Positions 1 through 64,000 of a stretch of DNA of 64,000 bases are shown in pieces. Both the position numbers and the translations under genes were made by a program. The stretch is from an uncultured Ruminococcus sp. (GTDB taxonomy: Bacteria; Bacillota; Clostridia; Oscillospirales; CAG-382). The DNA lies in contig CAZNCN010000007.1 in NCBI GenBank assembly GCA_964571635.1, positions 1,096 to 65,095 of the forward strand, read 5' to 3'. Numbering within the stretch: position 1 is the first letter of the stretch; each line of letters begins with the position of its first letter. The notes below the pieces were generated by a model. The model did no database searches and was not told the origin of the DNA. It saw nothing but the letters and a program-made list of their open reading frames with translations.

Positions 1-62
1 TTTGCTTAAAAAAGCGAAAAAAACCAAAAAATTGCATATGCTTTTATTGAATACCCGCTATT

Positions 63-827
63 TTAAGCTTTCAGGCGATAAAAATCGCATGCGTTTTGTT
101 CTGTGATGCGTTCTGCTTCGTCAAAAGACACGCCCTTTAGCTCGGCGATCTTCTGCAAAACATATGTGATATAATCGGATCTGTTGCGCTTGCCCCTGTT
201 GGGAACAGGCGTGAGATATGGGCAGTCTGTTTCTGTCAGCAGTCTGTCGAACGGGACATAAGCGACCACCTCCGGCAATACTCTGGCGTTCTTATAGGTC
301 AGCACCCCGCCGACAGAGATATACCAGCCTGCGTCAAGCAGCAGTTTTGCGGTCTCCAAAGAGCCCGAAAAGCAGTGAAACATGCCTATAAGTCCCTTGT
401 GTGCAAGCGTCATTGAAATGCAGTCTGCGTGTGCTTCGCGGTCGTGTATGACGACCCTCGCACCGATCTTTTGAGCCAGCGAAAGCTGTGCGTCAAACAC
501 CTCCATCTGCTTTTCTCTCGGCGCATAGTCCTCGTGATAATAATCAAGCCCTATCTCGCCGATGGCGACAGCCTTTTCGTCACGCATGAGCTCCTCAAGC
601 TCGTCTGTCCAGCCCTCCTGCAGGCTGCCTGCACCGCAGGGATGCACACCGACAGAAGCATATACGCCGTCATAGCGGTGTGCAAGCGCTAAAGAAGTGC
701 GTGATGATTCGAGATCGCAGCCCGAGTTGACAATGCCGCTGACACCGTTTGCAAAAAGCTCGTGAATGAGCGAGTCACGGTCTGTGTCGAACGCCCTGTC
801 GTCGTAGTGTGCGTGACAGTCGAACAT
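63..827 (-). CDS. TatD-family metal-dependent hydrolase/DNase
   Basis: 254-aa ORF. It has an N-terminal 'FDCHAHYDD' HxH metal site and later 'VIHDREAH' and 'LLTETDCPYL' blocks typical of TatD/YabD. Its ATG directly follows the metG stop (TAA-ATG), the usual Firmicute metG-tatD pairing. Confidence 0.85.
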   Translation of the reverse strand: MFDCHAHYDDRAFDTDRDSLIHELFANGVSGIVNSGCDLESSRTSLALAHRYDGVYASVGVHPCGAGSLQEGWTDELEELMRDEKAVAIGEIGLDYYHEDYAPREKQMEVFDAQLSLAQKIGARVVIHDREAHADCISMTLAHKGLIGMFHCFSGSLETAKLLLDAGWYISVGGVLTYKNARVLPEVVAYVPFDRLLTETDCPYLTPVPNRGKRNRSDYITYVLQKIAELKGVSFDEAERITEQNACDFYRLKA

Positions 828-2753
828 TTATCTCACCTTGCTTCCGACAGGCACGGAATCGTCAACGAACAGTACCTTTACGCCACCGTTGCCGTCGTCG
901 CTTGCAAGTATCATGCCGCTGCTCTTTACACCGCGCAAAACGGCAGACTTGAGGTTCTCGACCAAAACGACCTTTTTGCCCACGAGCTGCTCGCAGGTAT
1001 AATGCTTTGCGATGCCAGATGCGACCTGGCGCTTTTCTGTGCCGATGTCGACAGTTAATTTATAAAGCTTGTCTGACTTGGGCACAGGCTCGCACTCGGT
1101 TATCTGACCGACAACCAGACTTACCTTGCCGAAATCGTCTATCGAGATCTTGCCCTCCTCTGCCTTGCGCTCTGCCTCGGCTTCACGCTCTTTGATCATC
1201 TTGTCGAACGCATTTTTGTCTATGCGCTTGAAAAGCAGGGGAGTTTCGCCAAGGCAGTTGCCCTCGGCATTATAAACGAATGTGCCCATGTTGTCGTATC
1301 CCATGTCGGTATAGCCAAAGCAGTCGACAACCTTTTTGACTGAATCGGGGATGAAGGGCGTCAGCAGAATTATGCCGCTGCGTATGCCCTCGACAAGGTC
1401 AGCCATGACTGTTGCCAGGGCATCGCCGTTTGCCTGCATATCGCGTGCAAGCACCCACGGAGCGGTGTCGTCAATATATTTGTTGCAGAGCTTGAATACC
1501 GCCATGATGTGCTCGGTAGCATCTGCATAGGCGTATTTTTCCATAAGCGCAAGCGCTGTTTTTGCTTCTTCTGCTATAGCTTTTTCGAGTGCGCTCGAAA
1601 GCTCGCCACGCTCCTTAACGCTCGGCACATTTCCGCCGAAGTATTGCTTGATCATCGAAGCGGTGCGCGAAACGAGGTTGCCGAAAATATTGGCAAGCTC
1701 GGTGTTGGTTCTGGTGATTATCGCATCATACGAGATGTTGCCGTCGTTTTGCAGTCCGAGCTCTGCCAACAGATAATATCTTATCGCATCGAGTCCGAAA
1801 AGCTCGATCAGATCGTCACCATAGAGCAGATTACCCTTTGATTTGCTCATCTTGTCGTTGTTCATGAGCAGCCATGGGTGACCGAGCACTGTCTTTGGCA
1901 GCGGCTCGCCGAGTGCGAGCAGGAATATGGGCCAATAGATTGTGTGGAATCTGACGACGTCCTTGCCTATGACGTGCAGATCGGCAGGCCAGTATTTTTT
2001 ATAAAGCTCAGAGGGGTTCTCGGTGTCGTATCCGAGCGCCGAAATATAGTTGGGCAGTGCGTCCATCCAAACATAAACGACATGCTTGGGGTCAAAATCG
2101 ACAGGAACGCCCCAGGTGAATGATGTGCGCGACACGCACAGATCCTGCAAGCCGGGCTTGATGAAGTTGTTGACCATCTCGTTCTTGCGGGACTCGGGAA
2201 TGAAAAAGTCGGGGTCGCTCTCATAATATTCAATGAGCTTGTCGGCGTATTTTGAAAGCTTGAAGAAATAAGCCTCTTCGGATGCCCTCGTGACCTTGGC
2301 ACCGCAATCGGGGCAGCAGCCGTCTACAAGCTGTGTATCTGTCCAGAAGGATTCGCACGGGGTGCAATAATTGCCCTCATACGAAGATTTGTATATATCG
2401 CCCTGTTCATAAAGCTTTTTGAATATCTGCTGTATAACCTTGATATGCTCTTCGTCTGTCGTGCGTATGAATTTGTCATACGAGATCTCAAATTTATCCC
2501 ACAGATCTCTGATAACGCCCGAAACATTGTCGACATATTGCTTTGGCGTGACGCCTGCGGCCTTTGCCTTTTGCTCTATTTTGATGCCGTGCTCGTCGGT
2601 GCCGGTCAAAAAGAACACGTCATAGCCTGCCAAACGCTTTTGGCGTGCTATCGCATCGGTCAATACAGCCTCGTACACGTTGCCAACATGAGGCTTTGCC
2701 GAGGTATATGGTATTGCCGTGGTAATATAAAATTTCTGTTTGTTAGTTGCCAT
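828..2753 (-). CDS. metG: methionine--tRNA ligase with C-terminal tRNA-binding domain
   Basis: 641-aa ORF with class I motifs 'PHVGNVYE' (HIGH-type) and 'KMSKSKGN' and a Cys knuckle 'CTPCE..CPDCG'. The C-terminus is a Trbp111/EMAP-like OB fold ('LVVGQITECEPVPKSDKLYKLTVDIG'). Confidence 0.95.
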   Translation of the reverse strand: MATNKQKFYITTAIPYTSAKPHVGNVYEAVLTDAIARQKRLAGYDVFFLTGTDEHGIKIEQKAKAAGVTPKQYVDNVSGVIRDLWDKFEISYDKFIRTTDEEHIKVIQQIFKKLYEQGDIYKSSYEGNYCTPCESFWTDTQLVDGCCPDCGAKVTRASEEAYFFKLSKYADKLIEYYESDPDFFIPESRKNEMVNNFIKPGLQDLCVSRTSFTWGVPVDFDPKHVVYVWMDALPNYISALGYDTENPSELYKKYWPADLHVIGKDVVRFHTIYWPIFLLALGEPLPKTVLGHPWLLMNNDKMSKSKGNLLYGDDLIELFGLDAIRYYLLAELGLQNDGNISYDAIITRTNTELANIFGNLVSRTASMIKQYFGGNVPSVKERGELSSALEKAIAEEAKTALALMEKYAYADATEHIMAVFKLCNKYIDDTAPWVLARDMQANGDALATVMADLVEGIRSGIILLTPFIPDSVKKVVDCFGYTDMGYDNMGTFVYNAEGNCLGETPLLFKRIDKNAFDKMIKEREAEAERKAEEGKISIDDFGKVSLVVGQITECEPVPKSDKLYKLTVDIGTEKRQVASGIAKHYTCEQLVGKKVVLVENLKSAVLRGVKSSGMILASDDGNGGVKVLFVDDSVPVGSKVR

Positions 2754-3246
2754 TTATATCTTCCTCCTTGTCGTTGCCTGCTTTGCTTTTGCGCAATTTT
2801 GCAAAAAAGCTCGAGAGCATTTCAGAGCATTCTTCGCCCAAAACGCCGCCTGTAACGTCGCATTTGTGGTTTAATTCGAGCTTGTCGATGCCGATCGTGG
2901 TATAAGCACCGAACCGCCTTTCGGTCGAGCCGTAAACGACACGCTCGATGCGTGAAGCGACTATCGCACCCGCACACATCACACACGGTTCGTGCGTAAC
3001 ATACAGCGTGCAGCCTTCGAGGCGCCAGCTGCCGCACCTGCGGCACGCCTTGCTTATCGCTTCTATCTCGGCGTGGCACAAAGCACTCTGATTTTTTTCG
3101 CGCCTGTTGCGCCCCCACGAAAGCACATCGCCATCCTTGACGATAACTGCGCCTATGGGCACCTCACCGTATCTTTCTGCAAGCCTTGCATAGCGCATGG
3201 CTGTGCGCATAAACCTTTCGTCAGTTATTCCGATCATTTCAGTCAT
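2743..3246 (-). CDS. tadA: tRNA-specific adenosine deaminase
   Basis: 167-aa ORF with deaminase zinc motifs 'CHAEIEAI' and 'PCVMCAGA'. It overlaps the metG start by 11 nt. Confidence 0.9.
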   Translation of the reverse strand: MTEMIGITDERFMRTAMRYARLAERYGEVPIGAVIVKDGDVLSWGRNRREKNQSALCHAEIEAISKACRRCGSWRLEGCTLYVTHEPCVMCAGAIVASRIERVVYGSTERRFGAYTTIGIDKLELNHKCDVTGGVLGEECSEMLSSFFAKLRKSKAGNDKEEDINGN

Positions 3247-4265
3247 TGATAATACCTGCTTATAAGCGATACGGCATATGCGGCGCAGAATATCGCCGTC
3301 GCATATGCACTCCTGCTCAGCAACTGCTTTGCTGCATCGCCGAGCGTGCGATATGAGCCGTCTGGCGGGGGAGCGAGGTCGATCAGCCTTCTCCTTTTGC
3401 TTGCACGTATTACAAGCACCGTGCCATATGTTAAAGCGAACGCCATTATCGCAAAAACCACCATGCCGAACATACCAAGCACTATAATATCATCTTCTCC
3501 GTAAATTTGCAACAGGTAAGTTACTGCAGATGATATGGCATTATTTAAAAAATGTATCAAAGCGCCCCACCAGATGCTGCCGGTCTGCGCATAAAGCTCT
3601 CCTATGAGCAAGCCCATAGCTGTTGCAAATATCGCCTGTATCGGATTGACGTGTGTCAGTCCGAAAAGCACTGCTGATATCACCAGTGCCTGCGTCCTGC
3701 CATACGGCATAAGTGCACCCATTATCACGCCGCGGAACATTATCTCCTCGGCTATCGCAGGCAACACGGCTATATAAACAAAATAAAGTATCGTGCCCGG
3801 CACTGTAGAGGGCAAAAACCCTGCTTCTGTTTCTATAAATATGCTTGATTCACCAAACAAAAGACTTGCCGCAAGAGAGGCAAAATAGCCCATTCCTATA
3901 GCAAAAGGAATATAAGCAAAAATATTAACTTCGGGCTTTTTGCCCGGCGAAGCGCACACTGCTTTGGGCGTTCTGCGGCGAGCAAGGCAAAGAGGCAATG
4001 TCGGCAGCAGTATCGCGAGCGCCGAAAGAATTATCGATGCGAGCATTGAAACCGTCTCGCGCACTGCATTTTCGTTTTGCGGAGAGGGGTCTATTATTTC
4101 TATCAAAGAAAGCAATGGCTCTCTCAAAAGATCATATATAGGGTCGAGTGCAAAGATAAGAGCCAGACAAAAGGCTACGGACAAAAATGCTAAAGACAAC
4201 GTGCCGGCATAGCGCCGGTCGGTATTTTTGGTTTGTGATAAGATGCTGTTTGTGTATACGTCCAT
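3243..4265 (-). CDS. CPBP-family (CAAX-type) intramembrane protease
   Basis: Polytopic membrane ORF with CPBP motifs 'EEIMFRG', 'LFGLTHV' and 'HFLNN', overlapping tadA by 4 nt. The ORF track extends to a TTG at 4298 that sits in the loop of the hairpin downstream of ppdK, so I prefer the ATG at 4265. Neither start has a clear RBS. Confidence 0.7.
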   Translation of the reverse strand: MDVYTNSILSQTKNTDRRYAGTLSLAFLSVAFCLALIFALDPIYDLLREPLLSLIEIIDPSPQNENAVRETVSMLASIILSALAILLPTLPLCLARRRTPKAVCASPGKKPEVNIFAYIPFAIGMGYFASLAASLLFGESSIFIETEAGFLPSTVPGTILYFVYIAVLPAIAEEIMFRGVIMGALMPYGRTQALVISAVLFGLTHVNPIQAIFATAMGLLIGELYAQTGSIWWGALIHFLNNAISSAVTYLLQIYGEDDIIVLGMFGMVVFAIMAFALTYGTVLVIRASKRRRLIDLAPPPDGSYRTLGDAAKQLLSRSAYATAIFCAAYAVSLISRYYQ

Positions 4266-4283
4266 TTCAAAATTAAAGCCAAG

Positions 4284-4313
4284 CCCCACGGAGTGCAAAT
4301 GCGCTCCGTGGGG
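4284..4313 (-). terminator. hairpin downstream of ppdK (putative terminator)
   Basis: Perfect 10-bp inverted repeat CCCCACGGAG/CTCCGTGGGG with a 10-nt loop, about 40 nt after the ppdK stop. On the minus strand it is followed by an interrupted T-run (CTTGGCTTTAATTTT). Confidence 0.5.
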
Positions 4314-4352
4314 ATAAAGTGGTGAGTATTAAATAGGTATTGCAGAGTGCGA

Positions 4353-6980
4353 TCAGCCGTTGTTCTGCTTGATAGCTGCCTGTGCTGCCGAGAGCCTTGC
4401 GATAGGCACACGGAAGGGTGAGCACGAAACATAGTCAAGTCCTATGCTGTTGCAGAATTCGACCGAAGACGGGTCACCGCCGTGCTCGCCGCAGATGCCG
4501 ACCTTGAGGTCGGGGCGGGTCGAGCGTCCGAGCTCGGTTGCCATCTTCATAAGCTTGCCGACACCTGTCTGGTCAAGCTTTGCAAAGGGATCGTTCTCAT
4601 AAATCTTGTTCGAGTAGTAAGAGGGCAGGAATTTGCCTGCATCGTCACGGCTGAAGCCGAATGTCATCTGCGTAAGGTCGTTAGTGCCGAACGAGAAGAA
4701 TTCTGCTTCTTTTGCGACGTCGTCGGCAGTGAGTGCCGCACGGGGGATCTCGATCATCGTGCCGACCTTATAGTGCATATCGCTGCCTGCTGCGGCAAGC
4801 TCTGCATCTGCAGTTGCAACGACTGTGGTCTTGACGAATGCCAGCTCCTTGACTTCGCCTACCAACGGTATCATGATCTCGGGCACGATGTGCCAATCTG
4901 GATGAGCCTGCTGCACGTTGAGAGCGGCGCGTATAACGGCCTTTGTCTGCATTGCTGCGATCTCGGGGTAAGTGACAGCCAGACGGCATCCTCTGTGACC
5001 CATCATCGGGTTGAATTCGTGCAGCGAAGCGATTATAGCGTTGACGGCATCAACAGTCTTGCCTGTGGTCTTTGCCAGCTTCTCTATGTCCTCGGCCTCG
5101 GTGGGAACAAACTCGTGGAGAGGGGGATCAAGGAATCTGATGGTGATAGGGTTGCCCTGCATTGCCTCATAAAGAGTTTCAAAATCGTGCTGCTGCAGAG
5201 GCAATATCTTTTCGAGTGCTGCCTCACGTGCTTCGACGGTATCGGCACAGATCATCTCACGGATCTCTGCGATCTTGTCAAAGAACATATGCTCGGTGCG
5301 GCAAAGTCCTATGCCTTCTGCGCCGAGCTCATAAGCCTTGCGGGCGTCTCTCTCGGTGTCGGCATTGGTGCGTACCTTGAGCCTGCGATATTTGTCAGCC
5401 CAAGCCATGATGCGGCCGAATTCTCCGCCGATCTCTGCGTCAACGGTGGGAATAAGTCCCTTGTATATCTTGCCTGTCGAGCCGTCTATCGAAATCTCGT
5501 CGCCCTCTGCGAAATGAACTCCGCCGAGCTCAAAGACCTTTTTGTCCTCGTCGATGTTTATCTGAGTGCAGCCCGAAACACAGCAAGTGCCCATGCCTCT
5601 TGCGACGACTGCTGCGTGGCTGGTCATGCCGCCGCGAACTGTCAGTATGCCTTGCGAAGCCTTCATGCCCTCGATGTCCTCGGGCGAAGTTTCAAGACGA
5701 ACGAGCACGACCTTTTCGCCACGCTCCTTCCATTCCTTGGCATCCTTGGCGGTGAAAACTATGCGACCTGCGGCAGCGCCGGGCGATGCGGCAAGACCTT
5801 CGCCGAGAGGCTGAGTCTCTTTGATGACCTTGGCGTCAAACTGCGGATGCAGCAAAGTGTCGAGGTTGCGGGGGTCTATCATCAGCAATGCTTCCTGCTC
5901 GGTGCGCATTCCCTCATCAACGAGGTCGCAGGCGATGGTGAGCGCAGCTTTTGCGGTACGCTTGCCGCTGCGGGTCTGAAGCATATAAAGCTTTTTGTCC
6001 TCGATGGTGAACTCCATGTCTTGCATGTCGCGGTAATGCTGCTCAAGTATATTGCATATGCGGGTGAACTCTTCATATACATCCGGCATTGCTTCTGCCA
6101 TGTGGCTGATCTTGAAGGGGGTGCGAACGCCTGCGACGACATCTTCGCCCTGAGCGTTCATAAGATATTCGCCCATGAGCTCTTTTGCGCCTGTTGCGGG
6201 GTTGCGGGTGAATGCAACGCCGGTGCCCGAGGTTTCGCCCATATTGCCGAATACCATCATCTGGATATTGACTGCTGTGCCCCAGCTGTAGGGGATGTCG
6301 TTGTCACGACGATATACGTTGGCACGCTCGTTGTCCCAGCTGCGGAAAACAGCCTCGATAGCACCGAACAATTGCTCGATGGGATCGTCGGGGAACGGCT
6401 TGCCGACCTTTTGCAGATATTCTGCTTTATATTTGACGACGAGGTTCTGCAGATCCTCGGGAGTCATTTCTGTGTCAAGAGTGATGCCTCTCTGCTCTTT
6501 GAGCTCGTCGATGAGAGCTTCGAAATATTTTTTGCCGACCTCCATAACGACGTCGGAATACATTTGGATAAATCTGCGATAGCAGTCCCAAGCCCATCTC
6601 GGGTTGCCGCTCTTTGCGGCGATGGTGTTGACGACCTCTTCGTTAAGTCCGAGGTTAAGAATGGTGTCCATCATGCCGGGCATAGATGCTCTTGCACCGG
6701 ATCTGACAGAAACAAGCAGCGGGTTTTGCTTGTCGCCAAACTTTTTGCCCGTGACTTCCTCCATCTTCTTGATATAGTCGAGCACCTCTGCTCTGATTTC
6801 GGGGCTTATGCTTCTGCCGTCGTTATAATATTGAGTGCAGGCTTCAGTAGAAATGGTAAAGCCTTGAGGGACGGGCAGCCCCAGATTGGTCATTTCTGCA
6901 AGATTAGCGCCTTTGCCGCCGAGCAGCTCACGCATATTTGCATTGCCTTCGGTAAAAAGATAACAGTACTTTTTTGACAT
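4353..6980 (-). CDS. ppdK: pyruvate, phosphate dikinase
   Basis: 875-aa ORF with the phosphohistidine swivel motif 'GGMTSHAAVVARGMG' and the PEP-utilising C-terminal block 'GICGEHGGDPSS'. Full-length PPDK architecture. Confidence 0.95.
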   Translation of the reverse strand: MSKKYCYLFTEGNANMRELLGGKGANLAEMTNLGLPVPQGFTISTEACTQYYNDGRSISPEIRAEVLDYIKKMEEVTGKKFGDKQNPLLVSVRSGARASMPGMMDTILNLGLNEEVVNTIAAKSGNPRWAWDCYRRFIQMYSDVVMEVGKKYFEALIDELKEQRGITLDTEMTPEDLQNLVVKYKAEYLQKVGKPFPDDPIEQLFGAIEAVFRSWDNERANVYRRDNDIPYSWGTAVNIQMMVFGNMGETSGTGVAFTRNPATGAKELMGEYLMNAQGEDVVAGVRTPFKISHMAEAMPDVYEEFTRICNILEQHYRDMQDMEFTIEDKKLYMLQTRSGKRTAKAALTIACDLVDEGMRTEQEALLMIDPRNLDTLLHPQFDAKVIKETQPLGEGLAASPGAAAGRIVFTAKDAKEWKERGEKVVLVRLETSPEDIEGMKASQGILTVRGGMTSHAAVVARGMGTCCVSGCTQINIDEDKKVFELGGVHFAEGDEISIDGSTGKIYKGLIPTVDAEIGGEFGRIMAWADKYRRLKVRTNADTERDARKAYELGAEGIGLCRTEHMFFDKIAEIREMICADTVEAREAALEKILPLQQHDFETLYEAMQGNPITIRFLDPPLHEFVPTEAEDIEKLAKTTGKTVDAVNAIIASLHEFNPMMGHRGCRLAVTYPEIAAMQTKAVIRAALNVQQAHPDWHIVPEIMIPLVGEVKELAFVKTTVVATADAELAAAGSDMHYKVGTMIEIPRAALTADDVAKEAEFFSFGTNDLTQMTFGFSRDDAGKFLPSYYSNKIYENDPFAKLDQTGVGKLMKMATELGRSTRPDLKVGICGEHGGDPSSVEFCNSIGLDYVSCSPFRVPIARLSAAQAAIKQNNG

Positions 6981-7015
6981 ACGCAGTCATATCCTCCAAA
7001 TTAGTTTTATGCTTT

Positions 7016-7043
7016 ATTATACCACAGATTTGAAATTTGGCAA
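7016..7043 (-). promoter_or_regulatory. sigma-A-type promoter for ppdK
   Basis: The minus strand reads TTGCCA, a 16-nt spacer, then TATAAT preceded by TGG (extended -10). A GGAGGA RBS follows before the ATG at 6980. Confidence 0.65.
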
Positions 7044-7082
7044 GTATTTTTTGGCAATATGTGCAAAAAAACCTCGCCGTGC

Positions 7083-7111
7083 TTGACAAAAATGCGTTTG
7101 CGGTATAAAAT
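7083..7111 (+). promoter_or_regulatory. sigma-A-type promoter for pth-mfd
   Basis: TTGACA (7083-7088), a 17-nt spacer, then TAAAAT (7106-7111). Its position makes the ORF-track start at 7115 implausible. Confidence 0.55.
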
Positions 7112-7144
7112 AACATGATTTTTAAAAGGCGGAGGTCGGTTATA

Positions 7145-7738
7145 ATGCTGTTTGGAGCGTCTTCACAGAAAATAGAATATATAATTGCAGGGCTCGGCAA
7201 TCCCGGTCTGCAGTATGCGGCGACGCGTCACAACGTTGGATTTATGGCTGTTGACAGCATTGCAAAGCATTATGATGCCAAGCTCGACAAATTAAAGCAC
7301 AAGGCGCTCACAGGCAGGTGCGTGATAAACGGCAGGGGAGTTTTGCTCTTAAAGCCGCAGACGTTTATGAACCTTTCGGGCGAGGCGATAGCTGATGCCG
7401 CAAGGTTTTATAAAGTTCCGCCACAGAATATAATAGTCATATTCGATGACTGCAGCCTGCCGATAGGCTCGCACAGAATGCGCCTCAAGGGCAGTGCAGG
7501 CGGTCATAACGGCATAAAAAGCATTATATCATGCCTCGGCACAGATGCTTTTCCTCGTTTCAAGGTCGGCATAGGCGAAAAGCCGTACCCCGACATGGAT
7601 CTTGCCGACTATGTTCTCGGCAACATTCCATTGCCCGACTCGGATAAGATCGCAGAGGGCTTTGAGGATCTGCCGCCGGCAATCGAGCTTTTTATCTCGG
7701 GCAATTCCGAAAAAGCCATGAGCAGGTATAATAAATGA
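7145..7738 (+). CDS. pth: peptidyl-tRNA hydrolase
   Basis: Carries 'IIAGLGNPG' and 'TRHNVGF' Pth motifs. The ATG at 7145 is preceded by GGAGG at 7130-7134. The track start at 7115 lies only 4 nt after the -10 box. Confidence 0.9.
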   Translation: MLFGASSQKIEYIIAGLGNPGLQYAATRHNVGFMAVDSIAKHYDAKLDKLKHKALTGRCVINGRGVLLLKPQTFMNLSGEAIADAARFYKVPPQNIIVIFDDCSLPIGSHRMRLKGSAGGHNGIKSIISCLGTDAFPRFKVGIGEKPYPDMDLADYVLGNIPLPDSDKIAEGFEDLPPAIELFISGNSEKAMSRYNK

Positions 7739-10700
7739 ATTATATTTACGATTATTTCAGACGCGATAACGAATATTCTGCTCTTATAGACGGCATTAAA
7801 GGCGGTATATCCCCTGCGATCGTCACAGGCGTGTGCGAATCGGCACGTCCGTTTTTTGCAGGTGCGCTCACCGAGGATACAGGCAAGGTCACGCTTATAT
7901 TGGCTGCCGACGAGCGCGAGTGCGAAAAGCTCTGCGACGGCTTGTGCGCCCTCGGACTTGAGGCTGTCGTTTATCCTGCGCGCGACTATGTTTTTGACAA
8001 TATAGGCACTTATTCAAAGGAGTTTGAGCAGCAGCGCATAGCGGCACTTTATGCTGTTTTGTGCAGGACCTGCGATGTCGTGATAACCACACCGGATGCG
8101 GCGGCACAGTATACTATCCCAGCAAAAATTCTGTCAGAGCGTGCGTTTACGCTCGAACGCGGCAAATGTGCTTCGCTCTCCGATATTAAAAAGAAGCTTA
8201 TCGAGTGCGGCTATTCTCAGTGCGAGCTCGTCGAGGGTGCAGGACAGTTTGCCGTAAGGGGCGGCATTCTCGACATATTTACACCACAGAACAAATATCC
8301 GTATCGCATAGACTTTTTCGGCGATGAGATAGATCTGATAGGTGAGTTTGATATTGAAACACAGAGACGCACCGAAAACCACCGCTCGCTGACTGTCCTG
8401 CCATGCCGCGAGGTCATAACGGATGCGGAGTCGTCGCAGCGCATGATGGCGGAGATAGACAGGCTGCTTGCTTCGTCCAAGACCGCAGACAAGATCAAAG
8501 AGACCTTGCATCGCGAGCGCTCTGATCTCGAGGCAGGTATGCAGGTCTCGTTTGCCGACAGATTTTTTACGCTCGTTTATGACAAAAACGAATGTCTGCT
8601 CGATTATCTCGGCAACGGCATTCTCTGCCAGATATACGATACCCAAAAGGTCAAGGAGCGCAAAAAAGCGTTCGACTGGACATATGGTGAGAATATAGAG
8701 TCGCTCGTCAAGAACGGCTGCTGCACATACAAAACGCCTGTATCGGCACTTATGGGTGACGAGTTTTATGCACGCCTGCCTGCAATGACTGTCGCGTGTG
8801 ACATATTCTCGTCCTCGGGCAGGCTGTTGCCGTATAAGGCGCAGTATACACTGGTTGCAGAAACACAAAGCGGCTTCGGCGGCAAGCAGGATGTTATGCT
8901 CGACGAGCTGAAAACTACTGCAACAAAGGATAAGGCGGTGCTCTTGCTCTGCCGCACAAAGCGCAGTGCGGAAATAATGTTTGAAATGCTTGCCGAGCAC
9001 GGATTTACCGTTTCGATGCTGGCAGGCAAGCTGGATAAGGGCTGCGTCACTGTTGGCTATATCGACGACGGTGCGGCATTGCCGTTTGGTTTTTCGTTGC
9101 CAAAGACAGGACTTGTTTTGCTCACTGACCGTGATGCGGCGGCACGCAATACGCCCACCAGACGGCGCAGCAAGGCGGGCAATATTCACAAGGGCGAGCG
9201 TATCGCTTCTTATGCCGATCTTTCTGTCGGCGACATCGTTGTGCATGTCAACCACGGTATAGGCAGATACGAGGGCGTAAAGACGCTTGTCACCGAGGGT
9301 GTTACCCGTGATTACATTAAAATAGTGTACGCCGACAACGGCATACTGTATGTGCCCTGCAATCAGCTCGATATGGTCAGCAAATATGTTTGCGGCGGTG
9401 ACAATGTCAAGCTGTCAAAGATGGGGTCGTCGGAATGGCAAAAGGCAAAGGCAAAGGCACGGCTTGCGGCACAGGACATTGCCAAGGAGCTTATCAGGCT
9501 TTATGCCGAGCGCCAGCAGAAGGAGGGCTTTGCGTTTCCGCCGGATGACGAGATGCAGGAGGAGTTTGAGGCAGGCTTTGAGTATTCCGAGACCGAATGC
9601 CAGATGCGCGCCGCTGCCGAGATAAAGAGCGATATGCAGCAGTCACGTCCGATGGACAGATTGCTTTGCGGCGATGTCGGCTTTGGCAAGACAGAGGTTT
9701 CGCTGCGTGCCGCATTTAAGTGCGTATTCTCGGGCAAGCAGTGTGCGATACTCGTCCCCACGACGATACTCGCCATGCAGCACTATCAGACACTTTTGGC
9801 ACGCTTCAGGGGCTATCCCGTGAATATTGCGATGATGTCACGCTTTGTGACCAAGGCAGAGCAGTCGCGTGTTATAAATGACCTTGCCAAGGGTGCGGTC
9901 GATATAGTTGTCGGCACTCACCGCCTTTTGCAGAAGGATGTCGTGTTTGATGACCTCGGACTCTTGATAGTCGACGAGGAGCAACGCTTTGGTGTCAAGC
10001 ACAAAGAGAGCATAAAGATGCTTGCGCAGAATACCGACGTGCTTACACTTACCGCAACGCCTATCCCGAGAACGCTCAATATGGCGTTGTCCGGCATACG
10101 AGATATGTCGGTGCTTGAAGAAGCTCCCACAGACAGAATGCCTGTGCAGAGCTATGTCCTTGAGCATGATGACGCTGTAATTGACGAGGCTATACGCCGA
10201 GAGCTAAGGCGTGGCGGTCAGGTCTTTTATCTGCATAACAACGTCGACAGCATATACAGCAAGGCAGCAGCGATAGCGCAGAGGTTTCCCGACAGCAATG
10301 TTGCTATCGGACACGGCAAAATGGATAAAGAGGAATTATCCGATGTCTGGTCCGGCATGGTTCAGGGCGAGATAGATATTCTCGTCTGCACGACTATCAT
10401 CGAAACGGGCGTCAATGTCCCGAATGCCAACACGCTAATCATAGAGGATGCCGACCGAATGGGACTCTCGCAGCTTCATCAGATAAGAGGCAGGGTGGGG
10501 CGTTCGTCACGCAAGGCATACGCTTATTTCACCTACCGCCCCGAAAAGATATTGAGCGAGATCGCCACCAAGCGATTGGAGGCAATACGTGAATTCACCG
10601 AATTCGGCTCGGGCTTTAAGATCGCCATGCGCGACCTTGAGTTGCGTGGTGCGGGCAACCTGCTCGGTTCTGAGCAGAGCGGCCATATGGAAGCGATAGG

Positions 10701-11217
10701 CTATGATCTTTATATAAAGATACTCGAGGATGCCGTCAATGAGCTCAAGGGCAAGCCGACCAAGCAAGAGCAGTCCTGCACGGTCGATATACTTGTTGAC
10801 AGCTTTATCGGCGACGACTATATCGATTCATCAAAAATACGCATGGATGTTTACCGCAAGATCGCACACATCCGCAATACGGCAGAATACAACGACCTTT
10901 ATGACGAACTGTCAGACAGGTTCGGCGATCCGCCTCGTTCAGCACAGAATTTGATGAAGGTTTCGCTTATACGCAACGCCGCGTCTGCCTGCGGCTTCAG
11001 GCTCATCGAGCAGCGCGATACTCAGCTTTTGCTGCATAACGACAGGCTCGATATGGCTGCGGCATCTGCCGTGGCAGCCGACAGCGACCTGCGCGGACGT
11101 GTGCTTATCAATGCGGGAAATGCACCGTATATCGCTTATCGCCTGCAAAAAGGCACCGATATACCCGAGGTGCTCTCGCAAATTCTCAAAATTTATGCTC
11201 AAAATCACAAAAATTAA
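7735..11217 (+). CDS. mfd: transcription-repair coupling factor
   Basis: 1160-aa ORF with an UvrB-homology N-terminus, Walker A 'GDVGFGKTEV', a 'LLIVDEEQRFG' helicase box and a TRCF C-terminal domain. It overlaps the pth stop in an ATGA arrangement. Confidence 0.95.
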   Translation: MNYIYDYFRRDNEYSALIDGIKGGISPAIVTGVCESARPFFAGALTEDTGKVTLILAADERECEKLCDGLCALGLEAVVYPARDYVFDNIGTYSKEFEQQRIAALYAVLCRTCDVVITTPDAAAQYTIPAKILSERAFTLERGKCASLSDIKKKLIECGYSQCELVEGAGQFAVRGGILDIFTPQNKYPYRIDFFGDEIDLIGEFDIETQRRTENHRSLTVLPCREVITDAESSQRMMAEIDRLLASSKTADKIKETLHRERSDLEAGMQVSFADRFFTLVYDKNECLLDYLGNGILCQIYDTQKVKERKKAFDWTYGENIESLVKNGCCTYKTPVSALMGDEFYARLPAMTVACDIFSSSGRLLPYKAQYTLVAETQSGFGGKQDVMLDELKTTATKDKAVLLLCRTKRSAEIMFEMLAEHGFTVSMLAGKLDKGCVTVGYIDDGAALPFGFSLPKTGLVLLTDRDAAARNTPTRRRSKAGNIHKGERIASYADLSVGDIVVHVNHGIGRYEGVKTLVTEGVTRDYIKIVYADNGILYVPCNQLDMVSKYVCGGDNVKLSKMGSSEWQKAKAKARLAAQDIAKELIRLYAERQQKEGFAFPPDDEMQEEFEAGFEYSETECQMRAAAEIKSDMQQSRPMDRLLCGDVGFGKTEVSLRAAFKCVFSGKQCAILVPTTILAMQHYQTLLARFRGYPVNIAMMSRFVTKAEQSRVINDLAKGAVDIVVGTHRLLQKDVVFDDLGLLIVDEEQRFGVKHKESIKMLAQNTDVLTLTATPIPRTLNMALSGIRDMSVLEEAPTDRMPVQSYVLEHDDAVIDEAIRRELRRGGQVFYLHNNVDSIYSKAAAIAQRFPDSNVAIGHGKMDKEELSDVWSGMVQGEIDILVCTTIIETGVNVPNANTLIIEDADRMGLSQLHQIRGRVGRSSRKAYAYFTYRPEKILSEIATKRLEAIREFTEFGSGFKIAMRDLELRGAGNLLGSEQSGHMEAIGYDLYIKILEDAVNELKGKPTKQEQSCTVDILVDSFIGDDYIDSSKIRMDVYRKIAHIRNTAEYNDLYDELSDRFGDPPRSAQNLMKVSLIRNAASACGFRLIEQRDTQLLLHNDRLDMAAASAVAADSDLRGRVLINAGNAPYIAYRLQKGTDIPEVLSQILKIYAQNHKN

Positions 11218-11280
11218 TGTGCATTTAAGCAAATGTGTGCTATACTATAAAAAAAGTGCCTTTCGGCATCGGAGGTTAAT

Positions 11281-12735
11281 ATGAAGTCAACCAAAAAAAT
11301 CGTTGCTGCCATACTTTGTGCGTGTATGCTTTTTGCACTCACGTCATGTGCCGCAGCAAACAGAACGCCTGTGTTTTCATATGAGGACCAGAGCATAACA
11401 TCAGATTACTATTCGCTCATCCTTTCGTATCAAAAGGGCTATTATATGACGCTCTTTAATTATTATTACGGCATTGACCTTTCGGCAAATCCTGAGCAGT
11501 GGGAAACCGAATATTCAAAGGGTGTTACGCTTGCCGACCAGATCACGTCTGATATCAACGACTATTGCCGCATAGTGCTCATATGCAATTATCTTGCCGC
11601 AAAGTACGGCATCGAGGTCACCAAAGAGGATACCCTCAAGGAGATCGACGACACCGTTTCGAGCTATGTTGCCAACTATGGTGGTGATGATCTGTTTGCG
11701 GTCGAGCTCGCCAAGATAGGTGCCGACAAGGCGACGTTCCTTAAGTTCCTTGATGATTCATATCGCGTTTCGCTCGTTCAAGAGCATCTTTATGGCGAGA
11801 ACGGCATTCAAAAGGTTCCTGCAGCCGATGTAGAGGATTATTTCTTAAAGAACTACAAAAAGGTTGACAGCATGTCCTTCAGCTATTATGCCCTCAAGGA
11901 TGGCAGCGAAACAGAATACGAGACCTACATCGCAGATTTCACTACCAACGAGATAAGCGCATATTTCGCAGAGAATTATATCAAGTGCAATTATCTCTAT
12001 TACGAAAAGGGCAAGGACGAGAAAGACGACGACTTCAAAGTACGCACAGACGAGGTGCTGTCGCAGCTTTCCGACGGCTCAAAAACTTTCGCCGACCTCA
12101 AGAGCAGTGCAGACGGCGCTAATGCAGATTGGGTCGTTTCGTCCTCCAAGCTCGGTGCTGATGTGTTTGAAAAGGCAAAGAGTGCAGAGCTCGGTGAATG
12201 GATAAGCGTTTCGGATGACGGCGGCATTCACATCATTTGCAGAGCAGAAACCGCTGCAAGCGACCTTACCGAAACTGTAGAAAAAGAATGCAAGACCGCG
12301 ATGAGCCGCAAGGCAGTCAAGGATTATGCTGAAAAATATCTGGAAGATGTTAAGGCGGGTACCGTCGAATACGGCAAGGAGCTCAAGACTGATTTTTATA
12401 CCGCTTTTGTCAACGACAGCATATTCACCGAGTCTGATATGTCCGAGGACATCATGAAGGCTTACAACGCAGCCAAAGAGGGTGAGTATTTCATGGTCGA
12501 AACCACCGACGGTGTGTTTGTGCTTTACAAGGATACACTTGTCGCAGCCGATGCAAAGACCGAATATACCGACAGCTACAGCAATACCAAGACGACCTAT
12601 TATGCCGATATAGAGACCACGCTCAGCAGCGATGCTTTCTATAAATATATGGAGTCCTTCTTTGACTCTATAACCATCGACAAGGACGAGCTCGGCAAAT
12701 ACGACATCCGTACGGCAATAGAGTTTTACGACTGA
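11281..12735 (+). CDS. lipoprotein of unknown function (possibly a SurA-N/PrsA-like chaperone-type protein without a recognisable rotamase motif)
   Basis: 484-aa ORF with a signal peptide and lipobox 'ALTSC'. A GGAGG RBS lies upstream. The mfd-downstream position is where Clostridia often encode a PrsA-like protein. I could not find a parvulin motif. Confidence 0.5.
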   Translation: MKSTKKIVAAILCACMLFALTSCAAANRTPVFSYEDQSITSDYYSLILSYQKGYYMTLFNYYYGIDLSANPEQWETEYSKGVTLADQITSDINDYCRIVLICNYLAAKYGIEVTKEDTLKEIDDTVSSYVANYGGDDLFAVELAKIGADKATFLKFLDDSYRVSLVQEHLYGENGIQKVPAADVEDYFLKNYKKVDSMSFSYYALKDGSETEYETYIADFTTNEISAYFAENYIKCNYLYYEKGKDEKDDDFKVRTDEVLSQLSDGSKTFADLKSSADGANADWVVSSSKLGADVFEKAKSAELGEWISVSDDGGIHIICRAETAASDLTETVEKECKTAMSRKAVKDYAEKYLEDVKAGTVEYGKELKTDFYTAFVNDSIFTESDMSEDIMKAYNAAKEGEYFMVETTDGVFVLYKDTLVAADAKTEYTDSYSNTKTTYYADIETTLSSDAFYKYMESFFDSITIDKDELGKYDIRTAIEFYD

Positions 12736-12773
12736 CAGCAAAAAGCGAACAACTTAATTTAATAAGCATATCA

Positions 12774-12808
12774 AAAGGCGCCGCTCGATTTGAGCAGCGC
12801 CTTTGTTG
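12774..12808. terminator. bidirectional hairpin terminator between the convergent lipoprotein and ispH/S1 genes
   Basis: AAAGGCGCCGCTC / GAGCAGCGCCTTT forms a 13-bp stem with one mismatch and a 5-nt loop. It is flanked by A-run and T-run sequence. Confidence 0.7.
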
Positions 12809-12827
12809 CGTGATTATTATTTGATTA

Positions 12828-14831
12828 TTATTCGTTGGTCTCGGTGGTCTCTTCGGCAGGGGTGTTGGTTTCATCCTCGCTGCCGTCAAGCAGAGCCTTG
12901 ATCGAGAGGCTTACGCGGTTGCGCTCGCTGTCGATGTCGGTGATCTTAACAGTGACCTTGTCGCCTACGTTCAGCACGCTTGCGGGATTTGCAACGGGCT
13001 TGAGAGCGATCTGGGTGTTGTGAATAAGTCCGTCAACGCCGGGAATGATCTCTGCAAATGCGCCGAAGGGCATGATGCTGACGATCTGTGCGTCGACAAC
13101 GTCGCCTACATGATACTTTTCTGCAAAGATTCTGCGGGGGTCGTTCTCTTCGGTCTTATAGCCGAGCGAGATGCGGTGGCGCTCGATGTCGACCTTTTTG
13201 ACATAAACATTGATGGTGTCGCCGACCTTAAAGAGATCGTGCGGTGATCTGAGTCTGCCCCACGAGAGCTCGGTGATGTGTGCCATGCCCTCGACGGGTC
13301 CGATGTTTACGAAAATGCCGTAATCGGTGACTGCACGGACAGTGCCGGTGAATTTCTGACCGACCTCGAGAGTTGCATAAAACTCTTCGATAGCCTTTTT
13401 GCGCTCGATGCGAGCTGCGTTGCGGATAGAGCCGACTGCACGCTTGCGCTGGTCGTTGACCTCGATGATCTTGACGGGAACGCTCTTGCCGAGCAGTGTG
13501 TTCATGTCGCCGTCCTTGGCGATGCCGGTGTGCGATGCGGGCACGAATATCTTTGTGCCTGCCGAATAAACGATGACGCCGCCCTTGGTGACCTCACGCA
13601 CTGTGCCGGTAAGTATAGTGCCCTCTTCTTCAGCCGAAACGATGTTGACCCAGTTTTTGTCTGCGTCAAGGCGCTTCTTTGAAAGCTGAACTGTTCCGTC
13701 GGTGTCGCTGAATTTGAGACAAACAACCTCGATGGGGTCGCCGACATGATATTCGGCAGTAAGATCTACGCCGCTCTCGGATGTTACCTCATCATACGGC
13801 AATATGCCTGTATGCTTAGTACCCAAGTCGACATGAATTTCAGCGGGGCTTACCATTGAAATTATGCCGGTTACCTTCTCTCCTGTATGTAATGTCTTGA
13901 ATGATTGCGCGAGCAGCTCTTCGAACGATTGTTCTTGAATGATCTCTGCCATGGTGTTGGTTACCTCCTCTATAATACTGCTCGGAGTCGATGCTCCGGC
14001 AGTTATGGCGATTTTGTGCAGATCGCAGATGATGCTTGAGTTATTTATCTGCGCTCTGAGGTCGCTTGCGTCCTCTGCGAGGATCGCGCTGCGACAGTGC
14101 TGTTTTGCAATATCAAACAGCTTTTGTGTGTTTGAGCTCGACCTGCTGCCGACGACTATCATAAAGTCGCTTTGCTTTGCGAGCTCGAGTGCCTCTGACT
14201 GGCGCTCGTCGGTGGTGCTGCAGATGGTGTCGAAAATCTGTATCTTATCAATCTCTCTCTGCGAGAGCACCTGCCTACATAATGCCCACTCTGTTTTGCT
14301 GAACGTCGTCTGTGCGACGGCAGCACGCTTGCAACATGGCGCCGAAGCGAGATATTGCATCGCGTCTTTGGAATTGCTTATCACGACAGACCTGCCGCGT
14401 GCATGACCCCTGATGCCCTTGACCTCGGGGTGGGTGGGGTCACCGAATATCAGAACCTCTGTATCCTCGTCAAGCGAGTCGAGTATGCCGTGTATCTTTT
14501 TGACGAACGGGCATGTGCCGTCATATATCGGGCAATCCTTTTGCTTTAAAAATTCTATGACGTCAGGCGGTGCTCCGTGTGCTCTGATGAACACGTTTGA
14601 GCCTTCGCAAATCGCCTGAATACCGTCCTCCTCTATAATAGATACACCACGAACCTTAAATGAATCTGTGACTGTTTTGTTGTGTATAAACTGCCCGAGA
14701 GAATAAATTTTATTGCCCGCCGAAACGATAGAGTCGAGCATATCCACCGCACGTCTGACACCAAAGCAAAATCCTGCGTGGCGTGCAACTGTTATCTTTG
14801 GCAAATCAGTTTTTTGCATCTGCATTCTCAA
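12828..14831 (-). CDS. ispH: bifunctional 4-hydroxy-3-methylbut-2-enyl diphosphate reductase / ribosomal protein S1-like
   Basis: 667-aa ORF. The N-terminal roughly 280 aa is IspH/LytB ('HAGFCFGVRRAV', conserved Cys positions). Four S1 OB-fold repeats follow ('GEKVTGIISMV', 'GTILTGTVREV', 'GQKFTGTVRAV', 'GDVVDAQIVSI'). Confidence 0.85.
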   Translation of the reverse strand: MRMQMQKTDLPKITVARHAGFCFGVRRAVDMLDSIVSAGNKIYSLGQFIHNKTVTDSFKVRGVSIIEEDGIQAICEGSNVFIRAHGAPPDVIEFLKQKDCPIYDGTCPFVKKIHGILDSLDEDTEVLIFGDPTHPEVKGIRGHARGRSVVISNSKDAMQYLASAPCCKRAAVAQTTFSKTEWALCRQVLSQREIDKIQIFDTICSTTDERQSEALELAKQSDFMIVVGSRSSSNTQKLFDIAKQHCRSAILAEDASDLRAQINNSSIICDLHKIAITAGASTPSSIIEEVTNTMAEIIQEQSFEELLAQSFKTLHTGEKVTGIISMVSPAEIHVDLGTKHTGILPYDEVTSESGVDLTAEYHVGDPIEVVCLKFSDTDGTVQLSKKRLDADKNWVNIVSAEEEGTILTGTVREVTKGGVIVYSAGTKIFVPASHTGIAKDGDMNTLLGKSVPVKIIEVNDQRKRAVGSIRNAARIERKKAIEEFYATLEVGQKFTGTVRAVTDYGIFVNIGPVEGMAHITELSWGRLRSPHDLFKVGDTINVYVKKVDIERHRISLGYKTEENDPRRIFAEKYHVGDVVDAQIVSIMPFGAFAEIIPGVDGLIHNTQIALKPVANPASVLNVGDKVTVKITDIDSERNRVSLSIKALLDGSEDETNTPAEETTETNE

Positions 14832-15414
14832 ATCTCTGCGTCACGCGGTCAAAGCAATAAGCGGTTATCTGCTCTCGTGTGGGGTTCTCTGCACAGGACA
14901 TATACTCGTCATAGGTGATTGGCTCGCCTATTATGACTGTCGTTTTGCGGAATATGCCGGGTCTCAAGCGCTTTGTTACAATCGAAACAGGCAGCAATGT
15001 AGCCCTTGACATCTTGGCTATGGCGGCAAAACCGGGCAAGGCGTCGTCGGACGACGGAACCTTGTAGGGCATCCTTGTCCCCTGCGGAAAGATGCCTATG
15101 CTCGTGCCATCGTTTATGATGCCGACGAGCTCTCTGATGCTCTGCATATCTTTGCCGTCGCGGTTGAGTGTGACACAGCCCAGATGCTTAAAAAACCATC
15201 TCGGGAATGCGTGCTTTGTCAGATCGACCTTGGCGGCGAACCTGACAGATCGCTTTAGCGTGACCGCAAGCAATATCGGATCGATAAACGAGCTGTGATT
15301 GGCAAAAACTATATATGGCGCATCGGGCTCGTTTTCTGCGCCGACCTTTTTGACTCTGTAGAGTAAAAATACGAACGGCTTAATGAGCGCCCTTATGAAT
15401 CTGTAAAACTTCAT
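14806..15414 (-). CDS. plsC: 1-acyl-sn-glycerol-3-phosphate acyltransferase
   Basis: 202-aa ORF with the acyltransferase HX4D motif 'NHSSFIDP' and an 'FPQGTR' block. It overlaps cmk by 4 nt. Confidence 0.8.
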   Translation of the reverse strand: MKFYRFIRALIKPFVFLLYRVKKVGAENEPDAPYIVFANHSSFIDPILLAVTLKRSVRFAAKVDLTKHAFPRWFFKHLGCVTLNRDGKDMQSIRELVGIINDGTSIGIFPQGTRMPYKVPSSDDALPGFAAIAKMSRATLLPVSIVTKRLRPGIFRKTTVIIGEPITYDEYMSCAENPTREQITAYCFDRVTQRFENADAKN

Positions 15415-16088
15415 GCTGTCACTCTGTCAATGATCTGCTTTGCTGCCGCAAATGTGCCCTCGAGGTCAAGCAGCGAATTGTCAAGCAATATCGCATCGCT
15501 TGCCGGAATTGCAGGTGCGGTCTCGCGATTTTTGTCATTGTTATCACGCGAACGCATCGCATCGAGCGCCTCTTGCAATGAGATCTGAGTGCCTTTTGCG
15601 GCAAGCTCTGCCACTCTGCGCTGTGCTCTGACCTCGTCTGAAGCGATCAAAAATATCTTGACGTCGGCATCGGGCAATATAATCGTGCCGATGTCACGGC
15701 CGTCCATCACGACCCCGTGCGTGCGTGCGATGCTGCGCTGTGTCTCGAGCAGGAACGCTCTGACCTCGGGCATTGCCGAAACATCCGAAGCATATTTTGA
15801 TATCTCGGGTGTGCGTATCTCTGCGCCAAGCCTTTTGTCGCCGAGATAAACGACGCCCTTGCCGTTCTCGAGCTGCATGGTCACGTCGATCTGCGGCAAA
15901 AGCTCGACGACTCTTGCTCTGTCGGTCGATGTCACTCCGGCATCACGCACATAAAGCCCGACAGCTCTGTAAAGCGCACCTGTATCGATGTGTATGAGAT
16001 TGTATTCTGCCGCTATTTTGTCGGCGAGTGAGCTCTTGCCCGAGCCCGAGGGCCCGTCGATCGCTATGGTCAAAATACCGTTCTTCAT
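15411..16088 (-). CDS. cmk: cytidylate kinase
   Basis: 225-aa ORF with the P-loop 'IAIDGPSGSGKSS' and a 'DGRDIGT' block. The cmk-plsC-ispH/S1 order is typical of Clostridia. Confidence 0.9.
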   Translation of the reverse strand: MKNGILTIAIDGPSGSGKSSLADKIAAEYNLIHIDTGALYRAVGLYVRDAGVTSTDRARVVELLPQIDVTMQLENGKGVVYLGDKRLGAEIRTPEISKYASDVSAMPEVRAFLLETQRSIARTHGVVMDGRDIGTIILPDADVKIFLIASDEVRAQRRVAELAAKGTQISLQEALDAMRSRDNNDKNRETAPAIPASDAILLDNSLLDLEGTFAAAKQIIDRVTA

Positions 16089-16217
16089 TTAATGCTCCGA
16101 AAAAATAAATCGCTAAGAACAATCTTAACACAAGAGGCTGTCAAATGCAAGAGTTTTTTGCGATTTGCCCACAAATATTTATATTATATTTGCGCCAAAA
16201 ACGCCTTTTGGGCATAT

Positions 16218-16257
16218 AAAAAGCAAGCACCTTAAAAATCAAACGATTTTAAGGTGC
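16218..16257 (-). terminator. terminator of tRNA-Gly
   Basis: Inverted repeat GCACCTTAAAA / TTTTAAGGTGC lies just 3' of the tRNA on the minus strand and is followed there by TTGCTTTTT. Confidence 0.6.
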
Positions 16258-16265
16258 AAAATGCA

Positions 16266-16336
16266 AGCGGGCGACGGGAATCGAACCCGCACGGTCAGCT
16301 TGGGAAGCTGAAGTTCTGCCACTAAACTACGCCCGC
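16266..16336 (-). tRNA. tRNA-Gly (anticodon CCC)
   Basis: 71-nt cloverleaf folded by hand. Acceptor GCGGGCG/CGCCCGC, D-arm GTTT/GAAC, anticodon stem TCAGC/GCTGA with loop TTCCCAA, and T-arm GCGGG-TTCGATT-CCCGT. CCA is not encoded. Confidence 0.85.
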
Positions 16337-16346
16337 AGCATGAATA

Positions 16347-16374
16347 AGTATATCACATATTTTCTTTATGTCAA
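16347..16374 (-). promoter_or_regulatory. sigma-A-type promoter for tRNA-Gly
   Basis: The minus strand reads TTGACA, a 16-nt spacer, then TATACT. The -10 box ends 10 nt before the mature 5' end. Confidence 0.65.
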
Positions 16375-16405
16375 GCAAAAATATGTGCTGTTTTAAAAAA
16401 TGGTC

Positions 16406-16433
16406 TTGACATTCTCGGTTTTTCTGCTATAAT
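16406..16433 (+). promoter_or_regulatory. sigma-A-type promoter for tRNA-Thr
   Basis: TTGACA (16406-16411), a 16-nt spacer, then TATAAT (16428-16433). It sits back-to-back with the tRNA-Gly promoter. Confidence 0.65.
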
Positions 16434-16455
16434 ACAAGACGATGTCACGGCATCT

Positions 16456-16527
16456 GCTAATGTAGCACAGGGGTAGTGCAGCTGATTCGTAATCAGCAGG
16501 TCGTGGGTCCGAATCCCACCATTAGCT
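16456..16527 (+). tRNA. tRNA-Thr (anticodon CGT), T-loop atypical
   Basis: 72-nt cloverleaf folded by hand. Acceptor GCTAATG/CATTAGC, D-arm GCAC-AGGGGTA-GTGC, anticodon stem GCTGA/TCAGC with loop TTCGTAA, and T-arm GTGGG-TCCGAAT-CCCAC. Position 55 reads C instead of the near-invariant U. CCA is not encoded. Confidence 0.75.
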
Positions 16528-16542
16528 TTTTTATTTTTACCA

Positions 16543-16576
16543 AATCACCCTGCATGAACGCAGGGTGATTTTTTTG
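16543..16576 (+). terminator. rho-independent terminator after tRNA-Thr
   Basis: TCACCCTGC-ATGAAC-GCAGGGTGA hairpin followed by TTTTTTT. It abuts the stop codon of the convergent XRE gene. Confidence 0.8.
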
Positions 16577-17167
16577 CTATTTTATCTTGATAAATCCAAA
16601 GCAGAGCGTTGCGATGACCTGAGCGGGTATGCCGATGATAAACAATATCCACCAGTTGCCGCCGCCTAGAACGAGCAGCGAAACATATATCGCCGTCAAA
16701 ACAGACCATATTATGCCCGACACCGAAATAAGCCTTGCTGTGTTGCCAAACCAGATAGAGCAAAAGACAAGCAGTGTTATAAACTCGGCAGGCAGGGCAA
16801 TGATATATATTAGCCAGACAATATTGCCTGTCGCTATCCAGACCGCTGCGAATATCGCGGTGATCAGCAGCAGAAGTCCAAGCAAAGAAATAATGGTTAT
16901 CAGCTTGCGGTTGTGCATTTTTTCTGCGCTGATGGTGGTGACCTTTTCTTCGGGTGAGTGGCGCTTCAGCATATAGTCAACTGTTACGTCGAATAATTTT
17001 GCCATCTGCATCAGGACATAGATGTCGGGTATCGCCTCGGCACGCTCCCATTTTGAAACCGATTTATCTGAATATCCTATTCTCTCGCCGAGTTCTGCCT
17101 GGGTGAGGTTGGCGTGTTTTCTGAGTGTGGCAATGTTTGTTGCGACTGTTAATCTGAGATCCTCCAA
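16577..17167 (-). CDS. XRE-family helix-turn-helix regulator with C-terminal transmembrane domain
   Basis: 196-aa ORF with the N-terminal HTH 'LRKHANLTQAELGERIGYSDKSVSKWERAEAIPDI', followed by about four hydrophobic helices. It uses a TTG start with an AAAGGAG RBS 10 nt upstream. Confidence 0.8.
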   Translation of the reverse strand: MEDLRLTVATNIATLRKHANLTQAELGERIGYSDKSVSKWERAEAIPDIYVLMQMAKLFDVTVDYMLKRHSPEEKVTTISAEKMHNRKLITIISLLGLLLLITAIFAAVWIATGNIVWLIYIIALPAEFITLLVFCSIWFGNTARLISVSGIIWSVLTAIYVSLLVLGGGNWWILFIIGIPAQVIATLCFGFIKIK

Positions 17168-17217
17168 ATTATTCGTGCTCCTTTGCGGTAGGTCTGAAAA
17201 TCCTTGTAAAATAAGGG

Positions 17218-17259
17218 AATTCTACTGTTAGTAGAGCCATGCTTTGCAGCAGTAGAATT
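17218..17259. promoter_or_regulatory. 10-bp perfect inverted repeat (candidate operator) in a divergent promoter region
   Basis: AATTCTACTG (17218-17227) and CAGTAGAATT (17250-17259) are separated by 22 nt. AGTAG/CTACT submotifs recur. The repeat lies between the XRE regulator and the SGNH hydrolase genes. Confidence 0.45.
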
Positions 17260-17344
17260 GATGAATATGATAGTAGGTTGGCTTTTTGACCGCCTTGTGA
17301 TAGACTGTCGGCAGCAAAAAACAAGCGAGGTCGGTTTTTAAAAA

Positions 17345-18004
17345 ATGAAACTCTATATTTTTGGTGATTCGATATTAAAGGGCGTCACATTCAGCGGCAC
17401 CAAGGGCAGATACAGCCTTGTTGACAACGACTATAAAAGGCTCACCGACAGCGGTTATGAGATAAGCAATCTGAGCCGCATGGGTGCGACTATCGAATAC
17501 GGCGAAAAGATAATAAAAGAAGAATTGACAGGCGAGGGCGATACCGTCCTGATAGAATATGGCGGCAACGATTGCGATTTTATCTGGCGCGATGTTGCGT
17601 CGGATCCAACGGCAGAGCATTCATGCCGCACCTTGCCCGAGGTGTTCGAGCGCAAATACAGAGAGTGCATCGATTTTGCAAAGTCAAAGGGTGCGCGTGT
17701 GCTTATATCAAACCTGATTCCGCTCGACAGCGAAAAATATTTTGACTTCATCAGCAACGGGCTTGACAAAAGCACCTTGCTTGGCTGGCTCGGCGACAAG
17801 AGTATGCTCTATCGCTGGCAAGAGAATTTCAGCCGCAGGGTTGAGCATCTTGCAGAGATAACCGGTGAAGAGCTGGTCGACCTGCGTGGAGCGTTTTTGC
17901 TCTCTCATGAATTCGGTGAACTTTTGAGTGCCGACGGCATTCATCCGACCGAAAAGGGACACAGACTCATATGCGACACTGTTACAAAAGCGGTCATAGG
18001 CTGA
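17345..18004 (+). CDS. SGNH/GDSL-family hydrolase
   Basis: 219-aa ORF with block I 'IFGDSILKG', block III 'YGGNDC' and block V 'DGIHPT'. Confidence 0.8.
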   Translation: MKLYIFGDSILKGVTFSGTKGRYSLVDNDYKRLTDSGYEISNLSRMGATIEYGEKIIKEELTGEGDTVLIEYGGNDCDFIWRDVASDPTAEHSCRTLPEVFERKYRECIDFAKSKGARVLISNLIPLDSEKYFDFISNGLDKSTLLGWLGDKSMLYRWQENFSRRVEHLAEITGEELVDLRGAFLLSHEFGELLSADGIHPTEKGHRLICDTVTKAVIG

Positions 18005-18018
18005 CACTTTAAAAAAAC

Positions 18019-18056
18019 AAAGGGCTTTTCGTTGATTAATGGGCGAAAAGCCCTTT
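18019..18056. terminator. bidirectional terminator between convergent genes
   Basis: AAAGGGCTTTTCG / CGAAAAGCCCTTT forms a 13-bp perfect stem flanked by A-run and T-rich sequence. Confidence 0.8.
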
Positions 18057-18090
18057 GCGTTATTGCACCCAAATGATTTTTGTGATACAA

Positions 18091-19161
18091 TTATGATATA
18101 ATATGCCCGCCGCCTGCGGCGAGAGATTCAAATCTTGACAGCAGATCAGAGACAGAATATTCTCCGTCGTCGTTGAAATACGATCCGACCCTGTCACCAA
18201 ACGGCAGGTACCAGTGCTCATCAAGTGCCTTCATTCCATAACATGCACCTGCGACAGAGGCAGCAGTTGCAGCAGCGCAGTCGCAGTCGTGAGCCATTGC
18301 CACGCAGTTTGAAATAATATCCGTTATGCTTTTGCCAAAGCATAAAAGTGCATAAACAGTGAGAACTGCATTGTTGAGCGTGTGTACGGTGCTCATGCCG
18401 GGGTATCGTCCGTCGACGAGCTTTATTGCATCCTCGGGCGAATGCACATCCTTTGCGGTCTCAAAGGCATATTTGACAGCCTCTGCCATTCCGCATTCTT
18501 TTGGAATATGGTCAAGTGCTATGGTCAGTGCCTCTTTTATGTCGTCACAGCCGAATGCTGCGGCAATTGCGGCAGCAAAATATTTTGAGCCGTATACACC
18601 CTCGCCTCTGTGGCTGATGAGCGCATCGGTTTCTGCCATGCGTGCCGCTTCGGCAGGGTCGCACGGGTTGATATATGCATATCCGTCGCAGCGTATGTCT
18701 GCGCCAATCCAGTCTGAATATGGGTTGTCGATTTCTGCGCATTTTGCGGCGGGGATGCCGTTTTTGAGGTTCTTTAGGGCGATCTCCTCTGCCGTCCAGG
18801 CGATGGTGAGATATTTGATCCAGTTTTCGCCGACATCCTCAAGCCTGAAATTTCTGCCGTGTTTTTCAACGCAGAGCAGCGACAGGAACGTATAGCCTAT
18901 ATCGTCGTCGCTCGGAACGTGATCCAGAAACGGCTTTGTATAGTTTCTGCACAGCTCGTTGTATCTCGGCATCATAGGCTGCGGATGCATCGGCCAATAG
19001 TCGCGGGGAGGGAACGAAAAGCCTATCGCATCGGCATAATCGTGCATCTGCCTGTTGCTCCAGCCCTCGACAGGCGCACCGAGCGTGCATCCCGCAAAGC
19101 GAGACAGCATCGCCGCCTTCAGTCTGTCTTTGTATGTTTCAAGTGTAATGCTGCTTTTCAT
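18091..19161 (-). CDS. ADP-ribosylglycohydrolase-family protein
   Basis: 356-aa ORF with ARH-type blocks: 'GCTLGAPVEG', 'SDDDIGYT', and a C-terminal 'HDCDCAAATAASVAGACYG' metal-binding Asp cluster. An AGGAGGG RBS lies upstream. Confidence 0.8.
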   Translation of the reverse strand: MKSSITLETYKDRLKAAMLSRFAGCTLGAPVEGWSNRQMHDYADAIGFSFPPRDYWPMHPQPMMPRYNELCRNYTKPFLDHVPSDDDIGYTFLSLLCVEKHGRNFRLEDVGENWIKYLTIAWTAEEIALKNLKNGIPAAKCAEIDNPYSDWIGADIRCDGYAYINPCDPAEAARMAETDALISHRGEGVYGSKYFAAAIAAAFGCDDIKEALTIALDHIPKECGMAEAVKYAFETAKDVHSPEDAIKLVDGRYPGMSTVHTLNNAVLTVYALLCFGKSITDIISNCVAMAHDCDCAAATAASVAGACYGMKALDEHWYLPFGDRVGSYFNDDGEYSVSDLLSRFESLAAGGGHIIS

Positions 19162-19241
19162 CAGTCAAGCCCTCCTTGGAAGCGCCAAAGCTCTTTATCG
19201 ACTTAATTATATACGAATAACTAAAAAAAGGCAATAGTTTT

Positions 19242-20312
19242 ATGATTGAATATTTATTGGATAAGCCGACCGTTTACGACAGAATCAAAGCATCAAAAAA
19301 GCCGCTTTTGCTGTATGGCATGGGAAACGGTGCCGAAAAGGCAGCCAAAGCCCTCTCGCAGCACGGCATAGATTTTTGCGGCGTAGTTGCATCGGACGGC
19401 TTTGCACGCGGCAATATGTTTTTGTCAAACAAAGTGATGAGTTTTGCAGAGGCAGAGGCAAAATACAACGATTTTGACTGTGTTTTGTGCTTTGGTGCAG
19501 AGGGCAACGAGCTCGATATGCTTAAGCAGATCGAAAACCGACACACGATATATTATCCCGATCTGCCTCTTTATGGCGCCATTCATATGTCAAAAGAAAT
19601 GCTTTTAAACGAGCACACCGAGATAGAGCGCGTATTTGACCTTTTGCAAAGCGACAGATCGAGAGAAATATTTATGCAGAACCTCGAATTTTCGATAACG
19701 GGCGACAGGCGATGCCTTGATTATGGGGCAGATGATTTTGAAATGCCGAGCGAATATTATTCACACGAGGGGTTTCATGTCGATATAGGCGCATACGACG
19801 GTGACACGGCAATAGAATATGCGTCAAAAAACAGGGCGTGCAGGGGCATTATAGCCGTCGAGCCCGACAAAAAGACCTTTGCACAGCTCAAAAGAAATAC
19901 CGCCTTTGATGAGCGCATCAAATGCGTCAACGCCGCAGCGGCAGAGTTTGACGGCGTGATACAGTTTGCATCGGGTTCGGGCAGAGGGTCGGCTATCGGC
20001 GAGGGTGAATTTACTGAAGCTGTTACGATAGACCTTTTGGCAGACCGCAAGAGGGCGTTTGCCGACGGCTTGGCTGTTGGCTCGATAAAGATCGATGCCG
20101 AGGGCATTGATCAGAATGTTCTTTGCGGAGCGGTCAACACGCTTTGCGACTGCTATCCCGTCGTTTCTGTGGCGGTATACCACAGGGCGGGCGATCTGTG
20201 GCACATTCCGTATTATCTGCACAAGCTGTGCGGCAGATATGTGTTTTATCTGATACGCAAGCCGTTTTGCCTGCCGACTTGGGATACATTTGTTGTCGCG
20301 GTCAAAAAATAG
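19242..20312 (+). CDS. FkbM-family SAM-dependent methyltransferase with an N-terminal Rossmann-like extension
   Basis: 356-aa ORF. 'VDIGAYDGDTAIEYA' is a SAM-binding motif, and 'IKIDAEGID' is the FkbM-type block. Confidence 0.7.
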   Translation: MIEYLLDKPTVYDRIKASKKPLLLYGMGNGAEKAAKALSQHGIDFCGVVASDGFARGNMFLSNKVMSFAEAEAKYNDFDCVLCFGAEGNELDMLKQIENRHTIYYPDLPLYGAIHMSKEMLLNEHTEIERVFDLLQSDRSREIFMQNLEFSITGDRRCLDYGADDFEMPSEYYSHEGFHVDIGAYDGDTAIEYASKNRACRGIIAVEPDKKTFAQLKRNTAFDERIKCVNAAAAEFDGVIQFASGSGRGSAIGEGEFTEAVTIDLLADRKRAFADGLAVGSIKIDAEGIDQNVLCGAVNTLCDCYPVVSVAVYHRAGDLWHIPYYLHKLCGRYVFYLIRKPFCLPTWDTFVVAVKK

Positions 20313-20384
20313 CTCTTTATTTTTGCAAATAAAAGTGGTATGATATATCTATCAACCGATATTAACCGAGAAGGATAGTGTTTT

Positions 20385-21671
20385 ATGAGAGTCAGCGAGA
20401 TATTATCAATAATTTCAAACGGCGGATACAACACCGCACTTACCAGGCTTTATGGCAGGTCACAGCTTGCCGAAGCACAAAAGCGCTGCATATCGCTCTG
20501 TGAGTCTTTCAAAGAGCTTTACGGCGACCTCGACGCAACATTTATATCAGTGCCGGGCCGCAGCGAAATATCAGGCAACCATACAGACCACAACAACGGC
20601 TGCGTGCTTGCCGCTTCCGTCGACATCGATATTCTTGCTTTGGCAGCAAAGACAGACGACGGCTGTATGCGTATTAAGAGCGAGGGCTATCGCGAGGATT
20701 CTGTCGTGATAAGCGAGATCTCGCCCAAGAAGGTGCGCAAGAATTCCTCTGCCGCCATCATTGCCGGCGTAGCGGATTATTTCATCAAAAACGGATATAA
20801 GGCAGGCGGCTTCTGCGCCTGCACCACCAGCAACGTAGCATCGGGCTCGGGCTTGTCGAGCTCTGCCGCCTTTGAGGTGACTGTTGCAAACATACTCAAC
20901 TATTATTATAACGATATGCAGATATCTCCGATGACGCTTGCTATCGCAGGCAAGTATGCCGAGAATGTCTTTTTCGGCAAGCCCTGCGGACTTATGGATC
21001 AGGCGGCGTGTGCACACGGCGGATTGCTGTTTATTGATTTCAAATCGACCGAGCATCCTGTCTGCGAGCGTCATCAGCTCGATATAGGCGACAGGTCGAT
21101 GTTCATCGTCAATGTCGGAGCAAGCCACGCAGACCTGACAGATGATTATGCGTCTGTTCCTGCCGAAATGAAGGCGTGCGCCGCACTTTTGGGCAAAGAA
21201 ACGCTCAGAGAATGCGATGAAGAAGCGTTTATGTCACGCATTCCGTATATGCGCGGACTTGTCGGCGACAGAGCCATCATGAGGGCACTGCACTTTTTTG
21301 CCGAAAACAAGCGCGTGCTTTCGCAGCTTGAGTGCATCAAGAGCGGTGATACCGAGGGCTTTATGGCACTCGTCAGGCAGTCGGGCGATTCTTCTTATAA
21401 ATACCTGCAAAACGTTTATACCCCTGCCACTCCCACCGAGCAGGCACTCGCACTTGCACTTTGCCTGACAGAGCGCATGGGCTTTGTTTGCCGTGTTCAC
21501 GGTGGTGGCTTTGCGGGTACCATACAGGCGTATGTTCCTCATGAAAAATGCGCCGAATATAAGAGCACTGTCGAAAAGATCTTTGGCGTCGGCTCTTGCG
21601 CCGAACTCAGCATAAGACCCTACGGTGCGGTCGCTTTCGACGGAGAAAGAATATATGAATGCCGTCAGTGA
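20385..21671 (+). CDS. GHMP kinase, galactokinase family (non-classical signature)
   Basis: 428-aa ORF with 'GRSEISGNHTDHNNG' (a variant galactokinase signature), the GHMP ATP motif 'GSGLSSSAAF' and 'CGLMDQ'. Confidence 0.8.
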   Translation: MRVSEILSIISNGGYNTALTRLYGRSQLAEAQKRCISLCESFKELYGDLDATFISVPGRSEISGNHTDHNNGCVLAASVDIDILALAAKTDDGCMRIKSEGYREDSVVISEISPKKVRKNSSAAIIAGVADYFIKNGYKAGGFCACTTSNVASGSGLSSSAAFEVTVANILNYYYNDMQISPMTLAIAGKYAENVFFGKPCGLMDQAACAHGGLLFIDFKSTEHPVCERHQLDIGDRSMFIVNVGASHADLTDDYASVPAEMKACAALLGKETLRECDEEAFMSRIPYMRGLVGDRAIMRALHFFAENKRVLSQLECIKSGDTEGFMALVRQSGDSSYKYLQNVYTPATPTEQALALALCLTERMGFVCRVHGGGFAGTIQAYVPHEKCAEYKSTVEKIFGVGSCAELSIRPYGAVAFDGERIYECRQ

Positions 21672-22473
21672 GGCGATAAAGCCGCAGGTATGTATGCTCG
21701 CCTCATCATCACGAGGCAACAGCGCGTGTGTCAGATACGGCGAGCACACAATACTCATCGATGCGGGCATTTCGGCAAAGCGCATCAAGGATTCACTTGC
21801 CGATGTCGGCTGTCCGATCGGCACTCTTAATGCGATATTCATCACGCATGAGCATACCGACCATATCTGCGGACTTGAGGTGCTGATGAAAAAGCTCGAT
21901 CTGCCTGTTTATGTCCCTTCGGGCTGTCTTGATGAGATATTGTATTTGTGCCCGTCTGCATCCCGCAATCTTGTGCCGATAACAGACGGTCAAAGCATAG
22001 AGGTCGGCGGAATGACGGTTACGCCATACAAGACACCGCATGATTCTTTGGACAGCGTCGGATATCGCGTGCAGTTTCCGAGCGGTGAATGCCTCGGCTA
22101 TGCTACAGATATAGGTCATATCACCAAAAATGTCGTTGCGATACTTGACGGCTGCCGATATGTCGTCGTCGAGTCAAACCACGATCTGCCGCGTTTGATG
22201 TCGGGCACTTATCCCGATAGCCTTAAGCGCAGGATATCCGGCAACAGAGGACATCTGGCAAACCAGGGCATAACCAAAATGCTGCCCTATCTTGTCAAAA
22301 ACGGTGCAAGGCATATTATGCTCGCACACCTCAGCGAAGAGAACAATACGCCCGAGCTCGCCTATGCTTCGGCAAAGAGCGCCTTGGCTGAATACGGCTA
22401 TACCGTCATCGAGAACGGAGAGGGCGACGTCGACCTTTGCGTAGCCGCACCTCGCAACATCGTTTGCATATAA
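21655..22473 (+). CDS. MBL-fold metallo-hydrolase
   Basis: Carries 'ITHEHTDH' (HxHxDH) and a later 'HLSEEN' block. I prefer the ATG at 21655, which has GGAGAAAG upstream, over the track start at 21625. It overlaps the kinase stop by 17 nt. Confidence 0.8.
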   Translation: MNAVSEAIKPQVCMLASSSRGNSACVRYGEHTILIDAGISAKRIKDSLADVGCPIGTLNAIFITHEHTDHICGLEVLMKKLDLPVYVPSGCLDEILYLCPSASRNLVPITDGQSIEVGGMTVTPYKTPHDSLDSVGYRVQFPSGECLGYATDIGHITKNVVAILDGCRYVVVESNHDLPRLMSGTYPDSLKRRISGNRGHLANQGITKMLPYLVKNGARHIMLAHLSEENNTPELAYASAKSALAEYGYTVIENGEGDVDLCVAAPRNIVCI

Positions 22474-22520
22474 TTATAAGCACAAAACACATTAATACAA
22501 ATAAAAAAAGGAGCTTTATC

Positions 22521-23270
22521 ATGGCAAAACTTGGATTACAGATCTATTCTATACGCGACGACTATGCAGCGGATTATAAGGCTGCAATAGCCTCTGTCAA
22601 GGAGATGGGCTTTGACGGCGTTGAATTTTTCGGCGCACTCGAAAACCACACCCCCGAGGAGCTGCGTGAGGCTTGCGAAGCAGTCGGCATAGAAATATGC
22701 GGCTACCACACACCCTATGAGGCTTTGTCTGACGATCGCCTTTGCTCGACGCTTGATTATATGCGCCGCCTTGGCAACAAGTATATCATCGTGCCCTGGA
22801 TGCCGCAGATGGATTCGGCAGGCTGGCAGACAGTCATTGACAGATTTAATGCGATAGCACCCACACTGCGTGCCGAGGGCTTCAGATTTGGCTTCCACCT
22901 GCACAAATTTGATGTTGCAGAGCTTGACAACGGCTCTTTCGGCTGGAAGATGACAGGCGAGCAGACCCCCGACGACTTTATCATGCAGTGCGACATCGGC
23001 AATTGCTTTGGCGGCGGCAGAGACGGCGTCGAGGTCTATGAGATGTTTGCACAGAAATCCGCTACATTCCACGCAAAACCCTTCAAGGCGGACGGCGATC
23101 AGGACCTTTGCATCGGCACAGACGATGTCGATTGGCACAGAGTCATCGCTCGCTCTGAAAAAGAGAATTGCGAGTGGGTCATCATCGAGATCGAAAAGGG
23201 TCAGAGCGTCGGCAGCAAGACAGTGTCCGACAGTGCCAAGTATCTCAGACAGATAATGGACGCCGAATAA
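22521..23270 (+). CDS. sugar phosphate isomerase/epimerase (xylose isomerase-like TIM barrel)
   Basis: 'MAKLGLQIYSIRD..', 'GFDGVEFFG' and 'FGFHLH' blocks. The ATG at 22521 has AAAGGAG upstream. The track start at 22437 lies inside the preceding gene. Confidence 0.7.
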   Translation: MAKLGLQIYSIRDDYAADYKAAIASVKEMGFDGVEFFGALENHTPEELREACEAVGIEICGYHTPYEALSDDRLCSTLDYMRRLGNKYIIVPWMPQMDSAGWQTVIDRFNAIAPTLRAEGFRFGFHLHKFDVAELDNGSFGWKMTGEQTPDDFIMQCDIGNCFGGGRDGVEVYEMFAQKSATFHAKPFKADGDQDLCIGTDDVDWHRVIARSEKENCEWVIIEIEKGQSVGSKTVSDSAKYLRQIMDAE

Positions 23271-23293
23271 TTGGTTATTTTGGTTATTAATCT

Positions 23294-23322
23294 AAAAAGA
23301 GAGCCTTTGCGGCTCTCTTTTT
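23294..23322. terminator. bidirectional terminator
   Basis: AAAAAGAGAGCC-TTTGC-GGCTCTCTTTTT between convergent genes. Confidence 0.8.
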
Positions 23323-23335
23323 ATTGTATTTGGTT

Positions 23336-26300
23336 TTATCTTGGTGCTTTGAGCGTCAGCGTGTGCCTGCCTTTTGGCAGTTTTAACGGCAGACTAATGC
23401 TTTCGCCATCGAGAAAGATGCCGCCTGCGCTATCCGACGCGGTTATTTCGAGCGTGCATTCGCCCACGGTGATTATGCAGGAAAAAACCGTGTGAGGCAC
23501 GACATCTATCGTGCCGCCGCATATTTTTATGCCCATATAATGCTCGAGCAGCAATTTATAATACCAGCCTGCCGAGCCGGTATACCAGCTCCAGCCTGCT
23601 CTGCCGAATGCATTGACTGCGGTATAGATGTCTGCTGAGAGTACATACGGCTCGCCCTTATAGCGCTGCATATCGCTTTTTGTGAGGTTCTTTGATATAG
23701 GGTCGAGCATTTCGGTTATTTTTGTACCTATCTCGCAGAGCCCCGATTCGAACGCCGCTATCGCAAGCCAAACCGCCGCATGGGTATATTGACCGCCGTT
23801 TTCGCGTATTCCGGGCGGATAGCTTCTTATCACGCCTGCGGGCGACTTGCCCTTGTCAAACGGCGGCGAAAGCAGCTTTAAAACTTCGTCCTCTGTCAGC
23901 AGGCTATAGGCACTCTCGACCGCATCCCTGCCGTTTTTTGCCCCTGCAAATACCGCAAAAGCCTGTACCGCAGCATCTATTGCGCACTCGTCACTGCCTT
24001 TTTTGCCGTATATTTTGCCGTCACTTGCGATCGCTCTGATATACCTGCCGTCGTTGTAATGCATTTCGGCATTTTGCAGCATTTCTGCGGCACGGGCCGA
24101 TATTCTGCCTGCGTTTTCGCCTGCAAACGGCAAGAACGCTTTTGCGGCGACGATATAGATAAACGTCGTCAGCATACTTTCGCCCATCATTTCAGAGAAA
24201 GCATCGTTCCAGTCGCACGAGCCCATGAGCGCAAGTCCGTGCGGACCTGTTTCTGTTACTTCGAGTGCTCTCAGGCAATGCTCTCTCAGAGAAAAGCTGT
24301 CTTTGGTTTTGTCGGGCGCTTCATAGCGCTCTTTTTTATTGTCGAGAGGTTCTGACGATAAAAAGCATATTTTTTCATCCAATATCGTTTCGTCGCCTGT
24401 TATGCGTATATATTCGCCTGTCGCAATAGGCAGCCACAGCAAGTCGTCAGAGCATTTTGTGCGCACACCGCCGATGCCCTCGTGCCACCAGTGCATTACG
24501 TCACCCTCGACATATTGATGCGAAGCGGCATTCAAGATATGCATTCTTGCTGTATCGGGCACCGAATATGTGAGCATCATGCAATCCTGAAGCTGATCTC
24601 TGAAACCGTATGCGCCGCCTGCCTGCCAGAACGATGCACGCGCCAAAAGCCTGCATACACCTGTCTGTATCGGCAGTATACCCATCAGCGCAGTCAATGT
24701 TTTTGATTGCAATTTCGCTTGTATATTCGGAATAAACTTCATTGCGGCAGCATCTGCGGCAAGGCATATGGCGTCGGTGCTTCTTTTGCGCAGTGCGGAC
24801 AACTCTTTTTGACTTGCAGAGGCGATGACGAACCGAGTGCTCGAGGTGTGCGAAACAATAAGCCTGTCGCTTGCGCCGCGCTCGTCGATCAGAAAATGTG
24901 CGAGGTCTGTGTCGAGCCTTGCGTTGTCGGCACCGACGAATACGGCATCCTGCGTTCGCCTTGACGGTATATTTTTGAACCAAAAGCCGCATCCGTCATT
25001 TGTTGCCGCCGTGTTGGTGTTTTGGCCTATGCCATCGGGCGAGCAGGGGAGCAACGATAAAGCAACTTCAAATTTGTTTATATCGTAAAAATGCACGTCG
25101 ATGACCTTGGCGTTTATCTCGCTGTCGATTACGACAGTCACCTTGTAGGCGTATCCGAGCAGGCTGCCCTCGTATACGGCGTGTGCGGCAAAAAACGAGA
25201 CTCTTTTTGCGCATGAGCAAAGGTCATAGCATTCGGCACCTATGCGGCAGATAAGCGTTTCACCGTTCAAGCCGCCGTAAGGGTCGCAGGGATGATAGGT
25301 TATGCGCTTTTCTCTTGCGTTGCCGTCAAAGGTGTACCCGAGTGACGAATGCGTTATGACAGTGCCAAATCCGTTTTTGTTTGCCAAAACGAGAGTTCGG
25401 GGGAGCGGGGGATTGGTATCTGTATCTATGATATATGCGTTTTCGGTAAAGCCACCCTCGGCTGTCGGCAAAACTAAAGAAGCCTCGATTTTTAATGCAT
25501 CACACATAGATCTCTTGATGTGCGGCACCGATGCTATGCTCGTGCCGTCATCGACAGGCAGCGCACATTTTGACAGGTCGACGTGTATGTCAGCAAGCAT
25601 TTTAAGCTCGTCGGTCGCCCGGCTAAGCAGAAAGATACCGCTGCCTATATACCCTAAAAGTCCGTTCGAAACGCAAAGACGGCGTATGAATTTTTCGAGA
25701 GGTCTGTTATAGTTGTCGCTTTCGTCGATGCATATCGCCAAATCTATCTCCAAAAATCCGCGTATCATGGCGGCGTAGGCGGCTATCCAGTCAGACAGTG
25801 CTTTTTCGGTGTGCGGAAACGCTTCGAGCAAAATCAGCCTCCTGTCGCCGCTTATGCCGTGCCGCCAGAGTGCCGAAATCTCTGCCTCGGGAAGCTTTGA
25901 AAAAGTTTTTATCTGCCTTGGCATACAACATTTTCTGAGGCAAAATGACATTATGTCGCCTGACGGCTCGTTTACGGCACAGCATTTTGCCTCAAGCCTG
26001 AGAAATGCGAGGTTAGAAAGTGCTGCCTCAAGAGTTTCACCTGCCGTCACGATAAAGCAGGTCTTGCCGCCTCTGATGGGCGTGGTGCGTATAAGGCAAA
26101 GCGGTGAAATACATGCTCCGGTTCTGCCGTCGGCAACTATCGAATCGATGTCTGAGACCGTCGACAGGCCGTTTGCTTTGATGCATTCCTTCGACGTGGT
26201 GAATTCAAATGCGATATGCCTGTCGCGCATCGCTGCGACGAGATATTTCACTCCTTTTGCAGACCTGCGCTTGAATATCAGAGCGTTGTGTTCGACATCA

Positions 26301-29300
26301 TAGCAGCCCTCGACGAACAGCCTTGAATAGGCGGGGTGCGACTCGAAATCACGCATTCTGTCAAGGCTTGGTTCAAAGCAAAGCGTGACACTGTATTTTT
26401 TGCGGTTGTCGGCAGAGGTCTCAAAAAAGAAGCCCGGGCGCGCTCTGCCTGCTCTGATGACTGTTTTGCCGGTGAACGCCTGTGATGAGTTGATCTGTGA
26501 CACATATTTAGTGCCGGTTTCGCCGCTGTAATTTCCCTCACCGTGAAGTGGCGCACAGCCAAAGCATCCGCTTTGATCGCAAAAGCGTATCACTGCCGAT
26601 GGCAAAAGCTCATACCTGCAAAAATCGCAGATATTCAGCATGCTTTTGCCGAACATCATTCTCACATGCCCCGATGATGAGCAGATCGCCGAAACACCGT
26701 TGCCGCTCAGCAATGCAAACTCCGGCTCTGACAGCGAAAAATTGCCTGTCGGCGTCGTTTTAAAGAGCTTGTTATCCGAAAGCCGCATCGGCACTGACGA
26801 ATTGCGGTCATAGATAGCAATGCAGGGCGGCACACGCTCTTTGAGCAATTCGAGCGATGAGGATATATGATGATCCGAAACAAATCTCTTTATGAATATA
26901 TCATCCCTGCAGGCGTTGGCGCAGGCTATGATGCTCATGCCGACGTGGTGCGACATAAAGCTGCGCACGATAAGTCCGTCGGCTTTTTCCGCAATAAAGT
27001 CGTTCGCTTCATAAAGCCCGTATTCACCCCTCATGCCGTTGTCGGCGAACGCCTTCAGTGCGCCTATAACGCTTTGCTCTTTGGTGCAGAGCATGAGATA
27101 TGCGGCATACGGAGCATATACCGTGTCACCGGTTTGGTAGGTGCAGAGCGCAATCTCTTGAATACCGTGCGCTTTGTATGCATAGTTCATCGCAGAGTCG
27201 AATGCATAGTATCCGCTCTCTGAAATACCGAACATTTTGTTTTTTGCCATTGAGCGTTGCATCATAAACGCGAACGACAGCGACTCTGACAAAAACGAGT
27301 TTTTGTATTCGGGCAAAAACAGCGACGGCAAAAAATATTCAAATGCGGTGCCCGACCAGCTCAGCATTCCGATATAGCCGTTTTGCGTGGTGCACATTCT
27401 GCCGAGCCTTTGCCACGAACGCTTGTCGCAAAAGCCGAATGCGACCGCAGCGTACGCCGTCAGCCTGAATTCGCTCATATAAAGGTCATAGCACGAGCCG
27501 TCGGGCTTGTCTGCCGTGGCGCTGATGCCGAGGCTGAAGAGATGCTTTTTGCGATCATAAAAAATGCCGAGATCTGTATTTTTTATCTCTTCGCTGCATA
27601 ATTCTATCGCTTTCATCACCTTTTCGTTGCTTTCACTCAGATACTCGTAAAGTCCCATTCTCAGTGCTATCAGGCAGCAAAAGCAGTTGCCGCAGTCGAC
27701 AGATGAAACATAGTCACCGAGCGGCATTGTTGTCGAAAGGTCATACCAGTTATAAAGGCACGATTTATAGTGCTTCAGCTCTTTTACAGTCTCGAGCGTT
27801 TGCAATACACGCTCTGCCATTTCGTCGGTCGAAATAAATCCGAGATCTCTTGCGGCGAGTACCGAAACGAGATAAAATCCGATGTTGGTCGGCGAGGTTC
27901 GCATTGCGGTTCGCATTTCGGGTGAGTATTGAATGTTGTCGGGCGGCAGATGCTTTGTGTCTGCACCAACTCTGTTTTCAAAGAAACGCCACATCTCTTT
28001 TGCCGACTCGAGCAGAAATTGCCTGTCTTGCTTTGAATAATTCTTTTTGTCGCTGCCGAGCCTTTTTGACAGCAGTATTTCTGCTATTGGATAGCATAAA
28101 AACAATGCCGCAGCCAAAACGCCTGCAAGTGTTTTTGCAAACGGCAAAAGCAACACACCTATTGCCAGCGAAACAGAGGTCGGCATTATGCTTGCCGACA
28201 TTCCCTCTGCCTGCATCGAGGTCGTCCATTCGAGCGTCTTTTTGCCCGAGCTCAGCCTAAATAAAGCGCGTATGGCGGCATCAGCGGTTATATATCCGCT
28301 CACAGGCACAAATATGCAGGACCACAAAAAATAGCCTGTCGCCTGCGAGAGAGCTGTCACCGAGCGTGTAAAATATCTGCGCAGCGTAAATGCTCCGCCT
28401 GAAATGAGCGTCGATATGATCGATAATAAAAACGGAATTATCAAGTGCGAAAGCGATAAGACCAGATATAAAAACGCGTTTTTGTCTATAAACAGCGCAC
28501 ACGCGATAAGTGCCAAAGCAGACGAAACATTTGTAAGCGCTCGCCTGATATTTGACAATATTTTGCATTTGCCTACGCAGGATATTTTGCTTTTTCCCAC
28601 CATTACGATGTTTTGGATATCGCCTCTTATCCATCTGTGCATTCTTTTGCAGAACGCTCCGGGCGTTTTGGGACAGTCGTCATAAAACACCGTTTCGGGC
28701 ACAAACAACGTGCGTGCTATCTCGCCCTCGACTATGTCGTGCGAGAGTATGACGCCGTCGGGCACGGCATTAATTATTGTCTTATAAAACACCTCGATAT
28801 CTATCAGCCCCTTGCCGCAAAATGTTCCTTTGCCAAAGACTGCCATGCTGCGGTCAAACGAAACACTTTCGTATGCGTCGTTGCCCGGCTCGCCCGAGAT
28901 AAGGCGCGAAAAATAGGTTCTGTACGCCGCCTCGAGGTCGGTTCTTATCGCAGGTTGGATTATTCCATAGCCCTTTGTCACTCTGCCGTTTTTGATGCAC
29001 GGTTTGTTCATCGGGTGCAAAGCCGCTCCGAGCAGCTCTTTTAAAGCACCTATCGGCATATGGGTGTCACGGTCGAGCGTGCAGATATATTTTGTGCCGC
29101 CAAGGTCTGCGTTGCCGTATATGATCCCGTCTGTTTTTTCACCTGAAAGCAGACGCACCAGTTCGCATATCGCGCCTCTTTTGCGCTCGTAAGCACGCCA
29201 TAGCTTGTCTTTTTTTGAATATTGCCTTTCACGCAGATAAACACAAAACCTGTTGCCCCATATTTTGCACAGATCGTCGATGCGTGTTTTTGCATAGTCT

Positions 29301-30352
29301 GTTATTGCTTTGTCCTCGGGCATGGTCTTTTGCTTTGCATCGGCAAGATCGGCAAGCAGACAGAAAACGACATTTTTATCTTTGTTCGAAGCGGCAAGAT
29401 GCGACAGCTTGTCAAATATTTCGCTGTCCTTTTGCTCACCGAAAAGCAGCGTAGTTATGGCTATGACGGTCTTTGCGTCGCCTTGTATCTCGCTTAATAA
29501 AAGCTTTTTGGTCGGTTTGCTTTTTTTAAGCGAAACAAAAAGGTCTGCCACCGCAAACGCACCCTCGATGAGTGAAAGCACACAAAACAAGGCCAATGGG
29601 CCGAAGCCGGAAACTCCGAGAACCGTGGCGGCAAGTGCAATGATAAAGAAAAGGATATATATTGTGATGTTGTTTTTGCTTTCGTTTTTGAACAGCAGAT
29701 CACCGAATGGTTCGTTTAGCTCAGATGCCTTTGATGCGATGGCGTTTGCAAGTGAAATTTGCGTGCAATGCTTTTTGTCTGCGAGCCTTTGCAGGCGTGT
29801 GCGATAGCTGTTTTTTGTGGTGTCGTCAAAAAGGGCATAGTTTTTTTCGAATGCCTTAAAAATGCTTTCGGGCAGATATGCCGCATCAAACAATGCGTCT
29901 GTTTCTATCGACGATGTGACTCTCAATGTCGTTATGCAGCCCTGCAAAAGTTCTCTGTCCTCATGTGACAGGCAGATCTCGCTCAGCTTTTTAAGCACGC
30001 ACAGGTCGATTAGAGAGGGCACGGCATATACCGAGCCTGCGGTCAGCTCAAATTCTGCCGAATTATCAGATAGATAGTCTGTCACGTCACGTTCGGTAAG
30101 CACATAATGCTTTTGCTCGCAGAGCCATTTGAGTTTGTCTGTCAAAAACTTTTTGCACGCCCTGCGCTCAAGCTTCAAAATGCCCCGATACGCCTTTTCT
30201 ATCAGATGCATATTGTCGCATATCCACGCAAATTCGCCCTGCGAATTATAAAGTGCCGTTTTTTGCGTACGTCGTATCACACAAAACGCTCTTTTTGCTT
30301 CTTTAAAAACATTTAAAGATACATTTTTTTGCATTGCATTCCGCCTCGCCAT
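23336..30352 (-). CDS. cyclic beta-1,2-glucan synthase-like giant (glycosyltransferase + central alpha-barrel + GH94-type phosphorylase domains)
   Basis: 2338-aa ORF with hydrophobic helices around aa 225-280 and 600-760. It has a GT block with 'LDRDTHMP' and 'HRWIRGD', a central 'TSPTNIGFYL' block, and C-terminal GH94-like blocks 'GFRDQLQD', 'EGDVMHWWH' and 'SDDLLWLP'. The start could instead be the second Met (30334), which has GAGG upstream. Confidence 0.8.
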   Translation of the reverse strand: MARRNAMQKNVSLNVFKEAKRAFCVIRRTQKTALYNSQGEFAWICDNMHLIEKAYRGILKLERRACKKFLTDKLKWLCEQKHYVLTERDVTDYLSDNSAEFELTAGSVYAVPSLIDLCVLKKLSEICLSHEDRELLQGCITTLRVTSSIETDALFDAAYLPESIFKAFEKNYALFDDTTKNSYRTRLQRLADKKHCTQISLANAIASKASELNEPFGDLLFKNESKNNITIYILFFIIALAATVLGVSGFGPLALFCVLSLIEGAFAVADLFVSLKKSKPTKKLLLSEIQGDAKTVIAITTLLFGEQKDSEIFDKLSHLAASNKDKNVVFCLLADLADAKQKTMPEDKAITDYAKTRIDDLCKIWGNRFCVYLRERQYSKKDKLWRAYERKRGAICELVRLLSGEKTDGIIYGNADLGGTKYICTLDRDTHMPIGALKELLGAALHPMNKPCIKNGRVTKGYGIIQPAIRTDLEAAYRTYFSRLISGEPGNDAYESVSFDRSMAVFGKGTFCGKGLIDIEVFYKTIINAVPDGVILSHDIVEGEIARTLFVPETVFYDDCPKTPGAFCKRMHRWIRGDIQNIVMVGKSKISCVGKCKILSNIRRALTNVSSALALIACALFIDKNAFLYLVLSLSHLIIPFLLSIISTLISGGAFTLRRYFTRSVTALSQATGYFLWSCIFVPVSGYITADAAIRALFRLSSGKKTLEWTTSMQAEGMSASIMPTSVSLAIGVLLLPFAKTLAGVLAAALFLCYPIAEILLSKRLGSDKKNYSKQDRQFLLESAKEMWRFFENRVGADTKHLPPDNIQYSPEMRTAMRTSPTNIGFYLVSVLAARDLGFISTDEMAERVLQTLETVKELKHYKSCLYNWYDLSTTMPLGDYVSSVDCGNCFCCLIALRMGLYEYLSESNEKVMKAIELCSEEIKNTDLGIFYDRKKHLFSLGISATADKPDGSCYDLYMSEFRLTAYAAVAFGFCDKRSWQRLGRMCTTQNGYIGMLSWSGTAFEYFLPSLFLPEYKNSFLSESLSFAFMMQRSMAKNKMFGISESGYYAFDSAMNYAYKAHGIQEIALCTYQTGDTVYAPYAAYLMLCTKEQSVIGALKAFADNGMRGEYGLYEANDFIAEKADGLIVRSFMSHHVGMSIIACANACRDDIFIKRFVSDHHISSSLELLKERVPPCIAIYDRNSSVPMRLSDNKLFKTTPTGNFSLSEPEFALLSGNGVSAICSSSGHVRMMFGKSMLNICDFCRYELLPSAVIRFCDQSGCFGCAPLHGEGNYSGETGTKYVSQINSSQAFTGKTVIRAGRARPGFFFETSADNRKKYSVTLCFEPSLDRMRDFESHPAYSRLFVEGCYDVEHNALIFKRRSAKGVKYLVAAMRDRHIAFEFTTSKECIKANGLSTVSDIDSIVADGRTGACISPLCLIRTTPIRGGKTCFIVTAGETLEAALSNLAFLRLEAKCCAVNEPSGDIMSFCLRKCCMPRQIKTFSKLPEAEISALWRHGISGDRRLILLEAFPHTEKALSDWIAAYAAMIRGFLEIDLAICIDESDNYNRPLEKFIRRLCVSNGLLGYIGSGIFLLSRATDELKMLADIHVDLSKCALPVDDGTSIASVPHIKRSMCDALKIEASLVLPTAEGGFTENAYIIDTDTNPPLPRTLVLANKNGFGTVITHSSLGYTFDGNAREKRITYHPCDPYGGLNGETLICRIGAECYDLCSCAKRVSFFAAHAVYEGSLLGYAYKVTVVIDSEINAKVIDVHFYDINKFEVALSLLPCSPDGIGQNTNTAATNDGCGFWFKNIPSRRTQDAVFVGADNARLDTDLAHFLIDERGASDRLIVSHTSSTRFVIASASQKELSALRKRSTDAICLAADAAAMKFIPNIQAKLQSKTLTALMGILPIQTGVCRLLARASFWQAGGAYGFRDQLQDCMMLTYSVPDTARMHILNAASHQYVEGDVMHWWHEGIGGVRTKCSDDLLWLPIATGEYIRITGDETILDEKICFLSSEPLDNKKERYEAPDKTKDSFSLREHCLRALEVTETGPHGLALMGSCDWNDAFSEMMGESMLTTFIYIVAAKAFLPFAGENAGRISARAAEMLQNAEMHYNDGRYIRAIASDGKIYGKKGSDECAIDAAVQAFAVFAGAKNGRDAVESAYSLLTEDEVLKLLSPPFDKGKSPAGVIRSYPPGIRENGGQYTHAAVWLAIAAFESGLCEIGTKITEMLDPISKNLTKSDMQRYKGEPYVLSADIYTAVNAFGRAGWSWYTGSAGWYYKLLLEHYMGIKICGGTIDVVPHTVFSCIITVGECTLEITASDSAGGIFLDGESISLPLKLPKGRHTLTLKAPR

Positions 30353-30496
30353 ATAGAGTTTTGTTTTGAGTTTTACTTATTTTTGCCATTATTTGCGCAT
30401 TTATGCCCGAAATGCTCAAAATAAAATTTGGCAGTATAATCACATGCCGTTTTACAAACATTATTGTCGATGCAAAAACAAAAAAGCAGGTGAGGG

Positions 30497-31492
30497 ATGA
30501 GCATCACGATTAAAAAAATAAAGAGAATAATTGTTTTATTTGCGGCGCTGGCGTTGATGTCGGTTGCCGTGTTGCCTGCGGCGGCTATCGGTGAAACCGT
30601 TTATGCGGGCGGAAACGCATTCGGCATAAAATTTTTTACCAAGGGCGCTCTCGTTGTCGGAATAAGCGCTGTCGAAACAGCCTCGGGGCTTGCTTCTCCG
30701 TCAAAGGAGGCGGGCATCAGGTCGGGCGACATCATCACGGCGGTCGATGGTGACGAGGTGCTGTCGGGAGATGAATTTTTGCGCATCGTTTCAGAGAGCG
30801 GCGGCAAGGCAATGAAAATGACCGTCATGCGTGGCGAAACGACCTTCGAAACGACAGTCAATCCTGTTGCCGATGCACAGTCCGGTGCTTATAGGCTCGG
30901 CATGTATATCCGTGATTCGGCGGCAGGCATAGGCACTGTGACCTATGTGCTTTCCGACGGCAGGTTCGCAGGGCTCGGACACGGCATTTGCGACAGCGAA
31001 ACGGGTACGCTTTTGCCGCTGGCCGATGGTGCGGTAGTCGATGTAGAGATAACCGGTGTAGTCAAGGGCAAGCGCAATATGCCGGGTGAGCTGAAAGGCA
31101 CGTTCGGTTCTGTGCGCAAGGGAACACTGTTTTCAAATACCGAAACAGGCGTCTATGGCGGCTATTACCGTTTTCCCAAGGCTTTGACAGAGCCGACGGT
31201 GACGGCACACGCCGAAGAGGGCAGGGCACAGATACTGACCACCCTGGGCAGAGACGGCATAAAAAGCTATGACATCGAGATCGAGAGCGTTGACGGCAGC
31301 CAAAGCACCAAAAACCTCATGATCAAGGTCGTAGATAAAGAGCTGATCGAGCGTGCGGGCGGCATAGTTCAGGGAATGAGCGGCAGCCCGATAATGCAGA
31401 ACGGCAAGCTCGTCGGAGCGGTCACGCATGTCCTCGTCGGAGATCCGACACGGGGGTATGGGATATTTATAGAGAATATGCTGGAGCATTGA
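30497..31492 (+). CDS. spoIVB: SpoIVB peptidase (S55) with PDZ domain
   Basis: 331-aa ORF with a signal/anchor helix, the PDZ block 'GIRSGDIITAVDG' and protease blocks 'GLGHGI' and 'QGMSGSPIMQNGKLVGAVTHV'. Confidence 0.85.
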   Translation: MSITIKKIKRIIVLFAALALMSVAVLPAAAIGETVYAGGNAFGIKFFTKGALVVGISAVETASGLASPSKEAGIRSGDIITAVDGDEVLSGDEFLRIVSESGGKAMKMTVMRGETTFETTVNPVADAQSGAYRLGMYIRDSAAGIGTVTYVLSDGRFAGLGHGICDSETGTLLPLADGAVVDVEITGVVKGKRNMPGELKGTFGSVRKGTLFSNTETGVYGGYYRFPKALTEPTVTAHAEEGRAQILTTLGRDGIKSYDIEIESVDGSQSTKNLMIKVVDKELIERAGGIVQGMSGSPIMQNGKLVGAVTHVLVGDPTRGYGIFIENMLEH

Positions 31493-31556
31493 GTTAAAGC
31501 AACAGGCTTTTGAGGTAGCCCGGATGGTCTATTGACAAATTATTTAAGATGCTATA

Positions 31557-31590
31557 AAATAAAGCCGCCGAAAATGGCCGGCTTTATTTT
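31557..31590 (+). terminator. terminator after spoIVB
   Basis: AAATAAAGCCG / CGGCTTTATTT forms an 11-bp stem and is followed by T residues. Confidence 0.65.
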
Positions 31591-31723
31591 ACATAGGGCG
31601 AGCGTGGTGTTGAATTTCGCCGATGGGCAAATACTGTATTAAGGCAGTGCATATTATAGAACTATGCCATAAATGATCAAATATATACAGTCCTTCCGCA
31701 TATAATGGTTTGGGAGGGGTTAT

Positions 31724-32377
31724 ATGAAGATAGCTTATTGTTTGCCGCAAAAAACAGCCGCTTTCTGCGGCGTTATGGTCAAGGATCGACTTTTGCTGAC
31801 AGGCGGTCACGAGCCGACAGCATATTGGCTTGATATGTCGGATGGTTCGTGTATATCAACTGTTCGGCTTTCCAAGCCTATAAAATGCATTTCACGTGAC
31901 AAAAACGGCTTTGTCGCTGTTAACGGCGATACGCTCATCTTGCTTGACAATTCACTTTGCGAACAGGCAAGCGTCAAACTGCCGATCAGGGCAACAGGCG
32001 TTTCGGTATTAAAAGACGGACTTATCGCACTCGTATCGGACGGTTCTGTATTCCTGACCGATCTCGGCGGCAATATGACCGCCGTTTGCACACACAGCAA
32101 TTGCATAGGCTATGCCGAGTCGCTTTCTGCCCGTGCGTGTGTCTATGAGCACCGAGGCAGGATACATATTGTGTTAGATGCGCCGTCGGCAAGCTTTGAC
32201 AATACAGTGCCGTCTTATTTGTCGTTCCGCTCGCTCATCGTCGATGGTGCTGATGTTTACGGGCTTTTCGGCTATGGCTATATCTATAACTGTGTCTTGC
32301 CGATATTCTCGGGAGGACTTGACATAATGTATAAATATTCTGACAGAAAAGGCTTTTTTGACCTGCTGCGTCAATAA
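31724..32377 (+). CDS. hypothetical protein (beta-rich, no motif recognised)
   Basis: 217-aa ORF with a GGGAGGGG RBS 5 nt upstream and no signal peptide. Its codon usage resembles the neighbouring genes. Confidence 0.5.
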   Translation: MKIAYCLPQKTAAFCGVMVKDRLLLTGGHEPTAYWLDMSDGSCISTVRLSKPIKCISRDKNGFVAVNGDTLILLDNSLCEQASVKLPIRATGVSVLKDGLIALVSDGSVFLTDLGGNMTAVCTHSNCIGYAESLSARACVYEHRGRIHIVLDAPSASFDNTVPSYLSFRSLIVDGADVYGLFGYGYIYNCVLPIFSGGLDIMYKYSDRKGFFDLLRQ

Positions 32378-32396
32378 GCATTTGTGAGGTGAAAGT

Positions 32397-33206
32397 ATGC
32401 AATATATTCTTGAGGGCTCAAATATTCCTTCTGTGCCTTTAAGGAGTGACGATTCGTGCAAAACGGACTTCGGCACGGTTGGCGCTTTGACAGGCTGCGA
32501 TGAAATGACAGGTGCTGCCATACTTTGCGGCAGAGCGGTATTGCACTGCGGAGCAGGTTTGCTCGTGCAGTCAAGCCAAAGAAAAGCACTTGATATATTG
32601 CGGCTCGCCGTTCCCGAAGCAATATGTGTTTCGCCAGAACGCCTTTTTGAGCGCAGGCTTAATTCGTGCGTGATAGGCTGCGGCATAGGCAGGGCATATG
32701 ACGGGGTCTTGCCCGATATATTATGCAGGCTTGATATTCCGACTGTTATAGATGCAGATGGCATAAATTTTATTGCGATGCATAAAGATATAACAAAAAA
32801 CATTCACTGCGAGCTTGTCATCACGCCTCACCCGGGCGAAATGTCGCGTCTTACCGGTCTTAGCGTGCCTGAGATACAGAGCGACAGGATAAATATTGCC
32901 ATCGATCTTGCAGCCGAAATAAATGCCGTAACTGTTCTTAAGGGTCACAACACCGTTATCGCAATGCCAAACGGCGATGTTTTTGTCGATCGGCTCGGCG
33001 GAACAGAACTCGCCAAGGGCGGCAGTGGCGACGTTTTGGCGGGCATTATCGCATCGCTTTGTGCGCAGGGAATGTCTGTGCGTGATGCCGCACTGCTCGG
33101 CGTACACACGCATTCCGCCGCAGGTAAGAGTCTTGCATCCAAATTCGGCGTGCGAGGCGTTATGCCGTCTGATCTTTGCACTGAGGCAGGCAGGCTGCTG
33201 TGCTGA
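32397..33206 (+). CDS. nnrD: ADP-dependent NAD(P)H-hydrate dehydratase (YjeF C-terminal type, stand-alone)
   Basis: 269-aa ORF with the carbohydrate-kinase-like blocks 'TPHPGEMSRL', 'VLKG' and 'KGGSGDVLAGIIASL'. No N-terminal epimerase domain is present. Confidence 0.8.
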   Translation: MQYILEGSNIPSVPLRSDDSCKTDFGTVGALTGCDEMTGAAILCGRAVLHCGAGLLVQSSQRKALDILRLAVPEAICVSPERLFERRLNSCVIGCGIGRAYDGVLPDILCRLDIPTVIDADGINFIAMHKDITKNIHCELVITPHPGEMSRLTGLSVPEIQSDRINIAIDLAAEINAVTVLKGHNTVIAMPNGDVFVDRLGGTELAKGGSGDVLAGIIASLCAQGMSVRDAALLGVHTHSAAGKSLASKFGVRGVMPSDLCTEAGRLLC

Positions 33207-33259
33207 TACCGGTGAATTAGCGAGAGGGGATTACTGCCATCAAAAAAATATTTGCAATA

Positions 33260-33697
33260 ATGCTTTTGACTGTCTGCATTTTAACATGCTCGTGCAATAC
33301 GATAACGCCGTTCATATACGACGGAACAGTCGTCAGATGCTCTGAAACCGAGTTTGAATTGAGTCTTTCGGGCGAAAACGCCGAGGTTGACATAATCAAG
33401 CCCGAAACTCTGTCGGGAATGCATATTTCGTTCGGCGAAAGTATACTGTGCAGCTATAAGGGACTTAAGACTGTCATTCCGCAAACAGCGTGCGAGATAC
33501 CGTTCGATGCGCAGAGAGCGGCAATGCTTATCAACTCTTCAATGCCTGTTTCGAGGGCAGCGGGCGAGAACGGAGAGATTATTTTTACTTATTCGCTTGA
33601 CGAAACGCGCTTGTTAGTGTATTATGACAGTCAGAAGCATAGCGTCATCGGATTTTTTGTCGGTGACAGATATTATGAGATCGTAACGGAGAATTAA
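33260..33697 (+). CDS. small lipoprotein of unknown function (start probably upstream at a non-ATG codon)
   Basis: 145-aa ORF from the ATG, beginning 'MLLTVCILTCSC'. The in-frame upstream extension '..IKKIFAIMLLTVCILTC' gives a proper n-region and is preceded by GAGAGGGG at 33222-33229. Confidence 0.5.
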   Translation: MLLTVCILTCSCNTITPFIYDGTVVRCSETEFELSLSGENAEVDIIKPETLSGMHISFGESILCSYKGLKTVIPQTACEIPFDAQRAAMLINSSMPVSRAAGENGEIIFTYSLDETRLLVYYDSQKHSVIGFFVGDRYYEIVTEN

Positions 33698-33700
33698 AAA

Positions 33701-34804
33701 TTGCCTTCACACAGAGCATTTGCCGAGATAGATCTTTCGGCAATAGAACACAATTATAAATACATAAGCTCGCTTTCGGGCGGTGCGTGCGTTATAGCAG
33801 TCGTCAAGGCCAACGCCTATGGCCACGGAGCAGTCAGGGTCGCAGAACGCCTCGAGAAGCTGGGCTGCAATATTTTTGCGGTAGCGTGCCTTGATGAGGC
33901 TGTTCAATTGCGCAATGCGGGCATCAAGAGCGATATTCTTATACTTGGAGTAACACCCGAGGAGGATGCCGCAGTGCTCGAGCAGTACGGCATAATGCAG
34001 GCTGTCACCGATGTCGGCTATGCAAGGGCACTGTCCGAGCGCGCACATGTAAAGGTGCATATCAAGGTCGACACCGGCATGTCGAGGCTCGGCATTTATT
34101 GCCATGCGGCAAACGACGTTTCGACTGCCTCAGACGCCGCACAGACTATAGCCGATATGCCGAATATCGATGTATGCGGCATTTTCACTCATTTTGCAGA
34201 ATCAGATGATATAGGCTCTGAAATGACCGAGCGGCAATATAAGCTGTTCGTTTCGGTTACCGACGAGCTCGCACGCCGTGGCGTCAAGGTCGGACTTCGC
34301 CATTGCTGCAACAGCGCCGCAATACTTGCGTTTCCGCATATGCATCTCGATGCAGTCAGACCCGGTATAATACTTTACGGACATTCGCCTGCGCCTGATG
34401 CGTTGACAGACAGCAACCTTTTGCCGGCAATGAAAGTTGCCTGCCGCGTCTATTCTGTCAAGCAGTTGAAATGCGGCGACCGCATAAGCTATGGCGGAAC
34501 ATTCACAGCTCCGCACGATATGACCGTTGCTGTCATTTCGATCGGCTATGCCGATGGCTTTTCTCGCATTCTGTCGGGTTCTGCTACCGTAAGCATCGGA
34601 GGCGTCGATTGCCCGATAGTCGGCAGGATCTGCATGGATCTCTGCATGGTCGATGTTTCAAATGCAAAAGATGTTCGCCGCGGCGATACCGCCGTCATAT
34701 TCGATGGAGCGGATAGCGTCTGCCGCATCGCAAGACAAATGAACACCATCAATTATGAGGTGCTCTGCATGTTCCGCCAGCGCGTCGAACAGATCTATAA
34801 ATAG
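33701..34804 (+). CDS. alr: alanine racemase
   Basis: 367-aa ORF with the PLP-lysine motif 'AVVKANAYGHG' and 'ISYGG' and 'GRICMD' blocks. It uses a TTG start with GGAGA 10 nt upstream. Confidence 0.9.
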   Translation: MPSHRAFAEIDLSAIEHNYKYISSLSGGACVIAVVKANAYGHGAVRVAERLEKLGCNIFAVACLDEAVQLRNAGIKSDILILGVTPEEDAAVLEQYGIMQAVTDVGYARALSERAHVKVHIKVDTGMSRLGIYCHAANDVSTASDAAQTIADMPNIDVCGIFTHFAESDDIGSEMTERQYKLFVSVTDELARRGVKVGLRHCCNSAAILAFPHMHLDAVRPGIILYGHSPAPDALTDSNLLPAMKVACRVYSVKQLKCGDRISYGGTFTAPHDMTVAVISIGYADGFSRILSGSATVSIGGVDCPIVGRICMDLCMVDVSNAKDVRRGDTAVIFDGADSVCRIARQMNTINYEVLCMFRQRVEQIYK

Positions 34805-34961
34805 TTCAAATAAGAAGCAAAACGGCAATGAAAACCAAAAAAGCTTATTGCGTTTGGGATACACTGCCTGCTATGAGCAGTTCTTGTGTTTGCATCTCTT
34901 GTCATGGTCGTTATTCAAACAGCGAAGCATAAATCGCCTGAAAAGGCATCTTGAATACAGC

Positions 34962-34999
34962 AAAAAAACTCTCCCGAAAACACATCGGGAGAGCTTTTA
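34962..34999. terminator. bidirectional terminator
   Basis: AAAAAAA-CTCTCCCG-AAAACACAT-CGGGAGAG-CTTTTAT between alr (+) and the 201-aa gene (-). Confidence 0.8.
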
Positions 35000-35012
35000 T
35001 ATTATGGTATAT

Positions 35013-35618
35013 TTAATTTTCGTCGATGACGGGGAGGGTATACTCGCCGTCGGAGCTTGTGCCGTATTCGACTGCGTCGGCGGTCTCGATGCGCTTCATA
35101 TAGAGGGTCAGCACACGCTGCAGTGGCTCTTTGATCTCGTCCTCGCGGTACATAAGAGGGGGCAGCCCGATATCGAGGTTGGCTCTGACCTCTTCGGCGA
35201 TGTCGTCGTCAAGCTCGGCGATGAGCTTTTCGGGGTCTTTGAGGAATATGCCGAGCACGGGTGCATTCTTTGTGCCGAATATGCGTGCACTCGAAATGCT
35301 CTTCCACGATATAAACAGGTTTTTGCCGGGCGAGGTGATAAAATCATAATATCCGTTGCGGCAGACTATCATCGCATCCTTTGGCGAGATCAGCCTGAAA
35401 ACCGTATAAGCCGCCATAAAAACGAAATATGCGAGTGCCAGAATGCCGATGACGGTTATCGCTGTCAGTATGCGACCGTCGATATTGCCGAGCTGCGGCA
35501 GTATGCTCGGCGCTATTGCGCAGGATGCCGATGCCAGGGTCAGCAGAATATATATCGTCAGTCGCACAGGCGCTGTCGAATCCTTTTGTCTTACATGAAT
35601 AAACTTGCTTTTCTTCAT
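35013..35618 (-). CDS. membrane protein, two N-terminal TM helices plus a PH-like soluble domain (unknown function)
   Basis: 201-aa ORF. It starts with a basic 'MKKSKFIHVRQK' stretch, then two hydrophobic helices, then a soluble C-terminus. It lies between a clean terminator and the upstream gene. Confidence 0.55.
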   Translation of the reverse strand: MKKSKFIHVRQKDSTAPVRLTIYILLTLASASCAIAPSILPQLGNIDGRILTAITVIGILALAYFVFMAAYTVFRLISPKDAMIVCRNGYYDFITSPGKNLFISWKSISSARIFGTKNAPVLGIFLKDPEKLIAELDDDIAEEVRANLDIGLPPLMYREDEIKEPLQRVLTLYMKRIETADAVEYGTSSDGEYTLPVIDEN

Positions 35619-35653
35619 GATATATGCTCCTCAGATGGGTTTAAAATCGCTTT

Positions 35654-36388
35654 TCAGTCGTATTTGACGACAGTCTGATCGTTATAGACCTTAAGTCCGC
35701 TCTCGTCGATTTCGTGCTTGCCTGCGAGGTACTCTTTGTCGACAAGGTCGTCGATAAGCACGAGCGTACCATCGTCTGCTTTTTCATATACAAACAGCCT
35801 GTAAATAAGTCCCTCGGGCCAGTTGTCAACAGAATCTTCAAGCGACTCGCCCGACTCATACATGCGCTGCTTTTGTATATAATAGTTGGCATCGAGGTCG
35901 AGCTCTACGCCGCCGAAGCAAACGCGCGCATAATAATAAGTGTCCTTTAGCTCGGCTCTGAAGGCTGACACCTCATATTCCGTGCCGTGCGAATCACGCA
36001 GAACATACACGAGCCTGTTTTGATCGCCGTATTCAGTGCCCTTGAGGTTGACCTTTACGCCGAATTCGAGCTCGCTTGTCTCTGCGGCATAAGCGTTGCC
36101 GTCGAGCTGCACCCTGCCCGAATAGCTCATGTATTCGTTGGGCTGCACCTGATATATCGTGACCTTGCCCGCACTTGCGGTCTTGTCCGAAAAATAAGCG
36201 GTTGTGTACATTTTGGGGTCGCAGCCGCTGAATATACGCCAAAAGAGTATGATATAGACAAACGCGGCGATAGAATAAAGTGCTATCTTAAACACCTTTT
36301 TTATCACCTTGGATGCCTTTGACGGCGGCATGACCGTCGACTCTTGCATTTCTTCATCGTCAGGGAAATAGTTGCCTTTGTAATCCAT
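35654..36388 (-). CDS. single-pass membrane protein of unknown function
   Basis: 244-aa ORF with one TM helix ('IALYSIAAFVYIILFW') and an AAGTGAGGA RBS upstream. It lies directly downstream of the DnaA-box cluster. Confidence 0.55.
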   Translation of the reverse strand: MDYKGNYFPDDEEMQESTVMPPSKASKVIKKVFKIALYSIAAFVYIILFWRIFSGCDPKMYTTAYFSDKTASAGKVTIYQVQPNEYMSYSGRVQLDGNAYAAETSELEFGVKVNLKGTEYGDQNRLVYVLRDSHGTEYEVSAFRAELKDTYYYARVCFGGVELDLDANYYIQKQRMYESGESLEDSVDNWPEGLIYRLFVYEKADDGTLVLIDDLVDKEYLAGKHEIDESGLKVYNDQTVVKYD

Positions 36389-36426
36389 TGATTGTCCTCA
36401 CTTGTTGACATAACGCGATGTGGTAA

Positions 36427-36516
36427 TGTGGAAAAAATATTTTTCCACAGCCAAAAACGCCTTAAAAACGGGGGATAAGCAGAAGTTTTCCACACTTATC
36501 CACCGACTTTTCCACA
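36427..36516. promoter_or_regulatory. cluster of at least five DnaA-box-like 9-mers
   Basis: TGTGGAAAA (36427-36435, reverse orientation), TTTTCCACA (36441-36449), TTTTCCACA (36486-36494), TTATCCACC (36496-36504) and TTTTCCACA (36508-36516). Each is one mismatch from TTATCCACA. Confidence 0.6.
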
Positions 36517-36544
36517 TTATGCGGAAAAAATTATGTAAAACCCA

Positions 36545-38128
36545 TTATTGCCAATAATCCTTGTCGATGCATCTCATGCGTATCGCGACCGCCATGTTGG
36601 CATCGGTTATTGTGTCGTTCTGCTCAAAATCGGCGATGGTGCGCGCGATCTTTAATATCTTGTCATAGCCTCTTGCGGACAGCGACATCTCAGAGAATGC
36701 CGCCTCAAGCAGACGCTTTGCACTGTCTGAGCATGAACAGTATTTGCGTATGTGCTTTGACTCCATTGCGGCGTTGCACAGCAGCGGCTTGCCGTATGAT
36801 GTCGTGTCGCCGTTGAATCGGTCGATGGCAAATTGCCGCGCCTTGAGCACACGCTCACGCATCTCGGCGGTGGACGGAGTCTTTTCGTCGCCGTCGAGGT
36901 CTGAAAACTCGAGCGGATCGACAGAAACCTGTATGTCTATTCTGTCGAGAATAGGCCCGCTTATGCGCTGCATATATGCAAACCTTGCTGAAGGGCCGCA
37001 GGTGCAGGCTCTGGTAGGGTGACCATAGTAGCCGCATTTGCACGGGTTCATCGCACAGATCAGCAGAAAATCGGCAGGGTAGGTGACAGTTCCGTTGACA
37101 CGTGATATAGTCACTGTGCGATTTTCGATAGGCTGCCTCAAAACCTCGCGTGCTCGTTTGTCAAATTCGGGAAACTCGTCGAGAAACAAGACGCCGTTGT
37201 TGGCAAGGCTGATCTCGCCGGGCTTTGGATATGTGCCGCCGCCTGTCAGCGCAGCGGTCGAAAGCGTGTGATGCGGCGCTCTGAACGGTCTGCTTGTAAG
37301 AAGGGGAGTGAGCTCCTCGGTCAATCCTGCAATAGAAAAGATTTTTGAGCTCTCAAGGCTCTCCGAAAGCGTCATCGGCGGCATTATGCCCGGCAGTCTT
37401 GACGCGAGCATCGATTTGCCCGAGCCGGGAGGGCCCACGAGCATTATATTGTGGTTGCCTGCGGCAGCGATCTCAAGCGCCTTTTTGACTGCGTCCTGAC
37501 CTCTGACGTCGGCATAATCGAGCGGATATTGCCCGACCTTGCTGAAAAAGCTGTTTGAATCAAATCTTATGGGTTCAATGTCGGTCTTGCCCGCAAGATG
37601 CAAAAGTATCTGATAGACCGTGCGGCAGGGGAACACCGCTATGCCCTCGGCGGCGGACGCTTCAAGAGCGTTCTCCTCGGGCAGATATATTTCTTTAAAG
37701 CCTGCGTCACGCGCAGCTATCGCCATGGGCAAGGCTCCGTTTATGCGCCTGAGCTCACCTGTCAGCGAAAGCTCGCCGACAAAGCACTTTTTGGTCAGGT
37801 CACAGCGGTAGAGGTCGATCTTGTCGATAAGAGAAAGCAATATCGGCAGGTCAAAGCCTGCACCCTCTTTGCGAATGTCGGCAGGTGCGAGGTTGACTGT
37901 GACCGCACCGCGCTTGAGCGGCAGACTGTTTTGCTTTGCGGCAGCACGCACACGGCTGGCAGCCTCTTTGACTGCGGCATCAGGCAGACCTATTATGTTC
38001 AGCGTCTGCTGCCCACCTGTGGGAGCAGACGAGGATTCGACGGTTATGATGTGCCCGTCAATGCCCATGATGGCTACTGAATAAAAAACGTTGATCATCA
38101 AACAGACCTCCTGCTTTTTATAGTTCAT
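36545..38128 (-). CDS. comM: YifB/ComM-family Mg-chelatase-like AAA+ ATPase
   Basis: 527-aa ORF with an N-terminal Lon-protease-like S5 fold domain, Walker A 'GPPGSGKS', Walker B 'VLFLDEFPEF' and a C-terminal Mg-chelatase domain. The alternative Met at 38098 is possible. Confidence 0.9.
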   Translation of the reverse strand: MNYKKQEVCLMINVFYSVAIMGIDGHIITVESSSAPTGGQQTLNIIGLPDAAVKEAASRVRAAAKQNSLPLKRGAVTVNLAPADIRKEGAGFDLPILLSLIDKIDLYRCDLTKKCFVGELSLTGELRRINGALPMAIAARDAGFKEIYLPEENALEASAAEGIAVFPCRTVYQILLHLAGKTDIEPIRFDSNSFFSKVGQYPLDYADVRGQDAVKKALEIAAAGNHNIMLVGPPGSGKSMLASRLPGIMPPMTLSESLESSKIFSIAGLTEELTPLLTSRPFRAPHHTLSTAALTGGGTYPKPGEISLANNGVLFLDEFPEFDKRAREVLRQPIENRTVTISRVNGTVTYPADFLLICAMNPCKCGYYGHPTRACTCGPSARFAYMQRISGPILDRIDIQVSVDPLEFSDLDGDEKTPSTAEMRERVLKARQFAIDRFNGDTTSYGKPLLCNAAMESKHIRKYCSCSDSAKRLLEAAFSEMSLSARGYDKILKIARTIADFEQNDTITDANMAVAIRMRCIDKDYWQ

Positions 38129-38335
38129 TAATTATAGCATATCTTTCCTAATAAAGCAAGGGCATTAGCGCATCTATTGCAAAAAACATTATTTTGGTAA
38201 TTTTGAAACCAAAAATCGCCGCTTTTGTGCGCCTTATCGTGATTTGTGCATCACCCACATTTACGCTTCGCTTAAGTCGCCTTATCGTTTGTCAAAATAG
38301 CCAAAAAAAATGCTGAAATATGTGCATAATGACAA

Positions 38336-38363
38336 TTGACAAATAGCGTTTTAGTGATATACT
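38336..38363 (+). promoter_or_regulatory. sigma-A-type promoter for the AT-rich lipoprotein gene
   Basis: TTGACA (38336-38341), a 16-nt spacer, then TATACT (38358-38363) preceded by TGA (extended -10). Confidence 0.6.
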
Positions 38364-38397
38364 AATGATAGAATAAATGTTTTATCGGAGGTTTTTT

Positions 38398-39786
38398 ATG
38401 AAAGTCAAAAAGTTAGTTGCCCTTTTACTTACTATTTTCATCACGGCTGCTTTTATATGCGGCTGCGTTGATCAAAATGGCGTTTCGGATGATATGAGCT
38501 CGAGCGCAGATCCGAGTTTTGACTCAGATGATACCTCGAGCAATATATCAAGCGATGCTTCAAGCGATACTTCAAGCGATGCTTCAAGCGACGACCCGAG
38601 CGACGAGTCAAGCGACGAGTCAAGCGATGATACTTCGTCGAGTGACCCTCTCGACCCGATGGCGGAATATCAGAAATACCTTGAACTTTTTATTGAGCAT
38701 TATAACACTTGCCAAAGGATCCTTTATCAATTGCTCAGCTATGATGAGAACGACTATATAATGTCGCCTTGCTATTATATAGCTGAGGAGAACGGCAAGC
38801 AGGTATTAAAATGCAAGTACTATAAGTTCTACCGTGTGACCGATGAGGAATTTACCTATATGGGCGCTCTTATCAATTATATGGCGAAATACAATGCCGA
38901 CTGTGCCGACTGGCTTTGCGAGCTTTGCAACGACTCGGATCCGGCTAATGACAAGCCGCCGAGGTATATCGAAGGTCCGCATTGTGATTTGTATATGGCG
39001 GATCCGCAGTATCGCTGGGGCAGCATCGAATCAGCGCAGCTTAGCTGTACTCGTGCCGAGGTAACCGCCGAAAACTCGTATTTTGAGGTTGAAAACGGCA
39101 GACTGTATTGCTATTTGTATTCTAAGGTATGTACAGAAATAGAGGCAAAAAACGTCAAATATTTAAAGACCATAGAAACCGACGAATACGTTAAATATAA
39201 ATACTATTTGTCCGAGGGCTCATCGGCTTTTAACAGGCATCCCAAAAATCCGAATGAAGACGAATTGCAGGAATTGCTTGAGTATTTTATCAATCGAGAA
39301 AACGAAATAATGGCGTTGTTCACGGGCGATTCGTATTATGACAAAAACGACAGCCTTGAGTTTGTTATAAACTATATGTGGTGGGGCGAAGAATTGATCC
39401 CCATGAAATATAACTATTATCGCTTGACGATCGATGGCATCAACAGCATCAGAGATCTTATCGACTATTGTGCGTTAGATTATTACGATAAGTCGGCTAT
39501 AGCTCGCAGCTTTTTCTATGACGGTGATGAACAGCCGTATTTCATTGAGACCGATAGGGGAGTGTATATGCTGTTCAAAAAAGATCCGGATGAGATCGTT
39601 CCCACAGATGTCCGCACATACGACATTGAGCGCAGTACAATCGAGATAAAAGACGGCATAATGTATATCAGAACGCGGCGCAACAGCGGTGGAGAATATG
39701 CTACTCAAGATGATTATATCAACGAGTACAAGTATTGCGATGGCAGATGGAGATTCTTTAGGCAAGGCACTGAGCGCCACAAATAA
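38398..39786 (+). CDS. lipoprotein with an acidic Ser/Asp-rich linker and two repeated domains (unknown function)
   Basis: The ATG at 38398 follows GGAGG (38387-38391), and the lipobox is 'FICGC'. A 'SSDASSDTSSDASSDDPSDESSDESSDD' linker comes next. Two similar modules follow ('YYKFYRVTDEEFTYMGALINYMAKY' and 'YNYYRLTIDGINSIRDLIDYCALDYY'). The gene is markedly AT-rich compared with its neighbours. Confidence 0.7.
   Translation: MKVKKLVALLLTIFITAAFICGCVDQNGVSDDMSSSADPSFDSDDTSSNISSDASSDTSSDASSDDPSDESSDESSDDTSSSDPLDPMAEYQKYLELFIEHYNTCQRILYQLLSYDENDYIMSPCYYIAEENGKQVLKCKYYKFYRVTDEEFTYMGALINYMAKYNADCADWLCELCNDSDPANDKPPRYIEGPHCDLYMADPQYRWGSIESAQLSCTRAEVTAENSYFEVENGRLYCYLYSKVCTEIEAKNVKYLKTIETDEYVKYKYYLSEGSSAFNRHPKNPNEDELQELLEYFINRENEIMALFTGDSYYDKNDSLEFVINYMWWGEELIPMKYNYYRLTIDGINSIRDLIDYCALDYYDKSAIARSFFYDGDEQPYFIETDRGVYMLFKKDPDEIVPTDVRTYDIERSTIEIKDGIMYIRTRRNSGGEYATQDDYINEYKYCDGRWRFFRQGTERHK
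38548..38631 (+). repeat. 7 x 12-nt in-frame tandem repeat (TCAAGCGAYGNN)
   Basis: The units are tcaagcgatgct, tcaagcgatact, tcaagcgatgct, tcaagcgacgac, ccgagcgacgag, tcaagcgacgag and tcaagcgatgat. They encode (S/P)SD-X four-residue repeats. Confidence 0.9.
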
Positions 39787-39886
39787 TGTTGCGGCTGGTT
39801 TTTTCAAATTAAAATTATAAGATTTAAGAATATAGTGATCGAATTCTGGCATCGTGACCGGATAGAAGCAGATCAGACGCTCTTTT

Positions 39887-39915
39887 GGTGCCCCCTTTGT
39901 GGGGCACCTTTTTTA
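39887..39915 (+). terminator. rho-independent terminator
   Basis: GGTGCCCC-CTTTGT-GGGGCACC followed by TTTTTTAT. Confidence 0.85.
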
Positions 39916-39986
39916 TATCGGACGCTGCCTTTGCCGTTTTTTGGCGAGATAAAAATAAAAAAAGCCCGAAAAAACGAAAGTTGCTA

Positions 39987-40015
39987 TTTACATCTCGCAA
40001 TTTTCGTGGTATATT
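39987..40015 (+). promoter_or_regulatory. sigma-A-type promoter for nifJ
   Basis: TTTACA (39987-39992), a 17-nt spacer, then TATATT (40010-40015) preceded by TGG (extended -10). A GGAGG RBS lies at 40035-40039. Confidence 0.6.
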
Positions 40016-40051
40016 ATTGTTTGGATAAAAAACAGGAGGTTTGATTTTTTA

Positions 40052-43000
40052 ATGGCAGAAAGCAAAAATCTCATTACGAGAAAAAAGATTTCCATGGACG
40101 GCAACAGTGCCGCCGCTCATGTAGCTTACGCTTTTACCGAGGTTGCAGCTATCTATCCTATCACCCCTTCGTCGGTGATGGCAGAGCTGACTGACTCTTG
40201 GAGCGCGTCGGGTCTTAAGAACATCTTTGGTGACAAAGTCAAGGTCATGGAGATGCAGTCTGAGGCAGGCGCAGCAGGCACGGTTCACGGCTCTTTGGCA
40301 GCCGGCGCACTTACCACCACATTCACAGCATCGCAGGGTCTGCTGCTGATGATCCCCAACATGTACAAGATCGCAGGCGAGCTCTTGCCTTGCGTTATTC
40401 ATGTTTCGGCAAGATGCGTTGCTTCGCACGCACTCAACATTTTCGGCGACCATTCTGACGTTATGGCATGCCGCCAGACCGGCTTTGCTATGATGGCAGG
40501 CTCTAACCCTCAGGAGGTCATGGACCTCGGTGCAGTCGCACACCTTGCGACCATCAAGGGCAGAGTTCCGTTTGTCAACTTCTTTGACGGCTTCCGTACC
40601 TCGCACGAGATCTCTAAGATCGAGGCTTGGGACTATGAGACTCTCAATGAAATGGTCGACAAAGACGCTATCGACGCTTTCCGCAAGCGCGCTCTCAACC
40701 CCGAGCACCCCGTGCTCCGCGGCTCTGCAGAGAATGGCGACATATTCTTCCAGCACAGAGAGGCATGCAACACCTATTATGATGCACTGCCCGAGATAGT
40801 CGAGCACTATATGGACGAAGTCAACTCCAGAATAGGCACCGACTATAAGCTCTTCAACTACTATGGCGCTCCCGATGCTGATCGCGTTATCATCGCTATG
40901 GGCTCGGTCTGCGACGTTGCAGAAGAAGTTATCGATTACCTCAACGCACACGGCGAGAAGGTCGGCCTTGTCAAGGTTCGTCTCTATCGTCCTTTCAGAG
41001 CAGACAGACTGCTCGAGGCTATTCCCGCGACCTGCAAGCAGATCGCTGTCCTCGACCGTACCAAAGAGCCCGGCTCTCTCGGCGAGCCTCTTTATCTCGA
41101 TGTTGTTTCGGCAGTTGCAGCTTCCGGCAGAGATATCAAGATCGTTGGCGGCAGATACGGCCTCGGCTCAAAGGACACCACTCCTCAGAGCATCTTCGCT
41201 GTTTACAAGAGCCTCGCAACGGCTCCCAAGCATAATTTCACCATCGGCATCGTTGACGACGTCACAGGTCTTTCGCTGCCCGAAGAGCCCGCTCCCGACA
41301 CTTCGCCCGCAGGCACTATCTCGTGCAAGTTCTGGGGTCTCGGCGGCGATGGCACAGTCGGTGCAAACAAGAACAGCATCAAGATCATCGGCGACCATAC
41401 CGACAAATTCATACAGGCTTACTTCCAGTATGACTCAAAGAAGACCGGCGGCGTGACCATCTCGCACCTCCGCTTCGGCGATAAGCCCATCAAATCTTCT
41501 TATTATATAAGCAAAGCAGACTTTGTCGCTTGCCACAACCCCTCTTACATCAAGAGATATAAGATAGTTCAGGACGTCAAGCCCGGCGGCACGTTCCTGC
41601 TCAATTGCCAGTGGACTCCCGAAGAGCTCGACAGCCATCTGCCCAACGACACCAAGCGTTATATCGCAGAGAACGGCATACATTTCTATACCGTCAACGC
41701 TATCGACAAAGCTCGCGAGATCGGCATGGGCAAGCGCACCAACACCATTCTGCAGTCTGCATTCTTTGCACTCGCAAAGATACTTCCTATCGATGAAGCT
41801 ATCGAATATATGAAGTACATGGCAAAGAAGTCCTACCTCAAGAAGGGCGAGGACGTTGTCAAGATGAACTATGCCGCTATCGACGCAGGCGTCGAGAGCA
41901 TAGTCAAGATCGACGTTCCCGATTCCTGGAAGGGACTTTCCGATGACGCTGCAGCAAGCGCTACCACCGGCGATCGTGCAGATGTTGTTGAATTTGTCAA
42001 CGACGTTCTGCGTCCCGTTTCGGATATGCGCGGCGACGATCTGCCTGTTTCGGCATTTACCAAGTATGTTGACGGCACGTTCCCTCAGGGCAGTGCAGCC
42101 TTTGAGAAGCGCGGCGTTGCAGTCGACGTTCCTGTTTGGTATGCAGAAAACTGCATTCAGTGCAACCAGTGCGCATTCGTGTGCCCGCACGCTGCTATCC
42201 GTCCCTTCGCTATGACCGAAGAGGAGGCTGCAGCCGCACCCGCATCTACCAAGTTTACCGAAAAGCCGGTAATCAAGACAAATTACAAGTTCACAATGGC
42301 TATTTCGCCCCTCGACTGCATGGGCTGCACCCTCTGCGTAAAGGCTTGCCCCACCAAAGAAGGCAAGAGAGCTCTCGAGATGGTTTCTCAAGAGTCGCAG
42401 CTTGACCAGCAGGCAGCTTGGGATTATGCCGTTGCCAACGTACAAGAGAAGCCTGAGATCATCGCTGACACCATCAAGGGCAGCCAGTTCAAGCAGCCGC
42501 TGCTTGAGTTCTCGGGTTCGTGCGCAGGCTGCGCAGAGACCTCTTATGCAAGACTGATCACACAGCTCTTCGGCGAGCGTATGATCATATCTAACGCAAC
42601 CGGATGCTCGTCCATTTGGGGCGGCTCGGCTCCTGCAACTCCTTACACCGTTAACCGCGAGTCCGGACATGGTCCCGCTTGGGCTAACTCGCTGTTCGAG
42701 GACAACGCAGAGCACGGCTTCGGCATCTATCTCGGACAGAAGGCTATCCGCGACCGCCTTATCGGCAAGGTTGAGGCTATCCGCGAGACCGAGATCACCG
42801 AAGAGCAGAAGGCTGTTATAGATGCTTACCTCAGCACTGCTGAGGACGGCAGAGCTAACGAGAAGGCTACCAAAGAGCTCGTCAAGATGCTCGAGGCAAG
42901 CACCATCGCAGGCAAAGAAGAAATCCTCAAGGATAAAGAGTACCTCTCCAAGAAGTCCGTTTGGATCTTCGGCGGCGACGGCTGGGCATATGACATCGGC

Positions 43001-43600
43001 TTCGGCGGTCTTGACCACGTCATCGCTTCCGGTGAGAACGTCAACATCATGGTATTTGATACCGAGGTCTACTCCAACACCGGCGGACAGGCTTCCAAGG
43101 CAAGCCAGATCGGCCAGGTCGCACAGTTTGCTGCAGCCGGCAAGGCTATCGGCAAAAAGGATCTTGCTGCTATCGCAATGTCCTATGGCTATGTCTATGT
43201 CGCTCAGATTTCTATGGGTGCTGACAAGAACCAGACCCTCAAGGCTCTGCTCGAGGCAGAGGCATATCCCGGACCTTCGCTGATCATCGGCTATGCACCC
43301 TGCGAAATGCACGGCATTAAGGGCGGCATGGCTAACTGCCAGGCAGAGATGGCTAAGGCTGTCGCTGCGGGCTATTGGCAGACGTTCCGCTATGATCCTC
43401 GCCGCAAGGCAAATGGCGAGAACCCCTTCATGCTCGACAGCAAGCAGCCCACCGAGAGCTATGCTGACTTCATCAAGGGCGAGACCAGATACAGCAGACT
43501 TGCACAGTCGTTCCCCGAAAGGGCAGCACAACTGTTTGCAGATGCTGAACAAAACGCCAAGGCTAAGTATGAGCACCTTGCTCATCTTGCCAACAACTGA
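40052..43600 (+). CDS. nifJ: pyruvate:ferredoxin (flavodoxin) oxidoreductase
   Basis: 1182-aa single-chain PFOR with two 4Fe-4S motifs ('CIQCNQCAFVCPH', 'CMGCTLCVKACP') and the TPP motif 'GGDGWAYDIGFGG'. Confidence 0.95.
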   Translation: MAESKNLITRKKISMDGNSAAAHVAYAFTEVAAIYPITPSSVMAELTDSWSASGLKNIFGDKVKVMEMQSEAGAAGTVHGSLAAGALTTTFTASQGLLLMIPNMYKIAGELLPCVIHVSARCVASHALNIFGDHSDVMACRQTGFAMMAGSNPQEVMDLGAVAHLATIKGRVPFVNFFDGFRTSHEISKIEAWDYETLNEMVDKDAIDAFRKRALNPEHPVLRGSAENGDIFFQHREACNTYYDALPEIVEHYMDEVNSRIGTDYKLFNYYGAPDADRVIIAMGSVCDVAEEVIDYLNAHGEKVGLVKVRLYRPFRADRLLEAIPATCKQIAVLDRTKEPGSLGEPLYLDVVSAVAASGRDIKIVGGRYGLGSKDTTPQSIFAVYKSLATAPKHNFTIGIVDDVTGLSLPEEPAPDTSPAGTISCKFWGLGGDGTVGANKNSIKIIGDHTDKFIQAYFQYDSKKTGGVTISHLRFGDKPIKSSYYISKADFVACHNPSYIKRYKIVQDVKPGGTFLLNCQWTPEELDSHLPNDTKRYIAENGIHFYTVNAIDKAREIGMGKRTNTILQSAFFALAKILPIDEAIEYMKYMAKKSYLKKGEDVVKMNYAAIDAGVESIVKIDVPDSWKGLSDDAAASATTGDRADVVEFVNDVLRPVSDMRGDDLPVSAFTKYVDGTFPQGSAAFEKRGVAVDVPVWYAENCIQCNQCAFVCPHAAIRPFAMTEEEAAAAPASTKFTEKPVIKTNYKFTMAISPLDCMGCTLCVKACPTKEGKRALEMVSQESQLDQQAAWDYAVANVQEKPEIIADTIKGSQFKQPLLEFSGSCAGCAETSYARLITQLFGERMIISNATGCSSIWGGSAPATPYTVNRESGHGPAWANSLFEDNAEHGFGIYLGQKAIRDRLIGKVEAIRETEITEEQKAVIDAYLSTAEDGRANEKATKELVKMLEASTIAGKEEILKDKEYLSKKSVWIFGGDGWAYDIGFGGLDHVIASGENVNIMVFDTEVYSNTGGQASKASQIGQVAQFAAAGKAIGKKDLAAIAMSYGYVYVAQISMGADKNQTLKALLEAEAYPGPSLIIGYAPCEMHGIKGGMANCQAEMAKAVAAGYWQTFRYDPRRKANGENPFMLDSKQPTESYADFIKGETRYSRLAQSFPERAAQLFADAEQNAKAKYEHLAHLANN

Positions 43601-43614
43601 TTACACATTAGTGT

Positions 43615-43654
43615 CGCGGTGCGTGCGTGACTGCACGCACCGCGCAGTTTTTAT
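43615..43654 (+). terminator. rho-independent terminator after nifJ
   Basis: CGCGGTGCGTGC-GTGACT-GCACGCACCGCG forms a 12-bp stem and is followed by CAGTTTTTATT. Confidence 0.85.
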
Positions 43655-43675
43655 TAAGCATGGGAGGCTGAAACT

Positions 43676-44692
43676 ATGGCTCAAAACAGCAAAAACGGCG
43701 GTTATAGGGCAAAGGGCTATAAGCAGATGTACGTCGCAACGGCTATATGCATGATAGTTGTTATCATCATAATAGTTGCTATGGCGGTGCTGCATTCCAA
43801 CCTTGATCCCAACGACACCTCTGTTGACCCCGACCTGTCGCGTGGCGAGAACATTCTGCCGCCCGAAGACAGCGACGTCAGCATATACCAGGTTTCAGAA
43901 GCACCACAGAACCCCGATGCTGTCAATTATATCGAGCACTCTGTGCCTAACACCGAGATCTACAGCGGAATGCTGACGCTTGTCACCGCAAGCGGCAAAG
44001 AGCCTAACAGGACTTTGCTTGGTCTGACCGATATTTATTCCAACATGAATAAAAGCTATGGACTTACCACCACCTCGCTCGAGCTTAACGCCGAGGCGAT
44101 CAAGGGACTAAATCAGTTTATATCTGCTTTTGAATCAGAGGTGGGCTACGGCAAGGACAGACTGCTGATACAGGACGCTTATTGCAGCTTTGACACGCTT
44201 TCTTCAAAAGAAAAGCTCACCAGTTATCCCGATCTTGCCAGCGGATATTCTGTCAGATTCAGCATAACCAATCCGGGCGACTATAAGCTCGGCGAGGGCA
44301 AATATCTCTGGCTCGAGGACAATGCATATCGCTATGGATTTATCTTGCGGTATCCTGTCGGTAAAGAGGCAGAAACCAAGATCGCGGCGAACAATATGTG
44401 CTATCGCTATGTTGGTGTTGCACACTCTGTCTATATTAAAAACAACGCCATCAGCCTTGATGAGTATATCACCGAGGTGCAGGCTCACGATTATAAGAAC
44501 CCGATCCGCGTGACCTATGGCGATACGACTTATAAGATCTATTACCAGGCGGCTGATACAAACCTCGCGTCGACGCTCGTTTATGTTCCGACCGACTATC
44601 CCTATGAGATCTCGGGCGACAACATGGGCGGCTTTATAGTCACTGTTGCAGAGACTGCCGAGAGCGAAGTGTCTGACACCTCGGGCGATTGA
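43676..44692 (+). CDS. membrane-anchored VanY/M15B-like D,D-carboxypeptidase-fold protein with degenerate metal and catalytic motifs
   Basis: 338-aa ORF with a GGGAGG RBS and an N-terminal TM helix. 'LWLEDNAYRYGFILRYP' is the VanY hallmark block. The expected SxHxxGxAxD reads 'SGYSVRFSIT', and the expected E-P-W-H reads 'NNMC' before 'YRYVG'. Confidence 0.7.
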   Translation: MAQNSKNGGYRAKGYKQMYVATAICMIVVIIIIVAMAVLHSNLDPNDTSVDPDLSRGENILPPEDSDVSIYQVSEAPQNPDAVNYIEHSVPNTEIYSGMLTLVTASGKEPNRTLLGLTDIYSNMNKSYGLTTTSLELNAEAIKGLNQFISAFESEVGYGKDRLLIQDAYCSFDTLSSKEKLTSYPDLASGYSVRFSITNPGDYKLGEGKYLWLEDNAYRYGFILRYPVGKEAETKIAANNMCYRYVGVAHSVYIKNNAISLDEYITEVQAHDYKNPIRVTYGDTTYKIYYQAADTNLASTLVYVPTDYPYEISGDNMGGFIVTVAETAESEVSDTSGD

Positions 44693-44703
44693 AAGCAAGA
44701 ACT

Positions 44704-44729
44704 GCGTCGACATACCGTCGACGCTTTTT
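44704..44729 (+). terminator. rho-independent terminator
   Basis: GCGTCGAC-ATACC-GTCGACGC followed by TTTTT. Confidence 0.8.
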
Positions 44730-45149
44730 GTACACAAAATAACCCAAAACAGCAAAACGAACAAATGTTTTGTCTGAATGCTCAAAACGTAAAAAAATCG
44801 CCCCCGAATTTGTGCTTTTTGACGATAGGTTTTTGTCAAATAATGGCACCCAAACCCCCGCAAAAGTCGTTTGCACAAAAAGTGACGCAAAAGTGTAAAT
44901 TATTATTTTCGGTATACTGATTGTGCAAGTTTTGGTAAACACGGATTTTGCTGCCGATTTTAAAGAATATAGCCAAAATCACGCAGCACGGCAGGGGAGT
45001 GGTAAACTTGCAATTCTTGCACATCGGTGAACGATAATTATATGTAAAAAAAGAGGGCTTATTGACATAATGTTTTTAGCTATTTGCATATTTTATCGCT
45101 CTTCTTTTGATATAAAATGCCCAAATCAAAAAGTCTATTTTGCTCGCTA

Positions 45150-45178
45150 TTGACAAAATTGACGAATGGTGCTAAACT
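45150..45178 (+). promoter_or_regulatory. sigma-A-type promoter of the seven-gene ABC-like locus
   Basis: TTGACA (45150-45155), a 17-nt spacer, then TAAACT (45173-45178) preceded by TGC (extended -10). It lies about 85 nt upstream of the first ATG. Confidence 0.6.
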
Positions 45179-45264
45179 TCAGCGTGTAGATATGTAAAAA
45201 GCTATAGCCATGCTCAAATGCTGTTGCTTTTTATCGCACCATTCCATTTCAGGAGGATCAACGG

Positions 45265-48200
45265 ATGAACCAGATCAAGCACAATTTAGCGCGTGTTCTG
45301 TGCGCATTTATCGTGTGTGCCATGCTTTTTGGCGGCTTTGGCGGCACGATAGGTGTATTGCAGGCCGACGCATTAGTTGAATCGGTAGGCGGATCCGATT
45401 CACTTGTTCGTACATCGCTCAAAGAGATCAAGTCTATACTTACCTCGACGATGTACAGCGACTATGATGAACTTTACGCACAGGTCAAAGATGCGGTCAG
45501 TTCCATCGGTCTCGACTTAAAGTCGTATGACAAAGAGCTTACGGGCGCAACAGTTGCGTTCGACACTCTCGATGGCGAAGAATGCATTTTGGTAGGTGAC
45601 GACGGCAACCTGACTTTTAAGATCAATGTTACCGACGAAGCTCGCTATTGCCTGCGTATCGAGTATTATACCGGTGATATCACCGTTTGCGATGCCGATG
45701 GCAATGTCGTTTCGACAGGCAAGTCAACCTCGGCAGAGCGCATGATACTTATTGACGATAAGGTGCCGTTCAAAGAGGCACGCTCGATCGAGTTTTCTAA
45801 AGCTTGGATCGACAAATTGCCTATAATAGGCGACGACGGCAAGGTCGTCAAAGACACTTATGGCAACAAGCAGACATATCCCTCTAACGGCGATCAATAC
45901 CTCGAGTATGTCACCGACCAGAAGAATAACGCCGCTGACTCCTCCCGTCCTTTCCAAAAAGACAACAACGGCAATGAGCTTAAGCCCGATAAACAACTCG
46001 ACGCATCTTGGGTCACCGCCATGGTTCAGGATTCGACAGGTTATTATAACAGCCCCCTGCGCTTCTATCTCTCAGAGGGCGAACACACCATAACATTTGC
46101 TACCGTCAGCGAGCCCATCGCCATCAAGTCGATCTCGTTCGTTCCTATGACGGCGCTGCCCACTTATACAGAATATCTTGAGCAGTACAAGGACGCTGTC
46201 GACTATACAGGCGACAAGCAGTATACACAGGCAGAGTTCCCCACAATGACCTCTGACCGTACGATATATCAGCTCAATGACCGTGCTTCTGCGATAACCG
46301 TTCCGCAGGATCCTGCACTCGTTCTGCTCAACTCTATCGGCGGCGACAAGTGGCAGTACACCGGTCAGTGGATCGAGTGGAAGGTCAACGCACCTGCCGC
46401 AGGCATGTACAGCATAGTTCTTCGTGAAAAGCAGAGCTTCTATGCAGGTATGTATGTCTCGCGCAAGCTGACCATCAACGGCGAGCAGCCTTTTGCTGAA
46501 GCAAGCAACCTGCGCTTCAATTATTCTGAATCGTGGGAGACCAAGGCACTCTCTGCCAGCACTTACGATGCAGATGGCAACATTGATTACAGCACTGCAA
46601 CACCGCTCAAGTTCTATCTGAATGAGGGCGTTAATACCATCAGACTTTATGTCGTTCTCGGCGATATGGCAGAGATGCTCTCTGATGTCGAGGAGTCACT
46701 CAACAATATCAACGAATACTATCGTAAGATATTGATGATAACCGGTCCCGATGCCGACGAATATCGTGACTATGACTTTGACAAGCTGATCCCTGACGTA
46801 CTCAAGGGACTTGTCAAAGAAGCAGCAAACCTCAACCACGCTTCTGCACAGCTTACCGAGGTCACCGGTGCCAAGGGCGACCACGCTGCAACGCTTGAGC
46901 GTATTGCTGTCATTATCGAGAGAATGGGTACTTATCCCACCACTATCGCAGGCAGCATGAGCACTCTTAAGGACCACCTCGGCACTCTCGGTACCTGGCT
47001 TACCGACTCGCAGAACCAGCCTCTGCTTATCGACTATATCTGCTTGCAGTCTCCCTCTGATGAACTGCCGCAGGCAGAAGCCACCTGGTGGCAGAAGCTC
47101 GTCAATGAATTCCAGAAATTCATTGCTTCGTTCTTCTCTGACTATAACTCGCTCGGCTCTGTCTCTGACCAGACACTCACCAGCGAAGAGCTCGAAAAGG
47201 TTTCGATAACCGTCTGGACCAACACCTCGCGTGAACAGGCTCAGATACTCCGTAACCTTGTCGATAACGATTTCACCTCTAAATACAATATTCCCATCGA
47301 GGTTAAGCTCGTTGTCGCAGGCACTCTGCTTCCTGCAACGCTTGCAGGCACAGGCCCTGACGTTTCGATGAACGCAGGTCAGAGCGACCCTGTCAACTAT
47401 GCAATACGTTCGGCAGTCAAATCGCTCAACACCACCACGGGCAACACCAACATTGGCTATAACTTCAACGATCTTTCGGCATGGGCAGATCACCCGATCT
47501 ATGGTCAGTTCATTGATGAGATTGACACTTTTGACGAAGTCACTAACCGCTTCTCTGAGTCGGCAATGACTCCGCTTACGCTTTACGGCGAGGCATACGG
47601 CCTGCCCGAGAATATGTCGTTCTCGATGATGTTCTATCGCAAGGACCTGTTTGTCGAATTCGGCATTGAAGTTCCCAATACGTGGGATGACTTCCTTTCT
47701 ATAATAAATACCATTCAGTCAAAGCGACTCGACATTGGCTTCCCCACCGGCACAAGCGGCTCTATGATACTGATGTATCAGCAGAACGAACAGCTCTATG
47801 ACATGGGCAACTATGAGTATTATCTCGACCTGTTCAGAGAGTTCTATACCGATGAAGAACTGTTCGAGATGGGTTATATATATGAAGATGCAAACGGCAA
47901 CGTCATTCCCAAGACTGACGGCATGACCATCAACCTCGACTCTGACATATCTGTCGGTATGTTCAAGCAGGTCTGCAACTACTTCACTATGTATGATTTC
48001 CCTGTTTCATACAGCTTTGCAAACAGATTCCGTCAGGGCACTATGCCTTTGGCGATCGCAGACTATACCAACTATAACACGCTCATCGTATTTGCACCCG
48101 AGATTCAGGGTCTGTGGGAGTTCACTCCGCTGCCCGGCATGGTTGCCGCTGACGGCACCGTCGACAACTCGACCATCGGCGCAGTATCTTCTATCATCAT

Positions 48201-48639
48201 GATGAAGAGCGTAACCGATGAGAATGCACTTGCTGCATGGACGTTTATGCAGTGGTGGACCAGCGCAGAGGTACAGAGCTCTTATGGCAACGAGATGATT
48301 GCTCTGCTCGGACCTTCTGCAAAGCAGAACACCGCAAACCTTGAGGCTCTTGCCAACATGAGCTGGACCAAGGATGAATATGATAACCTGCGTGCACAGT
48401 TCAACGCCGTCAAATGTACTCCCGAGTATCCGGGCAGCTATATCATCGGCCGTTATACCAACTTTGCATTCCTCGATGTTTATAACAACGCTGCAGAGCC
48501 TACCGAAGAATTGCTCTCTTACATCGTTGATATAAATAACGAGCTCACACGTAAGCGCTCTGAGTTCGGTCTGCCCACAGCCGACACGATCAAAGAGCTT
48601 GAAAAGATGCGTGATGAAAAAAACAAGACTAAGGATTAG
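45265..48639 (+). CDS. giant extracellular solute-binding protein: two N-terminal beta-sandwich (CBM-like) modules plus a C-terminal ABC sugar-binding domain
   Basis: 1124-aa ORF with an AGGAGG RBS and a signal/anchor helix but no canonical lipobox. Its internal duplication is detailed in the findings. The C-terminal roughly 500 aa looks like a family-1 SBP ('ITVWTN..', 'GTGPDVSM'). Confidence 0.8.
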   Translation: MNQIKHNLARVLCAFIVCAMLFGGFGGTIGVLQADALVESVGGSDSLVRTSLKEIKSILTSTMYSDYDELYAQVKDAVSSIGLDLKSYDKELTGATVAFDTLDGEECILVGDDGNLTFKINVTDEARYCLRIEYYTGDITVCDADGNVVSTGKSTSAERMILIDDKVPFKEARSIEFSKAWIDKLPIIGDDGKVVKDTYGNKQTYPSNGDQYLEYVTDQKNNAADSSRPFQKDNNGNELKPDKQLDASWVTAMVQDSTGYYNSPLRFYLSEGEHTITFATVSEPIAIKSISFVPMTALPTYTEYLEQYKDAVDYTGDKQYTQAEFPTMTSDRTIYQLNDRASAITVPQDPALVLLNSIGGDKWQYTGQWIEWKVNAPAAGMYSIVLREKQSFYAGMYVSRKLTINGEQPFAEASNLRFNYSESWETKALSASTYDADGNIDYSTATPLKFYLNEGVNTIRLYVVLGDMAEMLSDVEESLNNINEYYRKILMITGPDADEYRDYDFDKLIPDVLKGLVKEAANLNHASAQLTEVTGAKGDHAATLERIAVIIERMGTYPTTIAGSMSTLKDHLGTLGTWLTDSQNQPLLIDYICLQSPSDELPQAEATWWQKLVNEFQKFIASFFSDYNSLGSVSDQTLTSEELEKVSITVWTNTSREQAQILRNLVDNDFTSKYNIPIEVKLVVAGTLLPATLAGTGPDVSMNAGQSDPVNYAIRSAVKSLNTTTGNTNIGYNFNDLSAWADHPIYGQFIDEIDTFDEVTNRFSESAMTPLTLYGEAYGLPENMSFSMMFYRKDLFVEFGIEVPNTWDDFLSIINTIQSKRLDIGFPTGTSGSMILMYQQNEQLYDMGNYEYYLDLFREFYTDEELFEMGYIYEDANGNVIPKTDGMTINLDSDISVGMFKQVCNYFTMYDFPVSYSFANRFRQGTMPLAIADYTNYNTLIVFAPEIQGLWEFTPLPGMVAADGTVDNSTIGAVSSIIMMKSVTDENALAAWTFMQWWTSAEVQSSYGNEMIALLGPSAKQNTANLEALANMSWTKDEYDNLRAQFNAVKCTPEYPGSYIIGRYTNFAFLDVYNNAAEPTEELLSYIVDINNELTRKRSEFGLPTADTIKELEKMRDEKNKTKD

Positions 48640-48657
48640 AGCGGAGGGGAAGGATAA

Positions 48658-49593
48658 ATGGCAAAAGAAAAAGCAATCATACGCTCTGATTTGACCAGAG
48701 CCCAATGGACATGGATACAGGTCAAAAAGCATAAGGTAGCATATCTTATGGTTCTGCCGTTCTTTGCACTGTTTTTCCTGTTCACGGTCGTTCCCGTTCT
48801 GTTGTCGGTGGTGCTTAGCTTCACCACCTTCAACCTGCTCGAGTGGCCTACATTCGTCGGACTTCAGAACTATATCCGTCTGCTGCTCGATGACGACATC
48901 TTTATCATAGCGGTCAAGAACACGCTTGTGTTCGCTGCTATCACGGGTCCTTGCTCATACCTGCTTTCTATGATGTTTGCATGGTTTATCAATGAGCTGC
49001 GCCCCAAGATCCGCGCCTTTGTTACATTGCTCTTCTATGCACCGTCCATTTCCGGCTCGGTGTATCTGATCTGGACGATATTCTTCTCGTCCGACCAATA
49101 TGGCTTTGTCAATGCGTGGCTCATCAAATTAAACCTTATCTCAAAGCCTATACTGTGGTTCCAGGATGAGACTTATATCTTCCCTCTGATCATAGCGGTT
49201 GCACTTTGGACCTCGCTTGGTACATCGTTCCTGACGATGATCGCAGGCTTCCAGGTCGTCAACCAGGAGCTGTATGAGGCAGGCGCCGTCGACGGCGTCA
49301 AAAACAGATGGCAGGAGCTGTGGTATATCACGCTGCCCTCGATGAAGCCTCAGCTCATGCTGAGTGCTATACTCTCTATAACCGGTGCATTCGGCTTCGG
49401 CGCGGTCATCACCGCACTGGTCGGATTCCCCAGCCCTAACTATTGCGTTCACACCATAATGCACCATCTCGATGACTATGGCGGATCGCGATTTGAGATG
49501 GGCTATGCGTCGGCAATAGCAACGATACTGTTCTTTATGCAGATAGGCTGCAACATGATAGTAACGAGACTCCTCAGAAAGGTAGGTACTTGA
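48658..49593 (+). CDS. carbohydrate ABC transporter permease (MalF-like), pair 1
   Basis: 311-aa ORF with six TM helices and the EAA loop 'LYEAGAVDGVKNRWQELWYITLP'. Confidence 0.85.
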   Translation: MAKEKAIIRSDLTRAQWTWIQVKKHKVAYLMVLPFFALFFLFTVVPVLLSVVLSFTTFNLLEWPTFVGLQNYIRLLLDDDIFIIAVKNTLVFAAITGPCSYLLSMMFAWFINELRPKIRAFVTLLFYAPSISGSVYLIWTIFFSSDQYGFVNAWLIKLNLISKPILWFQDETYIFPLIIAVALWTSLGTSFLTMIAGFQVVNQELYEAGAVDGVKNRWQELWYITLPSMKPQLMLSAILSITGAFGFGAVITALVGFPSPNYCVHTIMHHLDDYGGSRFEMGYASAIATILFFMQIGCNMIVTRLLRKVGT

Positions 49594-49595
49594 TA

Positions 49596-50519
49596 ATGTC
49601 TACATTAAAACAAAAGCTTACCGTTCTTAAAGAGAAACGCGAAAAAAGGCAGATAGAGAACGGCACGTTTTATAAGCGTTCGCTCAACCGCTCGGTCGGC
49701 GGTGACATCGGTATTTATATACTACTCGCTGTCGTCGGCTGTGTTATGGTTCTGCCCATGGTATATGCAATATGCCAGTCGCTTAAGCCTCTCGACGAGT
49801 TGTTCTTCTTCCCGCCGAGGTTCATGCCTGTCAACCCCACGCTCAAGAACTATTCTGACCTGTTCAGATTAATGGGCGACTCGTGGGTCCCGTTCTCGAG
49901 ATACATATTCAACACCGTGTTTATCTCGGTCGTCGGTACTGCAGGCAACGTTTTGCTGTCATCCTATGCAGCATACGCTATCGCAAAGATCCCGTTCCCC
50001 GGACGCAACTTCCTGTTCCAGACGGTTGTTTACTCGTTGATGTTCAACTCGACCGTCACAGGTATCACCAACTTCCTCATCATGACCTGGTTTGGCTGGG
50101 TCGACACCTATTTCGCAGTCATCGTGCCCGCCTTCTGTACGACCTTTGGTCTGTATATGATGAAGCAGTTCATGGAGACCAGCGTCAACGACTCGGTGCT
50201 TGAATCGGCACGAATCGAGGGTGCAAGCGAGAATAAGATATTCTGGAAGATAGCAATGCCTATGGTCAAGCCCGCTTGGATCACGCTGATCATATTCGCA
50301 TTCAAGGATCTGTGGAACTCCGGCTCGAATATATTCATTTATTCAGAGCAGCTCAAAACATTCAACTACGCAATAAGCCAGCTGGTCACCTCGGGCGTTG
50401 CCCGTTCGGGTGTCAGTGCTGCGTCTACAGTCGTTATGATGATTGTGCCTGTAACGGTCTTCGTCGTAACACAGAGCAACATCATACAGACGATGTCTAC
50501 ATCGGGTATGAAGGACTAA
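49596..50519 (+). CDS. carbohydrate ABC transporter permease (MalG-like), pair 1
   Basis: EAA loop 'LESARIEGASENKIFWKIAMP'. I prefer the ATG at 49596, which has AAAGGTAGG about 10 nt upstream, over the TTG at 49590. Confidence 0.85.
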   Translation: MSTLKQKLTVLKEKREKRQIENGTFYKRSLNRSVGGDIGIYILLAVVGCVMVLPMVYAICQSLKPLDELFFFPPRFMPVNPTLKNYSDLFRLMGDSWVPFSRYIFNTVFISVVGTAGNVLLSSYAAYAIAKIPFPGRNFLFQTVVYSLMFNSTVTGITNFLIMTWFGWVDTYFAVIVPAFCTTFGLYMMKQFMETSVNDSVLESARIEGASENKIFWKIAMPMVKPAWITLIIFAFKDLWNSGSNIFIYSEQLKTFNYAISQLVTSGVARSGVSAASTVVMMIVPVTVFVVTQSNIIQTMSTSGMKD

Positions 50520-50537
50520 TCCGGGAGGACTTTGAAC

Positions 50538-52727
50538 ATGAAAACCAAAATAATTCGCACAGTCCTCGTATCTGTCCTGCTCGTAATGCTGGTCGGCTCG
50601 ATCGCTGCAAGTGCGCTCGTGCCTTATCAGACTTACACCTATGACGTTTACGGCGACGTGCAGATGAGCCCGCACGCTTATGTGCCGCTCAAAATAATCA
50701 ACTCGAACTCGATTAAGCAGTCATTCCTTAACGGCTCGAGCGAAAACACTCAGTCAAAATATCAGTATACCGATATCACACCGCTCAATAACCCCAAGGA
50801 TATCTTCGTCGACGACTTGAATCGACTTTATATTGCCGATACCGACAACAGCCGTATAGTCGTCCTTGATGAGAATTATAACTTCTGCTTCTACATCACA
50901 ACCTTCATAAATGACCAGGGCGTTCCCGATTCGCTTTCGTCGCCCGAGGGTGTTTATGTCACTGAGAGTGAGATATATGTTGCAGATACCCAAAAGTCGC
51001 GTATAGTCATCTTTGACAAGCTCGGCAACTTTGTTGACATCGTTCCCGAGCCCAGCAGCGACGTTATCCCCGACGGCAGCATTTATAAGCCCGTCGCACT
51101 CGCAGTTGACAGATCCGGCAGAATTTATGTCGTTTCTTCGACCACTCACTATGGCGTCATTTCGCTTAACCGTGACGGCTCATTCAACTCGTTCATAGGC
51201 CCGCAGGCTGTTAGCGGCACTGTTTGGGACAGACTTCTCAGAATGTTCCAGACCAAAGAGCAGATCGCAGCAAGCTTAAAGCTCGTTCCTACCGAATATA
51301 ACAACGTCACTATCGACTCTGACGGCTTCTTGTATATCACTACCTCGACTATCGCGGACAGCGATGTCATCAGTGCTATCAACAGCAGATCAAAGAGCGG
51401 CAAATATGCGCCTGTTAAAAAGCTCAACCCCACCGGCAGTGACGTCATGGTTCGTAACGGCTTTTGGCCGCCCTCCGGCGAGATCAACTTCAGCACCATG
51501 TCCAACGCAGACATCTCGGGCCCCTCAAAGCTCGTTGACGTAGCACTCGGACCTGATAACACCTGGAGCGTCATTGACCAGAAGCGCAGCAAAGTTTATA
51601 CCTATGACGAAAACGGCAACCTGCTTTATGCATTCGGCGACTTCGGCGATCAGATGGGCAACATCCAGTCGCTTACCGCTATCGCATATCAGGGCACCAA
51701 TATTCTGCTGCTCGACAAGACCACTCAGAGCATAACCGTTTATAAGCGTACCGACTATGGCGATCTGATCGCTTCTGCAATCAGAAAGAACGCCGATAAG
51801 CAGTATGACGAAGCAGTTGATTATTATATCAGCATACTTCAGCACAACAACAACTATGATACCGCATATGTCGGCATAGGCCAGTCGCTCTATCGTGACG
51901 GCGAATATTATGAGGCAATGCAGTATTTCAAGGCTGCTTATGCGACTGAAGATTATTCAGAGGCATATCAGCTCTATCGTAAGGATTGGATCGAAGAGAA
52001 CCTTTGGGTTCTGCCTGTCGTCATCATCGGTGCCTTGTTCCTGATATCCAAGTTCTTTGGCTGGGCTAACAAGGTCAACAAGCGTGGACAGAAGTTCAAG
52101 GATAAGCGCAAGTTCTATGAGGAGGTCCTCTATGGCTTCCACATCATGCTGCATCCTTTCGACGGCTTCTGGGACCTCAAGCACGAGAAGCGCGGTTCTG
52201 TCAGAGGCGCAACCTTCTGGCTGGCACTCACTATTATCGTGTTCGTTTATCAGTCGGTCGGTCAGGGCTATCTGTTCAACCCCTACAACAACACGACCTC
52301 GTTCCTGTTCACCATAATTTCGGTGGCATTGCCGCTGTTCTTGTGGGTAACCGCAAACTGGTGCCTTACCACGCTGTTTGACGGCGAAGGCAGCTTTAAG
52401 GACGTTTATATAGCATCGTGCTATTCGCTCGTACCGCTGGTATTGCTTATACTGCCTACGACGATCATCTCGAACTTCGTCATCGCTGACGAAATGTCAC
52501 TGCTCACCATGGTCGACACGCTCGCATTCTGGTGGATGGCGATACTGATTGTCTTTGGCATGATGGTCACGCACGACTATGGCATCTTCAAGAACCTCTT
52601 GACGGTGCTCGGCACTATCGTCGGTGCTGCGTTCATCATATTCATCGTCGTATTGTTCGGTTCGCTGCTTAGGAAGGTCTACACGTTCTTCTATAACATC
52701 TATATCGAACTTAAACTGCGAGTCTGA
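50538..52727 (+). CDS. NHL-repeat beta-propeller / TPR / Yip1-domain polytopic membrane protein
   Basis: The ATG at 50538 lies 9 nt after GGAGG, and a signal peptide follows. It has NHL-like blades ('LYIADTDNSRIVVLD', 'IYVADTQKSRIVIFD', 'IYVVSST..') and a TPR-like segment ('YDEAVDYYISILQHNNNYDTAYVGIGQSLYRDGEYYEAMQYF'). One TM helix is followed by a basic loop and five more TM helices of Yip1 type. Confidence 0.75.
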   Translation: MKTKIIRTVLVSVLLVMLVGSIAASALVPYQTYTYDVYGDVQMSPHAYVPLKIINSNSIKQSFLNGSSENTQSKYQYTDITPLNNPKDIFVDDLNRLYIADTDNSRIVVLDENYNFCFYITTFINDQGVPDSLSSPEGVYVTESEIYVADTQKSRIVIFDKLGNFVDIVPEPSSDVIPDGSIYKPVALAVDRSGRIYVVSSTTHYGVISLNRDGSFNSFIGPQAVSGTVWDRLLRMFQTKEQIAASLKLVPTEYNNVTIDSDGFLYITTSTIADSDVISAINSRSKSGKYAPVKKLNPTGSDVMVRNGFWPPSGEINFSTMSNADISGPSKLVDVALGPDNTWSVIDQKRSKVYTYDENGNLLYAFGDFGDQMGNIQSLTAIAYQGTNILLLDKTTQSITVYKRTDYGDLIASAIRKNADKQYDEAVDYYISILQHNNNYDTAYVGIGQSLYRDGEYYEAMQYFKAAYATEDYSEAYQLYRKDWIEENLWVLPVVIIGALFLISKFFGWANKVNKRGQKFKDKRKFYEEVLYGFHIMLHPFDGFWDLKHEKRGSVRGATFWLALTIIVFVYQSVGQGYLFNPYNNTTSFLFTIISVALPLFLWVTANWCLTTLFDGEGSFKDVYIASCYSLVPLVLLILPTTIISNFVIADEMSLLTMVDTLAFWWMAILIVFGMMVTHDYGIFKNLLTVLGTIVGAAFIIFIVVLFGSLLRKVYTFFYNIYIELKLRV

Positions 52728-52748
52728 CAGAAGGGAGTGTAATAACTT

Positions 52749-55688
52749 ATGAAAAAACTGTTTATCGCGTTGCTTGCACTTCTTTTGTGCCTCTCGATGA
52801 TACTTCCCATTTTAAATATCCAGGCATCCGCTGCCGAAGATGAAGAGGATACCAACGTTTGGGACACATTGCTGCCTGCATATATGTCCACCTCTTACAA
52901 ATCGATAGAGGATCGCATCCTCGGCAATGATGTCATTGCCGGGATGCAGCTCATGCTCGTCAAGGATGGCTATGCGCTTTATTGCGATCCTATGACAGGC
53001 GAGGTCGTCAACCTCGTCCTCGAGGACCCCATTAAAGACGAAAACGGCAATTATGTTCTTGATGAGAACGGCAACTATACCTATGAGCTTATCGAGGGTT
53101 CGACTGTTTATAAATATAAGGGCTATTGGTCCACCAACCCTTATAACATCGGCTCGAGCCAGTCGGCAGCAGGTCTTAAGACCTCTGACTCGATCAAGCA
53201 AAAGCTTTATTCTCAGGCTATAATCGAATACACCGAGAATGACACCGATATGTCGTTCAACACCTTTGTCGACTCGGCACTCAACGACCAGATCACGGTC
53301 AAGAACATCCGCAGCGGCATCAGAGTTGAATACACCATCGGTAGAGAAGAGGTTAAATACCTCGTTCCTCGCCTTATCCGCAAAGAGAAGCTCGAGGCTC
53401 TTGAAGAGCAGATCAAAGAGCGCTCTGATATATCCAAGGACGCGAGAAGCTTTAAATCCTTCTATATTCTTAAAGACCCCAACCAAGAGGGCATATCTAT
53501 TAAGACTATCGAAGAGATGAAGGTCAAGTATCCTATCTGCGAGAGATTCCCGATATATGTCTGCGAGCCCAAGATCACTGCACAGGAGCTGCTGCGTGTC
53601 GAGAAGCTCGTTAAGAAATATACCGACTATACCTTCGAGCAGATGGATGTCGACCACTCTGAGACCGAATACACCGCAACCGACAAGACCCCCGCACTCT
53701 TTAAGATGGCTATCGAATATACCATCGACCAGTATGGCGTTCAGGTCAGAGTCAATGCGGGCAACATTCGTTTTGACTCTTCCAACTATAAGCTGTCGAA
53801 TGTGACCCTGCTGCCGTATGCCGGTGCAGGCAACACCAACAACAGCGGCTATATCTTCTCACCCGACGGCTCGGGCACGATAATCACCTTTGACAAGATA
53901 CTCGGCACTGCATTCAAAACGCAGAACCAGATGTATGGCCCCGACTATGCGTTCCACACCATCACAGGCGCAAACAAGCAGACGTTCAGACTGCCTTGCT
54001 TCGGCGTTGTTGAGATAGTTGAAGACGCTATAAAAAAGAAGGACTATGTCCAGTTGGTCGACGAAGAGGGCAACCTTTTGTTTGATGAAGACGGCAACCC
54101 TGTTATGTCAAGCGAAATGCAGACCTTCTTTGAAGACCTTAAGATAGGCTATCTCGCCGTTATTACCGAGGGCGATTCGCTCGCCAGCATCACTATTGAG
54201 AACGGCGGCTCGGTGCATATGTTTGCGTCGGCATACACTTCATTCAACCCTCGTCCCAAGGATACTTATGAGCTCGACGGCGGTCTGTCGGCAGGCTCAA
54301 ATGCAATGTGGACTGTTGAATCAAAGAGAAAATATACCAAAGACTTTAAGATCAGATACTTCATCCTCACCGACGACATCTCGTACTCGGGCATGGCAAA
54401 CACCTATCGCGACTATCTCGTTCGCGAGGGCGTCCTGACCGAAATGGAAGAGGATAAGATCGCAGAGGACATTCCTCTTTATATCGAGACTCTGGGTGCA
54501 CTCGAGGTCACAAAGAAGTTCCTTGGCGTGCCTATCCAGACAGTCATCGACCTCACATCGTTTGAAGACACCAAAGCAATGCTGCAAAAGCTTAAGGACG
54601 AAGCAGGCATCACCAACATCAAGGTTAAGATGGATGGTTGGTGCAACGGCGGTCTGCCCTGGGCTTCTGTTCCCAACGGCGTCAAGATCGAGAAGGCTCT
54701 CGGCGGCGAAAAGGGCTTTAAAGAATTGCTTGAATGGTGCAATGAGAACGGCATGCAGCTGTTCCCCGAATTTGAGTTTATCAAAGCATCTTCCGACTAT
54801 CTCTTTGACGGCTTCAATCCCGACAAAGACCTCGCAAAGACCATCGACGACCGAAACGCAACGATACAGCGCTATTATGCATCCACACAGGCATACGAGC
54901 GCACCGGTCACGGTCTGATCTCGGCAAGAGTTTTGGAACGCTTCTATACCAACACCTGGCGTGACTATCAGAAGCTCGGCGTCGGTGCGATATCCGTTTC
55001 GTCGCTCGGCGAGATACTCGGCTCTGACTTTAACGAGGATGATCCGCTCAACCGCGAGGACAGCAAGAACCTCATCACCAAACTGCTTGCCAAGATCGAG
55101 CAGGATAATGGCAAGGTCATGATCTCGGGTGGCAACTATTATGCCATCAGGTATGCATCTGATATAATCAACGTGCCGCTTGACGACTCGAGACTGTCAT
55201 ATTCGGCAGCTTCGGTTCCTTTCATGGGTTCTGTGCTGCACGGCTCTGTTGAGTTTGCGGGCGAGGCTATCAACCTTGCTGGCGACTATCAGTACACCTT
55301 GCTCAAGACTATTGAGAACGGCGCTTCGCCTTATTTCGTGATCGCCATCAACAACACCAGCGAGCTCAAAAATTATAACGATACCGAGCTCGGTGATTAT
55401 TATTCAGTCAGATACAGCATCTGGGTCGCAGACATGGTTAAGACCTATAACGAGCTTAACAATGCACTCAAGGATGTTCGTACTGCAAAGATCGTGGGTC
55501 ACGAGTTTGTTGACAGCGACAGACAGGTTTGCGTAGTTACCTATTCAAACGGCGTCAAGTTCGTCATCAACTATACTCTTGAAGCACAGACTGTCACCGT
55601 TGGTGACAAGACGATAACCGTTGCTGCCGAGAACTTTGTCAAGCTCGACGCCAACGGCAATGTCGTAGAACTTGGAGAGGGGGAATAA
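52749..55688 (+). CDS. large secreted protein of unknown function (from memory resembles what databases label DUF5696; unverified)
   Basis: 979-aa ORF with an AAGGGAG RBS and a signal peptide 'MKKLFIALLALLLCLSMILPILNIQASA'. I recognised no catalytic motif. The segment 'VKMDGWCNGGLPW...LLEWCNENGMQLFPEFEF' is reminiscent of glycoside-hydrolase TIM barrels. Confidence 0.6.
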   Translation: MKKLFIALLALLLCLSMILPILNIQASAAEDEEDTNVWDTLLPAYMSTSYKSIEDRILGNDVIAGMQLMLVKDGYALYCDPMTGEVVNLVLEDPIKDENGNYVLDENGNYTYELIEGSTVYKYKGYWSTNPYNIGSSQSAAGLKTSDSIKQKLYSQAIIEYTENDTDMSFNTFVDSALNDQITVKNIRSGIRVEYTIGREEVKYLVPRLIRKEKLEALEEQIKERSDISKDARSFKSFYILKDPNQEGISIKTIEEMKVKYPICERFPIYVCEPKITAQELLRVEKLVKKYTDYTFEQMDVDHSETEYTATDKTPALFKMAIEYTIDQYGVQVRVNAGNIRFDSSNYKLSNVTLLPYAGAGNTNNSGYIFSPDGSGTIITFDKILGTAFKTQNQMYGPDYAFHTITGANKQTFRLPCFGVVEIVEDAIKKKDYVQLVDEEGNLLFDEDGNPVMSSEMQTFFEDLKIGYLAVITEGDSLASITIENGGSVHMFASAYTSFNPRPKDTYELDGGLSAGSNAMWTVESKRKYTKDFKIRYFILTDDISYSGMANTYRDYLVREGVLTEMEEDKIAEDIPLYIETLGALEVTKKFLGVPIQTVIDLTSFEDTKAMLQKLKDEAGITNIKVKMDGWCNGGLPWASVPNGVKIEKALGGEKGFKELLEWCNENGMQLFPEFEFIKASSDYLFDGFNPDKDLAKTIDDRNATIQRYYASTQAYERTGHGLISARVLERFYTNTWRDYQKLGVGAISVSSLGEILGSDFNEDDPLNREDSKNLITKLLAKIEQDNGKVMISGGNYYAIRYASDIINVPLDDSRLSYSAASVPFMGSVLHGSVEFAGEAINLAGDYQYTLLKTIENGASPYFVIAINNTSELKNYNDTELGDYYSVRYSIWVADMVKTYNELNNALKDVRTAKIVGHEFVDSDRQVCVVTYSNGVKFVINYTLEAQTVTVGDKTITVAAENFVKLDANGNVVELGEGE

Positions 55689-55692
55689 ATAA

Positions 55693-56685
55693 ATGAATGC
55701 TGTAGCTAATGCCGGCAAGACCGAAGTCGCTGCTCAGAAGCCTAAGCGTGCCAAGAAGACAAGATCCTTGCAGGCACAGAAGGCAAGAGCTGGCTGGCTG
55801 TTCATTATGCCGTTCCTTATTGGTTTCTTCCTTATCTATCTGCCCATGATCGTTGAATCGATAAACTTTTCGTTCAACGAGATCTCGACCCAACCCGGCG
55901 GCGGCTATGTGCTCAAGCCGGTTGGTTGGGACAACTATAGCTATGCATTGTTCACCGATACAGAGTTCGGCGGCCTGCTGCGTGACAGCGTGGTAGAGCT
56001 CGCACTCAACGTTCCTGCAATCGTCATCTTCTCGCTGTTCATGGCAGTTTTGCTTAACCAGAAGATGCGCGGCAGAGCAGTGTTCAGAGCAATCTTCTTC
56101 ATCCCCGTCATCGTTTCGACCGGTATAATCGAGTCGATCGACCTGCAGAATACGCTGGCGAGCCAGATGGAGCAAATAGGCTCGACCGGTGACACGACGG
56201 GCATGAATACCAACTCAGGCACATCAATAGTCGACGTCATGGACGTTGAACGACTGTTCAGAGGAATGAAGGTCGGTTCTGAGCTGGTTCAATATGTCAC
56301 AGGCCTTGTTCAGAGCGTCTATGACATAGTTAACAAGTCAGGCGTTCAGATGCTTGTCTTCCTTGCAGGCCTGCAGTCAATATCGCCTGCGATTTATGAG
56401 TCTTGTCAGATAGACGGCGCTACCTCGTGGGAGATCTTCTGGAAGATCACCTTCCCGATGATCAGCCCGATGATATTGGTCAACGCAATATATACGATAA
56501 TAGACTCGTTTACATCACAGTCGAATGCGATGATGACATATATCAGCAGGGTTTACAGCCAGCCAAAGGGCGATGTCAGATCGACCGCAATGGCGTGGAT
56601 GTACTTCCTGGTGATTATAGTGGTTCTGGCGATAGTCGCCGGCATCATGTCAGCTTATGTCTTCTATCAGAGACGTGATACATGA
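55693..56685 (+). CDS. carbohydrate ABC transporter permease (MalF-like), pair 2
   Basis: 330-aa ORF with the EAA loop 'IYESCQIDGATSWEIFWKITFP'. It starts 4 nt after the preceding stop. Confidence 0.85.
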   Translation: MNAVANAGKTEVAAQKPKRAKKTRSLQAQKARAGWLFIMPFLIGFFLIYLPMIVESINFSFNEISTQPGGGYVLKPVGWDNYSYALFTDTEFGGLLRDSVVELALNVPAIVIFSLFMAVLLNQKMRGRAVFRAIFFIPVIVSTGIIESIDLQNTLASQMEQIGSTGDTTGMNTNSGTSIVDVMDVERLFRGMKVGSELVQYVTGLVQSVYDIVNKSGVQMLVFLAGLQSISPAIYESCQIDGATSWEIFWKITFPMISPMILVNAIYTIIDSFTSQSNAMMTYISRVYSQPKGDVRSTAMAWMYFLVIIVVLAIVAGIMSAYVFYQRRDT

Positions 56686-56703
56686 GAAAGGGGGATGGGA
56701 TAA

Positions 56704-57783
56704 ATGAATAACTCAGGCACTCTTTCTAAAAAAGAAAAGAAGGCATTGCTCGAGCAGCAAAAGCGTGAGGAAGCTCTGCGCCGCATGAAGTCTGATGAAA
56801 AGACGACATTCTGGCAGCGCTTGAAGTATAAGTATCTCACCAAATATTTCTTAGGACAGCTTATTTGGTGGATATTCCGCTTTGTATTGCTCGTCGGCAT
56901 ATCCTATATCGTTTTGTTCCCTTATATTTCAAAGGTCGCGGGCTCGTTTATGAGCGCCGAGGACTTTGTCGATGTCACTGTCAAGCTTATTGCAAAGCAT
57001 CCGACACTCGATACATATAAGGCGATAATCAATGACAACAACTATTGGCAGTCGCTGTTTAACACTACGACACTGTCGCTGCTGTGCGGTATCTCACAGA
57101 TGCTGTGCTGCGCTATAGTCGGCTACGGATTTTCTAAGTTCAACTTTAAGTTCAAGAACATCCTGTTCCTTTGCGTCATCTTCACGATGATAGTTCCGCA
57201 CGAGACCATTCAGCTCTCGCTGTTTATGAAGTTCAGATATTTTGATATCTGGGGCATCTACGGATTTATCGCAAAGAATATATTCCAGTCGAGTGAAGCG
57301 ACCCCCGCTATTGCCAACCTGCTCAACACCTATTGGCCGATGGCAATTCTTTCGCTGGGATGCATAGGCCTCAAAAACGGTCTGTATATCTATATCATGC
57401 GTCAGTATTTCAACGGCGTTCCTGATGAGCTTGAAGAAGCAGCTTATGTTGACGGCGCAGGCGTTTTAAAGACGTTTATCCGCATCATTCTGCCGATGTC
57501 GCTGCCCATGCTTGTCACGATATTCATGTTTGCATTCTCGTGGCAGTGGTCCGACACCTTCTATACGGGTCTGTTCTTCAACAATGTGACAAAGGTTCCG
57601 CTTTTGCCCAACATCGTCAAGATCCCGTCGTCGCTTGATACCGACTATGCAGGTAAGACAGCATACGAAGCAGCTATCCGCAATACCTGCGGCCTGCTCA
57701 TACTGTTCCCGCTCGTTATAGTTTATCTGTTCGCACAGCGCACTCTGATCGAGGGCGTCGAGCGTTCGGGTATCACAGGCTAA
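56704..57783 (+). CDS. carbohydrate ABC transporter permease (MalG-like, N-terminally extended), pair 2
   Basis: 359-aa ORF with the EAA loop 'LEEAAYVDGAGVLKTFIRIILP' and a charged N-terminal extension of about 50 aa. Confidence 0.85.
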   Translation: MNNSGTLSKKEKKALLEQQKREEALRRMKSDEKTTFWQRLKYKYLTKYFLGQLIWWIFRFVLLVGISYIVLFPYISKVAGSFMSAEDFVDVTVKLIAKHPTLDTYKAIINDNNYWQSLFNTTTLSLLCGISQMLCCAIVGYGFSKFNFKFKNILFLCVIFTMIVPHETIQLSLFMKFRYFDIWGIYGFIAKNIFQSSEATPAIANLLNTYWPMAILSLGCIGLKNGLYIYIMRQYFNGVPDELEEAAYVDGAGVLKTFIRIILPMSLPMLVTIFMFAFSWQWSDTFYTGLFFNNVTKVPLLPNIVKIPSSLDTDYAGKTAYEAAIRNTCGLLILFPLVIVYLFAQRTLIEGVERSGITG

Positions 57784-57803
57784 TAGCGAATACAACAATA
57801 ACA

Positions 57804-57836
57804 AAAAGGTCGCATCTGCGTGGTGCGACCTTTTTT
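57804..57836. terminator. bidirectional terminator closing the ABC-like locus and the spoVA operon
   Basis: AAAAGGTCGCA-TCTGCGTGG-TGCGACCTTTT followed by TT. Confidence 0.85.
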
Positions 57837-57840
57837 GCTG

Positions 57841-58194
57841 TCATTTCTTTTTGCTCTTGAATAGCATTGCCCAGATGAGTGCGAATAATAAAGCTGCCGT
57901 TATACCTGCTGCGGCGTTTGAGAGTCCGCCGCTGAAAGCACCGAAAAGTCCTTGCTCATCAACCGCTTTTTGTGCGCCCTTTGCGAGCAATGCACCGAAC
58001 CCTGTCAAAGGTACGCTCGCACCTGCACCTGCAAATTCAGAGAACGGCTCGTATAATCCGATCGCCTGCAGAGCAACGCCCGCAACGACGTATCCGACGA
58101 GTATTCGTGCGCCTGTCAGCCTGGTTTTGTCTATCAGTATCTGTGCGATGACGCATAGCGCACCGCCGCATAAAAACGCATAAAGATATTGCAT
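57841..58194 (-). CDS. spoVAE: stage V sporulation protein AE (SpoVAEb-type)
   Basis: 117-aa membrane ORF with 'FAGAGASVPLTGFG', a SpoVAC/SpoVAEb-family block. Confidence 0.85.
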   Translation of the reverse strand: MQYLYAFLCGGALCVIAQILIDKTRLTGARILVGYVVAGVALQAIGLYEPFSEFAGAGASVPLTGFGALLAKGAQKAVDEQGLFGAFSGGLSNAAAGITAALLFALIWAMLFKSKKK

Positions 58195-58195
58195 T

Positions 58196-59182
58196 TCAGA
58201 CCCTCTTTAAAACGACTGCGTGCGCTATCGATGGAATTGATGAGCCTTGAAGCACGCTGTTAGTGTTGAGTAGTGCGCCTGTTCCGACAAGCATCATACT
58301 GTTTATCTCGCCTTTTTTAAGCATGGGTATCAGCTTGCCTGCCGCAACAACTGCCATGCATCCGCAGCCTGAGCCGCCTGCGTGCACGTCCTGCCTTTGC
58401 CTGTCGTATATCATCAGTCCGCAGTCGAGCATCTTTGAGCGGATGTCAATGCTGTCGTTTAAAAGCAACTCTCGACATATATTGAATCCTTCTGCACCGA
58501 GGTCGCCCGTCGCGATAAGGTCTATGCCTGCTATACCGCATGAGGTGTGATAACGCTTTATGGTGTCGTATGCGGCGGTAGCCATCGCTGCACCCATGTT
58601 GTTTTGATCTGCTATTCCGTTGTCCGAGATACGCCCGATGACTGCGCTATGCACTGAAATGCACGATCGCTCGTCAGTCAGCAAAAACGCGCCGCAGCCT
58701 GTTACGGTATTTTGCGAGGTCGGCGGACGCTGGCAGCCGTATTCGAGCGGGAAACGATACTGTCGCTCTGCTGTGCAGAAATGTGACGATGCATAGCAGA
58801 CTGCGTTTTTTATCATGCCGCCGCTTATCATGCTTGATGCGATCAATAAGCTTTCGGCAGCCGTCGAGCACGCACCGTAAAGCCCGAGATAGGGGATGGA
58901 AAAATGCTTTGCCGCATAGCTCGTTGCGACGCATTGATTTACAAGATCGCCTGCACACATGACATCGACCGAATCGGCGCCAAGCCCGCTTTTTGCAAGC
59001 AGGGTGTTTATGCAAAGCCTGCACATTTCGCTTTCGGCTTTTTCGAATGTGTCCTTGCCGAAATATTCGTCGGCTATAAGATGATCAAAGCAGTCGGCGA
59101 TGGGCCCGTCTGCCTCTTTTTGACCTACCACCGACGAAGCATTGCTTATATATACATTGCCAAGCTCAATAATGTCCTTCAT
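58196..59182 (-). CDS. spoVAD: stage V sporulation protein AD
   Basis: 328-aa thiolase-fold ORF with 'GDLVNQC' and 'YGACST' blocks, flanked by spoVAC and spoVAE. Confidence 0.85.
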   Translation of the reverse strand: MKDIIELGNVYISNASSVVGQKEADGPIADCFDHLIADEYFGKDTFEKAESEMCRLCINTLLAKSGLGADSVDVMCAGDLVNQCVATSYAAKHFSIPYLGLYGACSTAAESLLIASSMISGGMIKNAVCYASSHFCTAERQYRFPLEYGCQRPPTSQNTVTGCGAFLLTDERSCISVHSAVIGRISDNGIADQNNMGAAMATAAYDTIKRYHTSCGIAGIDLIATGDLGAEGFNICRELLLNDSIDIRSKMLDCGLMIYDRQRQDVHAGGSGCGCMAVVAAGKLIPMLKKGEINSMMLVGTGALLNTNSVLQGSSIPSIAHAVVLKRV

Positions 59183-59616
59183 ATCAGCCCCACAAGATAA
59201 TAAATTATTCCGTATAACACCGATGCCGCAGTGCCGTAGACTATGACAGGCCCTGCGATGACGAACATTTTTGCTCCGACACCCATCACAAAGCCTTCAC
59301 TTTTTGAATCGATGGCAGGCGAAGCAACTGCGTTTGAAAAGCCCGTGATAGGCACGAGCGTGCCTGCGCCTGCTATATGCGCTATTCTGTCGAATACGCC
59401 TAAGCCTGTGAGCAGTCCGGCTAAAAATATCAGCGTTACAGATGTCATTCCGCGTGCCGCGTCTGCCTGTGCGCCGAAATGAGTATAGCAATCTGTCAGT
59501 GCCTGCCCTATGCAGCATATCGCACCGCCTGTGACAAAGGCGAAAAAGCAGTTTTTGAGGCAGGGAGACCTGCCTGCTCTTGATTCTGCATAATTGATAT
59601 AGTCCTGCTTTTTCAT
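59179..59616 (-). CDS. spoVAC: stage V sporulation protein AC
   Basis: 145-aa ORF that aligns by eye along its length with B. subtilis SpoVAC ('KNCFFAFVTGGAICCIGQ', 'LLTGLGVFDRIAHIAGAGTLVPITGF', 'GVGAKMF'). Confidence 0.9.
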   Translation of the reverse strand: MKKQDYINYAESRAGRSPCLKNCFFAFVTGGAICCIGQALTDCYTHFGAQADAARGMTSVTLIFLAGLLTGLGVFDRIAHIAGAGTLVPITGFSNAVASPAIDSKSEGFVMGVGAKMFVIAGPVIVYGTAASVLYGIIYYLVGLI

Positions 59617-59621
59617 GCTGC

Positions 59622-60125
59622 TTATCCTATAAATATCGGTATCTCGGGCGCTCTGAACGAAAAGTAAACGAACATCGCAATCAGGTCTGCGTATAGCACT
59701 CCGCCTGTTATGATCGCACCGTTGCTGCCGAGTGCACCGTCACGCATCAAAAGGTATGACGATACATACGTCGTCAGCATTCCGAATATCAAGGCAATAT
59801 CAATGCTGTCTGTTCCTGTCGCTCCGAGCAGGAAATAATAGGCCGTTGCCGCAGCTATCACGCCGAATGCGAGCGACGCCGCCGCCATAGGCAAGTGGTC
59901 TGAATCCTTGTGCCCGAAAAGTATGAATTGCAGCATAAAGAATAAGAGTGACGGCCAGAATATCAGCTTAAGCGACTCCCATATGCTGCTTGCCGTGGGC
60001 AGCAGTATCGTTTCTGCCTCGGCATTCGGTATGACTATGAACGAGTGCTTGATGAGCAGCGCGATTATAAACGTGAACGCCGCACCTATTATGCTCGATG
60101 CCATATATTTTGTTGTTTTATCCAT
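59622..60125 (-). CDS. polytopic membrane protein of unknown function, first gene of the spoVA transcription unit
   Basis: 167-aa ORF with about five hydrophobic helices, only 5 nt upstream of spoVAC. No motif recognised. Confidence 0.55.
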   Translation of the reverse strand: MDKTTKYMASSIIGAAFTFIIALLIKHSFIVIPNAEAETILLPTASSIWESLKLIFWPSLLFFMLQFILFGHKDSDHLPMAAASLAFGVIAAATAYYFLLGATGTDSIDIALIFGMLTTYVSSYLLMRDGALGSNGAIITGGVLYADLIAMFVYFSFRAPEIPIFIG

Positions 60126-60252
60126 GCTGTTTTGAATCTGTCCTTTCTGTTTTTATGTTACAGAGGATATTATTCTCAAGGCTTGACGTTATTATTACAA
60201 AGGCCTTCCTGTTTTTTTGGTGCATTGTGACAATATTTGACATTAGTTTTCA

Positions 60253-60281
60253 TTGACATTTTGGTGTGTCTTGTTTATAAT
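60253..60281 (+). promoter_or_regulatory. consensus sigma-A promoter for the alpha-mannosidase gene
   Basis: TTGACA (60253-60258), a 17-nt spacer, then TATAAT (60276-60281). A second TTGACA lies 15 nt upstream. Confidence 0.7.
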
Positions 60282-60317
60282 AATTGTATCAAGTCAAATT
60301 ATAAGCAGGAGGCGTAT

Positions 60318-63300
60318 ATGGAACTTCAGTATAAGAAAATACAAAAGACCCTGTCTGTGCTCAAGGAGCGCATGGTTTCGGGCAGTGTTTCGATCGATGG
60401 CTTTATGTATAAGAATTGCGGCTATCGCAGGACGGGCGAGATCATCACCACACCCGACGATACGTTCGTGCGGTTCGTTACGGGAATGCATTGGGCTGAC
60501 GAAACAGACCTGCACGCTTGGTTTATCACGCATGTTCCCGAGGCGCAAAGACCTCAGGGCACTGTCAGAACTCTGGTCGTCGAGACAGACAGAGATGGCT
60601 GGAATGTCTATAACCCTCAGTTTATATGCTATATCAACGGCAACGAGATGCAGAGTTTTGATACCAACCATCGCTCTCTGCCGCTTGATTTTGATGACGC
60701 TTTTGACCTTTCGCTCTATGCTTACAGCGGCTCGATGGGTAAAAATCTGCCTCTTTGCTGCCGCATAGATTATGTGTTCCGGGATGTCGAAAAGCTTTAT
60801 TATGACATGCTCATACCGTTTGAAATGCTTTCTATCGCCGACAAAGAGAGCAACGAATATGCGGTCATAAACCGCGCTCTGCTTTTGGCTTGCGACAGGA
60901 TAGATCTGCGCGATGTTTCTGATGAAACGTTTTTGGCTTCAGTCCATGCCGCACAGTCAGTCATGGATGACTATTACAGCAAGGTCACCTCGCAGAGGGG
61001 CACTGTCGTTTGCGTCGGACATTCGCACATAGACTGTGCGTGGATGTGGACGCTCGCACAGACAAAAGAGAAGATCTGCCGCACCACCGCAACTGTTTTG
61101 TCGCTGATGGAGCGCTATCCCGACTTTTATTTCATGGAGAGCCAGGCACTGCTTTACAGCTATTTAAAGCAAGAGTCGCCAAAGCTTTATGAAAAGGTCA
61201 AGCAGCGCATCAAAGAAGGCAGGTGGGAGGTCGAAGGCGCTATGTGGGTCGAGGCAGACTGCAACCTCACTTCGGGCGAAAGCCTCGTCAGACAGATCAT
61301 TCACGGCAAACACTTTTTTATGCAGGAGTTCGGTGTCGATAGCCGCGTGCTTTGGCTGCCCGATGTTTTCGGCTACAGTGCGGCGATGCCGCAGATATGC
61401 GCCAAGGCGGGCATAGATGCTTTTGTCACGAGCAAGATTTCGTGGAACGACACCAACCGTATGCCCTACGACGTTTTCAACTGGGTCGGCATAGACGGCA
61501 CGAAGCTATTTACATACTTCTTGACTGCACAGCAGGGCACTGACAGAGCGCCCAGCAACAGATATACCTCGTATGTCGCAACGACCGATCCCGATTTTGT
61601 CAAAGGAACAATGAAGCGTTTCAGCCAAAAGGACATCACCGAAGAGCCATTGCTCACATTTGGATGGGGCGACGGCGGTGGCGGACCGACCGCAAAGATG
61701 CTCGAAACTTATAACCGTATGCAACGTGGCGGCATGGTCTGCCCGTCTGTCAGAAACGGCAAAGTGCTTGATTATATTACCGAGCTCAAGCAGCACGCAA
61801 AAGAGCTGCCTTATCTGCCCGAATGGCGCGGCGAGCTCTATCTCGAGTATCACCGCGGCACATATACGTCGGTCGGCGAGATAAAGCGCAATAATCGAGA
61901 GGGCGAATATGCATTGCAGCTCGCTGAGTTCGTTTCGTCGCTTGCTGAGTCGAATAAGGTGTGCGACTATAAGTCGGATGAGCTTTATCAGCTCTGGCAG
62001 ACTCTGCTTACAAACCAATTCCACGATATATTGCCCGGCTCATCGATACCGCAGGTGTACCGTGACAGTGCGGCACAGTTCAAAGAGCTGTTCGACGGCG
62101 TCAATCTCATCACTGCGGGCGCTGTCGGAGCGATGCTCAAGAGTATAGATACCAAGGGTGGCTTGCTCGTCTTCAATCCGCATTCGTTTGCTGCAACAGG
62201 TGCGGTCAGATACAATGACAAAACCTATTTTGCAGAGGATATTCCGCCTATGGGCTATGCCGTCATCACGCCCAAGCGCCGCACACCGCTTGCGGTTGCG
62301 GGCAACGGCAGGATGGAGAACGATTATTATCGTATAGAATTCGCACAGGACTATACCCTGAGCCGCATCTATGACAAGCAGGCTCGCCGCGAGGTTATCG
62401 TCGGCAGAGGCAACAGGCTGGTGGCGTATGAGGATAGATCGCTCGAATACGGCTGCTGGAATACCGAGGAGTATTACAGGGACAAGCCTTATGAAATAAC
62501 CGAGGTTATCGCTGCCGAGAGCATCAGAGACGGTGAAAGATGCGGCTATAAGATAACCAAGCGCTTCATGTCTTCGACCGTGACGCAGTATATATGGATA
62601 TACGACCGTTCACGTCGCATAGATTTTGAGACAGAGGCTGATTGGAACGAAGAGGACCTTTTGCTCAAGGCAGAGTTCGATGTCACAGTCGACAGTGAAA
62701 GCGCCGTGTATGACATACAGTTTGGTCAGGTATCGCGCCCGACACATTACAATACCTCGTGGGACAAGGCGAGATTTGAGGTCTGCGGACAGCGCTTTGC
62801 CGACCTTGCCGACCATGGCTATGGCGTTGCACTGATGAGCGATTGCAAATACGGCTTTGACATACACAGTGGGCACATGAGCCTTTCGCTCATCAAATCC
62901 GCATCATACGTCAATGAATATTACGACAAGATGCATCATCGCTTTACCTATTCGCTTATGCCGCATATAGGTGACTATCGTGAGGCGGGCGTCATCAAAG
63001 AAGCTTGCCTGCTCAACCAGCCGCTTGTCGCATTGCCAATTGGCAAGACAGACGGCAAGATGCCCGAAAAGCTTTCGTTTATTTCTCCGTCTGCAGACAA
63101 TATTGCGGTCGAAACGATCAAAAAGGCATATGACGGCAACGGATATATCGTCAGAGCATATGAAACCTACGGCATGTCGTCGGAGTGCAGTTTTACGCTT
63201 ATGCGCAGGGCGACGGTCTGCGAGTGCGACCTGCTCGAGAACGATATAACCGACTATGGCAAAAAGAGCGCATCGTTTGCGTCACAGTTTGCTCCGAGAG

Positions 63301-63329
63301 AGATCAAAACATTCAGAATAATTTTTTGA
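60318..63329 (+). CDS. GH38 alpha-mannosidase
   Basis: The ATG at 60318 follows GGAGG (60307-60311). It carries 'GHSHIDCAWMW', the GH38 metal/nucleophile-region motif, at a size of about 1000 aa. The track start at 60237 (TTG) lies upstream of the promoter. Confidence 0.85.
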   Translation: MELQYKKIQKTLSVLKERMVSGSVSIDGFMYKNCGYRRTGEIITTPDDTFVRFVTGMHWADETDLHAWFITHVPEAQRPQGTVRTLVVETDRDGWNVYNPQFICYINGNEMQSFDTNHRSLPLDFDDAFDLSLYAYSGSMGKNLPLCCRIDYVFRDVEKLYYDMLIPFEMLSIADKESNEYAVINRALLLACDRIDLRDVSDETFLASVHAAQSVMDDYYSKVTSQRGTVVCVGHSHIDCAWMWTLAQTKEKICRTTATVLSLMERYPDFYFMESQALLYSYLKQESPKLYEKVKQRIKEGRWEVEGAMWVEADCNLTSGESLVRQIIHGKHFFMQEFGVDSRVLWLPDVFGYSAAMPQICAKAGIDAFVTSKISWNDTNRMPYDVFNWVGIDGTKLFTYFLTAQQGTDRAPSNRYTSYVATTDPDFVKGTMKRFSQKDITEEPLLTFGWGDGGGGPTAKMLETYNRMQRGGMVCPSVRNGKVLDYITELKQHAKELPYLPEWRGELYLEYHRGTYTSVGEIKRNNREGEYALQLAEFVSSLAESNKVCDYKSDELYQLWQTLLTNQFHDILPGSSIPQVYRDSAAQFKELFDGVNLITAGAVGAMLKSIDTKGGLLVFNPHSFAATGAVRYNDKTYFAEDIPPMGYAVITPKRRTPLAVAGNGRMENDYYRIEFAQDYTLSRIYDKQARREVIVGRGNRLVAYEDRSLEYGCWNTEEYYRDKPYEITEVIAAESIRDGERCGYKITKRFMSSTVTQYIWIYDRSRRIDFETEADWNEEDLLLKAEFDVTVDSESAVYDIQFGQVSRPTHYNTSWDKARFEVCGQRFADLADHGYGVALMSDCKYGFDIHSGHMSLSLIKSASYVNEYYDKMHHRFTYSLMPHIGDYREAGVIKEACLLNQPLVALPIGKTDGKMPEKLSFISPSADNIAVETIKKAYDGNGYIVRAYETYGMSSECSFTLMRRATVCECDLLENDITDYGKKSASFASQFAPREIKTFRIIF

Positions 63330-63338
63330 GGTGCTGAT

Positions 63339-64000
63339 ATGAAAAGAAGTGAGATCAACAACATACTTCGCGAATCCATCGATTTTATAAAAGGGCAGGG
63401 GTTCAACCTGCCTCCGTTTGCGTTCTTTACGCCCGACGAGTGGCAAAACAAGGGCCACGAGTATGACGAGATACGCCGCAATATGCTCGGTTGGGATATA
63501 ACCGACTATGGCCACGGCGATTTTGCAAAGATCGGCCTGTTTTTGTTCACCCTGCGCAACGGCAATCTCAGCGACGAGAGCAACAAAAAGACTTATGCTG
63601 AAAAGCTGCTTATTTCCGACGAGGATCAATACAGCCCGATGCACTTCCATTGGCATAAGATGGAGGATATAATCAATCGCGGCGGCGGCAATCTGATGGT
63701 CGAGGTGTATAACGCCACAGACGACGACAGGCTCGCCGATACCGATGTCATCGTCAACCTCGACGGCTGCGTCAAAACAGTCCCGGCAGGCACTGTTTTG
63801 CGCCTTACGCCGGGTGAGAGCATAACTCTGCCGCCCAGACAGTACCACGCTTTTTGGGCAGAAAAAGGCCACGGAAAGGTGCTTATAGGCGAGGTCTCTA
63901 TGGTCAACGATGACAACACCGACAACAGGTTTTATGAAACACAGGGCAGATTTCCGGTAATTGAAGAGGATGAAGCACCTCTTTATTTGCTCTGCAACGA
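63339..64000 (+). CDS. D-lyxose/D-mannose-family cupin sugar isomerase (3' end runs off the window)
   Basis: Not in the ORF track because it is truncated. My translation from the ATG at 63339 (GAGGTG RBS) gives 'MKRSEINNILRESIDFIKGQGFNLPPFAFFTPDEW...KTYAEKLLISDEDQYSPMHFHWHKMEDIINRGGGNL...GEVSMVNDDNTDNRF', matching the YdaE-type D-lyxose isomerase pattern. Confidence 0.8.
   Translation, partial: MKRSEINNILRESIDFIKGQGFNLPPFAFFTPDEWQNKGHEYDEIRRNMLGWDITDYGHGDFAKIGLFLFTLRNGNLSDESNKKTYAEKLLISDEDQYSPMHFHWHKMEDIINRGGGNLMVEVYNATDDDRLADTDVIVNLDGCVKTVPAGTVLRLTPGESITLPPRQYHAFWAEKGHGKVLIGEVSMVNDDNTDNRFYETQGRFPVIEEDEAPLYLLCN

Follow-up and report, generated by a model that had tools for sequence, protein, structure and literature searches.

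A conserved seven-gene cassette of Clostridia combining two CUT1 permease pairs with a putative GH129/GH101-like enzyme

Seven genes on the + strand of the window (the whole 64,000-nucleotide stretch of DNA analyzed here) form a cassette that is kept in hundreds of uncultured Clostridia from gut and sediment. We consider it probable that the cassette, built on two CUT1 importer cores, captures a complex carbohydrate, processes it outside the cell and imports it. A preliminary description of this DNA had put forward such a glycan-handling role, which fits with the GH129/GH101-like fold of one secreted protein and with the CBM35-like module and oligosaccharide-type binding domain of the other.

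Operon anatomy and conservation

The cassette and the elements that flank it are laid out as follows, with gene positions taken from the ORF list.

45150..45178, + strand: sigma-70-type promoter, TTGACA, a 17-nt spacer and a TG-extended TAAACT (10 of 12 consensus positions)
45190..45239, + strand: two 5′-UTR blocks, ATAT.TAAAAAGCTAT and CTTTTTATCGCAC
45252..45257, + strand: ribosome-binding site (RBS) AGGAGG, 7 nt upstream of the ATG at 45265
45265-57783, all + strand: cassette of seven genes
45265..48639, + strand: gene 1, 1124 aa, secreted fusion protein with a C-terminal CUT1 solute-binding domain
48658..49593, + strand: gene 2 (P1), 311 aa, MalF/UgpA-type permease
49590..50519, + strand: gene 3 (P2), 309 aa, MalG/UgpE-type permease
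50532..52727, + strand: gene 4, 731 aa, NHL-TPR-Yip1 membrane protein
52749..55688, + strand: gene 5, 979 aa, secreted DUF5696 protein, GH129/GH101-type glycoside-hydrolase-like
55693..56685, + strand: gene 6 (P3), 330 aa, divergent MalF/UgpA-type permease
56704..57783, + strand: gene 7 (P4), 359 aa, divergent MalG/UgpE-type permease
57804..57836, no strand assigned: intrinsic terminator, AAAAAGGTCGCA-loop-TGCGACCTTTTTT, shared with the convergent spoVA operon

From gene 1 to gene 7, the intergenic gaps are 18, −4, 12, 21, 4 and 18 nt, with a GGAGG-like RBS ahead of every gene; translation of genes 3 and 4 probably begins at the ATG codons at 49596 and 50538, respectively. The terminator folds with a dG of −22.9 kcal/mol (z −4.3), which none of 200 shuffles equaled, and it is bidirectional, since the convergent spoVA operon ends at 57841. 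The ORF, RBS, promoter and folding analyses thus bear out the anatomy from which a single operon had been proposed (promoter, AGGAGG RBS, gaps of at most 21 nt and a hairpin with a T-run), and on sequence grounds the seven genes read as one operon. Two details change. Gene 4 had been given as 730 aa, and its ORF encodes 731. The near-consensus promoter stands in that the match is close and three relatives (L001-L003, proteins 76-98% identical) keep both the −35 box and the extended −10 box unchanged, but the match alone is not above chance, promoter-like matches showing no enrichment over shuffled sequence (22 found versus 19.7 expected). Neither of the two 5′-UTR blocks varies among the window, L001, L002 and L003, in contrast to the bases around them. 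No Rfam family matched the 5′-UTR of the cassette, and the blocks are possibly a candidate operator for a regulator encoded elsewhere.

We fetched 160 loci, 80 from genomes via gene 5 and, independently, 80 from metagenomes via gene 4. The comparison of gene neighborhoods, suggested in the preliminary description, finds the seven genes very strongly co-conserved: order and tight spacing are unchanged in 159 of the 160 loci, down to about 36-40% identity, with a single exception among the informative ones. Genes are missing from the genome loci at contig ends only, 79 of the 80 metagenome loci fit the cassette, and even the 150th-best family representative has an unchanged context. Genes 4 and 5 are separated in a single sampled locus, L114. 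Strong purifying selection acts on each of the seven proteins. It therefore appears very unlikely that two unrelated transporters and two unrelated surface proteins lie together through historical adjacency, with no functional coupling; besides the invariant order and spacing and the near-inseparable genes 4 and 5, start and stop codons that overlap or almost abut speak against it. Such chance adjacency would nonetheless accord with the annotation of Caldicellulosiruptor bescii, which keeps xloEFG and axoFGE as separate transporters with different predicted substrates and leaves the middle genes unassigned.

Two permease pairs and one binding protein

Genes 2, 3, 6 and 7 all contain Pfam BPD_transp_1, and sequence inspection confirmed the earlier claim that every one of these permeases carries an EAA loop; the P1 loop is one residue longer, and that of P2 reads ESARIEG...P. 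P1, UgpA/MalF-like by NCBIfam, is the best conserved protein of the cassette, with 111 of 311 positions at least 97% conserved among 69 orthologs. In P3, a variable insert of ~75 residues on the extracellular side separates TM3 from TM4. With identities of 23% between P3 and P1 and 21% between P4 and P2, P1/P2 and P3/P4 are two complete, anciently diverged permease heterodimers.

No ORF in the whole 64-kb window combines a Walker A motif with LSGGQ, the flanking genes and small intergenic ORFs showed no DNA-binding domain, and in none of the sampled loci is an ATPase or regulator part of the cassette. These results agree with the earlier statement that the locus and its flanks lack both, but the missing ATPase is not the peculiarity it had been taken for: it is the norm for Clostridial CUT1 importers because they share MsmK. 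In C. bescii, deletion showed that every CUT1 system shares MsmK (PMC8579813), and MsmX of B. subtilis acts likewise as a shared ATPase (PMC7658222). The MsmX/MsmK-dependent CUT1 importers of B. subtilis, Streptococcus pneumoniae and C. bescii (PMC7658222, PMC5730181, PMC8579813) resemble the cassette in comprising a binding protein and permeases without an ATPase gene, the 'multitask' ATPase being encoded elsewhere. They differ in having lipoprotein binding proteins of ~420 aa and a single permease pair, whereas the cassette has a binding protein of 1124 aa without a lipobox and two pairs; most also possess a local regulator and catabolic genes, which the cassette does not.

The product of gene 1 is divided into four regions.

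45553..46143, + strand: first beta-sandwich module (gene 1 residues 97-293, from model secondary structure)
46219..46656, + strand: second beta-sandwich module, CBM35-like (gene 1 residues 319-464, from the model)
46666..47013, + strand: helical bundle joining the beta-sandwich modules to the binding domain (gene 1 residues 468-583)
47182..48636, + strand: MalE-type two-lobe solute-binding domain (gene 1 residues 640-1124, from Pfam, PDB and Foldseek)

Pfam SBP_bac_8 matches residues 685-1009, and a Foldseek comparison of the AlphaFold model (pLDDT 77) with the PDB returns CUT1 oligosaccharide-binding proteins, with the best TM-score, 0.76-0.77, to 5ysb/5yse; for the binding domain, this best score belongs to a beta-1,2-glucooligosaccharide-binding protein. 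The first beta-sandwich module has no match in Pfam. For the second, Pfam CBM_35 gives E 0.11 in the window protein and reaches E 1.5e-6 in 3 of 34 orthologs, and the CBM35 structure 2w47 is matched weakly in the PDB. The modeled helices of the bundle span residues 468-493, 510-534, 538-556 and 558-583. The protein has an SPase-I signal peptide (ASA/ADA), a lipobox occurring in just 3 of 34 orthologs.

Under the glycan import reading, the CBM35-like modules of gene 1 would hold the substrate and its binding domain would pass an oligosaccharide to P1/P2, while P3/P4 would import a second product, or the same one; a shared MsmK/MsmX-type ATPase encoded elsewhere in the genome would power both pairs. 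Partial correlations of evolutionary distances single out gene 1 and P1 as the tightest pair (0.71), followed by P3 and P4 (0.41), with −0.39 for gene 1 and P3 and a weak positive residual of 0.28 for gene 5 and P4. No second binding protein is present in any of the 160 loci. That one binding protein serves two permease pairs counts against our preferred explanation.

A GH129/GH101-like protein and a proposed membrane scaffold

Gene 5 and gene 4 contain the following regions.

50709..51731, + strand: NHL beta-propeller ectodomain (gene 4 residues about 60-400, from Pfam, PDB and conservation)
51759..51971, + strand: TPR repeats, extracellular (gene 4 residues about 410-480, Pfam below gathering cut-off)
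52140..52649, + strand: Yip1 membrane domain (gene 4 residues 537-706), preceded by the invariant cytoplasmic motif HPFDGFWDLKHEKRG
52851..53648, + strand: extra N-terminal alpha/beta region (gene 5 residues 35-300, outside the Pfam model and not in NagBb)
54384..55478, + strand: (beta/alpha)8 barrel (gene 5 residues about 546-910, from model secondary structure)

The preliminary description could name no characterized homolog for the 979-aa protein. That view no longer holds: gene 5 belongs to Pfam DUF5696 (PF18952, E 1.5e-151), and both its model (pLDDT 81, pTM 0.77) and profile comparisons link it to GH129/GH101. The best PDB match of the model in Foldseek is the GH129 protein DagB (5opq, E 4.4e-28, TM-score 0.67), with GH129 NagBb (5wzn, E 8e-22, TM-score 0.69) and then GH101, GH31 and GH36 structures also found. 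NagBb, the characterized GH129 alpha-N-acetylgalactosaminidase of Bifidobacterium bifidum, is matched by the same Pfam model as gene 5: against a cut-off of 25.6 bits, DUF5696 scores 44 bits on a true NagBb fragment and 60 bits on a rebuilt protein 84% identical to NagBb, and NagBb sequences score better on it than on the GH101 or GH129 models. An hhalign comparison of gene 5 with a NagBb-like sequence gives a probability of 84% (E 7.6e-6) over 526 columns. As modeled, gene 5 has the three-domain fold of GH129/GH101 alpha-glycosidases, a (beta/alpha)8 barrel flanked by N- and C-terminal beta-sandwiches, and shares this core with NagBb and DagB, the latter a GH129-like 3,6-anhydro-D-galactosidase of Zobellia galactanivorans (PMC5698469), at an identity of about 11%.

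Several features set gene 5 apart from these enzymes. The NagBb catalytic pair D435/E478 is not evidently kept; hhalign puts D435 on S749 and E478 on R801, with low alignment confidence there, and the catalytic residues differ even between DagB and NagBb. Because of this, and because the Pfam GH129 and GH101 models find no match in the window protein even at E 10, gene 5 is only a putative enzyme, by its model a distant relative of known sugar-cleaving enzymes. It has, beyond NagBb, an additional N-terminal region of ~270 residues, conserved among orthologs, and a signal peptide (SPase-I, with a lipobox in none of 32 sequences), and it lies between ABC permease pairs, which the NagBb and DagB genes do not. 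Polar residues of the barrel kept in 76 orthologs (D687, D760, R769, E770, D771, N796, S814, H831, N842 and E856) would, from barrel topology, sit on or near the beta-to-alpha loops of the catalytic face. We infer that this protein may work at the cell surface on a polymer or glycoconjugate, from which it would trim or release oligosaccharides.

It is also conceivable, if unlikely, that gene 5 is a non- or weakly catalytic glycan receptor that docks on P3/P4 in place of a solute-binding protein, giving two importers with two delivery proteins and a Yip1 scaffold. The gene order, in which the usual succession of a delivery protein and a permease pair occurs two times (gene 1-P1-P2, gene 5-P3-P4), would suit this arrangement, as would the lack of a second binding protein, the NagBb catalytic residues that are not evidently kept, the additional extracellular inserts of P3 and P4, and the distances of gene 1, which track P1 and anti-correlate with P3, together with the gene 5-P4 residual. 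However, no ABC importer is known to dock with a glycoside-hydrolase-fold protein, the many invariant polar residues on the loop face of the barrel are enzyme-like, and the mirror-tree signal is both weak and prone to confounding. In addition, the C. bescii look-alike has, by annotation, a second binding protein after its second permease pair, which suggests that P3/P4 ancestrally used an ordinary one.

Gene 4 consists of a signal peptide, an extracellular NHL beta-propeller, TPR repeats, one TM helix, the conserved cytoplasmic motif and a multi-pass Yip1 domain, with TM helices predicted at 11-29, 491-509, 590-608, 633-651, 657-675 and 689-707. Pfam scores are 51.9 bits for Yip1 and 48 bits for NHL, with TPR weak; PDB sequence matches are NHL propellers, the PknD sensor domain among them, and conservation reaches 97% or more at 140 of 731 positions. 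Because no lipid, sortase or wall anchor was found in the gene 1 and gene 5 proteins, we propose gene 4 as a membrane scaffold keeping the secreted proteins beside the permeases; the lacking anchors and the co-conservation suggest that it may tether both at the membrane. A Yip1-family accessory subunit of a Firmicute ABC transporter is known in YknW of the Bacillus YknWXYZ system (PMC4887032). Unlike gene 4, YknW is small and has neither an NHL nor a TPR ectodomain, and YknYZ is a MacB-type exporter with a membrane-fusion protein that serves toxin efflux, whereas the cassette is of importer type and read as sugar import.

Related systems and the likely substrate

A similar logic is found in Bifidobacterium and Streptococcus, where GH101 endo-alpha-N-acetylgalactosaminidase releases an oligosaccharide that a galacto-N-biose/lacto-N-biose CUT1 importer takes up: a surface enzyme of the same fold superfamily acts with a CUT1 binding protein and a permease pair, and structures from such systems (2zxq, 3ecq, 2z8d) turn up among our PDB/Foldseek matches. 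GH101 enzymes are wall-anchored and encoded outside the transporter operon, and this system has one permease pair and no Yip1/NHL protein, where the cassette has two pairs and such a protein.

In the sampled loci, the cassette has no consistent neighbor encoding a cytoplasmic catabolic enzyme, a regulator or another glycoside hydrolase, which is unusual for a nutrient-utilization locus and counts against our preferred explanation. If the cassette instead salvaged the cell's own or a constantly met glycan (wall polysaccharide, capsule or cyclic glucan), a local regulator would be unneeded and the core-gene surroundings explained. Neighbors in various lineages are PFOR, a VanY-like protein, spoVA, alaS, asnA and hydrogenase, with PFOR and the VanY-like gene upstream in 46 loci; the GC content equals that of the genome (locus 0.490, window 0.496); and the window encodes a 2338-aa GT2+GH94 protein with cyclic beta-1,2-glucan synthase architecture, in line with the best structural match of the gene 1 binding domain. 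We regard this housekeeping role as quite unlikely, since an alpha-glycosidase-like fold is mismatched with beta-1,2-glucan, the conserved 5′-UTR blocks suggest distant regulation, the annotated C. bescii counterpart is induced by xylan, and the synteny may reflect only vertical inheritance inside one family.

That counterpart is the proximal part of the xylan degradation locus of C. bescii (Caldicellulosiruptor/Anaerocellum), xloEFG-X-GH129-axoFGE (Athe_0174-0181; Csac_2419-2412) (PMC8579813, PMC12285236). By published annotation, its order equals that of the cassette: one binding protein, a pair of CUT1 permeases, an 'NHL repeat-containing protein', a 'putative GH129 glycosyl hydrolase' for which an extracellular location is predicted (PMC8579813), and a further CUT1 permease pair. 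It too lacks an ATPase, relying on the shared MsmK, and its two middle genes (Athe_0177, Athe_0178) are likewise without assigned function. Unlike the cassette, it ends with a second binding protein, AxoE, runs on into xylanase and xylosidase genes, and has an experimentally bound XynR operator (PMC12285236) and, in some genomes, a local LacI-family regulator. Xylan and Avicel induce xloEFG-X(NHL)-GH129-axoFGE (PMC8579813 supplements); the substrate assignments of both transporters are predictions (PMC8579813).

The preliminary description proposed an undescribed system. Co-conservation holds, and the literature gives no function for the 979-aa or 731-aa protein, but the layout is already present, unremarked, in the C. 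bescii annotation; the cassette is therefore undescribed as a unit and biochemically uncharacterized, yet not unseen. If the C. bescii look-alike is homologous, a plant hemicellulose-derived glycan would be the leading guess for the substrate of this cassette.

Organization and conservation of the cassette

The cassette comprises seven + strand genes at window positions 45265-57783, and our ORF calls place them exactly where the preliminary description had put its run of seven ORFs. The genes are separated by -4 to 21 nt, each is preceded by a GGAGG-like ribosome-binding site, and by Pfam content they encode one solute-binding domain, four BPD_transp_1 permeases (P1, P2, P3 and P4, from genes 2, 3, 6 and 7, respectively), an NHL/TPR/Yip1 protein and a DUF5696 protein.

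Features of the cassette (window coordinates, strand, description)
45150-45178, +, promoter TTGACA-17 nt-TG-TAAACT, 10/12 consensus positions
45265-48639, +, gene 1, binding protein, 1124 aa
48658-49593, +, gene 2, permease P1, 311 aa
49590-50519, +, gene 3, permease P2, 309 aa
50532-52727, +, gene 4, NHL/TPR/Yip1 protein, 731 aa
52749-55688, +, gene 5, DUF5696 protein, 979 aa
55693-56685, +, gene 6, permease P3, 330 aa
56704-57783, +, gene 7, permease P4, 359 aa
57804-57836, no strand assigned, terminator hairpin, -22.9 kcal/mol, z -4.3

The closing hairpin with its T-run, already proposed as the end of the operon, does fold strongly. It directly follows gene 7 and is succeeded by convergent spoVA genes; because an A-run and a T-run lie on opposite sides of it, it ends the spoVA operon as well. 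The near-consensus promoter stands in part. Similar sites number 22 against 19.7 expected, so the consensus match alone is at chance level, whereas the -35 box, the extended -10 box and two blocks of the 5'-UTR are invariant in relatives that are 76-98% identical in protein, with the surrounding bases varying. These two blocks, ATAT.TAAAAAGCTAT and CTTTTTATCGCAC within 45190-45239, are invariant across the window and three of the related genome loci (L001-L003), as is an upstream block, TTTTGATATAAA, at 45105-45116, again amid variable bases. Given their conservation, the 5'-UTR blocks, which match no Rfam family, may be an operator at which a regulator from another part of the genome binds. 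We rejected the idea that the 573-nt gap upstream holds a riboswitch or leader RNA, since Rfam (E up to 1) returned only sub-threshold Thr-leader matches over the terminator, and two consensus patterns for a CcpA cre site were absent from 44000-58000.

We scanned genomes, one per species, with a gene 5 profile and found relatives in at least 266 species-level genomes, mostly of uncultured Clostridia from the rumen, human and animal gut, bioreactors and groundwater. The best 80 loci all come from metagenome-assembled Clostridia labeled Oscillospiraceae, 'Ruminococcus' or Eubacteriales, one being 98% identical to the window. All 80 keep the order binding protein-P1-P2-NHL/Yip1-DUF5696-P3-P4, down to 36-40% identity, and cassette genes are absent solely at contig ends. 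An independent metagenome scan with two motifs of the Yip1 protein matched >600 stretches; from these, 80 loci were kept, and all but one of them (79) fit this cassette. The neighborhood conservation that had been put forward as a check is thus borne out in both sets, and this co-conservation speaks against the view that the seven genes are merely adjacent and functionally uncoupled, which we regard as very unlikely. In public data, the gene 5 family forms 5,140 clusters at 50% identity, of which 3,131 have E <= 1e-30, and the genomic context is unchanged around its 150th-best representative, a protein of 1317 aa. Cluster look-ups of 20 family representatives for a cultured carrier gave metagenome-assembled genomes only. 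Strong purifying selection acts on all seven proteins; P1 is the most conserved, with at least 97% conservation at 111/311 positions. The GC content of the cassette, equal to that of the window, and the conserved synteny led us to reject recent horizontal transfer.

The sole exception among the 160 loci, L114 (1-14183), carries P1-P2-NHL/Yip1 followed by unrelated opposite-strand genes in place of DUF5696-P3-P4; it may be a genuine half-cassette or reflect chimeric assembly. Two near-identical loci, L006 and L007, bear the labels 'Clostridiales bacterium UBA12491' and 'Candidatus Margulisbacteria bacterium GWF2_35_9', a conflict that probably reflects a binning or labeling artefact in one record.

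The cassette is flanked by genes for PFOR, a VanY-like protein, spoVAC/D/E, DUF6512 and a GH38 mannosidase; flanking genes are of housekeeping type and vary by lineage. In 46 of the 80 genome loci (L001-L080), the PFOR and VanY-like genes lie upstream, an adjacency that is either plain synteny or a functional link. The VanY-like protein (43676-44692, +; 338 aa) is membrane-anchored and has a weak, partial match to VanY (D-Ala-D-Ala carboxypeptidase); its gene has its own terminator (44704-44724) and lies about 570 nt from the cassette. The GH38 alpha-mannosidase (60237-63329, +; 1030 aa, TTG start) is encoded 2.4 kb downstream, past the spoVA and DUF6512 genes, and is no conserved neighbor of the cassette in the other loci. 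A galactokinase-like GHMP kinase (20385-21671, +; 428 aa) is found among housekeeping genes about 24 kb upstream. Farther along the window, a 2338-aa ORF (23336-30352, -) contains a GT2 domain (residues 422-644), a GH94 supersandwich and a GH94 catalytic domain (1875-2274), an architecture we take to be that of cyclic beta-1,2-glucan synthases of the Cgs/NdvB type and presumably unusual in a Clostridium-like genome.

Relationship of the gene 5 protein to GH129 and GH101

The 979-aa product of gene 5 matches Pfam DUF5696 (PF18952) with 506.4 bits (E 1.5e-151; gathering cut-off 25.6 bits). The family has no member with an assigned biochemical function, and a literature search found no paper naming DUF5696. 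An AlphaFold model built from 32 homologues (pLDDT 81, pTM 0.77) has as its top Foldseek match among solved structures DagB, a GH129-like 3,6-anhydro-D-galactosidase from Zobellia galactanivorans (5opq; E 4.4e-28, TM 0.67). It also matches NagBb, the GH129 alpha-N-acetylgalactosaminidase of Bifidobacterium bifidum (5wzn; E 8e-22), GH101 endo-alpha-GalNAc-ases (E about 1e-15), GH31 and GH36. The modeled arrangement of a beta-sandwich, a (beta/alpha)8 barrel and a C-terminal beta-sandwich is that of the GH129 fold, and the core is the same as in DagB, which consists of a beta-sandwich, a TIM barrel and an Ig-like domain (PMC5698469).

Direct sequence searches do not recover this relationship: neither the gene 5 sequence nor its profile has a significant match in the PDB, where NagBb appears at E 0.48 (phmmer) and 1.4 (profile), and the Pfam models for GH129 (PF11308) and GH101 (Glyco_hydro_101, PF12905) give no match at E up to 10. 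In the reverse direction, the DUF5696 model scores a true NagBb fragment at 44 bits and a rebuilt protein 84% identical to NagBb at 60 bits, both above its cut-off of 25.6 and both higher than the scores of these sequences with the GH101 or GH129 models. Alignment of the gene 5 family with the rebuilt protein by hhalign gives a probability of 84% (E 7.6e-6, 526 aligned columns). Taken with the fold, these scores place DUF5696, by profile and model, as a branch of the GH129/GH101 superfamily. The predicted placement of gene 5 is thus in the superfamily, through fold and profile link; membership of GH129 proper is putative. The preliminary description could name no characterized homologue for this protein, a claim that no longer holds.

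The rebuilt NagBb-like protein derives from a frameshifted metagenome contig, L081, and has D435 and E478 correctly placed. On this Bifidobacterium-like contig, the gene (300-2400) is broken by several frameshifts, probably low-coverage assembly errors given its coverage of 1.7x; the called product, P0406, is 84% identical to the NagBb fragment, and the protein database holds only short fragments of it, annotated DUF5696 and GH101.

In the hhalign alignment, the NagBb nucleophile D435 falls opposite S749 and the acid/base E478 opposite R801, both in a low-confidence stretch, and the invariant residues D760, E770 and D771 sit 11-22 residues downstream of S749. Ten residues conserved in at least 97% of orthologues (D687, D760, R769, E770, D771, N796, S814, H831, N842 and E856) lie on or near the beta-to-alpha loops of the modeled barrel. 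From the model and the conservation pattern, these loop-face residues would fit a putative active site whose catalytic residues are unlike those of NagBb. Catalytic residues also differ between DagB and NagBb (PMC5698469). An alternative, in which the GH129-like protein has no catalytic role and acts as the delivery partner of P3/P4, is favored by the NagBb residues that are not evidently kept and opposed by the conserved loop face, and we consider it unlikely.

Approximately 270 N-terminal residues of the gene 5 protein are absent from NagBb and have no known relative. In more distant lineages, the DUF5696 protein is extended at its C terminus by 500 to 1,500 residues and reaches up to about 2,500 aa in total; the extensions of two such homologues (1463 aa, L064 10001-14392; 1861 aa, L079 9992-15577) contain no Pfam domain.

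Transporter components and surface proteins

The pairing of a MalF-type with a MalG-type permease that characterizes CUT1 importers (TC 3.A.1.1) occurs twice in the cassette, as P1/P2 and P3/P4. The EAA coupling loop noted earlier in all four permeases is present in each, with its EAA residues at least 97% conserved. P1 and P3 share 23% identity and P2 and P4 share 21%, which indicates two ancient, distinct permease pairs and not a recent duplication. An export function was ruled out because BPD_transp_1 permeases carrying EAA loops are importer modules.

The absence of an ABC ATPase, which the preliminary description had reported for the locus and its flanks, extends to the whole 64-kb window, in which zero ORFs combine a Walker A motif with an LSGGQ signature, and no MalK/MsmX/MsmK-type ATPase lies within any cassette among the 160 loci. 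In Caldicellulosiruptor bescii, all twelve CUT1 systems are without an ATPase of their own, and deletion of the shared msmK abolishes growth on oligo- and polysaccharides (PMC8579813); MsmX of Bacillus subtilis shows comparable shared-ATPase behavior (PMC7658222). The missing ATPase is ordinary for importers of this kind.

No DNA-binding domain was detected in the flanking genes, in agreement with the earlier observation that the locus and its flanks lack a transcription factor, and the small ORFs of the intergenic region, considered as a possible hidden regulator, have no Pfam match. In the loci examined, the cassette has no consistent neighbor encoding an ATPase, a regulator, a second binding protein or a catabolic enzyme, and a second binding protein is absent from all 160. 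The lack of a neighboring regulator or catabolic gene is the less usual feature. A Gram-positive polysaccharide utilization locus (gpPUL), as reportedly defined by Sheridan et al. in 2016, encodes at a single site a transporter, an enzyme for degradation and a transcriptional regulator; here a transporter and a candidate enzyme are present, and the regulator is absent from the window flanks and the other loci. With no local regulator in view, the cassette might be read as a constitutive salvage system for a glycan made by the cell itself, a reading we find improbable.

The gene 1 protein scores 53.8 bits with SBP_bac_8 (cut-off 27). Its structural model (pLDDT 77) comprises a signal peptide, beta-sandwiches at 97-293 and 319-464, a helical bundle at 468-583 and a two-lobe binding domain at 640-1124 that resembles CUT1 oligosaccharide-binding proteins (Foldseek, TM up to 0.77). 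The second sandwich is CBM35-like, with Pfam CBM_35 reaching E 1.5e-6 in 3/34 orthologues and E 0.11 in the window protein. The top TM-score of the binding domain is to a beta-1,2-glucooligosaccharide-binding protein (5ysb); its occurrence in one window with the 2338-aa synthase-like ORF may be coincidence.

Both the gene 1 and gene 5 proteins have AxA-type signal-peptidase I sites. A lipobox occurs in 3/34 gene 1 sequences, the window protein not among them, and in 0/32 gene 5 sequences, and Pfam detects no wall-binding or anchor domain in either protein. The lipid or membrane anchor typical of binding proteins in Gram-positive CUT1 systems is therefore missing from gene 1. A Gram-positive cell gains little from a binding protein that has no anchor; the gene 1 protein must then be retained at the surface by some other means.

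The gene 4 protein consists of a signal peptide, an NHL beta-propeller, TPR repeats, one TM helix, a basic cytoplasmic linker carrying the invariant motif HPFDGFWDLKHEKRG, and a multi-pass Yip1 domain (PF04893; 51.9 bits, cut-off 28.6; residues 537-706) with predicted hydrophobic helices. Its 140 positions of at least 97% conservation are spread over the ectodomain, the cytoplasmic motif and the membrane domain, and the PDB sequence matches of the propeller include the extracellular sensor domain of PknD. YknW, a Yip1 protein, is an accessory subunit of the YknXYZ ABC exporter (PMC4887032), and our literature search found no other bacterial Yip1 protein with a described role. In contrast to YknWXYZ, gene 4 has beside it no MacB-type exporter or membrane-fusion protein and instead neighbors BPD_transp_1 importer permeases. 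We infer that gene 4 may be a scaffold, set in the membrane, for both secreted proteins and both permease dimers.

Proposed function and the probable Caldicellulosiruptor counterpart

The cassette belongs with the CUT1 importers of Firmicutes and joins to the transporter a glycosidase-like protein at the surface. It stands out in that its two permease dimers are a fixed pair, it includes a Yip1/NHL membrane protein, its secreted parts are unanchored and a local regulator is lacking. Glycan capture, processing and import dependent on a shared MsmK-type ATPase is probably its function; a reading of this kind had been raised beforehand as one possibility and is the best supported here. In such a scheme, the CBM35-like modules and the GH129-like protein would act on a polymer at the cell surface, P3/P4 would import a second product, the Yip1 protein would keep the assembly together, and the shared ATPase would power import. 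Residual correlations of evolutionary distances are 0.71 for gene 1-P1, 0.41 for P3-P4 and -0.39 for gene 1-P3; the first of these values suggests that the gene 1 binding domain would serve P1/P2.

A more elaborate arrangement, which we think doubtful, would be a surface 'glycan-processing translocon' of fixed composition, in which the Yip1 scaffold, through its NHL-propeller and TPR ectodomain, tethers the unanchored GH129-like protein and the giant binding protein over the two permease dimers, and the product of the GH129-like protein enters the second pair directly, without a conventional binding protein. If true, the partner coupled to the ABC importer would be an enzyme in place of a solute-binding protein, and a bacterial Yip1 protein would have its first defined role in nutrient uptake.

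The same layout is already listed, by annotation, in the locus for xylan degradation (XDL) of C. bescii (PMC8579813), so the layout has been seen before, although the cassette is undescribed as a unit. There, Athe_0174 encodes the binding protein XloE, Athe_0175 and Athe_0176 permeases, Athe_0179 and Athe_0180 permeases, and Athe_0181 a second binding protein (PMC8579813, supplementary tables); xylanase genes come next, and all listed genes are induced on xylan and Avicel (PMC8579813). The authors of that study describe two separate predicted transporters, for xylo- and arabinoxylo-oligosaccharides, and give the two middle genes no role (PMC8579813); our literature search found no paper naming Athe_0177/0178 or Csac_2415/2416. 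XynR binds the XDL operator in vitro (PMC12285236), and the operator 24-mer has no match in the metagenome contigs. Compared by published annotation only, the gene order of this XDL cassette, xloEFG-X-GH129-axoFGE (binding protein, two permeases, NHL protein, GH129, two permeases, binding protein), is identical to that of the window cassette save for the extra binding protein, whereas the second binding protein, the downstream xylanases and the XynR operator are all absent from the latter. Judged from annotation, the two cassettes are very likely homologous, and, if so, the best guess at a substrate for the family would be one derived from hemicellulose. Specificity may differ among lineages, since no parts of the cassette evolve faster than the binding protein and the GH129-like protein.

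The finding is real and robust, and the cassette is less mysterious than it seemed because the absence of an ATPase is normal, the 'unknown' protein falls in the GH129/GH101 superfamily and the layout is listed for C. bescii. The cassette is widespread, uncharacterized and experimentally tractable. The specificity of the gene 5 protein could add a new glycosidase activity, possibly for the breakdown of hemicellulose or host glycans in the gut, and the cassette, in which a Yip1/NHL protein is strictly paired with two permease dimers, offers a testable model of how binding proteins and enzymes that lack anchors are kept at the transporter in Gram-positive cells. Since C. bescii is genetically manipulable and apparently carries the same cassette, the question is directly testable.
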